A stretch of DNA of 61,428 bases, filler included, from Sphacelaria rigidula (GCA_964200075.2; 6 parts of 6 records of this genome joined end to end with filler, not necessarily neighbours in it), one strand, 5' to 3'; numbered from the whole stretch's first letter, positions 1-61,428 are shown. The notes: a model not told the origin generated them from the letters alone. A program made the numbers and translations.

Positions 1-658
1 GGGGGGGCATTATGTTGACGATATGAGTAAAGTCGGTCGATCTAGGTGTGGCGCAAGAGCAGCCAGCACAGCTGCAGCAGGCGGTATCGGTGCGGCGGGG
101 ACTCCAGAGAGCGTGAATGATCCTGCACCGATGATCGAGACATCGTGTTGTGTTTTTGTGCGCTGTCAGTACTCGGCGACTCCCAGCTTCTAGCAGGACA
201 CCCCCACCCAGAGTCCGTGCTGGTTGTTCATCTTTTTTATACAGGTCCATGGATTGTCTCATCGTATGAGAAGTCATCGAAGGGAGATAAAAGGGGGGTA
301 ATTTGTGGCGCCATGTCAGTAAGAATCCCGCAATAAGCTCGTAATAGAATAATCGTAGTCGCGTTCACCTAAGCAGCGTCAACATGGAGCGAAAAAATGG
401 CGAACGAAGTATCGTATTTGAAGTCCTGCCTTGCGCCACAAGTCATCACGCGGCGCGACGGAATTGCTCTAGCCAAAGAACAGGCTGCGACTTGAAAGTA
501 GAGTATTACGCCGTATTACAATATCGCGTGCTCGTACTTTTTTCTAATGTTCTTAGATGAAAATTGGACTTTAAGGGGTCGTGTGTGTTTCTTGCTGGTC
601 TACGGATGTTGTGCTGTACACAACGCAGGTTTGACGCGTTGGTAATCAATGAGTGAAA

Positions 659-682
659 ACACACACACACACACACACACAC
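659..682. repeat. (CA)n microsatellite
   Basis: About 12 perfect AC units. Confidence 0.95.
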
Positions 683-1010
683 TCATCTTTTCGCCGGCTT
701 GGTTTAGTGAGAGTTACCCGAGATTGATGCAGTGGCAATTAATATCAGGGGAACGATGATGATTCGGAATTTCAACATTAATTGTACGCACAATACAATA
801 TTTATGTCCACCTGTTGCCCCTACAGATTACCGCACGACAGGCTCCTAGATGTCCGGTGAACAAGCATCCCGGGCTGACGACGATGCACCTTCACGAGCA
901 GAGTCAGGCGCCTCTGCCATCGTCAGTGAACACTGAGGTGGCAATGCTCGCAGCCGGGTGGTGTGCGGCGTTTTTCCTCGTACTGTGGAGGCCGCGGTAG
1001 TGGTTCAGTA

Positions 1011-1112
1011 TTCTATCCCAGGGGTAGGAACGGTGCTCCGTCTCGAAAGGAATGCGTGGTCAATGGTCGAACGACCAAGGCAAGCAACAAATGAGTACGC
1101 CCTCCCCCCCCC
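1011..1112 (+). mobile_element. 3' terminal fragment of a LINE family (same family as 17911-18060), followed by a C-run
   Basis: CGGTGCTCCGTCTCGAAAG matches the reverse complement of 17911-17929, then continues G-N-A-W/GRTTKASNK* and ends in CCCTCCCCCCCCC. Confidence 0.7.
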
Positions 1113-1842
1113 TGTCCTCGCCGACACCGTTACTTGCATGAAGCGGTTCAAGTGGGTAAAGTAAGAGGTGTTGTTCTCGTGGAGCTTGATTAATGTTTTA
1201 AGGCGCAATATATCGTAAGTTAACTCCACAATCCACGTGTTGCGCCCTCCCGGTAGATGCGGGACTTCCACCAGCGATGCCAGTGAGGATGCTAGAAGCC
1301 CTGCATGAGCGTCGAGTCACCGCTCGGGCCATTCAGAACGCTGCATCCCACCGCAATAGCGGGGAATGCCTGTACGACGCACAGGGCTCGCTAGAGAAGG
1401 TACTGATTCGTATGTGGTGGTGGTGTCTGCAATGTACTCCGAGTATCAATTTGTTCAGGAGCATGATACGGTCCGAAATCTGAGGTCCGAACGAGTTCAT
1501 CAGTTTATCGTGGCACTGTGGTGCAATTGTCAGTGTACACCGCAATCCTAGACGATAACTCTTACGAGATGAAACGTATCAGGTATCGAACACGGCGACG
1601 GTAAGGGCCTTCCAACGACACGCTCCGTCACCCTCGCGCTGCCGACAAGAATGGCAGAGCTCGCGAAGTCCTTGACGTGGGTGGCTTCTCCAGCAGTACG
1701 TACGTTTCATCTTTTGGGTTGAATTCACCCAATGTCAGTGTCAGTAAACACCCTGCGGAATGCTCGTGCGCGGTAAGAATCGCCGCCTGAGCCTAGTGAC
1801 GAAATTCCCAAGCAAGCCGAAAATACGACGTCTTCCCTCCAG

Positions 1843-4506
1843 GTCATGCAATCCACGCAAGGTGGTGGGGTCAGCAAGGTCAAGGTTGACGGTAATGGAT
1901 GGTTTTTGCGCGTGATTTGGATGACGCCAGAGCAGGTGGGTCCGGAATTATGTGCCAGGGGTCAGTCGTGTCGTTTTGGGATCTGAAGAGATGTAGTGGG
2001 GGCTATGATACCCTGTCTGTGTCGTGAGCGTGTTACCCGCCTCCTCGTCTGACTGGCCTGTCTGCTGACCACTTGTCTCTCACCCCACTCGGCGGCGAAC
2101 GCACGCACCATGCGGTCAGATCGCCGCTCGCAGCAACGCACGGCACGATGCTTCCTTACGATGATGCCGCCGTGAAGACCCGATATAGTCTTCCTCTTGG
2201 CCTCGGGGTTATCGTCGACGGAGAGTGTTACATTGCCGACACAACGCGGCAGACGTTCGAAGGGATGCTGAAGACATCGGAAGAGGCGAGAGGAGCGTAA
2301 CCAGAGGTCTCCATCCAAGACGCGGATATCGCCATGACTGCAGAAGCTCAGCAGATTTTGCCCTAGGCGACAAAGCGGTGGTGTATGTAGCATCTAGTGT
2401 ACAGCATCAAGGAGAACCTCAGCGACTTCTTGCAAAGTAGGTTTCCGGTGAGATACGTACAGAGGGCGTGGAGCCATGAGATGGCAAAGTTGTGTTGTAC
2501 CTCATATCAGCGCAGCTTACGCATGCGTACTGAACGCGACATCATTTGAGGGAAGTACAGAGGCACGAGGCTGTGGCCGCAGTGTGTATTTGACTTTATG
2601 ACTTACATTTTGCAAGGCCAGTCATATATCGTGGTGCAATGATCCACGAAGTTGTATTTCTGCTCACGTACTTGTGGGACATTCATTTTCATTTCATTTC
2701 ATTTCATTTCATTACAGTTTGTCCCACTCCTGCTCGCCATGTGTGCACAATGGTCGTTGTTCGTTCCGGTCATTTGGTTATATTATTTCGAAACGTGAAG
2801 CTTTCCCGTCTATAATTCTCAGCTGTTCTCCCTTTCAAGCGTCGTTCCCCATGGACACAGAAGCCACGGTTCGTGACATCTTGAGATTGACCAAAATGGC
2901 CCCTTGTCAATAGCGAAATCCTGTTTATCGTCATTCGCGACGCCCGTCTTTGACGAATCGGTCGAGATCAACCGAGGGCACAAATTGGTACGGATATCAC
3001 TGACTCGTAAAACGGTCATGTTTTCCTGTCACGATCCACAGCATGTTTTGGTTTGATGAGAATGATCTCATCTGTCAGTTCTGTCAGGAATTCTCGAGGT
3101 GTCGATCATGCACTCGTGTACAGCTACTCCTTCTACGCGGTGTACTTCTGCGGAAACCGTTGGGTCAGGTCCCTTTGCACGAGCCCTCCATACTCAACTC
3201 GGAACGAGCCTTCCAGGGCTTGCTCTACAAGATGCGCGGTCGAGTCACCGAGTCCGGATTCGAGGCGGACTACACAAAGTCACTGATAGCCTCCCCCGAG
3301 GCCGAGAAGGACCTGATGCTGCTGTGCGACGATTGCCAGCGCTGGGTGGTGGCGTTATTCCCGCTGACCTTCTGGGTGTCATCATGGACGAAGAGCAGAG
3401 CGAAAGGTGAGCATATCGCGTGCTTGACATGCGCCTTCTGGCGGAAAATATTTCGCGAGGGCGCGTTTATTATTATCTTTTGTCATCATTATTATTTCCG
3501 CACATTAGTCCGATCTCGCGAACCCGTGGTCACAGACGTGGGCTCGCCTTTCCAACACCGTGGTGGGAACGTTTTATCTTAAAGAGCGCGCCCATGGACT
3601 AGTAAAAAAATGCACCGTTGACGGCAGCTTTTGCACGGTATCAAACTTCCAGTGACTTCAAGAGTTTGATATATATACGCTTGAACTGTGAGAAGTTCCC
3701 CACTATCACGGGCACTGATTTTACCGACCCTATGTTGAACTCGACATATGTACCGACATATGTACCGATCCTGGATCGTTTCGTACCGACTTTTCGTCGC
3801 CACGGAATGAACTCGCAGGTTCGGCGGTTTTTCAACGCTAGGATCTTCTTGATTCACGCGTTCCGCTTTTTGGAGGATGTCATTGCAAGATAGGACGGCC
3901 GACCGCAGCGCTCTTCGCAACGCTCAGTTACACACTCCGGCGATGTCTGCGCCGCGAACCTTCATGTTCTTGTTTTCTGGATTCGAGCTTGTCAAGCCTC
4001 GGCAGTTCGGGCTTGGAAAGTTTTTTTTCAAGTTCATGGAGGAAAATATAGACGTCGCATTGCTTTTCTGCAGCGGCCCAGACAACTGCTTAGTGGATGG
4101 CGCCGCCCGGGAAGAGGCCTCGAGCAGGTTCGAATACCTAGGGGACATGGTTTTTGACCTTGAGACTGCGGCGTGCATAGTTGAGTACTGTAGTAGGGTC
4201 CACATGCGCTACGTCGTCCTCGCCATGAAAGGTGGCAGCCACATCCACTCGTGCCGCATGCTGCAGACTCTCGGCCGTTGTTGTCGGCACTTTTGCCAGC
4301 CGACGTGCCTGAGCTGCGCGTTCAAATTCCACGTGGGAATTCTCCACGACCACGACCTATCAAAGCAGGGGCGGAAACCGATGGCTGAGTGGCCCTTCGA
4401 ATTCAGACCAAAGAGGTCAGCAGCCTACGGAAGCAGAAGGCTGAATTCAGAAGGCTTAGAGATCCGTGTCGAGAACGACCCCATGCCGCCAAGCGAAGGT
4501 CGGTAA
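1843..4506 (+). pseudogene. Decayed Mutator-like (MULE) DDE transposase with SWIM zinc finger, split by spliceosomal introns
   Basis: Exon 1843-1935 KVDGNGWFLRVIWMTPEQ. Exon 2120-2447 YDDAAVKTRYSLPLGLGVIVDGE...PEVSIQDADIAM...KRWCM*HL (D...D and CxxH motifs, three stops). Exon ~3207-3407 GFEADY...RWVVALFPLTF...TKSRAKG (TTSRAEG motif with E>K). ORF 3877-4506 contains SWIM-like HSCRMLQTLGRCCRHF. GT donors at 1936, 2448 and 3408. Confidence 0.8.
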
Positions 4507-6092
4507 ACGACCATCGCCGAGGGAGCAACACTGAGTCGACCTTGGCCCAAATGACAAATAACGAGATGGGGCCTACGGCGCAGGACCGTCGCATAGTATA
4601 CGTCGACATGTTGAAAGAACGTGTAACAGCCGTGGCGAAGGTAGTGGACACTGTACATCATGAGACATTGCGTCACATCATGGCGACTTGCGTGGCTCGA
4701 GTAGACCGAACAGCAGGAATCGCGGGGGGCACAAGGGTTATCGTAGAGCAACCCGGAGACTGTACGTTTGTCCGCGGGGGAAGAGACGCGGAGAAGAAGG
4801 GCAACAAAAGAAACAAGAGAAGCGAGAATACGAGGTATTCAGACACCATGACGAGGGCTGGTAGTCAATTCTACCAGTGACACGTACCCCCCCCCTCCCC
4901 CTCCCCCCAAGTTTAATATTTTATTTTCGTGACGGGTGTCATCCAACGTGCTCTTTCCACCCTCAATACTGCGGATGCAACCTCCATGTTACGAGGGCCC
5001 ATTATGCTGGCGAGTGCAAGATCACGACTAAGAACCCATTTTTTAGCGCATGGTCGGACGTGCTCGCGTTTGCTGTATACACTGTTTGACTCGTCGTGTT
5101 CTTTCTTCCATTGTTTCCCCCGTCTTCGCTTGGTAGCTTTCCAACGTACCACTCACCCCGCACAATATTGTCACGCAACACTTTGTTTCAAACACAGATC
5201 TTCGCAAATGTACAGATATAACACGCGGGAAAAGCGACAACCGCACTGTGCCAGCTAACCATCGTACTGAAGGCAACTATGAGACGTCTATTTTCATTTG
5301 ACGGGCCATGACTGTGCCACATCTTGAAATTGCTTTGCAGGTTGTGTGCCTTTGCGGCGCCCTTGACAAGTGCCACAATTTCAAAATTCAACCAATCTTT
5401 CGAGTCGAAATCGGGTTCGACTTTTAGCCCGGACCCCGACTTCTTATGGATATGCCTTTATTATCGCAACGAGAGCCTCAACCTCGGAAAATCGGCAAAG
5501 AAGAAACATCTCTAGATTTACGGTAGATGTTGCGTGCCGATGGCATCAAGAATATACGCAGTTACGACTACTTTGGCCAAAAGAGAGGAGTGATACGGCT
5601 CATTCGTGCTTGCTATTTGGGCCAATGTTCGAATGATTTCGTTCATGTTTTGTGTGGATCGATACAGGGTACGGCTGCTTCTTGTGACCAAGATAAAAAA
5701 AAAAGAAGCCTCATACGAAACAACACTTTTTGTCGGCCCCCAGAAAGATGTCTCCTTTTTTCTTCGATCCCTTCATACGGCAGTTTTTCGAATCAAGAAT
5801 GAATGCTGATGGCCGCTTCAGCGTCTTGGAAAACATGCTCATCACTTGTGTTTTCAAGTGTAATCCCGTCACCTTCGTGTGGGATCACGCAACGGCAAAT
5901 ATCCACACCCGTCGCAGCCAATGCGCGGAAAACAATGTATCTGGGCAGATAACGATTTGTTGATGGATACTGCGGTATTCTGAGTACTACACACGGCCAT
6001 ACACACGCAAATAGGGGGATAATCTTGTGAAACCACGCCATTGTACTACTGTAATCTTCTGTCTGCTGTGTAGACTGTACAATCTGCCAGAC

Positions 6093-6229
6093 CCTGGACA
6101 ATAGATTACAATGTCAAGAAGGGTACTGCGTACAGTATCGACCATTGCGTCTATTGTAATGTACAAGAGATTCCATTCTGCATGCAGTACATTTCTTGAC
6201 AATGTAATCTATCGTTATTATCCAGGGTG
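6093..6229. mobile_element. ~140-bp MITE with ACCCTGGACAATA/TATCCAGGGT termini; related copies at ~34385-34520 and partly at ~30300-30470
   Basis: Long imperfect inverted arms (accctggacaatagattacaatgtcaagaa / ttcttgacaatgtaatctat...tccagggt), recurring on other contigs. Confidence 0.65.
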
Positions 6230-7011
6230 TGAAATCTGTTCAGCGGACAACAGACAACAGCAGTACGTACTGTACAGGGCTTGTGGTACTCTGTACAGAT
6301 GACAAGGGTGTACTCATGATAAGGGGTACAATACAGAAACTACTACGATTAACACCACTCCCGTCTGGATAGTCTACAGTGTACAGACAGCGTGGTGCCT
6401 TGCAGAACAGCAAAACAGTATGACATGGCGGTATTCCCAATAGCCACCACCTGCTACATATACAGTATATTTCTTTAGAGCACCAATACAATCGACCACG
6501 TGCGGTGCTTGGCTGGCCAAGAAGACACTACGATTGTTGGCTCGTCAGTATCGAGCAGAGAGCATGTCGCCGCCTACGTGTGTGGTCTCCGGCCATTCGA
6601 CGATATGTCTTATTTCACTACCCTGGTGTGGACTGCTGTGGAATATGAATGTTGTTTCGTGTGTGCAATATTTTAAATTGGGCTAGTAGATTTGGCTCTG
6701 GAGACGTTCGCGATCTGCATGCTCCTAGTAGCATACCTCATCTGCAAATAGGCCGCGCTCAGTAGGCTCCGTAATTCCGTGTGTGACTGAATGTTTACAA
6801 GCGATATGACGCGTACGGCCTTTTGGTGCAAGACTTTCACCGACACTATAACAGATGACAAATATTGAAAAGAAAACCTTCTACAGAAAGTAGTAGTAAC
6901 ACACAGAGAAATCGACTTTGCTTGCACAACAGCCTGCCCATGAGGGACCATACCCTAACTTCACCTATCATCTTGAAACAGGGCAAGGGAGAGGGGGCGG
7001 GGTAGGGGTGT

Positions 7012-7126
7012 GGGGGGGGGGGGGTGCTCGTGATCTTGCGCGTCGTAGTAATCCGACCGTTGACCATTGACCTCGCATCCCTACAAAGCCGGGACGGAGC
7101 ACGCCGGGTTTTTGCCGGACAAGGCT
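7012..7126 (-). mobile_element. 3' end of a dispersed retro-repeat (SINE/LINE-related) with C-run tail; second copy at 10113-10156 on +, cut by the contig end
   Basis: 7084-7126 is the near-identical reverse complement of 10114-10156 and shares GTGCTCCGTC...GATGCG.GGTCAATGGTC with the LINE tail at 1033-1068. Confidence 0.65.
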
Positions 7127-7874
7127 CGCGATCAATCACCAAGGGCGAAATACCATGATCTGTTCGGCGAGTCGCAGGAAGGGTAAGCTGCATCCTGCTA
7201 AGATTGTTCGGCCCGAAGCGTACCGATTATCTTGCATATGGATAGCAGCCTCGAATGAGTCGCTTCATTTTCTGGTATCACCACTTTCAGAGACAGCCAT
7301 GTATTTCACACTGCCTCATGGATGTTTCATCATCTGAACACAACGCAGTGTGATCATCGCCTTTGCGCGGGGATCGGGTTCTCCACCTCGTACAGTATGA
7401 TCTAGCTAAACCCCTATCATCGTTACCGCAAAAAAAAACGCAGGCACAAAAAAAACAGTAACCTGCTTGCGAACCGACGCCAACTCCATGGGGGGGGGCG
7501 AGGGGCGGGTAACAGGGAGCTTTATAACAATGCAAACAGAGGTGGCTCAAAAATACATGAAACTCGAACAAGCGTCCTCTCCGAAAAATGAATTTTCGAC
7601 ATGCAATGCTGGTAGATGGCATCAACAACAACAAAAAACGAATTATGGGTGATGACCGTGACTTGACAAGGCAACCATCTCCTTGACGAGGAGATGTGAT
7701 GGGTCGAGTTTTTTCTTGGCGATGGGATCGAGTGTGGGATGTTCGAGAGGGTTGTTGTACAAAGTTATCATATAAAACTGGCTTTTGGCTGAGAACGGAG
7801 GGCATCGAGTCGAAGGAACCGCTCAGAGAATACGGGGCCGAATCCCAGATATCTCTTCTGCCCTTCTTTCTCAC

Positions 7875-9724
7875 CTTCGCGAGCAAAACGACGGGGTCCA
7901 TGACCACCAACCCGGCCGGACTCCGTCCCCCGCCTCCGTCCCGCACACCAGCAGCCGTACCATCGTCTTCAGCGATCTCCGCATCTCCAATCAAGTCCAA
8001 CATGGCATCACCCGCTCCGAGGAGGCCCTCCCCCTCTTCATCCTGCCCCTCATTACCGCCGCCGGGTAAAAATCCGGAGACCGATGACCTCGCGCCCAGC
8101 AAAGCACTACTGCTGCCAACCCGCTCTAGACCATGACTATTCGCTGTACCGTCATTGCCCTCGTCGATTTCGGGGAGATTCGCCCTTGTCACGGTCCTGG
8201 AGTTGCCCGCGGTAAACAGCGGCCGGCCGATGGTATCGAAGTAGCTCGCTGCTGCAGACGGTGCCCCGAAGTACGCTACCTGTCCACGAGACAGGAGCAG
8301 CACCTGATCTAGTAGACCGAGCACCTGCGGCCTGGGTTGGTGCAAGCTGCACAATATAGTGGTGCCATGACCTGCTGCCTTGGCGAGGAGCTGCATCACG
8401 GTCAGTGCTGTTGACGAATCTTTTTTTTTCCCCAAGAAATTGTACATTGGTTGTATAGCGGTTTGCGCCGGGTAGGCGTTTGTTCAGTCAATCAAGGACA
8501 GGGGAAGAATGGGGGCAGGGAAGGAGGCACAAGGGGTAGCGAGTCGCACGTGTTAATCTTGATTTTTTTGCAATTAATAGTTTGCACGATTTTCTCGGAA
8601 GTCACGGCGGCAACAAGTCATCTCCCAAAGACAAGAGCACACTTGTTATGGGGTCACGCAAGGGGCATGTCCTCAGTTCCAATACCACAGGCCTCACCCC
8701 CGCCCCCCCGCGACACTAAAAACCAAGTAAATGATTAGTTCTCGGGCAAGATTTTCACACTTCGGATAGCTCATGAGCTACCTAAAATAACTAATCGAAG
8801 AGGATTCTCAGAACCGTTATTCACGCACACAAAATACGTGACTGGGGTCCGAGAAGCCCAAGCGCTACCTTTGCGCGATACTGCGTAGTCGGCGTCCAGC
8901 TCTGTCAGGAGACAACATGGAAATAGAAGCCAAATAAGCGAACTCATCAGCTGTCCGACGTGTGAAGGTTTCACATTTTTCTTCCATATTCTCGATGACG
9001 ATTTTGAATCGATTTTTGTTGTTGTAATATTCGAATTTTACAGGGTGCGGTGCAATTTTTTCACTCAGCAGGACTAGCTCTTGAAGGCACCGGAAATTGT
9101 TTCATCATTGAGGGGGCAGGAGGGGAGCGAGGAGGGAAGTCATTCCCTTATTATATAAGTGCTGCACGTCACGAGCAAAACACATTTTTGTCCCCACCAA
9201 CACGAGTTTCGGGGTCAGAAGCAAAGTCATATCCCAAAAACCTCTACGCGAAAGGCACCAGTTTCGGTATCACGAGCGAAAGAAGCAATATTCCCATGCA
9301 CGAAAAAATTGAGAGTCATGAGCAAAAGTCATCCTCCGTAAACATGTTTCGAACGCTCCCAAGTATGACCTTGACCAGCAACGCAGAGGTCTCGATAAAG
9401 TTAAGCAAATGATCACCGACGATGGTGATGGTGGTGGGGGTGTTATTCATTGCAATATACGATGTCCTTCTCCATTCTCACCCTAGCCCTCGTGATGGAA
9501 TAGGCCGTCATTGATATCTGGATCGGGCCGCAAGTAGTATGAGTAACAGTGATGCGTTTCTCACCCAAGCCCGTTGTTGGCTCGTCGAGGAAGAGCAAGG
9601 GCGGTCGGGTGAGAAGCTCGGTGCCGATAGACAAACGCCTCTTTTCTCCACCGGAGATTCCTCGAGATAGCCCGCCCCCGATCCGCGAGTCCTTGATGCG
9701 CACTATATTCAAGTCGTGCAGCAC
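7875..9724 (-). CDS. ABC transporter subfamily G (White-like), partial: two NBD exons, 9724-9565 and 8419-7875
   Basis: SRIGGGLSRGISGGEKRRLSIGTELLTRPPLLFLDEPTTGL|DSSTALTVMQLL...TILCSLHQPR...LLLSRGQVAYFG: ABC signature, Walker B, D-loop and H-switch. AG/GTGAG borders join in phase. Confidence 0.93.
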
Positions 9725-10156
9725 CTGAGAGATCAAACGTGCATGGTAAGTACATATACTGTGAAAAACTCGACTACGACTTGCGCCAGGGAATCATCCA
9801 CAACTTCAGCGAGGGAAAATTTGACCAGGCCAGAGTACAGGGATAGATTTAGTTGATCACTCCCCCCGCCCCGCCAATAACGACGAGGTGGGAGAAATCG
9901 ACGCTCTGATGGGAGGACACAGCGCATGGATAATAGTGCAAGGGCAATTACCCCGCAACTGTCCAAGATGAATTTTGATATATTATTTTCGACATACTCA
10001 GCTTCAAAACTTTAACCAAGTGGGTCCATCTCTTGAAATTGCTCCCCGCGCATAGCTGCACCGGGAATCTGCTCTCGATTTACGTACTCATCCCCCCCCC
10101 CCGTTAGTCCTTCAGCCTGGTCCGGCGAGAACCCGGCGTGCTCCGTCCCGGCTTTG

Positions 10157-10256
10157 NNNNNNNNNNNNNNNNNNNNNNNNNNNNNNNNNNNNNNNNNNNN
10201 TTAATTAATTAANNNNNNNNNNNNNNNNNNNNNNNNNNNNNNNNNNNNNNNNNNNN
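10157..10256. other. Artificial contig spacer (44 N + TTAATTAATTAA + 44 N); identical copies at 20412-20511, 30667-30766, 40922-41021 and 51177-51276
   Basis: Five identical 100-nt N blocks with a central stop-codon linker, exactly 10255 nt apart. Confidence 0.99.
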
Positions 10257-11034
10257 CGTGCGGGTACTGGTAGTCGAGTGTGTGTGACTACAGTATCCCG
10301 CTCATGGCAGCTACCGAGCTGCCATGAGCCCTCTCTCTCAACATCTGATCTCTCGGTCATAGGGTCGACTTAGTCTGGGCACTCTCCAATAATACAAATG
10401 ATAAAACTATCTATCCTTCGCCACGGGCCACGGAATAGCCTTGTTTTGTTATCGTCCAAAAACAACAGCAAACCGTAATTTGAGTGCGCGCCCGAGGCCG
10501 CGACCAAAAAGTCATCCTTCTCGGACAAAAGGCCCGCTATGACCTCAGGGGTCACAAGGAGGGGAAAACAGCAAGCTGGCAGACCTCCTCCCCGGTGTAG
10601 CCTGTATACGCTGCTTAATATACACGAAGTATATGAGCTAACGCTGTAGGTTGTACGCTGCACAATGTACAATGGGCCCCATGGCACAACTGTAGTACAA
10701 AATATTGATTACATTTTTCAATTTACCATAGTATCAAACATATAAGACACAAGGGAAAACAAAATTCGGGTCAGACCCGCAACCATGGCAGTTTGCAGTA
10801 TTGATTATTGAAGCCTGTCTAGTGATGAGTAACGAGTGACGAATCACGCCATAGGCCGTAGAGAGCACTTTCAAGCAGCTGATACACTGGCTGCAGGAGG
10901 AGCACGGGAGAATATCGCAATTTTATGCGCGTTTCGAGCACATTTGGAGCTTTTCAAACCTTTTAAGCTCTCTTTAAGCTTCTCGAAAAAAAGCTTACTT
11001 AAGCCCGAAAACCCGAAGTTAAGCTAAACCTTAC

Positions 11035-11132
11035 CCCCTAGACCGCGAGGGTAGTCCATCTGGATCATTCATTCTTTTTTCAAGTGTAATTGATGCCGAT
11101 TCGACAGATGACCTACTCTCGCAATCTAAGGG
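11035..11132. mobile_element. 98-bp piggyBac-like MITE, degraded copy
   Basis: Homologous to 27927-28024 and 44569-44666; flanks TTAC/TTGA are decayed TTAA. Confidence 0.75.
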
Positions 11133-11621
11133 TTGAGCGCGCTGACGGAGCTAATGCCTAACGTACTCGAGAACGTTGGTATATATTCGACGTTTCAACC
11201 GACAGCGGTTGCTCCGCTAAAACACCAAACGACACACGTTGCCTCTGCGCTATGTTATTGAGCATTGCCTGGATGGTCTATGCCAAAGTCTATTCCTAAC
11301 AGGGTGGGCAAGACATTCACCCTCTCGTGGTGTTATCTGCCGACGAGTAGTTTCTGCTCTCTGTTTTTCTGGTACGCGCAGTCAGGCACGCCCGCCCCAC
11401 GACGGCATGCATTGCCAGAGTCTTCATTCTTCGGTCTTCAAAGGGAGAACGTCGCTCTTCACGTGGCATGCGCTATTGTGCAAGAAGTCCCCTCAATCTT
11501 TAAACACCTTCGCGAAAACTCGATCGGGTCAAGAGAGGAATATATATCTTTGCGGTATACTCTACATAACAAGTAGTTTATGAGCACAGTAGGGCTTCTG
11601 TTCATGGTCATAGGATACGCG

Positions 11622-11880
11622 TGTTCGAGTGATTCAGATACCCAGTAATGCTGGATCTACGTAGAACCGGGGGTCGGGGTGACGTACGAGTACCGACAGT
11701 CAAGTGTGCGCAAATGTGGTACAGTACAGCTGAGAGCAGCGGAGCAGTCCGCCTCCCTTGATCATTCTCATTCATCTACCTCCATCTCATCAGCACTCTC
11801 CCAAGTTATAGAAGAACTTGGGTGCTCTTCAATCAAAGATCTGAAACCATTATTACCCTGTGCCTGAGCCAAGGAATACG
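11622..11880 (+). repeat. 5' LTR of the copia element
   Basis: Direct repeat of 17657-17912; about 18-19 substitutions plus one 3-nt indel by eye. Confidence 0.93.
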
Positions 11881-11905
11881 CTAGTGATCAATCGATTAGG
11901 CAAGT

Positions 11906-13266
11906 ATGGCTAGGAACGATGGTAACGCTCCGTATTCAGAAGAGAGGTTAGACGGGCTGACGAGTCAAATTGAAAGTATGATGAGTCTGTTCAGTGGCCA
12001 GTTTAGCACACTGACAGAGATGGTAAAAGATGTACAATCTACACAGACTGTAATACAGGGTAGGGTAGATGGCATCGAAGGTCGAGAATCCGGAGGCGCG
12101 AGATGGAGTGGCGTCGTCGAAAGCGAGAAAGATCAAGCAACACAACAACACCGGGCTGACAGCGCAGCCAACCAAAGCTCACCTCAAGGCCGAAGACATA
12201 GCAGAGACGGCGAGCGGAGAGCTCCGAGCGGGAGCGACCACAGAACAGCAAGCGACGGAGCAAGGGGTGCAGACCCCGCAAGTGAGTCCCTCGCAGTGTT
12301 CGGTCACAATCGACAAAGTGTCCAAAATATTTCCGGGGTCCCGGTTTTCAAGGCAGCTGTACCTAAATTCTCTGGAAAGAGTTCAGAGTTTAACCACTAC
12401 AGTCACGAACTAATCATTTTTGCTAGAAGAGAAGCAGTTGATTGGGTGTTCATATGTCAGAAAACAGGGCATACGATGTGGAGGTGGAAAATAAGGCGTT
12501 CTCCTTGAGTTATCTTGAAGCAAGGCACGGAAAGGGAACTCTAGCTGCAAACGTGAGAACGAGGCAAATGTTGGTGGCAAGTCTCGAACATAAGCGGGAC
12601 CGGCATGTTCTGTTCCGAATTCCGTCTCCAGCAGCCGTGTGGCGTGAGTTGAATGATTTCTACAGCCCCAAGACCAACGGAGCTAGATTAGCTCTTCTAG
12701 AAAAGCATGATCACCTTAAGATTGGAGTTCGCGATGATCCTGTTCAAAAACTAATCGAGATGGAAGAGGTGGCGAGAGAGTTACAATCACACGACAGCAA
12801 CATCGTCCTGACGGAGGCGCAAACCCTCCTCAAATTTGTCAATGCGCTTCCTTGCGAGTATAACTACCAAAAACAGGCGTTGGAGGAGCGCGAAGGTCCA
12901 CTCACGAGGGAAGTCGTAGTGACGTCGGTTCGAAAACGTTTCGAATCGGCACTTTTCAAGCAGGAACTCGCCAAGGGGAAGAAGGCTTCCCCGGGCGACA
13001 ACCATTGCTGTCAAGGGCCATCCCGGCAAACCTAACGGTTCACACCGGAAAAGTAAGCCGGGAAAGACCCACAACCCAGGTCGCGTAGGTGACGGGGAGC
13101 AGGGCAAGAACAACCAGTCGCCGGCTTCATCGTTAACGAGCCAGTCAGGGGCTGCAACGCCGTGGAGGTGCCACGTTTGTCAGAAGACGACCACACATCG
13201 GGCGAGAGACTGTCTAGGCAGGCGTTGTGTTAGGTGCGGGAAGAGAGGACACAGTTTGATTGACTG
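11906..13266 (+). pseudogene. Copia gag (frameshifted) with two zinc knuckles
   Basis: ORFs 11906-12508 (PKFSGKSSEF) and 12442-13035 (SPAAVWREL...KFVNALPCEY). CHVCQKTTTHRARDC and CVRCGKRGHSLIDC at ~13168-13266. Confidence 0.88.
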
Positions 13267-13469
13267 TCAGAGCACTGCGGAGGACGCGGCGACTGTGGAG
13301 GACGCGGCGATTGTGATGGGCGTGGCGGAAGACGTGGTGGACGACGACTCCGTCTGCTCGGATGCTGATGCAGAAGCGTTCACCAGCCTCGACATGACGG
13401 TGGACGAGGTCAACCCAGGAGTATGCGTTTGCAACTGGGAAGGGGGAAGTAGAACAGTCAGATGAGGGC

Positions 13470-16400
13470 GAACCGTGGGTACTTGACACGGGGGCCACTT
13501 CGCATTTTTCTCCGGATTTGAGTATGATGGCGGATTATTGAAAATGCAGTGGAAGGGTACTACGGTGCACGGGCGGTGGTACCTACCCGATCGTAGGAAG
13601 AGGTGACCTGGCTCTATCTCTACGATCTGACGGACGCGATATAGTCTTACACTTGGAAAATGTAGACCACGCACCTTGTGTCCGTCACCATCTTTTGTCA
13701 CTGACCAGGATGTCCAACGCGGGTCACACCTACATTGGGTCTAGTGATGGATTCCGGGTTGAGTTGAAATCAAGCAATACCCTGAAGATCCCCGGTCAAC
13801 ACAGAAAGCTATTACTGTACGCCCACCGCATCTTTCCGAATGGTCATGACAAGCATGCGTCAGCATGCGCTGTGATTGCCCCGGGGAAACTTCCCAACTC
13901 CCAAGTTGAAGACATGAATGATTTCCATTGCAAACACGCGCATGTTCACGAGGACCTGCTCCGGAGGACTGCAAAGCAGCTCGGAGTGGAGCTGCGCGGC
14001 GAGTTGAGACCATGCCGAGGATGCTCGGAAGGAAAGGGACTTCGGCAGCCCATCCCAAGATCGACCCATACACGAGCAGTTGAGCCAGCTTCCAGAGTGT
14101 TTGTTGATCTCACAGGCCCAAAACCAGTTAGATCTCGGGGAGGAAAGTCGTACATGATGATAGTACGCGATGATTGCTCGCGGCACACTAGATTGTTTTT
14201 TTCTGCGCACAAAGGACGAGTCCGTACAGTACTTTAGTAAATATATCACGGAAATTCACCCGCGAAAAATCGAGAAGGTCCGCAGGGATGGTGGAGGTCA
14301 ATTTTCGGAGAGGGCGTTCGAGGAGCTATGTGATAGAGAGAAAATAGAACAAGAGGAAACAACTGCTGACTCCCGAGAGCAAATAGAACAAGAGGAAACA
14401 ACTGCTGACTCCCCACAGTTCAACGGCGTAGCAGAGCGTGCATTTGACATCATAGAGTCGGCCGGCCTTGCAGCCAAAATTCAGGCATCGGAGATGTACC
14501 CGAACCAGAACATCCCAACTAGCAAGAACCTGTGGGCGGAACAGGCTACCTGGGCATGCCATGCTTTGAACTGTACTGCGACCTCAGCTAATCCGGGAAA
14601 CGAGACGCCACACGAAATATGGCAAGGAGTACCACCGGAAAACAGCCTTTTTCCTTTTCTAAAGCCAGGATTTTGTAGAGTACAGAGAACAGACAAGCTA
14701 CAACGAAAAGCTCAGAGGTGCTGGTACCTTAGCCCAGCCCCAGGATACCCGCGCGATGCTATGAGAGTGATGACGGAAACAGGACAAACTATTAGGACCA
14801 GGCACGTGACATGGGCGTATGTCCCCCCTACTCCTCTCCCTGCCCCACAGCAAGCGATCCCGATGCCCGACGGAGCGAGGGATGACAAGATCGAGGGAGG
14901 GACGGCCGGCAGCGAGTCCGCGGAACGGCAAACTCCGGCGGCACGTGCTTCACCCCGCAACTCACGGCACGTGTCGTTCTTGCTCCCCAATCCAGAGCTG
15001 GACGCAGAAGCGGCACAACAGACCCCCGCTACTGGCGGGGGAGGTGAGATGATCTCGCCGCTTCCTTGCAAAAGCGGGGGGGCGCGCGGGATTTTACGCA
15101 ACACTGTCCGACATCTCATTGATGACGGGGGATCAGCGCCCCCCACATCGCCGCCGACAGCTATATCGCCGCCGACAGCAACATCACCGCCGCCGATGCC
15201 GACAGAAACACCGCCGCCGACAGCTATATCGCCGCCGACAGCAACATCTCCGCCGCCGACGCCGACAGGAGTAACGCCGCCGCCAACGCCGACAGCAACA
15301 ACACCGACAACCATAGACACCCCCGAGCGTAACGACGGGGGGGTTGGTGGAGCTCCCAAAATCTCAAGGACGGAGCTACGCCGTCTTGCACTCGACGATG
15401 AATTGTCTCCGCCTCCACAAATGGCAGGTCGCACGCGCAGTGCGACGAGAGCGGCAGCCGACCAGAACGAGCTAGCATCGGCGGCAGAGGACAAACTGGA
15501 GAGAATGATGGCGTGGGAAAGAAACGATATTTTCCTTCGCGCGCTGGCGAGGAATTAGGCGAGAGCTCAAGCGGAGACTGTGCTGTATGGAATGGTAGAG
15601 GATAAGTGCGAGATGACGGAGCTGATCACTGCAGCAGCCGGACCAGAGGTGGGAGGCAGCGCGGCCATACTGATCGAAGAGACCTTTGCGGAGCAGGAGT
15701 ATTTTTGTTTTTCAGCCGAAAACGGGACGGAGGAGGAGCCCAGATTTGGTCTGCATTACCCCATCGGTCTGCACGTGAGAGATGTGGAAACTCCCCCCGT
15801 AACAGTAGAAGACATAGTAAAGTCGGAATGCAAGGAAGTATGGTTGAGTGCCATGCGTGCAGAACTGAATGGGCATGAAACCGCAGGTACATTCTCAAAA
15901 GGAGAAATTCTAAAAGGAGAAAACATAATCACAGTCGAATGGGTGTTCACTTGGAAAACCGACGCTAATGGTACTGTAACTAAAGCAAAAGCTAGATTAG
16001 TGGCGCGTGGGTTTGGTCAGAGATTCGCGGTCGATTATTTTGAGACGTTTGCAGCCACCCCAGCCATGACGTCAATAAAATTGGTCATGGCCGTGGCAGT
16101 GCAAAGAGGATGGCCACTATATCTCTTGGAGGTTACCCAGGCTATTGTACGAGCCAAAATGGACACGAACGTGTTCATGAAGCTCCCAGAAGGGTGCGGC
16201 CCCCTGACAGGTAGCACGGTTAGGCTAGAAAAATCTATATATGACGTAAAGCAAGCAGGAAGGCAATGGTCCCTCCTCCTGAACAAGACACTGATGGAGG
16301 ATGTAAAAATGTCGCAAAGTAAGGCTGACCCGTGTGTGTACAGACTGGAGAAAAGGGGAGAAGTGTGTGTCATACTTATGGTGCATGTGGACGACATTCT

Positions 16401-17340
16401 AATTGGGGGAGAAACGAAAAGAGTGGAGAGGGTATGTAATATCCTAAACAACAGATTCCCGACGAACAATTTAGGTGAAAATCAGTGGTATATGGGGTGT
16501 GCCATAGAGAGAAATTGGAAAAGCGGTACCATGTTCGTGAATCAGACGACCTTTGTCGACACCATGCTAAAGCGCTTCGAGGTTACGGAATTTTCTGATA
16601 TTCCCGCATCAGTGTCTGCAGATTTGGGACCGGTGAGGCAAGGAGATAATGTTTTAGATTGGCCATACCGGAGTGCCGTGGGAGGTTTGATGTGGTTACC
16701 TGGGGTAACGAGGCCTGACATAGCAAATGCAACCCGAGACCTGGCACGACAATCACACGACTCATGTGAAAGACACTGGCGAGGGGTGTTGAAAGTTCTG
16801 GCGTACCTCAACACAACCAGAAACTACGGTCTGACTTTTAGTTCAGGGGAGAGTAGGCTCACAGTTTATTGTGATGCTGATTACGCCAAGAAAGATACAG
16901 ACCGGCGGTCAGTTTCCGGTGTAGCGGTCATGTACGGGGGAATAGCAGTATCAAGTACTAGTCGAACACAACACTGCGTTACCCTGTCAACCACCGAGGC
17001 CGAGTACGTAGCTATGGCGGAAGGGGCAAAGAAATGCATGTTTGTCAGGTCGGTACTGTCTTTCCTACGACCGAAGGTCGTGTTGGGACGACAAGTAGAG
17101 TACGATATTGTTCTCTATGAAGACAATGAGGGGGCTAAGGCTCTAGCCGACAACCCCCTCAGCTCAGGTTGAAGTAAGCACATCGACGTGAGGTGGCATT
17201 TTATTAGGGACTTGGTTAGGACGGGAGCAGTGAGGATTATTCATGTAAATTCGGAGTGGCAACACGCTGATATCCTTACAAAGCCGCTCCCATTCACGTT
17301 GTTCAACAGGCACCGCCGCGCCTTGATGAATACTGGGGAC
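13470..17340 (+). pseudogene. Copia pol: protease, GAG-pre-integrase/integrase, reverse transcriptase, RNase H (frameshifts; stops at 15556 and 17170)
   Basis: WVLDTGATSHF; HCKHAH...CRGCSEGK; VFVDLTGP, RRDGGGQF, PQFNGVAERA; KAKARLVARGFGQ, VHVDDILI; YCDADYA...RRSVSG, STTEAEYVA, SKHIDVRWHFIRD. Confidence 0.95.
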
Positions 17341-17648
17341 AGCGAGTTGACACATATCTTGTTTTGTGTGTGTCTTTCGATTTGTCAGCCCTAGATGTTT
17401 CAGGTCATGGTTTCCGTAATGCATCTGCGCTTACATCGGGTGAAGCCGCTAACGCTACTTTGTGGAGCATGGGTTTGTAGGGCGTTTCCCGTTGTTAAGT
17501 GCAGGTGCCCTGGCTTGGGCGTCTGTAAAAAAGGACTGTTTGTTTTGAGCACAAGCGGTGGAGTTTGTGTGATAGGGGTTTTTGCTCGGAAGGCCAAGTT
17601 TCCTCCTAGATTTTTCGTTTTGGGCTTTGAGTGCTGAGGTATCGGATC

Positions 17649-17656
17649 AGGGGGAG
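17649..17656 (+). other. Polypurine tract of the copia element
   Basis: AGGGGGAG directly 5' of the TGTT start of the 3' LTR. Confidence 0.85.
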
Positions 17657-17912
17657 TGTTCGAGTGATACAGATACCCAGTAATGCTGGATCTACGTAGA
17701 ACCGAGGGTCGGGATGATGTACGAGTACCGACAATCAAGTGTGTGCAAATGTGGTACAGTACGGCTGAGCGCAGCAAAGCAGCCCGCCGCCTTTGATCAT
17801 TCTCATTCATCTACCTCCATCTCATCAGCACTCTCCCAAGTTACAGTAGAACTTGGGTGCTCTTTAATAAAAGATCTGAAACCATTACCCTGTGCCTGAG
17901 CCAAGGAAAACT
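17657..17912 (+). repeat. 3' LTR of the copia element
   Basis: Direct repeat of 11622-11880. Confidence 0.93.
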
Positions 17913-19980
17913 TTCGAGACGGAGCACCGTCCCTCCTCCTACTAGAGACGCCTTCAACATTCCGGTGCTCATCAAGTTTCTTCCATACATTGCGACAAAA
18001 ACCTTTTACATATCTTATCCCCGTCCTGTTTCGCCGTCTGTTGCCACCATCTATCTCATAGCAGAGAGTTTCGGAAGATGTTTTTTCATCGTCGAGTTAG
18101 ATTCCAGAGTGGAAGCTTCGAAACTTCACAGTGGGCCTTGAAAAGTTAATAGCGGAAGCTGATGTAACATGGCTTGACGTATTGTTTATTGTCGCAGTGA
18201 TTGGCCGCAGGTTGCCCCGCCAAGTTTACGATCAACGAGCGTCCAGTTCGAAAGTGCATAGGCCGGCACAACACTGACTGTACCGTACACTGTAGTACCG
18301 TGCGCACCATACACTACGCTTTTTTACTGCACCTGCATTACTTCAATCCACTACGGCGCACTACAGGACATTATAGTGCTGTAGTGCTGTTCACCGTGGA
18401 ATACAGTGCAGTACAGAAAGTGCAGTACAGAACCCTACAACAGCGCATTGCGATGCCGTGAACAATTTTACTGTACAGCGATACCGGACAGTCAGTTGTA
18501 CAAACAGTAGTACAGACAGTACAGTACGCAGCACTTTCAAACAGCAGACCTCGGCGGCATTGTGATGATTTTTTCACATGCCACCCATAACGGTGGTGCA
18601 AGGCGTCATGATCTCTCACGGGATGGGAATACATCCAGGTAAAGTACTGCTTGTGCGCTGTAGACTACGAATCGCTCCCACCGTCTTCTAGGAACTGCAC
18701 CAAACGCAACGTGTACCCGTCGAGCACTTTAATTTTTACGCAATATAACTACGTGAATGTTGATACCATGTCGGCGTCAGGAAGGTCTTCTGACTGCGAT
18801 GCCAAGCGTTTCTACTTCGTCAATGGCCCACTGTGATTTGTATGGCAGTTTTGATGGATGATGAATGTCCCACTTTGCTTGTTCGGGTGTACTGACTTTG
18901 AACTGGATGTGACCATGGCGGTGAAGGTGGGCGGGGTTCTTTGTCATTCCGCTATGAACTCTGAAGAGGATCCACGGTTTTCAGAGTGAAATGGTGCAAA
19001 CGGCACTCTGATTCTGAAACAATCGCCCTCGGAAAACTTCAAAGCGGGAAGTGCACCGTTACCGGCTATTTTTCCTTCCACTCTGACTCCAAGTTTTGAA
19101 ACAAAGTTTTACGAAACTCTCTAATATAGCCGTCATTTTCTTGCTAAAAAATACTGTCTGATGCATCAAACGATTCCATGCCATCTTCGTTTTCGTTCCG
19201 CATTTCCCCCTTCAGCACGTCCAGTTCCTCCTTGTATTGTTCACATTCTGCCACTATACGACTTCTGCTTTATATTGCTGTGCCTCATGGGCGATTAGGC
19301 CTATCTATCTCCTCTTCCTTCCGACGACTGGTATATCTCTTTCTTCTTCCTGGCAGGTCTAGGTCCCCTGCCCGAAATCGCAGTTTCAGATTTTTCCCAG
19401 CGTCCGTTGGGTCATGCGAATATGCTTTAATCCCTATCCCCTCTCTTAACCCCCGTATATCTTCAGGTGTTATCCCTCGCCTTCTTTGCGTCTGACCGCT
19501 CTTTTCCCCCTTATTTCCATCATAGATCCTTTCTACGATAGCCCCCCCCCCAGAACCAGCCCAAACCTGTCGAGGAAAAAATGGTCACATAGCGCCTGGT
19601 GTTTAGGTTCAGGGCGCATGAAGCGCCTCATATGGGCGATATTGGCGAGGACTAACGCAGGCATGAGAATCCCCAGCTGATCTTTGTGCTCGGCCTTTTC
19701 TATTTCGATTTACGCAAAGATTTTCCTCTCCGAACCAGGCACTTCCTCTGGGGGGTCTGTCGTAGGAAGAGTCCATATTTGTTACTTGTACCCCGCGCCT
19801 TCATCTATGGACAGTATTTCGTCTTGGTTTTCCCCTCTCTCCTCCCATACTTTCCGACTTCTCTATACCATCTTGCTCCAGCCTGCTCCTTCGTACTTTT
19901 ATTCCATACGGTCTCATCAACTAAAGCTGGCAATCTCTTTCTCCCCGTGGGTTTTACGCTATATCGACATTGCAATTTTA
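17911..19980 (-). mobile_element. Fragmented 3' end of a non-LTR retrotransposon (LINE ORF2 C-terminus with degenerate CCHC finger), interrupted by insertions
   Basis: Minus strand ~19490-19123 reads GIGIKAYSHDPTDAGKNLKLRFRAGDLDLPGRRKRYTS...SRIVAECEQYKEELDVL...KKMTAIL. It resumes at ~18057-17911 with DRWWQQTAKQDGDKICKRF...RDGAPSRK. Many stops and frameshifts. Confidence 0.75.
18063..19122. mobile_element. Non-autonomous TIR element (PIF/Harbinger-like) inserted in the LINE
   Basis: Termini AGAGAGTTTCG / CGAAACTCTCT sit where the LINE reading breaks and resumes; right flank TAA; superfamily assignment is inferred. Confidence 0.6.
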
Positions 19981-20069
19981 TATGTCTCTGTTTGTTGTAC
20001 GTGGGTTCATTCCTAACTCTGCTCTCGAATCTGTATTAAACAACAAATTGTGCGAATTGAGGTTTAACT

Positions 20070-20411
20070 CCGACATGAGATTCAAGCCTAAAACAGTGCT
20101 TTCCCCACACTACCAGCGATGGTGCCCAATGACGTTTTTGTCGGCCGAATGCCCCTCGATCGCGTAGCGCGTACTTTTTCAGCGCAATTCACCGACTCTG
20201 TGAACTTACAGCGCTGATCGAAACTGTCATTCCCCCCCCCCTTTTTGAGGGGGGTAATATCAGGGAAAATGACGGTTTCCGTCAGCGCTGTAAGCTCACA
20301 GAGTCCGCAAATTGCGCTGAAGGAGTATCTACCCGATCGAGGGGCATTAGGCCAACAAAACCGTCATTGGGCACCATCGCTGAAAGTGTGGGGGAAGTAC
20401 TGTTTTAGGCT
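20070..20411. mobile_element. Fold-back MITE, cut by the contig end; same family as 59212-59627
   Basis: ~150-bp inverted arms around the centre TTTTTGAGGGGGGTAATATCAGGGAAA. Confidence 0.85.
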
Positions 20412-21630
20412 NNNNNNNNNNNNNNNNNNNNNNNNNNNNNNNNNNNNNNNNNNNNTTAATTAATTAANNNNNNNNNNNNNNNNNNNNNNNNNNNNNNNNN
20501 NNNNNNNNNNNAGGGGGTCAAATGTCCCCAAGGTGAACAAGCCGTGGGTCAAAAATCTGTTTTGCCATAACATCCGGCCGAAGGCCGAATGTTATGGCAA
20601 CAGATCTTTGGCCCCGGATCTTCAAAACTCGTGCGACACTCATGTTATGTGTCAAGATTTATCGAAATTTTGGGTGAAAAAATCCGTGGCCAAGATTCGG
20701 GGCCCGAGTCCCACAGAATTTTGGGCAAACTGGCGGGGGTAGGCAAGCACAGATTTTTGCACACGGATTTTTGCGTTTTGGCCGGCAGACCGTCAGATAG
20801 GGTCACGCTGCGTTTTTCTTGGATGTGCCGGCGTGCTGGCTGCGCCTTTGTGAGTGATCCTGTCGACAACAACCAACTAAACACGAAGTAAACCGTACAC
20901 CGCAGCCGACACGCCATGAAGCCCGCCTGGCGCGTACGAGACAAAAAACGACACGCCTTGCTCGTCGGTCTCCTGGCGAAACCATTGCAGAGACGTTGAG
21001 GGAGTAGGCATGTGATGCGCACTGTCGCTGTCTGGCGGGTAGTTCTGCGATCTTTCGATGAAGGATTCAGCTTTAGCAAGAACAAGGGGGGCATGGTCGC
21101 TTACTTATGTGCTCGGAAGAACCGGCACTGATGTTAGTGGGGTGGTGATGACCTCTCTGCTGCAGTGACGGTACCTTACTACAGCACGCCACAGCACACG
21201 AGACATCTACGGGACTGTGAGCTGTTGAAACACGCTAAACATGAAACTCGAAACCCTGGTGGAGGTAAACAAATCAGAACAGTATGGTATGAAAATCTGT
21301 GTGCTGCTATAATATCGTTCCTGAAACCAAATTTGCCGTGGATTTGTTTCACCAGGATTCCAAAATCTGCGGGCCGAAGATCTGGTGCAATAACATCCGG
21401 CCTTAGCCGAAATGAAAAAAAACTATGGCCATCGGAAAACGGGAAGATGTCCGGGAACCGCCTCAACTAGTAGACCAAGTCATTCCGAGGTGTCAAAATC
21501 CGTGTAGGTCTTTCTTGGGGCGTAAAACGACGTAAAATCTCCAAAGAGGCACTTTTCCAGATTTTTGTTTTTGTCCATTTTAAGGAGCGGACTCAACTCT
21601 TCGAATCACCCACAGATTTCAATTCTTTGT

Positions 21631-21704
21631 GTGGCACCCGGTGGTCAAACTGGTAGAACAACTCTATATTACAGAAGTCACGAGTTCGAATCCCGACACG
21701 ACCA
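21631..21704 (+). mobile_element. tRNA-derived SINE head / tRNA pseudogene
   Basis: A-box-like TGGTCAAACTGGT and B-box GAGTTCGAATCC at tRNA spacing, but no intact cloverleaf. Confidence 0.55.
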
Positions 21705-22199
21705 GTTTTGTTTTGCGCAGAATCTGGCATTGCGCCTTGCATCTGGGGGGTTTATAGCGGGGTTCGAGGTAGTACTTCTCCCTCTCACGGTGGTAAATGA
21801 ACGTCGGCTGGGAGGTTCTTTCCCGTGATGAAGCTACAGCTCTGTTGACAACCTTGGTGCCATCTTGCAGCACTACTCGTACCGGTATGTGCTTTTGCCT
21901 GTTCATGTAGAGTCAACGCGTGCCTGTGCGGCGCAATTACCTACCGTAATTCTACCGCATCTCGTGAAAAGAAACGTCATCAGACACGCCATCACACAAG
22001 GACACGAGACGTTCCCTGTACTCGAAGCAGTACAACATTATCGCCAAAACTTCGCCAATCGAACAGCGGCGGTGCCGTGCATCACCAGGTTGGTCTGCAG
22101 TTCACAGCGATATGCTCGAGTCGAGCTGAATTGGTAAACTTGACAAGTTATGGTTGAAGATGCAACTGCGGGATGCACTGCTGGCCCAGCTCGTAGCTT

Positions 22200-22668
22200 C
22201 GGTAGATTTTGGAATAATTAACAGACCATCCTCATAAAACAGTGCCCAAGTAAGTGTTGGTTGGTGTTATCCGGCGGTACGGGTAGATATCACGTTTATC
22301 AAGCGGGTGCTATTGACCGTGAAATACATGTTTTCGGCTCTATTGCAATGAGTAAGTAGAATTCCAAAAAATAAACCTGTAGATTTCTTCATAAATATTA
22401 TCAGGACAGGCCCGATCCACCAAAAGTATCGACGAGTAAAAATTTGGGCTGAAACGTGGCAGCACCCCCGATGACCGGTCAGTCCGTAAGTCACTCAATA
22501 CTGAGTACAGGTGTTTTTTTTTCTCGGAATGTGAAGCGGGTACAAATATCTCCAGATCCCCACTGTGATGAGCGGTGGCAAGCGAAAAGAGCTAAAAAAA
22601 AAATCGTCGAATGCGAAAAAATCACAAAATGCCAAAAAATGGATCGTTTTGACCGCCCACTACTGTAG
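22200..22668. mobile_element. Partial copy of the ~550-bp TIR element at 36133-36680
   Basis: Colinear similarity (cggtagatttt...cagtgcccaagt...gtcactcaata...ccactactgta). Confidence 0.8.
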
Positions 22669-23487
22669 CACAGACAACATTTGTTAGTTGAGGTGGGATC
22701 AGAGAAAACCGCGAAATATCGATCCCGAACCCAACAAATTCAGCAACCGCGATGACACGCGCGACTCCTAGGTATAGTAACGTACAAACATCGAACAATA
22801 CAGTGTAGTATACAGTCATAGACAGTAAGATGGCATCCGTTGCAGGGGATATGGGGATACTGTATCCATGTTACTGCAGGGTGTTGTACATGAAGGGAGA
22901 TTATTGTAAGAAATGAAACCGAGACTGCTTCGCAAACTTCGGAGTCGTTGAACTCGATATCCTGCCCCAAACACGTGTATGTCGATATACACGCCATGCC
23001 AAGAAATATCGGAAAAGCAGTCAGTGGTACAGCAGTGCCAGGAGCAGTCTCTCACGCATGACTCGTTTGACTTCACTTGAAGAGACACGCGAACTTGATG
23101 CTGACTCGCCGATCCTGACCATTTTGTTTGGCAGCGGAGGAAGCATTGTCGTCAGGCTCAACTGAGTGGATTGTGAATACGAGCGCTTGATCACGGCTGA
23201 ATAAAGGGAGACGATGTGGGGAAAGTCGATCGCTTATTTTCAACAACGACAGAGTTTGCCCGTGACAGGCAAGAGACATCAAGATTTCATCAACATCTGA
23301 TCAACCTACATCCATCTCCCAAATGGTACCTGAGCTGAGGATTGTGTGTGAGTGTGATGCTTTCCGGCTTCGGTTCATGTCGCACCTGATTCAGCAAGGC
23401 AAGAACGCCACGGTCGCATCAAACACGTTTGTTCCACGACGAGTGACGCGCAAGTACAGAGAGCGCCTGAACAGAAACCCGACTCAC

Positions 23488-24391
23488 CCGCTCACTGAAG
23501 TCTGCCACACGCTCCACCAAGTGGTACAGGTACCTCTGCCTCTGCTGTAATTGTTGCTGCGGCGTGGTTTGAGCAGCTAGCAGAAGATTGGCTGCTGGCC
23601 TCCCTCCCCCACCGCCACCGCTGCAGCCGTTGCTCACGAAGCCATCTTTTATTGGGGTTGTGCAGGGTGCCACGCCCAGCAATAGCTTGTGCTGTATACC
23701 CACAAGCCATGTCTCCCACTCGACACCACGATTGCTTTACATGGATGGTGATAGTGAACGGGGAAATAAGGCGGAATGATGGGAAATGAGGTTGTTGCAA
23801 GGCGGTGGTGGTTGGTGGGCTGGAGGCAGGAGGCGGGACCAATTACCGAAAGCGAATTCACGATTTGAGGCAGCACGAGTAGCAACATCAGTGGTACGTA
23901 TATCCCGTCATTCGACCCTGTCGCATACTGTCAACCTCGACGGGAAAACGTACTACGATAGAAATTATAATTATAGTATAACAGAGTCTGTCGTACAGTT
24001 CTTTTCTCAGTTTCAAAACGTGTTTCTCCAATGTTGCGGCGACCAGAACAACCGTACGAGTACCCTTGACTCAATTTCATCGTTTTCCGTCAGCTAACTG
24101 ACTGTTGAGCCATACTGTTGTGAGCCTCCGAAACACTTACATTAACGCGGAGACCCTTTTCCCCCTTGCAGCAGTAGTGGTACTTGCCGCCGTTGTTGAC
24201 CCTGTCGTCGTGCCAGCAATGGTGTCGGTCGATGACGGTGTTACGACCAACATCTCCCCATTCCGCGGTCGAATACTCGCTCTTTTGGTATCCTCGGGTG
24301 GTGGCGGCTGCAGGCCACGTGGGTCGCCAGCCTTTGGCGGCGGCGGTGGCGGCGGGATATCATGTCGGTCGTCGACTTCTGTCATGGCCAT
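23488..24391 (-). CDS. Hypothetical protein, first two exons (24391-24141 and 23734-23488); a further exon probably starts at 23385
   Basis: ATG-initiated Pro/Thr-rich exon ends AT|GTAAGT; phase-2 join to NRGVEWETWLVGIQHKLLLG...YLYHLVERVADFSER|GTGAGT; no recognisable domain. Confidence 0.55.
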
Positions 24392-25432
24392 GTGCTATTA
24401 TTGCGCACGGCGAAGGCTGTTGGATGTTGGATGCTGAGAGTTCGCAAGTTCCCCTTCACGAAGCGTTGTGAAATGAGTTGCGGGTCCGACGCGTGTCATC
24501 ACTGGTCATGAGATGACTCGATCGAATATGGGTAGAAAAGTTAGAAGGCATATCCGGTAAGTTCATTTCTTAATAAAAATGCATAACAAAATTGAGCCCA
24601 AAAAAAGCCCACCACCTCCTGACCTCGGGACGAACCCGACATCTCAAGGGATAATCTATTTCAGCCATTTGACCGGTATGACCATATGGGATTTCATCAT
24701 ATGCATGAAGAAATCGGGTCAGTTTTTTCCATGTTTAAAAGGTTCGATTCGAAAGACAAAATGAGTGCCCCCTAGTCTACAGGATATTGCTTCCCGTCGT
24801 GAGATGAGTTCATTTCCAAAACAGTACGAGGTCACGCGGCCGTACTTATTTTTATATTTCTCTTCCAATGGACTAACAAATCTCCCGAGCGGGCAACACA
24901 AGGTTTTGTGTCATGTATTTTAGTCTGAAATGGTTCTACGGGGTAAAGGGCTAGAATAGTGAACCTATTATTTACCTACCCCTGAGCTATCCTTCATTAT
25001 TATGTATGGATCGAGCATGATCAGTGTTTCGAACACGGATCTGAGTTTTGCGAACAAAGAATATGTGCCACTCGAAAATAAACAAACTACAGGAGGAGCC
25101 TAAAGAAGCTCATTTTGCACCTGTTGAACGTCGTGATTCACAACGGCAGCAACACGCACACAGGACGACGACGCTACGGCTATTCGGGACGACAATACAG
25201 CTTGAACGACTGTAGTCCATCACGCACAGCAAACGCACACGACCTCAACACCCACACGTACACATGCTAGTTTAGAAAAGATAGGACCCGCTCGACATAG
25301 GCAACAAGGACTGCCCGCACGAAAAACGGTTTAGATTTTTTTCGAGCACTCTACGCAACGAGCAAGATTCCGGGCACTGCTTTGTGAAACAGCAGTATTG
25401 ACAACAGCAGTAGAACTACTCGCCACCCCACC

Positions 25433-25439
25433 ATGGCAC

Positions 25440-25478
<39 letters not shown>

Positions 25479-25738
25479 GCGAACCTTCGCCATGCAAAAT
25501 ACAAGAAGGCGCCGTCGTATGCGACGGCTCAGTCCTGTGCGGAGATATCACAATCGGGCGTGATACGGTAGTTTTCCCAGGCGCAAGGATTGAATGCCTC
25601 ATTGGTGCGGGGCCCATTGTGATAGGTCAGGGCTGCGTGGTCGAGGAGGGCGCCAGTATCTTGAGCAAGGACGCAGGGGGCGTTGTTGTCGGGGATGGGA
25701 ATCTGTTCGAGGTCGGGTGTACTGTGTGCGCTCAACAG
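25433..25738 (+). CDS. DCTN6: Dynactin subunit 6 (p27), exon 1 (left-handed beta-helix)
   Basis: KIQEGAVVCDGSVLCGDITIGRDTVVFPGARI...GPIVIGQGCVVEEGASI...VGDGNLFEVGCTV hexapeptide pattern typical of p27; donor CAG|GTACGG; later exons not located. Confidence 0.8.
25438..25477 (+). repeat. (GCA)n repeat encoding poly-Ala in the DCTN6 N-terminus
   Basis: About 12 GCA codons directly after MAQ. Confidence 0.95.
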
Positions 25739-27926
25739 GTACGGGGTATAGAAAAAGGCGGACTTTCCTGACTGCTTGCTCCAGTTGCAGTTTTGGGTGC
25801 AGTTGCAGAAACTGTACAGACAGCACAGCAGGTACTGTGCTGTTGTGTTTTGTAGTTCTCTTGATGGCACCAACACGACATTTCGAGATTCAAAAATGAC
25901 CCTTGGGGAGGGTGCAATGCCTGGGCTATTCTATTGCACTCGATGATTTTCTGACATCTTTGGCGTCGGAAAGTACACTGCTATGCTGCTCTGTACTGTG
26001 CTGTCTCCATTCACCATTTCTGACGTGGGAGGAGCAACGGTATTCCGCTCGAGTGGAATCGCTGCGATGCTGTTCGGTGCTTGTGGAAGAAACATGCAAG
26101 GGCAGGTCGAGTGGAGTATACTCAATTGCGGTATATTTGAAAGACGTACTTGAGGTATTCATACCAGGGTAGAGTGCAGGAGTCGTACCCCAAAAATAAC
26201 TGGAAAGCGTTCCCTAAACCCTACCCCCAATTTGTGTACTTTAACCCTTGGACCGCGGTGCGGGCAGTCCATCTGCATCATGCATACTTTTTCGAGTGAA
26301 AATTGATGCTGATTCAGCAGGTGGCCTACCCTCGCGGCCAAGGGGTCAAGTACGACTTCCAAAATAACCCGCAACCGAGTGCACTCTACTCGACCTGCCC
26401 TTGGAAACATGCACCGCTGTGGAGATCTTTGACGAGACTCCCATCAACCGACTGTATACCTCTCATACCATATACTCCGTATACACTACTGATTGTACTG
26501 CTGTTGTGGCGGTTTGTTGCCCCAGGACGTAAAAGGTTGCACTCTGTCAGATAGACTGGGGTTTATTTCGTTGTCGTTCAAGTCATGCTCGCGGTGCGTG
26601 AGCCATGATTTACAGTAGGAGATGGTGCCTTGCAGCGCAAAATCTGTGTTGCGTAGAGAGCAAGTCATGCGAACTCAAGGAACACATACCAAACAGACAA
26701 AAGACAGTGTAGTACGTGTATGTATGGTGAGTGCGCAGGGCAGGTGTAAGGGCCCATTATGCCCATCCACCCAGCGGCATTTCGTTCGCAAACCTTTTGT
26801 GCCGGGTCAAGTTTCCTCGCTCCCGGAAACACCACACATCGCCACATGTGAGGGTTCGGGGGTATCGGCTGCAGTTATTAGTGTCTGTATACAACAGTAC
26901 TTCATGTGAAGGTCGCGGCCGGCATACCCGACATGGTAGCTAGGTCACCACATGGATTAATGGCATCGTTAGCTCCTGCTCGTTCGTGTGTCGCTTCGAC
27001 CTCAGAGTCAGTTCCCCTCAGTCGTCACTAGTACAGTTCAGTAGGCGACCGTGCCTTACCGAACCATATCACGTGACGGGTTTTGTATTTTGGTGTTTGT
27101 CCGTGTGTTGGGTTTGCCCAGAGAGCCAATTCCCCGCAACCAAGTACTACGAAGTACACGGTAGTGCAGTGCAATACAGGAACACTGGACGGGGTTCGCA
27201 GGTCTTTGATTTTAACTGCAATTGACTTCATGCGTGAGTCATGAGATCCATGGGTTCCCTCGAGAGTATCGATACGGATGCGTGCGAATGATCACGATGG
27301 CTTTCCGAACGGTTCGTACTTGGAAATAACGATGCGGTACAACCATAGGAATCTGCTCCGGGATTTTTACTTGTGGCGATGGATCCTCGATTCTTCTCCC
27401 TCTCCCCAGCATCAGGGTCAAGCAAGTGCCACAAGAAAGTCGGGCTTGGGCTTTAGGGGGAGGGGCGATTGTGGGCAACATCAAAACTTGTTGCCAATAA
27501 ATTCAGTTTTGATGCCAGTTGATCATGACTGACTACCGCTCGCTGGGTGTGACTATTGTGCGTGCTGTTCGGTGCTGGCCAAGCTCGGCGTATTTTACAT
27601 AAACGTTATCATACACGTGACATGCGGTGAATGGTCCTGACTGACTTCGGCACAGAAAGTGTATCGTGACCTTTTCGGCCGCTTCAGTCAAAACTGAGCG
27701 ATTGAGCACAATTACACTGAAGATCGTACACTACTCAGCAGGGGAAGACAGGAACAAAAGGTTCAAATGGTGTTTGGCATCGGTTTGTTTAATAAATGCG
27801 GTGGAATAAAGAAGTTCCGTCTTTGTTTTGCTCGTCTTTCCTGCTCCTGCCGGTACAGTACATGAAATACTGTACTGTTGTAGCACACGAAGTGCGTGCT
27901 CGTCCATGTTTTTATAGGAGGTTTAA

Positions 27927-28024
27927 CCCTTAGACCGCGAGGGTAGTCTTCTGTTGAATCGGCATCAATTTCAAGTGAAAAAAAGTGTGAATGGTTCAGA
28001 AAGACTAATCTCGCGGCCTGAGGG
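27927..28024. mobile_element. 98-bp piggyBac-like MITE
   Basis: TTAA on both sides; termini CCCTTAGACCGCGAG / CTCGCGGCCTGAGGG. Confidence 0.88.
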
Positions 28025-28334
28025 TTAAACTCGAGGTTCCCGGTATATTTGACTAAAAGTTGCTGTTGATTACACCAGGGCCTCGAGTTTGAGATATCTC
28101 TACCGTGTGGTTATGCTTGCACTTCGATTCTCGCTGGCAGCTGCCCACATGTATTCCTCCGATGTTGAAAGTGCTTGGTCGATTTTCTCCCGTACCCCGT
28201 ACCGGTTACGTTCCTGGTCCGGTTGCACCAAATGAGCTGATTCATGGTCCGATGCAAACTACCTAGCTATAAGTAAGTAAACGAAGGTTGCATGTTGCGC
28301 GATAGATCCCCGGCCATGAAACGAGATACGCGTG

Positions 28335-28654
28335 CGCGAGTCGGTCGCCGGAGTTGATGATCGACTCACATGCTCGGTTGTTGTTAAGTTGAACCCCAAC
28401 AAAATAACCCTCGACTTGAACCCTGACCCAAGACGTGAAGAGATCTCGCGGGGAAGGGCACATGCAACGTGTGCCGCAAGTAACTTTGCATTTACAGAGT
28501 TTAAATCGGCGCCGGTTCGAGTCAACACACGTCCTTTGCGCTGCGGAGGGTCCGAGGACTGCCATTGTATCAACCCCCAGCAGATTCGAATGTTGCAGTC
28601 CACCCGGGAGACCGAGTACTCTTTCGACGATTAATTTCGGCGACCAACTCGCGT
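28335..28654. mobile_element. ~320-bp inverted-repeat element
   Basis: cgcgagtcggtcgccggagttgatgatcga and tcgacgattaatttcggcgaccaactcgcg are imperfect inverted repeats. Confidence 0.55.
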
Positions 28655-30499
28655 GAAACTAACACACTGCCATACGCCCAGATTCAGCTGTACTTCATTC
28701 CCCGCGCTTTCGCGCAACCCTCACTCCTTTTCACCACGGAGACTTTGGAACCTTTGATCGTATTGAACTCTAATCATACGAGCAGCGGCATCGATACGCG
28801 AGAAGTTGTGCTTTGACATACACATAGTACGTGAAGTAAAACTAACCTCTATCTAGTCCGTAGCCGGTCAAAGGCCCACGTGCCCATCATGGCTGCCAAA
28901 GGTCATCATGAGTAACCCTTTGATCGCCAGGGTGGGGGAATCACTTTTCGAGTGAAGACGATGCCGATCCAACCGATTACCTTTCTCGGTGATGAAAGGG
29001 TTGACTTCGATTGCCAGGGCGGGTGATCGGTGTTGAATGCGCATCATTTCCACTTGAATTATGACTGTAAGACCAAGACGACTCAGGGGTTTGTTCACCA
29101 AGTGGTAGGTGTCGGGAATTTCTCGGAAATTAATGATTTCGAATAGCACTAGCCCGAACCCTAACACCAACCCCAACGAAGGCATACCGAGTACTCTCGG
29201 GCGAGGGGGGTGGAAAGTGTGTCCTGGGCAAAGTGTGAGTTTCCGCACCTCAAATCGGCGCTCCAGGCGTCAATGTAGACGAAATCGCGTTCTGCGTACG
29301 CTAGGAGCACGCCAGGAGCACAGCACTTCCATTGAAGATCCGGATTTACACCTCACCAAAATCCGATACCTACCAAGCGGTAAATTCCACTGCATGACTG
29401 GAGGAATCAAACTCACGCGGCCGGTGAAGGGGTTGACGCTTCGACTCGGTTTTCATTTTCACAGAAATAACTATACAAAGAAGGTGTTTCGTCTGTGGGC
29501 TCTTGAAGGATTAACCGTTTGGCGTCGAGGTTGGGTCATCAATTGAATTGGCATCATTTCCACCTGTGAAATATGCCCGAGGCCCAGATCAACCCAAGCA
29601 AGCCGGTGGTCAAAGGGTTTCCCCCTTTTTTACGCCCCCTGATGAATAAGCACAACTTTCACTTTATGGGGTGACGGCCGGAGATGCCTTTGTCCGTTTG
29701 CCAACGTTCACAGGATTGATTGCCTAACTTCACTCCTACATACTGTAGCACTGAGCACGCGTACTTTTTCCACTCATTCTCATGAGGAAAAAACAAGCCG
29801 AAGTCTATCGTGACTGGATTTACATTGCACTGGTGGACGCTCCTGGGGTAATAACCTTGTCGCCAGATGGAATGTCTACTATAGTTCTTGATTGAGAGTG
29901 ACGACCAGGGCTGAAAAGTCGCAGAGGCTCCGTCTGCACAAGCGCAGACGACAACCGGAGGTCGCCGCCGGCGTAGGACCCCCCTCCGCGCAGGGGCTGC
30001 CCGAGGCCGAAAATTTAGGATTTCCACGTCAACATATGCAAAGAAAAATCTCACGAGGCATTCCCCATTTTTTTCGCCTGCCGACGAAAACACTCCTCGC
30101 ATGATTGTTTTCGCTTCGACCAAAAAATCTTCGCTGGCGCAGATACGCAGACGACGTTTTTATCCCTGGTGAGAACCCGTAAAAACAGGAATCCCAGTCC
30201 ATTCATCCACTGATGTTTCTGGGGTAATACTTTGCCCAGCCAGTCGAGAAGCGGCTAGAATGAAAGCGCTCTAGCCGTGGGATGAATCCAATGTATATTG
30301 TCCACACATCGGACAAAATGATCAATATATGCAATAAATGTAAAATGTACTGGGCAAAATATACGTCTTCTGCATCTATTGACCGACAACAGAGTAGTTG
30401 CGATAGGCCTATACTTTACTCAGCACATTTTTCGTCTGTTGCATGTGCTGACCACATACTGTCCAGGGTGTGATATTTTTTTGGCATTGGCCTCGTCAA

Positions 30500-30666
30500 T
30501 CAGCAGAAACCTTGCACGGTTAGGACGAATCATGGCGGGTTTGAATCACCAAATCCACGATTTCTTCGGCCGGATTGCCCAAAAGGAGGGAAAAAATTGA
30601 CCGCTGATTGAAGGGGTATCCACGCAACTTTTGCGCCATTCCACGTGTCTGGGCTACGTGTACCTG
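30500..30666. repeat. Dispersed repeat; inverted homologue at ~55087-55245
   Basis: ggggtatccacgcaacttttgcgccattccacgtgtctg versus cagacatgtggaatggcacaaaagttgcgtggatacccc. Confidence 0.8.
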
Positions 30667-31870
30667 NNNNNNNNNNNNNNNNNNNNNNNNNNNNNNNNNN
30701 NNNNNNNNNNTTAATTAATTAANNNNNNNNNNNNNNNNNNNNNNNNNNNNNNNNNNNNNNNNNNNNCGCTCGAAGACTTATTTTTTATTATTCCACCAAC
30801 ACAGGGTCAACCCTGTGTTAGTGGGGGTCCGGTCCCAAAAGGGTTGATACGATATGCGGATCACAGCCCAACTCGCCTGTGTCGTTGATATATCGCTTTG
30901 AGAGCTTAAATCCTTTTTTAGGCTGGCCCAGCTCATACTCGTACATCGTTTTTTTCACGCATACATGCCAGCTTCTCGCTCGCTTGAGCTCTACAGTGAC
31001 TTCGTCCACCTCCTCGCACGAGACTTTGGCTTGAAAACCTGGTTCGTCCCACTACTCTCATCCCCATCCGTTATCCCGTGCGGAGACATGGAGGGGTACT
31101 ATGCAGTTTTGTCCATGTCCTGTCCACAACGGAAAGAGACTGTGATGGGATGCAGGTGATCGCACCAATCAATACATATTGATACTGGGATACGTGCTGC
31201 CGGTGCTGCCGACCTGGGTAGCGGGGAACAATTTCGATAAAACCTGGATTTGCCCCCCGAAAAGGAATGAGGGAATGGGGGTGCTAAAGTGCCTTGTTGC
31301 ATCCGTTAATGCACTCGAGTCAACCCCCTGCTTGCACGTTTTGCAGCCGCTAGCGAAGAAAATCCTGGGCTTTTCTGGCAGCAGTGGCAGTGGACAACAA
31401 TCGGCGGTGCCGGAGCTAGATGCTATGTTGTCCAAGTCGAGGAAACTGACGGTGGGTGCTCGGGACGAAGTAGACCATTACACAAAAAAACGACCACAAT
31501 ATCGCCAAGAATGCCTGCCCGGTGAAAAATCATTGACTGTTCGCCAACCTCATGCTTGCCCGACCGTTGATAAACGTCATTGTTGCACATCCACGTTATC
31601 GTATGGATCGACCCGTGGACACAAGATAGACGTGCCCACGGTGAACGAACGGAGACACTGGCTACGGTAAACTTGAGGGAACAGAGTAAAGGAGAACAAA
31701 AGAAGGGGATGGAGAGGCTTAACAGAGCAGAAGAGGGAGAAGTGAAAAGGTAGAAAGAAAACGGGCTGAATATCCATCTACAGTAGTACTGATGCCGGGA
31801 ACAAAACAACGGTAGGCCCTTGCCGCATTGAATCAGAGCAGACCGTACATGAGAAGTGATGGATAAATAG

Positions 31871-34800
31871 CGCTTTGAGCGAGACGGACCCTCTTGTCAA
31901 TGATTTCCATATTCTCGATTCCTCGCGGGATGTTGTTGCTGCTGCTGCTGTTATTATGGTAACGGTCGCGGCTTTCAATGCAACAGCCTTTTGCTGGTGG
32001 CAGGTCGGATTAGTGTCGGCCGTCGCGTGGAGACGCATCATTGAATGTTTCAAGGATGTTGTTTCAAGATGTTCTCCGTAGGGTACATTTCTTTATATAC
32101 CCGAGGTTTTTACCCGGAATCACCCGTATCCCGACAGTTCTGGATGTTCTGTAAGCCTCACATGCCGATACTTGACAGTTCTGTGGGTTCTGTAAGCTCC
32201 CATACCGCTACGTAATAGTTTTGTGAGATCTGCACGAATCTTTTGCCCTTACTCGGGTCACCGTTACCCCCTTGTAGAAATATCCGGTTGCGGGTAAGGG
32301 TGTCTGTACAACCTCCACCCTCTATCCGACAGGTTCTGTAAGTTCTGTAAAAAATCTCATACCCTACGAGCTGGTCCAGCCTAGACGCGAGTTTGCAGTT
32401 TGCGTGCCCCACCTCACCTCAATGTTGAGAGGTAATACTTTCGAACTTGCTCCGGAGAATGATAAGGCATAGCGGAAGAAAAAATTCGGGACCCTGACTT
32501 TTCTTTTCAATAGGTTAACGCCATTTTACCGAAAACTGGATACTGATTATGGGCTTTGAGTCCAACTCTCAACATGAGGGCGGGGCGGGGTGATTTTGAC
32601 ACTGGGCCGGTCGAAATTCAGAATAGTATTTTGCAGGCCATTTTACCGGCCCAGGTTTGGTACTTGTGTTTTGAAATTTTATTTGGGACCTCGCTGGGAT
32701 ATAATTAACCAGATAAAATGGAACAGGTTGATTTTATTCGAGAGTTTAGGACGTTTTATTGAACACCATATTTCCACAAAAACGCCTATACCTCTCCAAA
32801 ACTAGAAAATTAACGTGTATTTTTTTTCCCCACTATGCCTTTTCGATTTTGTATGCTAAGTTTCACATCACAATTCAGAAATTGAGCTGAAAAACTGAGA
32901 TGAGGGCCAAGAACTATGTCCATTTTTACTTCAAATGCCCCTATAAAACGGACGAGGAAAAAATCAGCTTGAAAGACAAACCAGAAGCTGATTTTTTTTG
33001 TTATACCCCGACTATTCACCACACCAAATTTCAAAGCACCACTCTCAGAAACTGAAACGCTTGATCAAGATTTGGTGCATTTGATGCCTCTGCTCGTAAT
33101 ATATTGGTTGTAGTACAGAATTTTGTGTGCGCCATATCTCGAGAGAGATAACGAATGAGGTGAAGGTGAGGGTATCGATCATTGCCTCGTGCTCCAGAGA
33201 ATGTCCACAACACACACCGTCATTATCCGCTGCATATATCGTTCGGGGTTTCATATAGACTTTAGTATGAACCCTATCTCCGAACTGTATAGGAATTACT
33301 AGACATGATGTTTGATGAACGAGGGAAAAAATTGGCCAGACTTGCGAGCAGATGAGCATCGTCCCCTTGGTTCGACGATTGATACGGTATGCGGAATAAC
33401 GGCCCAACTCGTCCGTGTTGATGAGATATTGCTTCGAGAGCCTGAACCCTTTTCTAGGCTCGACCAGCTCGTACCAAAACTATATCGTACCCTGCAGAAC
33501 ACAACCCTGACATTTCCTCTTCAACCGTCCTCCGGGGAACCCTGGGGGGAGAACAACCCCAAATCCGAACCCAAACCAAACAATGCACAAAAACTATGAT
33601 ATATCGAAGCATGATTTCGGAATATTTTCAGTTCATGTTGTTCTGCATGGTATGATTTTTGGTATTCCCGGAGTATTTACCCGGGTATCAAACGTACACG
33701 ACAGGTTCCGTGAGTTCTGCAGGCCTCCCCTTCCATTCCCGATAGTTCCTTACGATCTGTAAGGAAATGTTCATCCCTACCCGGGGCACGGGTATGCCCT
33801 TGTAGAAATACCCGGTTGCGGGTAAGGGTTTGCGTACAATCCCCATACCGTACCCGACAGGATTTTGTAAGTTGTGGAAGACCTTGATATCGGTACCCGA
33901 AAGTTCTGTAAGTTCTGCCAGAAATCTCATGCCTTACCGAACATATCCGTATCCTACATTACACAACCTTGAAAATAATTTGTCTTACTGCGGGAGCATA
34001 ATGCACAACGAGAAAAAGTTTGTATAGCGTCCATCCGCCTCAACAGACGTGGGCACCAATCGACGCATCTGCAGTCCAGGGGGTGACCTGGGAGCGTTGG
34101 CTCGTGTGCGTTGCCCATGCAGCCTCACAGGGTGTTTGTATTCGAAATGGCTGACCTCATCTTGGTAATGTTCGTTTCCCGTCCATGGTATGTGCTGTGT
34201 GTGTTTCGAAATGGAACGTGTGCTATGTTCGCGCAGTTCAGGCAGTGTGGGCATAAATACTGCACTGCGATGTGCCTCCAACCCTTGCGCATAGTCCACA
34301 AATGTAATTTCTATCCATTCATCCTGAGACCGTCGGTAGATCCGTTGTGCATGCTGTGGGTGTAGTGGATGTTGTGGATGTTGCATACCCCGGACAAAGG
34401 AATACACAGCCAAAAAGTGTACTGTGTATAGTATTGACTATTGCGCATATTGCACGAGACAATGGATTACATACTGTACGCAGTACATTTTTTGTCAATG
34501 GAATTTATTGTCCAGGGTGCGGTGTGTTTTGTATGACTTGATGGCAGGCAAGGCAAACAATCGATCGAGCGATGAACCAACCAACCACGAGGTGTCTGTA
34601 ATGATATAGCGGATAAGTATCTGATCCCAGTCATGCTACGGTGTGGAAAAAGAAGAGGCGGGGGAAGGGGGAAGGGGTCGATTTTACGTCACAAACGGGG
34701 TCCTGCGTGTGTTGGAGGACCTCATACACACGTCACGGGCTTGGGCACAGGTGAAGGCATTGCCGAGAAGCGGGAGTATGTGCGTTGTGTCGACATACCG

Positions 34801-37800
34801 AGAACCTTCAAAGGAAACCTGCTGCTTGCAGCGATGCTGTGGGGTTAAGGTGGTTCCCTTTGTCTTTGATGTAAGGCGTGAATCATGTCACACACTCGAA
34901 CACACATGCATGCCCTTATTGGAGGATGAGTCATACCGCTCTTGCTTTATTGAAGGCCGTACGTGTTGGCGGATGTGATAGTGCCACTGTTTCATACGAA
35001 AAACTCTGGCCATGTTCCTGTCTGCACGTACCATGTAACCAGCCACGTGCACGATGCAATTCTGTTTCATCTGGTTTGATTCGATTGATTGATTGTCGCA
35101 CACTAGTGTAACTGATCCACGAGGGAGTCAGCCATCATTGTAGAAGTAGAGATGTACCTGAGTCGAGATGAACAAAACCAGAAGCACACGCTCAAGGAAA
35201 CTCGAAGAGGCAGGAAAACGAAGAATTGATGACAAAACAAATTGTGTAGATTGGACAAAAAGGAGAGACAAAACACTCAAAAGGCGTAGTCGAAAAACTT
35301 CGTTTCCGTCTTCGCAGAAAATGTGCACCAACGGTGATCGTGATGATGAAGACGGCGACGACTGAGATGACTCGAATTTGCCCAGCATCTCTCAGCCTTT
35401 CTCATCTTGCCAGTATCGCTCCTTCTCCCGCTTTTCTTATGTTGTTGTGTCCGCAGGAGCCGGAGATTGCAAGGGCGGTGAACAGCACCGGCATGTCACG
35501 GGAGCAAGTGCGGGATTACATTCGGGCAAAACTAGAAGTGTCCTTGCAGGAGAAACAGATTGGTAAATTCAAAGAGGTAATGAACCACTGGAATGAAGCA
35601 ATTTCAATCTCTCCTCTGCCCCGGCGTAGGTGATGTTAATCTTGATAGTACGGAGTACCACCTAGCGCGGCTGCGAGCAGCAGTCCTGCACTGATGTGGG
35701 ATTGTGCACTTACTGATGTCCTGCTTATCCACTACAATGGAAACGTGCTCCTCTCACGGCTTAGCCGGGCGTGGAGAATGACGCCAAATTGGTGCCGAAC
35801 GAGTAAACAAAACGGAACGCACCATGACGAAACGACCAGAAAATAATGTCGTCGACATTTTTTTGTGCCGAGATCCGAAATCCGATATTTTTTAGGTACG
35901 TGATCTTAGAGGGGTATCCCACATGTACCGTTTTCCGCGCCTGTGCGCACAGCTATCACAGTTGGGCCAAGAAGTAAGAACTAACCCTTACGACCACGAC
36001 CGAGCCCGTGAAGGGCATGTGAGCTGCGGAGGATATCCCTACAGTCTGGGCCTCCCGCTTTACGGCGATGGATAAGTAGTGCAAGCAAAAAATTGACCGC
36101 CTTCCGAGGTGGGACTCAGCGTTGACGCGAATTAGAGTAGTGGGCAGTCTAACTATTCAGGGGTGCTTTGAGGTTTTCCTCGGGTACTACTCTTCGATAG
36201 GATTCGAAATTGCTAGCGTCGGTAGATTTTGGTACAATAAACAGATCATCCTCGAAACACAGTGCCCAAGTCAGTGTTGGTTGGTGTTATCGGGTGATAC
36301 GAGCAAATACCCCGTTCATCAGGAGGGTGTTATTGACCGTGAAACCCAGTTTTTCGGCTCTAGTGCAATGAGTAGGTAGAATTTCAAAAAATAAAAGTGT
36401 ACACTTCTTCACAAATATGATCGGGACAGGCTCGATCGACCGAAAATACCGGAGAGTAAGAATCTGGGCTGAAACCTGGCAGGACCCCCGATGACCAGTC
36501 AGCCCGTGGGTCACTCAATATTGACTACACATGATTTTTTTCTTGGAATGTGGAGCGGATAAAAATATCTTCAGATCTCCAATAAGGTGAGCTGTAGCAA
36601 GCAAAAAAAGCCCAAGAAAATCGCCAAATACGAAAAAATCACAAAATGCCACATGATTAGTTGGACCGTCCACTACTGTACGTCCCATCTATCGGAGGAG
36701 TAATGATCCAGGGTGCGGCCCAGCATAAAAAAGAACCGAGTCAACGTGAGTCGACCCGCTGTACTGTAAGCCGGTCGCCCGGGTGGCTCGGGTGGTAACC
36801 TCGAAAACCTTCTGACGGTTGGGCCGTGGGTTCAAATCTCGGTGCAGTCACACAATCTCGGTTTTTTTCTCACATAATGCCCAACAGTGGAGAGCGACTA
36901 TGTCGTGGGTACACAAAATTCGACTCAATGATCGACGAGGGAAAAGGACTGCTGAAGCACTCTCGCGATAAAAAATAATATAGGCTAGCATCGCAGAAGA
37001 AAGGTGGAGAACTAAAAACAAACGAAAAAAGAAGAAACTTCTATGTTGGCCTTCCTCCTGCGTCACCCCGGCTGGTGCGCCCACATATACCGAAAGGTGT
37101 AGGCAGGCGTCCAGAATAGACGGGACGACAACTGTACATGCATATACGGTACATACTGTAAGTAAACTATCTTGTTGTGCTTTTTGCGTCCGAGATATTC
37201 ACGATCCAACGACCAACGCCTAGAAAACGACCAAATGATTGCTTTTGCTGCGGGCTATCACGTTGAGTCTATTAAGCTCCCGACGGTCCTCTCAGGTGAG
37301 CATCATCTCTCCGTTTTTTTCGGTGGTTTCGTCTCCCTGCACCGAATTATTTGCACGTGTTTTACTTGTGCACCTTGGAACGTTTTACCGTTCTCTCAAG
37401 TGCTGCATTGCTTCTCGCTAGACGTTATATGTTTTGTATATACCGCATCTAGCACACTGCAATATGGCATGTTCGCTAAATAACAGCCTCACCCTGAATA
37501 GTACCAGATGGGGACAGGTTTGCGCTGTTCGTGGCACCATATCGATATCTGAACTAGTGCACCGCGGATTATCATATACTGCATTCCCCCCACTCCACCC
37601 CACCCCCTGAGAAGTTGTCCGTCCCAGCTTGGTAGAGATGCGAAGTCACTGATCATGTAGCTACTGATACGGCATGCAAAATCATGAGTACACCTTCCCA
37701 TCCCCTGAACAAAGCCTATGTGTAATGATTTTGGGACCTTGAAAATGTGTCACCCGTACGTGTGATAAAGCAGCGAAATACAGTATGGAGCACATATTCC

Positions 37801-39788
37801 TAGCCACAACAGCATCGGGGCATTTTTAACCGAAGTCAGGATCTGTTGGGGTGTGCGCTTTGGGTTGTCCCCTGAAAGTATGGATCTGATTTAGGCCCCT
37901 GAAGACGTGAAGACATGAGTTGCAAAAACAGCTTGTGCGACTGAGTTTGTTTGACGAGAGTTGACGCGGTGCTAGGGTACTGATTCACCGTGCGAGACCA
38001 AAATGTAAGGCACTGATCAAATGTGAGGCATTGATCAGATGTAAGGCATTGGTTGACTGATTGATTGATTGATTATTGTCCCACTTCAACTCCCCCCCAG
38101 GTAGTCATGATCCAGCCGTGGTCACATGATAGACGTACCCAAGACGAAACGGAACTGAAACACTCGCTGAAGAAAAAAAAGGAACAGAAAAAGTCAAGCA
38201 TAACGACATAGTAGACTAAGAGAAGGAGAATCAAAAGTCAACAAAAGCAAAGCACAAAAATATTTGGCCGATTTAAAAGAAAAAAAGAAAGCATGTACCG
38301 GGGAGAGATGAGTTGATTGATCCCTTGAGACAACGGACTCGTCCCGAGAAAGTAGGGCTTGAAAGTGTGACGGGGGGGGGGGGAAAGGCGGACAGCCAAC
38401 GCAAGAACGCTAGCATTGCTCAAGTTGTTTTTAACACCGTCACTGCTCAAGTTGTTTTTCAACGCCATCACTTGCTTAATTTGTTCTCAGCACGGCTTCC
38501 GATCATGTGGACCTCTGCGCGCGTTCAAACAAGCGGGCGCCTTTCTAGATAACGCGAGGTGAAGCCTCAGTACGCTTGTATGCCGAAAGACCCGCTCGCT
38601 TGCTGGAGTATCTGAGGCGATGCGTCCGCGTACCTGTGTCGCTCTCTAATTCTCGAAGGCGGCATGGCGACTCACGGTGTACTCGGGGTTGGTGGGATTG
38701 GCGTTCAAGTCGTGCTATGGAGAGCCCTGGTTCAATGACCCCTTCCTCGTCTGGTAAGCGGCTCAAGACTTGTCATGTGAAGAGGAGCTTCGGGTTCTCG
38801 ATGGTCAAACTGATGCGTCGCGTCGATATCAGTTTCGGCGGATTCCGTGTGCTCAAATCACAACACCGCAGTAGTGTCTTCTTTTTTTTCAATGGTTCCC
38901 TCTCGTCGGAAACGCGATTAGGAAAGCTAGCAAAGATACTCTCGATGGAGACGGATAGGCTGCGGTAGTGCTGACCCAATGCTCGACACTTGACTTCCAG
39001 GCTTTGGCTGACTCGCCCCTGTGGTGTAATGATACAACTATGATAACACCACGAGGTCGGGAAAATACGGTTTTGATTTTCCCGGCTGATACGCTTGGGT
39101 TTTTTCTGATTCCGAAAAGTACTCGTAGCTAGCTGATTTCCGTATTTCCGTCGTGGAAAACGTGAAAAGATGTTCAGCATGACTGAAAATGGTCCATTGG
39201 AAGAGAAGAATCGACGCAGTGCGGGAGTGTTCAGTCATGATCCACTCCGTGATACCAACTTGCAAGGCATATCTCGGGGGTAGAGATGAATGGCTTGATC
39301 CCTCGAGACCACGGACTCGTCCCGAGGAAGGACGAGAAGGGATAGAAAGTGCGCAAAAACAATTATGCAGGTACCACGGGTGAGGTTTGTATAATTCCGT
39401 AACACGACAGACTTGTCTAAACAAAGGACGTAGAGGGAGGGGGGGGGATTAAAAGTTCGGCTAAAGGTGAACAACAGGTGAACAACAGGTGCAGCAAATG
39501 AACGTAACAATGTGCATGCTGGTTGTGCGGAATGCTGGAACAGGAGACTCATTCGTGCGATCCAGTTATCCAACCATGGTACAACTTCGAAGTTGACTCT
39601 CGACTCCGCGCGAGGCATTTGAGGTACTATGTTACGTACCCTTTTGGTTCATCGCGTTGTATGTATCGGAAAACGTGACCCTTGCGTATACAACCAGGAA
39701 AAACTGGCCCGCTGGAGACCACGGAGAGGCTCTTGAGCTGTACTACCACCTCTCCATGGGGATTTACTGGCACTTTATCGCCTATCAG
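31871..39788 (+). CDS. Ceramide synthase (TLC/Lag1 family), partial; exons 34631-34750, 35457-35576, 38659-38753 and 39698-39788, plus a probable TM1 exon at 31871-32003
   Basis: Spliced in phase: ...VLEDLIHTSRAWAQ|EPEIARAVNSTGMSREQVRDYIRAKLEVSLQEKQIGKFKE|AAWRLTVYSGLVGLAFKSCYGEPWFNDPFLVW|KNWPAGDHGEALELYYHLSMGIYWHFIAYQ. The KFxExxWR, PW, WxxWP and YY..YW pattern is that of CerS; all borders AG/GT. The Lag1 motif exon would lie beyond the contig end. Confidence 0.85.
32090..32380. repeat. Dispersed repeat family with (GTTCTGTAA)-type subrepeats; second copy at ~33665-33965
   Basis: Shared cccttgtagaaata(t/c)ccggttgcgggtaaggg and cgacaggttctgtaagttctg blocks. Confidence 0.8.
33250..33480. repeat. 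Dispersed repeat; copies at ~30840-30950 and, inverted, at ~50960-51176
   Basis: gatacg.tatgcgga...gcccaactcg...gatatt/atcgctt.gagagc shared across the three copies on two contigs. Confidence 0.8.
36133..36680. mobile_element. ~550-bp non-autonomous TIR element (TA-flanked, Tc1/mariner-like)
   Basis: Termini TAGAGTAGTGGGCAGTCTAAC / GTTGGACCGTCCACTACTGTA; second copy on contig 3. Confidence 0.7.
36774..37090 (+). mobile_element. tRNA-derived SINE
   Basis: A box GTGGCTCGGGTGGT and B box GGGTTCAAATCTC at Pol III spacing, followed by a ~250-nt non-tRNA body. Confidence 0.7.
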
Positions 39789-41750
39789 GTGAGACCGTCA
39801 AGTTTCCTCTTGTATTCCTGTGCGACGGGTATGTCAATCCTACATGGCAGGGTCTACATAGGGTATAAGTCTGCTTGAATAAGATGTTGCCCCGTGCAAG
39901 GTACTAATGCACGGCGACGCCGGTTTTCCTACGACGAAAATGGGATCATGGGTTTAGGTTTCCTTTTTTCCATGCATTCGGCCCAGCCCTTCTCATCTCA
40001 TAACTTAAGCCCTTCTCAATGAATGACTTTGGGCCTTCTTTTTTCATGAACTTATCCTTTCTCATTTGATGAATTTAGCCCTTCTCATCCCTCTGGACAA
40101 CTTCGCCGTCTCGAGGGGATCACCCGACACACGTGTTCCCCGATATCATCACATGCTTGAAGTTTGGTGTCGCGGATTGGATCATGACCAAACATTCCCG
40201 CACTGCATGGACTACGTTCTGCGATTTTATTTTCTTTGCTTACCTACGCCTTCACGCGTTTTAACCTTGGAAATCATACACTCCTCGGGAAGAACAAATC
40301 TTGTGGGATTTGAATCACCGACTCCGCACTAACCAATTTTTAGTAGGGCAAAGGCCTAGAAAAGGTATACCTTCTTGTTTTTTGCCTAAGAAAGGTACGA
40401 AAGATGGCCAGACACGCGAAAACAGCCAAACACGCCATTTTGACCGTCTTCGCTCCAGATTTTTCACGCACACCGTTCGGGGGGGGCATTGGCACCCGGG
40501 ACTAGGAAAAAAAACGGATAAAAAACACGTTACTCGAGAGATATGGCCACGCAAAAACGAACATTTCGCCTCCAGATACCGCTCACCTTTTGTAGGCCAC
40601 ATTTCGCCGAGGTATACCTGATCAAGGAATTATTTTTCAATCGTACCTTGTCTGGGCCACCGATCGGCCGAGAACGTACCTCTGCTAGGTCATCGCTCTC
40701 TACACTGTGCCAGGGAGTCTACGCGCCGACTCCAACCATGGCGCCCACACATTTGGCTCTTTTCCCGCTCATTTGCCGTTCACGTTCGCCACAACGACCG
40801 CGCCCCTTTCTCCCCGGCAATGGCTCCCGAGTCTCTCCGCATCGACGAAATGACTGGACTCATAACTCACAACGCGTCGGTCTTTTGTGATACCGGGGTT
40901 TGTGAAACACCGTACTGTTCCNNNNNNNNNNNNNNNNNNNNNNNNNNNNNNNNNNNNNNNNNNNNTTAATTAATTAANNNNNNNNNNNNNNNNNNNNNNN
41001 NNNNNNNNNNNNNNNNNNNNNAGAAATATGCTGCTGCTGCTGCTGCTTCTCGTGCGGGAGGCGGTCCGCGTTTCGACGTGCGACAATACCCATGCACCTG
41101 TCGCGTTCTTGCCCCCCCCTATTCGAGATTGACTCTGATATGTTTCCGTGTTATTACCCCCATAGCATTTTCAGGGTACAGATCACTTGTTTTTCCCTGT
41201 ACTGGACGCTGACTTTATTCCCATCACCAGCAGTAGCCACGCGTGCGAGAGACACCCCACGTGCACAGCTCGCACAGAGAGATGCCCAAAACTCTATCTC
41301 CCAGCACTCAGCCTAGTGGGGAAGCATAGACTCATCAGCGGGTAGTACGGACTAGCGCCTTCCAGCATGGTGGATATCACGCGCAGCGTGCGTGGGCGTT
41401 GTAGCAGTATCGAAACGCGGACCGTCTCTCTCATGAGGAAAAACGGCAGCAGCAGCAGCAGTATTGACACCGGCTGATTCAGACTCACCCCAGCCGCGTA
41501 CGTCTACTGGCAGGAACGATGGTGCTGATACTGCTGCTATTGCTCCTTCTCCTTGTTGGGTGTCGATGCAAGGCACATGAGACGTGCCAATCACAGCACA
41601 TTTCTAGTTTATTGAACACTGTCTGTACAATGGATACATGCTAATCACGCTGGCTAAACCCTCAGTGCATCGCGGAGCAATGCGGGTAAAACGTACTAGC
41701 GGCAATCGCCTGTTGGCGTTCTTGTCTGCAACGCCACCGCTATCAATCGC

Positions 41751-42334
41751 AAGCACATGATCACGCGCTTCCATGCCTCCAGCCAACATAGCTCATGTCC
41801 AAGTTGCCTAAGTCGCGTTTTTGACAAAAGCTATATCCAAGTCCAGCTCGGTGCAGGTAGGTGTATTTTTTGGCTCTGTGTGTAGCAGGCGCGTTTCTCC
41901 TGCGCTACCAGGCCGTTTGCACCCCACGATGGCTTGAACGGTGGCTACGGAATGTGTAAGTGTATTGCAGCTGCTGTGGTGTCGATGAAAGGCACATGGG
42001 ACGAGCGCGGACAGGTATTCCGATCGCTAGTGGTGGACATGAGCTATGTCCAACTTGCGACTCGGACATAGCTCATGATCACCTCCAGTCGGTTGGCTGT
42101 ATTTTTTGGTACTGTGCAGCAGCACATGATTACGTGTTCCCATGCCTCCAGCCGACATAGCTTATGTCCAAGTTGTCCAAGGGGCGTTTATGACAAAAGC
42201 TATGTCCGAGTCCAGTCCAGTGCGGATACATGTACTTTTTGGCCCCGTGTGTAGCAGGCGCGTTTCTCCTGCGCTACCAGGCCGTTAGCTCTCCACGATG
42301 GCTTGAACGGTGGCTACGGAATGTGTGAGTGTAT
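41751..42334. repeat. Direct duplication of ~215 bp (41751-41965 and 42121-42334)
   Basis: agcacatgat...gtgtgtagcaggcgcgtttctcctgcgctaccaggccgtt...ggctacggaatgtgt occurs twice, ~370 nt apart. Confidence 0.9.
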
Positions 42335-42477
42335 CGGTATCACTTGAGTCTCACCCTAGCTTACTAAATGAGGACGGCGCATGATTTCTCATCATGCTCC
42401 TTTCCCATCGTAATCAAGGAAAAGAAAAGAAAAGAATTGGAAGCGCGACGCAAAGCAGAGCAATCGGGGATCCTGCG

Positions 42478-44830
42478 TAGGCCCTGACCTCTAAGGCATG
42501 CCCTATTTTTTGCCTTAGAGCCCTTTTTATAGAAAGGGGTTGCCTGAGAGGGGGTATGGTGCCTGAGATGCCTTGTTTGAGCGAGGCGAACACATATACT
42601 ACAAGAAAGAATGGAAGTAAGGCACACGAATGACGACGCCAACTCCAATTACAGGTGGCGACAGCACTTGAGAAATAACCAGATGAGAAATCGAGGCTCA
42701 AATTTTTCAGATTTTAAAGGAATTGATGCTAAGAAAATTTTCTCAGATCGGAGCAAAAATAAGAATAAGAAATTGAAAGATGCAAGAGGCTCGGCGGATA
42801 AGAAATCCGTCATCGACACTGCAACCTTGGGAAATAAGAAACTGCTCCTATAATAGATCCATCAGCCCGTCGACGCGAGGATGCCCAACCCCTCTCGACA
42901 CCCCTCCCCCCCTAGAGAATACGGTACAGTAGTCTGTATGTATTCTTGTACTGTACAGTGCAATACAGTACTGTACTACAGTACAGAAATGGTACAATAA
43001 ATATTACACTTCAACGTACATGATCGGAAGATGACTGACTACTGTCGGCGCACAAGAATTTACTCGCTGGTTGAGCGATTAGTTGGACAATGCGTCTGCT
43101 GGTACGCTACGACCGGGAGCGGGATGGAAGAGGGGAAGAAAATGAAGGACGAGGGGGCGGAAAAGTGAAGGAAAGACAGGGGGATGAAGAGGGTGAGAGC
43201 AGCGATGAGGACGACGAGAGCAGTGGTGAAGATGAGAGCAGCGATGAGGAAGAAATGAGTGATTCCGGTCACTTTATGTATCATTTTTCGTAAAATTGTA
43301 AAAAAATGAGCCTGCGATGATGCAGTAAGTTTTGCAACATTTTCGTCACTTATGCTTCAGAGTCTGCGGCGTTTACTTCTGTATACTGTGGTCGTTGTAC
43401 CTCTTTTTAGGTGTTTTTCATCTTTACCTGGTACGCCTCTTCATGTCGCTTGATTCTGTTATGTGTCCTGGTGCAAAGTAGATGTCTCTCACAAAGATGA
43501 ACAAACGTTGCTGGACGATGATGACGACGTGGTGGAGGAAGACGGTGTCATCGACTTGGTGATTCCCGATGGATTTCACCTGCAAGCTTTAAGACCGGCT
43601 GTACTAGATAGTTTTTTGGTGAAGCGTCGGGTCGTACTGAGACTGAGCATGGGGTGTTTTGGTGCGTACATCACGCGTAGGTCCCGGGAGCGGACTAGTC
43701 ATGTATACGACTACCGTGTGCAGCTAGAGAAAGACCAAAGTACACGGAGCGTGAGGCTCCCGTTAGGCAGATACACCACAGACCCCCGCGCGGCGTTGGG
43801 TGCTTGGGCTTTTCTAGAGGGGAACCAGGAAAGGCAGGCCGAGTGTACACCTGAAAATGGAGGGAAGAACCGTCACTCTGCAGATTCAGGAGCAGGAGTA
43901 GGAAGAACGGCAGTGCGTACTAGTAACTCCGGGAGGAAGAACATTGAGGCCGAACGTGCGCAACGTAGAGTATCAAGCTTGATTGGCTGCAGTGGCTGCA
44001 GTACTGTACAGAGTAGAAACGTACCGTATTGTTGTCCGTGGATGTACAGCATACGTGCCAGTATACCGTATAGACTATAAAGTGAATACAATGGGATGTG
44101 ACTGCATTGTTTGTTCGTTGTTATTTCCTCTCCGATTTACCGGTGTGTACTATATCATACATGTATGGTACAGTTTGATACTTGTGTTGGGATTCGCTCC
44201 AATATAATTGTCCTTATTTACATTCACTGCACAGCAGAACTGTGCACCACGACTGCACTGCTTAATCACTTTTGTTTGCTGTATACTGCAAGGCCCCCTG
44301 CTGATAATCTGTCCAAGCAACACTGCATAACCCCCCTAAATGTGTCTTCCTTCATTGTACTGTAGCACTACATCCGTTCGCAAAGAGAGATATTACTTTT
44401 CAAGCATTCCATCATTTTGTACGCGCCCGGCAAAAATAAGAATTTGGTCTCATGAAAGAAATTCATCATTGCACGTGTGCGGAAAGTAAGAAATTGGCTT
44501 CAAGAAATTATGCTTGGCTCGGCGATAAGAATAAGATGTGAGCCTCGCCTCAGATAAGAGTTTCTTAACCCTTAGACCGCGAGATGAGTCTTTCTGGATC
44601 ATGCATACTTTTTTTCACTCGAAATTGATGCCGATTCAACAGAAAACTTCCCTCGCGGTCTAAGGGTTAAGTAGTGATGCCACCTGTAGTTGGGATACCG
44701 GGGAGATTGTCTAGGGCAAACCTAAGGCAAATCAAATCCAGAAACTAAGGCATCTCAGGCATGGATTTGACTCATCAGGCATGCCTTAGTTGTTGCCTGA
44801 CCCCCAACTTTTTCGCCAGGCGGGGGCCTG
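42478..44830 (+). mobile_element. Probable internally deleted DNA transposon (hAT-like termini) carrying coding remnants at 43090-43266 and ~43480-43980
   Basis: Ends TAGGCCCTG / GGGGGCCTG with inverted subterminal motifs TAAGGCATGCC and TGCCTGAGATGCCTT; acidic ORF then DLVIPDGF...LDSFLVKRRVVL...YDYRV...GAWAFLE; no TSD seen. Confidence 0.5.
44569..44666. mobile_element. 98-bp piggyBac-like MITE, intact
   Basis: Perfect 15-bp TIR CCCTTAGACCGCGAG with TTAA target duplication on both sides. Confidence 0.92.
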
Positions 44831-46053
44831 CGGCGAGCCCTCATCCATTTGCCGTATCGGTTAAGGCCTAGTTCTGCGACTACACGGCGCCCAGGTTCTG
44901 CATCTTCGGTATTTTTGCTCCATTGTACCAATCCAGATCGTATTCGTGAACAGATGCAAATAACACATAACTATTTGCTCTGAAATTCCATCCAATCATC
45001 GCACTAGAGCTGAAGATATGCGTTTTCTTGTCCGTACGGTCAGTGACGCCCCCCTGATAAGCCCCTTACTCGTTTTTCCCAGTCAACACCAACCTTGGGA
45101 TTATGTAATTAGCATGTCACGAGTATCTATCGACTCTAGCACTTTCGAGTGCTACGGAAGAACTGCATGCGAGAAAAATTCAAAAATACAGTACTCCATT
45201 CCAAAATCCACCCCATTTCCATGACTCCCATATGATTGGAACCGTGATCGCTGTGGGCGGTACGCACTGCAACTGGAAGGACTGTTGTAACGATAGTATA
45301 ATAGTACTCGTAATGTTGTAGTGCTGTGCTGCACTGCAATCTGAAATATCTTGCCACTTTTCGCGCTGGCTATCTAAATGGTGCATAGTGCATCGGACGA
45401 TCAATACTGCTATAGTCAGTACCATCATCAGGTTATGTCTATCCCAGATGGGCCTAGATATATCAGACAGCTTGGGATAGACAGTCGCTGAATTTTAGAG
45501 GTGTCTTCATCATTGTTCTGGCCGCGCGAGTGGGATAACGGCAAAAGGAACTATGGTGCTGGTTATTACTACTTTCATTTCGTATCAAGAGCTGCGGGCT
45601 ATTCCCCCAAGGTCAGGCAGGAAGACACTATATGTGTGACTCACCGCTCGGAAGTTTACACGCTCGTCATCTTCTATGTTATGGTGTACTTCATGACTCA
45701 TCCTGACGCAGCTACTACTCCCTTCAATGTTTTTGACCCGAAGTAGTGTCACCTTCAGTCAGCGCTACCGGTCAAAGTAAATTTGAAAATCGGAACATTC
45801 TTTATGAATGTGTTTTGATTGAGAAATGACGAATGGGAGCGAACCGATCAATTGCATGATGACAAAGATATATTCATTGATAAATGACGAACGCAAGGTA
45901 TCCAATCAGACCGTCCGATACCTGGCTGCCTGCGTTGTTTAAGGTGTCAAGTCATCGTAAATTACACGTGTTTTTCAGTGATTACTCATCAGCACTTAGG
46001 GCACGCGGGGACAACCGAGCCCCAACAGGCACACATTCATCTTTCACAGCAAC

Positions 46054-49000
46054 ATGAAGGGATCAGCCAAGGCAGTCGCAGTCCTGGTCGTGGCGGTTTC
46101 AGCAAAAGTCACAGCTTTTTTTGTGTCTCCGGTTGCTAAACCGGGGGGTGTCAAGACCCTGGCTTCCACCGCGACGATGACGGTCTCTGTAGACAAGCCA
46201 TTCTCACCGCGACGGCTTGCCAAAATGAAAGCCCGTGAGGAACGAGCTGCTCGGGCACGAGACGCTCAGGCTGTGGACACCACCAATGCCCCGGTTACGG
46301 TGAGTCTAGTTTCTGTTTCCATGTGTTGATTGTGCAGAGCGACGGTGGGGTTCTGCGGGACGAAGAAGCGTTTTTCATCGTTGATTACGAAGTACAGTTA
46401 CAGCAGTCCAGTACCACACCAATTCCCTCCTGTTGTGTGTGCACCAGTGCTGTATTTTGTGTTTTGTCTCGGGGCGCCAAGTTGCACCTTGATCAAAGCC
46501 TGAGCTTGTATCTTTGCCTTGGGCGAAATGCCCCGCGAGGACCTCACCTAAACCTGGCGCGAGCAGGCCGTCTGGTGCCGGGCTTGTTGGATGTGCCCTC
46601 CATGAAAGTTTACATGATTGACAGAAGTGCGGGACCTTGCCAGCTGGGTCACTCAGTCCGTACCGTTGACCTTTCTCCACCCTGCACGAATTTTAGTAGA
46701 TGAGATACCAGCACCACGAAGTTGACGTGAAGTGCGACTAACAATTTCACCAACGTCGAGCGTCTGTTCGGCCCTCTTGCTACAGCACGAAGCGCGATAT
46801 CGGGTGGTGTATGTTGTCGTATAAGGGATAATCGATAGAGAGGGGATGTTGGTCTCCACGTGACCGCGACGGAGCATCTGGCACTAGACCGTCGGTCTCT
46901 GGTCTGTTGTCACGACGGATTCGGATATTCGGGTCGGCATCACGCAGTAGTCTTGCACTATCAGTAGCTGTCGAACCAACATTCTACTCGCTCTCAAAAA
47001 TCCTTCTTGGTTCTCCTTGTTGATGTGTATATCCTCTTCTTCTTGCGGATACCACATAGGCCCTCGGCTCCCATGAGGAATACATGCATGCGCTCTCACA
47101 GAACGAGGAAAGCCTGATGGTTGTGAAGTTCTACGCCCCGTGGTGCAGATCTTGCAAGGCGATGGACCTCAAGTATAGGCGGCTGGCTCTCGAGAACAAG
47201 GACGTCAAGTTTTACGAGGTGCTAACAGCGATGAGCCCTGTTTTGAGTTGTGGCTGTCATCGAGCGGATAAAATCTGCGAGTATTGTACCTCAAGAAATT
47301 GCCTCTCATTCACATCTACCCTTGAGTAAAGTCTACCCGTGCCCCGGATGTTGTCATCCAAATCGTACGTGCTGCGGTTTCGGGGGAGCAACCAAGAGTT
47401 CGCAAAATTGGCACTCTAAGTTAGTGCTTTCGGGTAGATGAAACGGCTTGGTTCTCCGTTGGTTAGTACGTACGCCCGTGCTCCGTCGAGTTGAAATCGT
47501 CTATCGTACGCACGTACCATCGTTTCATGTTGGTAGACATCGGCCCGATGCAGCAAGTACAACTGCAAGGTGGTCGGTCCAGAATCCGACTGGCATTTTC
47601 ACGTTGATCGAATAGATTCGAGCTTTTATTCGCACTGACGGTACAGGATCGTACGCAAAACAAGTCTATCTGGAAAGTTGAAGAAGCTGCGGGTAGGAGC
47701 GTTGTGTTGCCCTGTCGACTAAATGACATCGAAAATGCTCCGCTGTCTCATCAAATAGGAAGTCGCCTCGTCTTCTCACGATACATGTACTGCTATTGTG
47801 AACTTCCGTGGGCAGGTTGATGTCGCTGCAGCAGCCCCCCTCAAGGAGGCGTTGGGCGTCACATCTGTGCCGACGGTAAAAATGTACGCGGGTGCAGTCG
47901 GACAAGTTGCGAGCTTCACGTGCGGACCGCGTAAGGTGAGACTGAACCCAACGTGAACATGTAAAAGTCTTCGTCTTCCATGCCGACAAGCCAGCGCCCA
48001 CCAGTGAGTGCACTTGATCGCTCTGTAGCCACTTCGTACCATTTACGTGCGCATGTATTTTACCCCATGCTGCACATATACATCGCTGCACATGGTTGTA
48101 TCCGTGCGCACACGCACGGTGCCATGCAAGTACAGTACAGTGACAAGAGTACCTCAATGCGCCGGTTTGCCGTCGTGATTTTGTGATCCATGCCTTTAAA
48201 AGCATGCACGATGAGCAACAATGTATAAGCTCTCTAATGGCATCCCCATATAACCTGTACGACCTGAGTCCTTGAAACACTGTATTTAGTACCACCGCTG
48301 TATACGGGAGGGGCTGTTGTAACGGCGGTTTCGAGTGCAAAGACATCTGCTTGTCGTGTTGCAATAGTGCGGTACCTGTAGTTCATTCAGTAACCGCGAT
48401 GTTGGAAGCTAGAAGTATTTTGCCCAGCCAATGAAGGACATCCCCGTAGTTGTGATTCGAATACTAGTATTTTCTCACATGAGCGCAATCTGTTTTTTGT
48501 GTTGCATCAGCCATTACAGGAAGTTCTCGACAACAGCTCGGACGTACTCGTTCAGGTTACTCATATTTCTAGCATTTCTAGTAAAAATACAAAGTCGGGA
48601 TCTAGACCTCATCCGCGTTTGTCGATGCTGATGGGCCTAGGTACCGAATCGTCTACCTTGCTCCCAGTAGGTGCTACTCTGCGCCACACGTCGATTCGGT
48701 AAGGGCTACTGTATGTCTTTGAATAATACTAATAACTGTTGATGATTCGGAATGGGAATCGCTTTATGATGGTTGATCACGAGTTCTGCTCTCTCCTCGA
48801 TGGTCCTGTCCTTCACATCACAAACAGGTATCGGAGCTCGAGCGGAAGATGAACCTCTGCAAAGACGTCCCCGGTCTGCTTGCGCGAGTGTCGAAAGGAA
48901 CGGGAATGATGGAGATGGTGGCCGAAATGGACAACAATGATACGGTGAGACAGCTTTTGAAACTTTGATGAATTGAGTGATGACAGCTTGATGTCCTTCG

Positions 49001-49711
49001 TTCTGCGCCGCACATTATTTCAGCGGGTGGGGTACTGATGACGGCGACCGTTCATGTTCAAACTTTGACGAACTGAGTGATGACAGATAACAGCTTGATT
49101 TCCTTCGTTGTGCCCCGCACATTATTCCAGCGGGTGCGGCACTGATGAAGGCGACCGTTCATGGGAAGAGTTGAAGAGAAAACGGGGTAGCTTGTACGTG
49201 GATGCATCGAAGCACAATGTGTACATCTGTCGTGCCATATGGTACGATGAACCGTAGAACCAACACCCAGTAAGGTGCTGAGTTGATATGTGGCTCTCCT
49301 CCCCTCACCTCTGTGTTCTTGAAAACCTCTGAATCGCCTCTATGTTGTAGATATGGGCAATTATCTCTGGTGTCCAGTACGATTTCAAAACTTGTACTTT
49401 ACCCATGTTTTGGACACTGGGATGTCGTACGTACTGACGTTGACCTGAGCTCTTTCCTACTTCACCTTTCCTCGGTCTGTCTTCTCCGATTCCCCCTTAT
49501 ATTTCAGATTCTCATGTCGAGCTCTTCTGTATCAGATGTGGATAAGATGGCAACATCAACAGCTGTGCCTGTGTCTGCGCCCGACCGCTCGCCGGAAAGT
49601 GTGGGACTAATTAGCGGATTGATGGAGAAGCTGGCACGGCAAGAACAACTTGCCAGGGCTTTAGCAGAGGCCCAGATGAGCGAGTTGCCGCTTTGTGCTG
49701 CAGCAGTATAG
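46054..49711 (+). CDS. Plastid-targeted atypical thioredoxin (WCRSC), complete, 281 aa; exons 46054-46299, 47060-47218, 47816-47935, 48828-48944 and 49508-49711
   Basis: Signal peptide with VTA-FF cleavage motif and basic transit peptide; LMVVKFYAPWCRSCKAM...VKFYE|VDV...LGVTSVPTVKMY...FTCGPRK; all four introns are GT-AG, phase 0; TAG stop at 49709. Confidence 0.92.
48960..49163. repeat. ~100-bp tandem duplication in thioredoxin intron 4
   Basis: aactttga.gaa.tgagtgatgacag...ggcgaccgttcatg occurs twice. Confidence 0.9.
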
Positions 49712-51321
49712 AGCCCACCCCCAGGTCAACATTCTTTTCGAGGGCGTGTCCTTTGGACCGCCCTCAAACATTTGGCTTCTTGTGTTGCGTGAGTTGTGCC
49801 GTGTGTTGGAGTTGGTTGTAAGTAGTGCTTAGTGAGACTGTTGGCGTGTACCGTGGTGTTGACGTTATGTCGATTGTGGTGTTGATGGGCTAGGTTTGTT
49901 TCGCCTGAGGTGATGGTACCAGTTCTCGTGGTGCAACGAAAGGATGGCATCGTCCCGCCGTCTGTGGTGTAAAGCTACAGTTTGCTATGTGGCGGTCTTC
50001 TCTCCGAGAACCCGCCTAACCTCGGGAAAATATCGCGTTTGCGCCGAGCATAGAACAGGAGCACAAGTGTGTCCTATTTAGTTTCGTGCGTCTTGTCGTT
50101 CATTTGGGATGTAATCTTGATATGCCTGCTGATTGCAGATGCAGAAGGCGACCGATGCTTGTTATTTTACATTTTGTACTGCGCATCGGTCGCGTCTCCT
50201 TCTATAGATGGAGCTGTGTATAAAGTTCTTGAACGCTGTTTTTTGGAAAAGCAGGAAGTGGGGATCAGGACGGTGATCTGACATTGTTACTTGTTGTATG
50301 GGACACTCTCCAAGATATCCAGTCAGGGATAAATTATCTCGAATTGATATTTTCAACTTGTCCCTGCTGACGAGGATTGGCTTCGGAGCTAGCGAATCGA
50401 GATACTATTGTGTAGACTGTAAGCCTTGGCATTATTGACGTGTCGTGCAGTTTTGCCCTCCGTGGCCCGGTAGAACGTGAGTAACCGAAATTTTGTTTGA
50501 CGAGGGTGAACGCGGTGCGGAGTGTCCACAGTGTCCGTGTCACCAAAATGCAAAACGTGTGTACTGATGTACTGGAGAGAGTCTGGATTAATCGCTCGAG
50601 GTCGCGGGCTAAATTTGATCATATGGGTGGAGGGGGGGAGAGAGTGCGACGAGATGACGGGGAAAAACAGAAGCAAGGGTGTAAGCGGTGGCGTACTGCC
50701 CCGAAGTAAATGATGAAAGGATGAACACAAATTGCCGAGGAAGTCGTGATGCTGACGATTGAGTCGGAGCTAACCTCCCCCGTAACAGGGAACGATACTA
50801 TCCGTAGCTACCGCAGTTGGCAAATTGCACCCCATTTGTTGAGGGTACGTGAGTGTCCACAATAATTCCAACCATCGATGGAAGAAGCAAAAGCGCATTT
50901 TCAGAACAGAGCTGCAAATTGCGGATCGAGGCACCTGGTTCCGTTTACTGCTGTACTACGATACGAGCTGGGCCGGCCTAAAAACGGATTTAAGCTCCAA
51001 AAGCAATATCTCGTCGACACGGACGAGTTGGGCCGTGATCCGCACATCGTATTAATCGTCTAACCAAGGGGAATGTGCCCATCTGCTCAAGAGTTTAGGC
51101 CCGCATTTTCTCGTTGATTAAACCCGATGTCTAGTAATTCCTATACATGACGGAGGTGGCTTCCATACTAAAATCTNNNNNNNNNNNNNNNNNNNNNNNN
51201 NNNNNNNNNNNNNNNNNNNNTTAATTAATTAANNNNNNNNNNNNNNNNNNNNNNNNNNNNNNNNNNNNNNNNNNNNGATTTTCGCTCTTTATATCTCTCA
51301 GTTTTTCTTTATTCAACCCCA

Positions 51322-51352
<31 letters not shown>

Positions 51353-51401
51353 ACACAAAGAAAACAAAACAAAACAGACCAAACTGTAACGAAGAAAATA
51401 G

Positions 51402-53223
51402 CAGGGAAGTGTACGGAGGACAATCTGCTCCGCGGTGCGAATTTCGTTTTTCGAAACCTCAAGGAGCGTAGCGGATATCTGTCTGTGTGTAAAGTTACGG
51501 ATTGTGACGGAGCGGATATCCGTCTGTGTGTAAAATTACGGATGATGACGGAGCGGATATCTGCCAATGAAAATGTCACGGATTATTGCGGAGCGGATAT
51601 CCGTCAACGAAAATGTCACGGTGTGGTGCGGATTTTTCGAATATGGTACGGAGCGGATATACGTCAGTGGGAAAATTCACGGATTGTCACGGAGCGGATA
51701 TCCGCCCGCTACAAATGCACGGATTATTGCGGAGCGGATATCCGTGGCATGGATTTTTTCACGGAGCGGTTTGTCCCCCCCCCCCGTGGAACAAACCGCA
51801 CAAACCGCGGCAATTTCCCGCGGTGCACCGTCGCAGTAATCCGTGAAACCGATACGGTTATCCGCGAAAAGTGTATTGGTACCCGCGTATAAGTACCAAA
51901 AATACGAAAGGGTTTGTTTCGCTTTGACTTCCGGCTGCTGGACAGGGGGGGTGGCGGATTAAATAGTGCACATGTACGGTCGAATCCCTGGAGAAAAAAA
52001 TAAAAAATCAATTGAGAATAATGAACAGTACACATTTGAATTTCCTACAGGATAGGGCGACGGGGGGCGGGGTGGGAGACGCGCAACAGCAGCAGCGCTT
52101 GACCCAGGACTAAGGCTATTCACCACAAGAAAAGCATGGAATACATCCCTCAAGAATGACGTTAATAGCAGCACAGTAGCTTTCAACTGAAAAGGAAGAT
52201 TTCCGTAGTGTTTTCGTAGTCGGGGATATTCGAAAGTGTTTTCGCGTGCCACCGTTTATCCTAGAGGACATTTGATCCCAAAGTTTGGGGATCTACTAGG
52301 CATCCCCTCCACATTCCTCAATAAGATCACATCTGCGCTCATGATTGAACGACTCACGGGTTGACCGGTTTTCGGGGGTCCTGAGAATGCCCAGCCACAG
52401 GTTCTGACCCTTTGGTATTTTTGTACCCCGAATTCCACCTTACCCGGCATTCAGTACAATTTACCCGTGGGATTTTGTGACTTTTCAGCGGTTTGATCTG
52501 AGTGATGCTACGGAGAGCGCACGGATGAAGTACGGAACACAATTTCAAAACCGTATCGGCGAATTGCTTTTACAGAACGATGTTTTTTATAGTTCGAATT
52601 CTAAGTTATCCGGCATTCAGGACTACCTCATCCGTGGAATTTCGTGGCTTTTCAGCGGTTTGATCTGAGATATGCTACGGAGAACGCACAGATGGAGTAT
52701 GGAGTGCAGACTTTCAGAACAGTATCGGCGAATTGCTTATCCAGAACGATATTTGTATACTTCGAATTCTAAGTTATTCGGCATTCTGAACAATTCGTCC
52801 GTGAAAATCCGTGTCTTTTCAGTGGTTCGATCCGTATTTATGCCACGGAGGACCCATGGATTACCTACGGAGTGGATAAAACCGCACCGTAGAAAACCGC
52901 GTTTCACGGTTCCAACCGCGCAGCTGTAATCTATACGGAGCGGAGCGTTTTTTTTAACATGTCACGGAGCGGAGTGGATATCCGTACATCGGAAAATTCA
53001 CGGATTATTGCGGAGCGGATATTCCCCAACGAAAATGTCACGCTGCGGACCGGATTTTTCGAAGATGGTCCGGAGCGGAGCGGATATCCGGCAGTGGGAG
53101 AAATCACGGATTGTCACGGAGCGGATATCCGCCCCCTACAAATGCCACGGAGCGATGCGGATTGACAAACTGCACCGTAATAATCCGCTCCGCGGATTTA
53201 TTTTTAATCCGTGCACTTCCCTG
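51402..53223. mobile_element. Non-autonomous hAT element (1822 bp)
   Basis: 16-bp TIR CAGGGAAGTG(T/C)ACGGA; 8-bp TSD GAAAATAG/GAAAGTAG; many subterminal CGGAGCGGATAT repeats at both ends; no transposase ORF. Confidence 0.9.
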
Positions 53224-53549
53224 GAAAGTAGTCATACAGCGCATGATATTCCGTTTCAGGCTGCATGAAGCACCTCATATGAGCGACATTGGCGAAAACG
53301 AACCCAAGCGTGGGAATGAATTCCCAGCTGCTCTTTGTGCTCGCCTTTTTCATTCCGATTTATTTGTGAATTTAGCCTCCCCAAACCAACCACTTTTTCG
53401 GGCGAGGGGGCATCGTAGAAAGTGTCGCGTATGATTTTCTCCGTGCCGAGGTTTACCGGTCCGGACCATGATGATGACTTACCGCGTCCCCTGCGCTCTC
53501 CTACGCTCGCATTTTTTCGCATTTTGTCGACTGGCGTTATACACGATAG

Positions 53550-56500
53550 GTGGAGCGTATCCTCAAGGACTCTTTGGCGAAGCTGTCTGCCATGAACGAT
53601 GACATGGAAAAGCGCCTAGAAGTTGCGGAGAAATCTGTCAATAAGAATGTAAGCCAGATTCTCAATATCTTTCTGTTTGTCGCGTCGAGTATAGTGGTGA
53701 AAATATGTCAGCTCTTTTATCTTTTCGATCTGAGAAGGAAAAAAGAAAGCACATGCGTGGTTCAATTTATTTCAGCACTTCATGTTGTTTTTGCACATGT
53801 GTCAACATTGGCGAGTTGCCACGGAACCTACTCTGGGACTCTGCAATATGTACAAAAGTATTTCAGTGACATGAGTTATCTCAGTGTGCTCAGGGCCTGT
53901 TTTGCTGAACTCAAAGAGAAGGGGAGTAGGAATGTTTGCCCTTTGGAGAGATGAGCAATATTTCACGGCGAGTCAGAGGAAACCGAGCTGAGGTGATGTG
54001 TCTGTGTCCACTTTTTTTTTTTCTCTCGCCAAGTGCAACTGACTTGAGAGGAGAAACCTGACCTTGACGATGAAGGGGCCTTGACGTTGTTTTTCTCCCC
54101 TCATGTCTCAAGTACTATTTTCGTCTCCTCTCTGTGTTTTCAGGCTCTTTCGTTCTTGAACTCTCGGGTGAAGGATATTGAGGAAAGGGTCAAGATGAAC
54201 GCTGTTCCGGCCTTGGAGCATCGCCTCAAGGGAGTAGAGGATGCGTTTACTGGCGAGGTAACAGATAAGGCGGAGATAAATGAAGGGTGGTGGTTGGGGG
54301 GGGGGGATACCTTTCAGCGCAATCTTTTCGAAACATGAAGAGTTAACACCTATTTGGTTTGCTGCTTAGTCAAAACTCGTTTTCGAAGAACTGATAGGTA
54401 GAGACGAGGTAGTATTTGTTTAGTTCCGTCTAAGACTAGGACGGGAATAGATTTGCCACGTCAACCTGCTGCTGGAAAGTAGTGCCTATCCATCAAAGAT
54501 CCTGCTTTGGTGACAAAAAATATGGATATCAGGATCGTTGATTATTTTCTTCACTTTTGTGAAGTAGTTGTTCACCGTTCACGTAGCAGATAACACCTGT
54601 TTCCGAAGAGATGAAGAAGAGAGGCAAGGCAGCATTTGCTCAGTACCGTCGGAGACTGGTACAGAAATACAATTGCCAGGTTGACCTGCAGCTGGAAGTA
54701 GCGCCCATCAAATATCCTGGTTTGATATGATGAGGAATATGGATCTCAAACTCGCCGTTTTACTCTTGTGAAGCAGCTGTTCACCGTTTCCCGTAGTCGT
54801 ACCATACTTCACAAATATTTATTTGTTTTGAGTGATGTCATACTCCGCTATTAATAGGCTTTTGTTTCTTATGCTCGCATATAATTTTGCATAAAACGGG
54901 ATCTTGCGCATAACTTATGCGTTTTTTTAGAACCTATGTTTTTCGATAGTTGAGCATAACACGGGCATAAAAGCCAAGTTTTCAAGGGTCGGACAAATAA
55001 TGATTCGCCTGTAAATTACTTGGTTGTAGTATCATGAGTAGACTCGTGACGAATCAATCCCCAGGCTATATCCCAGCGTTGCAACCCAGGTAAACGCAGC
55101 GCAGACATGTGGAATGGCACAAAAGTTGCGTGGATACCCCTTGGACCAGCGATCAGCTTTTTTCTCCCTTTTGGGCAATCAGGCCGAAGGAATCGCGAAT
55201 TTGGTGACTTGAGTCGTGAAAATTTGTCCTAACCGTGCAAGTTTACGCATAACTTGACGCATATAGTACTCCAACGGGATTATGCACTCCCTCCCCAGCA
55301 GCTGGTAGCTGCCCACAGGTGCTCCATGTGGTGTCGGTCGTGGTGTCGTGGCGTTTGTGTTTGTAGTTTTTATTTTTGAACTTCGTTGGGGGTCTGATAT
55401 CGGTTGCTGTGCTTGTTAAAATACTTTATGTTACTGTGAAAGCAATGCAAAAATAAATGCGCCATGCTTCACATCAGACGGCAGTTCTCGTCACAACAAG
55501 GACGCGAAAAAGGCGCATACGTCGCGCGTATTCCACTGAAATACGCATGAAGCGGCACATAATTTTTACTTTTGAGCATGGAAATAAGAGCAAAAAAAGG
55601 CATGGATAAACAAAAAATGCGCATGAGAAACAAAAGCCCACACTCCGCCGGTACATACCATACAGTGCCTGGAGATATTGTTGATGTTTCTTGTGATAGG
55701 GACCTACTATAATAGCAGGTCATGCTACCGTTTAGTACGGCAGCATGCTGATTTTTTTATTCCCCTGGCAACGTGGGAGAAATGGTGACTTGCTGAATTC
55801 TTTCTTATCTCGTTGCATAAATGCAAGTCATGGAACAGGAGATACCTTTGTCTATTTGATGAGTAGGGCTTGTGGAAAATTGCTTGTGGAGCACGACAAA
55901 ATATGTCGAAGACAGAAAACAAACGAAAACACTGAGGGCTTCTGCATGCAGCAGAAAAAATAAGACATATTTGAATAATGTCTTGCTCCACGGCAGCGGG
56001 ATACTCGTGTACGAGAAAAAATGTAGAATCTGTTCATTGAACAGTAAAGATGCAAGCTTTCATTTTTCGGGTTCACCCTCGAGCTACGGCGAGGCCTTTT
56101 TCGGGATCTTTTTTACTACAGGAACAGCATTGCGTCCAGTTTTGAGGTCGAAACACGAACGTGTACTTTTCATCAACCATTTACAGCTCTTTTTTTATTA
56201 TCCTGTTCATTTTATAGTAGTCCTTTTATGTATACCCACGCTCGAGAAATGAAAGGTTCTTGGGCAGGCGCGCATATATGGAATATGACTCCTCCGGTTG
56301 GGGAGGTGCGTCGCCGCCGTGAGGGTCGATATGCAGATGATATTATCCCAAAGTAATAAAGATACAATTTTGACATGAAAAATCCGTATGGGGAAACAAA
56401 AACAAAGGAGTAAGGGTATGGTGGTTGAAACAAAGGAAGATAATAGCCATACTCTTGCTCTTCTCCACTTTCTCGAGTTTCCTCTGTTGTAGCCCATGTT

Positions 56501-58153
56501 TCCACTTTGTTCATGTTGGGTATGTCTGTTTTGTGTTGTAATCACCATTGGATGTCTCGAGGACTAAGTAAGTAGTACATGTGCGACAATCACCCACTCG
56601 ATCAATGACAGTGGGAACATGTCAAGCGTTGTAGTGTTACATCTACGTTGTTGGAAATACCTACGGTAGGGACGACCAAAAAATAGTGTCAGGAAAAGAC
56701 GAGAAATTATGAACGCATTTGGCGTTGTGGCAGCGTGCACTCGCTGTACTCGTCTGAGGACTGTTTTCACTACCATAGAGGTTGTTCGCCCCCACACCAC
56801 GTGTTTTGGAACCACGCGCGACGAAAACGTGCGTGGTTTCAGTGAGGGAAGTCCTTTGTTTTTCACCGATGTACGAATTGGCATGCCAACAACACGGCTG
56901 CGCGGATGGTATAATGCGTGCTAACGCTATCGAGTGTTGACTCTTTCCAAAAGTGGAACATCACGACCGAAATCACTTGTAAATGCATGGATATACGGGG
57001 GGGGGAAACCGTGGAGTGAGTTGCATTGGAAGGGCCGAATGGAAATTATTGTTGCAAAGTGAGCGCCGTCGCATGTCCCCTCTTGAGTTCACGGCAATGA
57101 CGGGTCCTCTGCAGTTCGAAACGAAACATTCTCATGGCTTCCGCGGTCATTCGTCACTTGCGTTATCTTTTTATAGGTTATCTGCTCAAAATGTTTGTAA
57201 TGATCATTCCCCGATTCATTTTTTGCCCCAACATGCGCAGTGACTATTACAGAGTGTGTCATTTCCAGTGTCGTGCTCCACCAAGTTGAATCGAAGTGTT
57301 GTGCGTTGAGTCGACGGCTTGTGTTGAGATGCGCACGAAAACGCCTCCCCCCGTGCTCCCCCCCTCCCCCAAACTGGGCTTGTCATGGCTTGACAGCTGG
57401 ATGATGACCATCATGTAGAATTTCGGGCACGCTGGTCGTACTAAAACAATGCGTACACGTCATGGCCTTGGTTTCTCGGTTGTTTGTTGGTCACACGTTC
57501 AATCCCTCCCTTCCTCGGCATGACTCCGTGATCTCAGGGGATCACCCCATTTGTCCCCGGTGCAAGCCTTACGGTCTGGTCTCACGGATTGGATTATGAG
57601 AATTATTCCCTTACCATGTTGACTCACTCTCATCAAACGAACTCAGTCGCGCCAACACTTTTTGCTACTCACGTCTTCACGCGTTTTGCCTTCGACGACG
57701 ATCAGGATACTTTGAAGAAGTTACCCAAACACATCTGGCAGCAATAGAACCTACGTTATTACCACCTTAATCAGCAAACCTATTCCGGAAACGTATTCTC
57801 AGCGTAAACTGTGTTTTCGGAATGAAAGTGGGACGGGCAATTGCAGCAGAAAAGGAGGATGACCGTTCGTCGCCCTCTGTAAAGTTGTTATGTTGATGAC
57901 GCAAGTTTGTGATGCATCTGCCCTCTGCTCCGCGCTCAAGTGCGTGTATGTTTCTTTTTGCTCTTTTGTTACGAACGCGCTGATTTCCCCGCACCTACAG
58001 ATGGGCGATACGGTGGAAACCATGCTGAGCAAAAACAAGGGCTGGAGAGCGCCGTTTGCACTGGTGTTCCTTTTGCTCGTTGGCATGGTCGTCGCGGTGA
58101 TCCAACAATACCGGAAGCTCATGAGGTCCAACTACATAGGGGCCTACCGATAG
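53550..58153 (+). CDS. 3' part of a type I membrane protein, probably ERGIC-53/VIP36-like L-type lectin; exons 53550-53648, 54144-54257 and 58001-58153
   Basis: Phase-0 GT-AG exons give a coiled-coil stalk, then GWRAPFALVFLLLVGMVVAVI (TM) and the short tail QQYRKLMRSNYIGAYR*. The lectin domain is not in the contig, so the family is inferred. Confidence 0.65.
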
Positions 58154-58390
58154 CGAGGAGGTTTTGCTTTGGAAGATGTGCATTTGGCATGAGGACAGAG
58201 GGGGGGCGGGGGAGAGAGAGAGATAGAGAGGAGGGGGCGAGGAATACTCGCTTTTAGGGTGCACGCAGTTGCACTGTGAAGCGGCCGTCTGCTACTCACT
58301 ATTGTGAAGAGCACGCGTTGGAGCACGGCTACGTACGGGTGAAGCCCAATTAGGGGTAGTAGGGTGTGGGGAGGGATATCATATCAATAA

Positions 58391-58570
58391 CACGTGGCAG
58401 GAATCTTGGGTTGTCGCGCGCTTGCTGCATGTCTCCATCAATCAAAATACAAAGTATGGAAATGGGGGGAGTTTGTGAACAACAAGAATGTGAGGCAGGA
58501 ATCTTGAGTTGTCGCACGCCTGCTGCATGTCCCTATCTATCAATTTAGAAACTATGGAGAATGGGGGGCG
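58391..58570. repeat. ~100-bp tandem duplication downstream of the stop codon
   Basis: ggcaggaatcttg.gttgtcgc.cgc.tgctgcatgtc...tatgga.aatggggg occurs twice. Confidence 0.85.
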
Positions 58571-59211
58571 TTCGTGGGCAGCACGGGCCAGCGGGCGGGC
58601 AGGGGTGGGCGGGCAGGGGGGTGTTGTGTGTTTTCATGTCTGTGTAGGATTGGAGGGGTGACCTGAAGAACAGGGGATGCAATACCGCGAGGAGTACAGG
58701 AAGGCTGTCCGCTTGTGGGTTGGAAGTTGTGGGTAGGAAGGCATCGGAACCGAGTCCGGGATTCCGCGATGTACGCGGTCGAGTGACCGGGTTGGGCGAA
58801 AGTAGGTCGGTATAACACCCTACACGAATACATGTAAGATGCGGAAGTAGCGCCGCGATGTGTTTGAAGTTCTCAACACTCCGAGAAGCTTCTGTGGTGG
58901 TGAGATATACGTGTGTTTTCTTGCTGTACTGAATGCGTGTTACGTGTTGGCGATGGTAACGTCGGCGTGGATCATGATCATGTGTTGTGGTAGTGACACT
59001 GCGACTGACATACTACGTGGATTCATTTCCGTGGTTGTCACGTCACGGCCGTGTATTATGTCATTCCCTCGCACCCAAATATCGTTCTTTATGCTTGTGT
59101 TATCGTTGTTGCTAGTACAGTTTTCCATGAAATTATTGTTGATGCGGTACTATGTCATGGAGTGCTGTGTTGTCCGCAGTCTGTTCAATACAAGTGATGC
59201 TGTCTGTACTA

Positions 59212-59627
59212 AACAGGGGATTCTATAAAATGAGGTTCATCAATGAAATGAGGTTCGAGCTCAAAGCAGTACTTTCTCCACGCTTTCAGCGATGGTGACC
59301 AATGACTTTCTTGTCGGCCTAATGCCCCTCGATCGCGTAGATACTTCTTCAGCGCATTTTACCGACTCTATGAGCTTACAGTGCTGTCCGAAACCGCCAT
59401 TTCTACTTACTTTTTGAGGGGGGGTAATATCAGGGAAAGCAGCGGTTTCGGTCAGCGCTGTAAGCTCACAGAGTCGGTAAAATGCGCTGAAAAAGTATCT
59501 GCGCGATCGAGGGGCATTAGGCCGACAAGAAAGTCATTGGGCACCATCGCTGAAAGTGTGGAGAAAGTACGGTTCTGGGCTCGAACCTCATTTAATTGAT
59601 GAACCTCATTTTATAGAATTGTCTGTT
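59212..59627. mobile_element. ~415-bp fold-back (palindromic) MITE
   Basis: ~190-bp inverted arms from attctataaaatgaggttcatcaat to attgatgaacctcattttatagaat; second copy at 20070-20411. Confidence 0.9.
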
Positions 59628-61134
59628 CTCTGGTGATATCGTCATCGACACGCGTGTACACCGCAGTCGTTCGGTGCATTTAGCCACAACAGATGATTCA
59701 CAGTTGCAGAGTTTGGGGGGGAAATATAGTTTCGCTTTGTGTTACTGTTTCGCGTCATCCCTGCAAAAAAGATACACCACTTGAACCTCATTTTTGAGAT
59801 CGACCCCATTTTTCAGGATCCGCTGTTACTTGTAGAAACGGAAAGCAAAAATTCAATTCAACTCACCCGTGATGGCATTGGTTCGCTTGCCCACAGCATC
59901 AAAACCGTACCAATATTACAGTACATGATATTCGGCTGTACAGAGCACACTGCAATGCAGTACAGTATACTGCAAGCAGTAATCAGCCTGGAGTAGTACA
60001 GTACACCGAATATAGTTGAACATGAGAGAGTGCTACGTGGAATCACTCATAACAACACTTCGCAATGTCGTTACTCCTTGCAATCGCAACGTGCTTCATC
60101 AGCGTTCAATGTCTCAGGAAACAAGAACAACTGCATCTCAATATATCACCAGCCAATGTGACTTTGCCCCCCTGTTCTGTATATCATGGTCAGTTAAAAT
60201 CCTGAGTGTCAATCAATCCAGTTTAGAACACAAGTGATTGTGCATAAAAGGCAACATGTTGCGTGCTTCACTGAAAAGGTTTACATGCCGGGAAGAAAAT
60301 ACCGACTACTGTACTGTCTGTACAACGCAACATCTCTCGTCGATGTCATGTCGAGTCAAAAATGTGCCTCAACTTCAACTATTGCACTGTACATGACGGA
60401 ATATAACACCCCTACATGCGAAAAACATGTACCCCGTCATGTATATTTGCGTTGCTTCTTCGGGGGCACCGACTGGATAACAAATGGGGAATAGCGTGTA
60501 CAGTACAATGCAGGCCAACAGGGTAGGATGATCGAGTGCCATACCCTACAAATTAGTGCAGTGTACTACTATACAGTGCAGACGCGAGAAGAAACACATC
60601 TACTTACGTGACGTGTCCCAAACTTTCATGACGGTATATTACACCCCCTACAGCCAAGGGGATTATATAATTTCTTCAGTCGAAAAGGGAAACACCCAAG
60701 TCTCAAACAGATGGGAATCAAAGTAGGGCACACAAAAAGCAATCCGAAATCACACTTGCGCTCCGTCTCACTACGGAGCAATCGGGCGTGATGCTGAATG
60801 GAGAAAACAAATAAACACAAATCGAAGGATTTTTGAAAAACTGGATATCGATCCAAACAAAAATGTTGACTCATATAGTCGAAAATACACATGCAAATCC
60901 AACCCGTACACATGAAGCATTCTACATCAATGATTGGTGAGTACAACACGTGCCTTTGGCCCGGTTCAAGGCCCCGATGTCAGGCCCCCCCTAGCTACTG
61001 CTGTTGGACGTCCACCACTTCCGGCAGAATCACATCGGTGTTTTGCCGGTCTTTTCCGGGATTGTCCATTGTGCAGCCTCGTTGCTGCTGCTTCTGTCGT
61101 CCGTGTTGTCGTTGGCGCCACTGCCAACGTCTGC

Positions 61135-61428
<294 letters not shown>

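Follow-up and report, generated by a model that had tools for sequence, protein, structure and literature searches.

Gene structure and transcript evidence

The window, by which is meant the whole 61,428-nucleotide stretch of Sphacelaria rigidula DNA analyzed here (filler included), carries four spliced exons of a probable ceramide synthase (CerS) gene, as well as an open frame that lies within the first of their introns (Table 1). The exons were delimited with transcript contigs from X1, X2, and X3, which were compared as RNA-like runs (the type 'RNA' assigned to X1–X4 is the tool's guess) and all of which (3/3) join 31347–31451 to 35457–35576, 38659–38753, and 39698–39788 with GT..AG at every joint. 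Each of these runs yielded one spliced contig of 1621–1741 nt at a depth of approximately 125–143, and the DNA-like run X5 yielded 0 contigs with these splice joints. Among the joints listed for X1–X3, the first leads from 31450/1 to 35456/7 and skips 4005 nt; the second leads from 35574/6 to 38657/9 (GT..AG), skips 3082 nt, and coincides exactly with the KFKE-AAWR junction, which the original prediction had placed correctly. Once joined, the four exons amount to 411 nt, or 137 codons with 0 stops, and their splice sites are canonical.

Table 1. Features of the ceramide synthase locus, with positions counted from the first letter of the window
Feature	Position	Strand	Content	Evidence
Exon 1	31347..31451	+	35 codons, PLAKKILGFSGSSGSGQQSAVPELDAMLSKSRKLT	Spliced contigs X1–X3, homologue identity, tblastn
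Intron	31452..35456	.	4005 nt	GT..AG joint in 3/3 RNA-like runs
Intronic open frame	34631..34750	+	40 codons, ...NGVLRVLEDLIHTSRAWAQ	AG and GT flanks; skipped by spliced contigs
Exon 2	35457..35576	+	40 codons, EPEIARAV...GKFKE	Joints on both sides
Exon 3	38659..38753	+	AAWRLTVYSG...EPWFNDPFLVW, TLC start and TM2	Joints 35576/38659 and 38753/39698
Exon 4	39698..39788	+	KNWPAGDHGEALELYYHLSMGIYWHFIAYQ, TLC, TM3; the gene's last exon within the window	Spliced joint

The first exon, bordered by the acceptor ...ttttgcag and the donor gtgggt, encodes the end of the motif that follows TM1 (PLAKKILGF), a G/S-rich insert, and a predicted helix 1, PELDAML; it is identical at 17/33 and 14/31 positions to P0008 and P0009, the two full-length homologues described below (tblastn E 9.5e-05). 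The second encodes a predicted helix 2, EPEIARAVNST, the turn GM, and helix 3, SREQVRDYIRAK..., which runs into the TLC entry motif GKFKE, with 19/40 and 16/40 identities to the same proteins (tblastn E 4.6e-06); P0001, a genomic ORF of another, near-identical assembly and the one match among 4 candidates, is 98% identical to it. The third exon ends on a split codon (TG/G) and shares 21/32 residues with P0008 (tblastn E 6.6e-10), and the fourth shares 16/30, the homologous exon fragments P0003–P0007 displaying the same Q/GT donor end and AG/G acceptor.

The transcript contigs run on for approximately 1180 nt past the fourth exon, a stretch for which no place was found in 30767–40921 by contig mapping or in the rest of the window by tblastn with both P0008 and P0009. 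Neither protein had a further tblastn match in the window through its N- or C-terminal part, residues 202–383 returning chance rows only, and 20512–31346, upstream of the first exon, was found to hold a hexapeptide-repeat gene and no TM1 exon. The gene's own first exon or exons, encoding the N-terminus and TM1, and everything that follows TM3, including the Lag1 HH motif and the C-terminus, are outside the window. In a separate Pfam search, three frames of 38401–48302, with stops read as X, returned a thioredoxin exon only.

An open frame within the 4005-nt intron

Two exons had been proposed directly before the TLC entry, and only the second, 35457–35576, is real, as it is retained in the spliced contigs and present in the homologues. 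The first, given as 34631/34688–34750 and containing NGVLRVLEDLIHTSRAWAQ, lies inside the 4005-nt intron, is skipped by 3/3 spliced contigs, and is absent from the homologues; it was mistaken for an exon because it is an open, in-frame piece of 120 nt flanked by AG and GT. The same properties would suit a cassette exon that adds a further linker helix to a minor isoform, and a rare joint of this kind may stand among 143 joints beyond those listed. We consider such an exon very improbable, given that all three spliced contigs pass over it, that word depth in the bin 34496–34834 is 0, 0, and 1.36 in X1, X2, and X3, that alignment places no insertion in P0008 or P0009 at the junction of exons 1 and 2, that neither protein has a tblastn match at 34631–34750, and that open frames like it are common in the introns here (e.g. 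the ORF 34625–34978, 117 codons). The stretch, which in Pfam matches PHD_2 only (E 0.14), is an intronic open frame and not part of the transcript seen. The helix 1 originally described had been drawn from this stretch, and the real one is PELDAML, encoded by exon 31347–31451.

Ceramide synthase identity and homologues

Ceramide synthases of the TLC/Lag1 family are acyl-CoA:sphingoid-base N-acyltransferases of the ER. The window exons on their own gave no TLC or CerS match, either in Pfam (PF03798 included) or in phmmer searches of the PDB with exons 2, 3, and 4 and with the exon 4 profile A1, so the identity of the gene rests on its homologues; the same phmmer searches returned no homeodomain either. 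The exon 4 profile retrieved 6 proteins, among which P0008 (383 aa) and P0009 (387 aa, Ectocarpus) are full length. Both carry PF03798 over 136–331 (E 3.5e-40 for P0008 and 2.2e-37 for P0009), the Lag1 HH motif in the form RRSDF..HHVAT..HDV[SA]D, and a DxRSDxE-type motif (D-I-R-S-D-N-D in P0008, D-I-R-S-D-N-E in P0009), which in its C-terminal position is treated as a marker of the CerS clade in a passage of PMC8789539. Over the four exons, both homologues align colinearly with the window product, with 73/135 (P0008) and 62/133 (P0009) identical residues (46–53% identity). Colinearity with proteins that carry PF03798 sustains the original assignment of the gene to the ceramide synthases, with an algal, stramenopile-like affinity, and the nearest annotated relative of the gene is the brown algal protein P0009 from Ectocarpus.

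In the PDB, P0009 matched human CerS6 (8qz6_A) at E 4.8e-30 and 108 bits, with residues 39–339 aligned to 32–332, and yeast Lac1 at E 4.3e-06 and 29 bits, only from residue 163 on, that is, in the TLC domain. Approximately the first 62 residues of the TLC domain are in the window. The 66 residues after the linker had been said to align with CerS6 without gaps, for which the support is indirect: P0009 138–239 pairs gaplessly with CerS6 133–234, and window exons 3 and 4 pair gaplessly with P0009.

Other searches contributed little. Exon 4 extended to 40 aa had 0 matches in the homologous-protein search, an exhaustive search of representatives with exon 4 had 4 (P0002–P0005), and an Atlas search with exon 2 gave no usable match. 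P0002 proved to be a spurious repeat protein and was rejected; P0003–P0005 are unannotated genomic fragments from Logan/ENA. A MAFFT alignment (A3) of the exons as fragments against the full-length proteins was discarded with exons 1 and 3 misplaced.

The linker between TM1 and the TLC domain

Among the ceramide synthases, CerS1 and plant LOH are non-Hox enzymes, and Schlank, the Hox-type enzyme of Drosophila, is a DNA-binding protein according to work cited in PMC13294678. The algal proteins share with human CerS6 (8qz6), animal CerS2–6, and Schlank the order TM1, three-helix module, basic K/R residues, KF.E..WR entry, and TLC domain, and, as in the animal Hox-CerS, the TLC domain of the algal homologues bears the Lag1 HH motif together with DxRSDxE. 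With yeast Lag1/Lac1, which are non-Hox, they have in common the TLC domain and the Lag1 motif; the TM1–TLC linker of P0009 aligned with neither yeast protein. Across the Hox-like region, residues 39–137 of P0009 align with CerS6 32–132, the gaps measuring no more than 1, 2, and 1 residues and the distance between anchors being 99 residues for the algal module and 101 for CerS6, and window exons 1 and 2 are colinear with P0009. In this alignment, whose phmmer posterior probabilities in the Hox-like part are only ~0.1–0.7, Y120-A121 of P0009 stand opposite W116-F117 of CerS6 and R124-R125 opposite R120-R121. The Y-I pair of the window falls in the register of W116-F117, in agreement with the predicted replacement of WF by YI. 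Of the two essential basic residues that flank the domain in CerS6, R131 is replaced by lysine both in the window (GKFKE) and at K136 of P0009, and K125 stands opposite E130 of P0009, two residues ahead of K132-K133.

The residues that we take to be the homeodomain signature, W48, F49, N51, and R53 in the corresponding numbering, are for the most part replaced. In the register of the CerS6 alignment, Y stands at position 48, I (window) or A at 49, and A or G at 51, whereas position 53 is L in the window and R in P0008 and P0009; the Y, the I/A, and the window's L set the module apart from the animal Hox-CerS, as do the lack of a Pfam homeodomain in the algal proteins and the G/S-rich insert before helix 1 of the window protein. 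The luminal N-terminus contains no Trp in P0008 and one in P0009, as against the Trp cluster attributed to animal Hox-CerS in a passage of PMC11742613. Relative to canonical homeodomains, the module is also without a significant sequence match, Asn 51, or a basic N-terminal arm, and it is set inside a polytopic membrane enzyme, with helix 3 running into a transmembrane helix.

No PF00046 match was found at E<=10 in exon 35457–35576, P0008, or P0009 (the HMMER filters drop most rows above ~0.1), and a homeodomain hit, as sought by HMMER, was thus missing at the sequence level. Exon 35457–35576 matched HTH_33 only in Pfam (E 0.08, its 13 bits falling short of the cut-off of 25), and by itself it matched designed helical repeats that share its G-x-S-x-E-x-V motif, which is therefore generic. 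A profile of the segment (A5) searched against the PDB did not retrieve CerS6/Lass6 at E<=10, and its top rows were TPR-like repeats; its sole single-domain sequence match was to a homeodomain, HD3 of ZHX1, aligned in the correct register (E 0.5). By Atlas features, the clusters closest to P0009 66–142 are those of CerS N-termini from chordates and arthropods with PF00046 (score 0.82, a lead only).

Predicted fold of the linker and the case for convergence

The sequence results invite the explanation that the linker is a generic helical connector of a CerS subfamily, resembling a homeodomain through convergence or predictor bias and unrelated by descent both to homeodomains and to the Hox-like domain of animals. 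Such a connector would account for the missing PF00046 match, for a segment profile that misses CerS6/Lass6 and prefers TPR-like repeats, for an exon that matches designed helical repeats, and for A/G at the N51 position; convergence is, moreover, allowed even for the animal domain in a passage of Holland et al. (PMC2211742). Structure prediction nevertheless makes this explanation rather unlikely. The AlphaFold2 model was built for P0008 63–144 from a 4-row alignment, and thus depicts a relative's linker rather than the window's own product. It has a pLDDT of 70.9, rising to 84–85 in helices 2–3, and forms helices at 22–30, 38–48, and 52–81, a three-helix fold with a helix-turn-helix and a long recognition helix. 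The full-length P0008 model (2 rows) was too poor to serve as a query (pLDDT 43), with the same three helices as its best-scored part. It is noted that the CerS pattern may be one that AlphaFold has learned.

In a Foldseek search of the PDB with the linker model, 40/40 listed rows were homeodomains, CDX1 for example superposing with an rmsd of 0.9 A over 48 columns at a probability of 0.99; 0 rows reached E<=0.001, the best being 0.16. In VIA-align, the first 24 rows were homeodomains, and neither yeast Lac1 nor Lag1 chains stood among the 50 listed. The top structural neighbors are canonical homeodomains (PF00046; Meis2, CDX1, Engrailed), with which the model shares the predicted order helix 1, loop, helix 2, turn, and long helix 3. 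The CerS6/Lass6 Hox-like domain is itself among the homeodomain matches; the model superposes on it, and the structural and sequence alignments to CerS6 agree within one residue. Against a generic connector, then, stand this agreement, the same place and register as in CerS6 with nearly the same length (99 versus 101 residues between anchors), and the specificity of the structural neighbors, homeodomains filling all 40 of the Foldseek rows listed and the top 24 of VIA-align even though HTH families are far more common in the PDB. The AlphaFold and Foldseek comparison, proposed along with the HMMER search, came out in favor of the original prediction, and the segment is kept in both P0008 and P0009. 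What survives of the animal-type Hox-like segment is its place, its length, and a predicted three-helix fold as in CerS2–6; the helix 1 first assigned to it does not.

A probable divergent homeodomain-like module

On balance, 31347–39788 probably represents four consecutive exons of an expressed ceramide synthase whose linker is a divergent homeodomain-like module, the counterpart of the Hox-like domain in animal CerS2–6, and predicted not to bind DNA. According to this model, the four exons would cover the protein from shortly behind TM1 as far as TM3, and the ~60 residues that separate TM1 from the TLC entry KFKE-AAWR would form the module, in the order helix 1 (PELDAML), loop, helix 2 (EPEIARAVNST), a turn of 2–3 residues, and a long helix 3 (SREQVRDYIRAK...) predicted to continue into TM2. 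The module would correspond to the animal CerS2–6 domain in place, length, and register, and may lie on the cytosolic face, as in human CerS6. In CerS6, according to a passage of PMC11919693, Lys125 and Arg131 adjoin the Hox-like domain, whose last helix carries Arg118 and Arg121; because of this placement, it is proposed that the basic residues of the algal helix 3 and the K-F-K-E junction line the entrance for the CoA part of the acyl-CoA. Since positions 48, 49, and 51 read Y, I/A, and A/G rather than W, F, and N, the module may serve as a structural or regulatory cap rather than as a DNA binder.

Origin of the Hox-TLC architecture

In the homeobox surveys, the portions that treat the CERS class list it as animal- or bilaterian-only and as missing in the ancestral eukaryote (PMC2959044, Table 3; PMC6125248), and its existence is explained, in passages of PMC4901127 and PMC2211742, by gain through translocation or exon shuffling, or by convergence. 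In a passage of PMC11742613, CerS specialists write that it is unknown where the Hox-like domain came from and how it is connected with the N-terminal Trp cluster. A full-text literature search found no such module described outside animals; InterPro, the AlphaFold DB, and the species tables of PMC8789539 may already show it.

A stramenopile CerS with an equivalent module would move the fusion back near the root of the eukaryotes, and such a module would speak for a structural function at the entrance for acyl-CoA rather than for a transcriptional function. We tentatively propose, at somewhat less than even likelihood, that the TM1/homeodomain-like/TLC architecture is an ancient feature of one CerS lineage common to stramenopile algae and animals, and not a bilaterian gain by exon shuffling. 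Proteomes and AlphaFold models that already exist would make the question testable. Were the proposal true, the algal module would occur without the N-terminal Trp cluster of the animal Hox-CerS, and the 'CERS homeobox class' would descend from a pre-metazoan, non-DNA-binding module with a homeodomain fold.

Exon structure and transcripts

The original prediction assigned a homeodomain-like segment of a ceramide synthase (CerS) to two exons within 34631-35576 (+ strand), of which the second was right and the first wrong. Four small sequencing runs were guessed by the tool to be RNA (X1–X4, 8–12% of words), a label that is the tool's guess, and three are DNA-like; X1, X2, X3 and the DNA-like X5 were compared with the piece at 30767-40921. 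Each of X1–X3 yielded one contig (1621–1741 nt, depth 125–143) spanning four exons, which joins the blocks 31345-31450/1, 35456/7-35574/6, 38657/9-38752/4 and 39697/8-39788 with GT..AG ends at every joint; the exon limits in the table were fixed after resolving ambiguous bases at the joints. Because these spliced contigs join the four exons, they confirm both the second predicted exon (exon 2) and the KFKE|AAWR junction, the exon with AAWRL lying at 38659, 3 kb downstream. Joined by script, the exons give 411 nt, or 137 codons with 0 stops. Beyond the four exons, the contigs extend by as much as 152 nt on the upstream side and some 1180 nt on the downstream side, sequence that has no place in this piece. 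None of the X5 contigs contains any of the four-exon joints, and the lack of an intron-less form in this run is evidence against a genomic retrocopy.

The first predicted exon falls within an open frame of 117 codons (34625-34978) and is skipped by the X1–X3 contigs. It lies inside a 4005-nt intron whose depth in these runs is 0, 0 and 1.36, and the full-length relatives P0008 and P0009 have no insertion at the matching site.

Identity of the gene

Single window exons matched no TLC, CerS or homeodomain entry in Pfam or PDB, because they are too short for these libraries, and an Atlas search with a single exon returned nothing usable. With exon 2 as query, a database search returned a single relative, the genomic ORF P0001 (98% identical); an exhaustive search with exon 4 recovered three genomic fragments from unannotated assemblies (P0003–P0005). 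These end at a Q|GT donor, as exon 4 does, and when read through they show what looks like an invariant Arg and is in reality an AG|G acceptor; the shared donor and acceptor establish that intron positions are conserved. The best exon-4 match, P0002 (934 aa, E 1.7e-09), was rejected as a repeat artefact rather than a relative: a short word, ...QHGEALELL.Y.L..., accounts for the seven places at which this repeat protein matches exon 4.

Of the 6 proteins retrieved with a profile of the exon-4 fragments, 2 are full-length annotated entries: P0008 (383 aa, EukProt) and the 387-aa P0009 ('unnamed protein product [Ectocarpus sp. 13 AM-2016]'). Both carry PF03798 over residues 136-331 (E 3.5e-40 and 2.2e-37, respectively), a Lag1 motif with HH, and D-I-R-S-D-N-[DE], a type of motif confined to the CerS clade according to Kim et al. 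(PMC8789539). The four-exon product is colinear with both proteins. When these were searched against the whole window with tblastn, only the four exons were found; residues 1-65 and 202-383 had no match, nor was the rest of the gene found in neighbouring pieces. What the window holds is therefore a portion of a ceramide synthase gene whose affinity is brown-alga-like, and the label 'algal' is plausible.

The linker and the Hox-like domain of CerS6

A phmmer search of all PDB sequences with P0009 retrieved human CerS6 (8qz6_A, E 4.8e-30). Residues 39-339 align with 32-332, a stretch that extends from TM1 across the entire Hox-like region into the TLC domain with three small gaps only; the distance between anchors is 99 residues in P0009 and 101 in CerS6. 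Yeast Lac1, in contrast, matches P0009 only from the TLC domain on (29 bits). P0009 Y120-A121 stands opposite CerS6 W116-F117, and R124-R125 opposite R120-R121, in a Hox-like part where posterior probabilities are low (~0.1-0.7). In the window, a Y-I pair occupies the residues matching the CerS6 W-F, as had been proposed, whereas the proposed source of helix 1 was mistaken, the real helix 1 being PELDAML in the 31347-31451 exon. An Atlas feature search with P0009 66-142 ranked chordate and arthropod clusters first (scores 0.76-0.82, leads only), some of them containing PF00046 and named sphingosine N-acyltransferase.

Several results speak against a homeodomain. At E<=10, Pfam reports none in the window exon, P0008 or P0009. 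A linker profile searched against PDB did not retrieve CerS6 or Lass6; its best rows were TPR-like repeats, and the only homeodomain was ZHX1 HD3 (E 0.5), in the correct register. Searched by itself, the exon hits designed helical repeats, owing to a G-x-S-x-E-x-V cap that is generic, and the position of the homeodomain signature residue Asn51 is A or G in the algal sequences.

A homeodomain-like fold is predicted, from models of the relative P0008 built on shallow alignments rather than of the window product. AlphaFold2 modelled full-length P0008 poorly from two rows (pLDDT 43), residues 81-130 scoring best, with helices at 84-92, 100-110 and 114 onward. The linker alone (P0008 63-144, 4 rows) reached pLDDT 70.9 and pTM 0.46, with helices at 22-30, 38-48 and 52-81 and pLDDT 84-85 in helices 2-3. 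Foldseek against PDB with this model gave 0 rows at E<=0.001; among the matches listed, 40/40 rows were homeodomains (E 0.16-0.48, probability 0.51-0.99), several with an rmsd of 0.9 A over 43-48 columns, and the structural register to CerS6 fell within one residue of that from phmmer. The Hox-like domain of 8qz6 is itself a docked AlphaFold model (PMC11919693).

Other features of the window

The window is not continuous: its six pieces of ~10,156 nt are joined by N44-TTAATTAATTAA-N44 linkers, which recur regularly every 10,255 nt, and they need not be adjacent in the genome.

Features of the window, with identities of the CerS exons to two full-length relatives
Feature	Position	Strand	Remarks
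N runs	10157-10256, 20412-20511, 30667-30766, 40922-41021, 51177-51276		
Open frame	7287-8483	-	398 codons; no Pfam family at E<=0.01
Ty1/copia-type retrotransposon	11900-17172	+	gag-like ORFs; 537-codon ORF with RVT_2, E 1.2e-39
Hexapeptide-repeat exon	25433-25738	+	PF00132, E 1.4e-06; Met and poly-Ala start
CerS exon 1	31347-31451	+	P0008 17/33; P0009 14/31
First predicted exon (skipped)	34631-34750	+	120 nt, in frame; AG and GT at its flanks
CerS exon 2	35457-35576	+	P0008 19/40; P0009 16/40; reads GAG CCG ... AAA GAG; pyrimidine tract plus CAG before, GTAATG after
CerS exon 3	38659-38753	+	P0008 21/32; P0009 18/32
CerS exon 4	39698-39788	+	P0008 16/30; P0009 14/30
Highly repeated DNA in and after CerS introns	36191-37207, 37886-38224, 39242-39580, 40259-40921		
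Thioredoxin exon	47072-47221	+	PF00085, E 4.5e-10

In the repeats, the summed X5 word depth is 83,000-911,000 vs ~65-75 in single-copy parts, and positions 35101, 37972 and 39331 are branch points for many contigs. The Ty1/copia-type element also has an ORF of the Pol beta-barrel/integrase region (PF22936, E 0.0011, below cut-off). The hexapeptide-repeat exon has AG|GT donors at its end; it is part of a different gene, which lies in the preceding piece. For the gene with the thioredoxin exon (~46036-47221, +), the apparent first exon, near 46036, has a Met and resembles a signal peptide. By eye, part of the minus-strand open frame resembles the last portion of the ATPase domain of an ABC transporter. 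ARAGORN found no tRNA gene in the entire window.

Proposed function and origin

In the mechanism we propose, the observed steps are the splicing, the assignment of the homologues to the family and the colinearity with CerS6; the homeodomain-like fold is a predicted step, and function is assigned by analogy with CerS6. In that enzyme, the groups of fumonisin that mimic CoA are contacted by Lys125 and Arg131, where the cavity opens to the cytosol, and by two residues of the last Hox helix, Arg118 and Arg121 (PMC11919693). Activity, moreover, requires no more of the Hox-like domain than its end (work cited in PMC4901127). Several Lys and Arg are kept in helix 3 of the algal proteins and at their K-F-K-E junction. 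On the strength of these contacts and the retained basic residues, we read the linker module as probably capping the acyl-CoA entrance on the cytosolic side rather than binding DNA.

Earlier work restricts the CERS homeodomain to animals or to bilaterians and does not place it in the ancestral eukaryote (PMC2959044 Table 3; PMC6125248). Its presence is put down to a translocation, to exon shuffling or to convergence (PMC4901127; PMC2211742 section 17), and its evolutionary origin is called unknown in the CerS field (PMC11742613). Among the papers listed by our full-text literature searches, none describes a Hox-like module outside animals. Animal Hox-CerS have a Trp cluster, whereas the luminal N-terminus has 0 Trp in P0008 and 1 in P0009; to judge from these two proteins, the cluster is not a companion of the module. 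The original interpretation is partly supported, in that the ceramide synthase assignment and the Y-I register stand, but not the source of helix 1, and no PF00046 match was obtained. With moderate confidence, the gene is regarded as a new member of the Hox-type CerS architecture outside animals.
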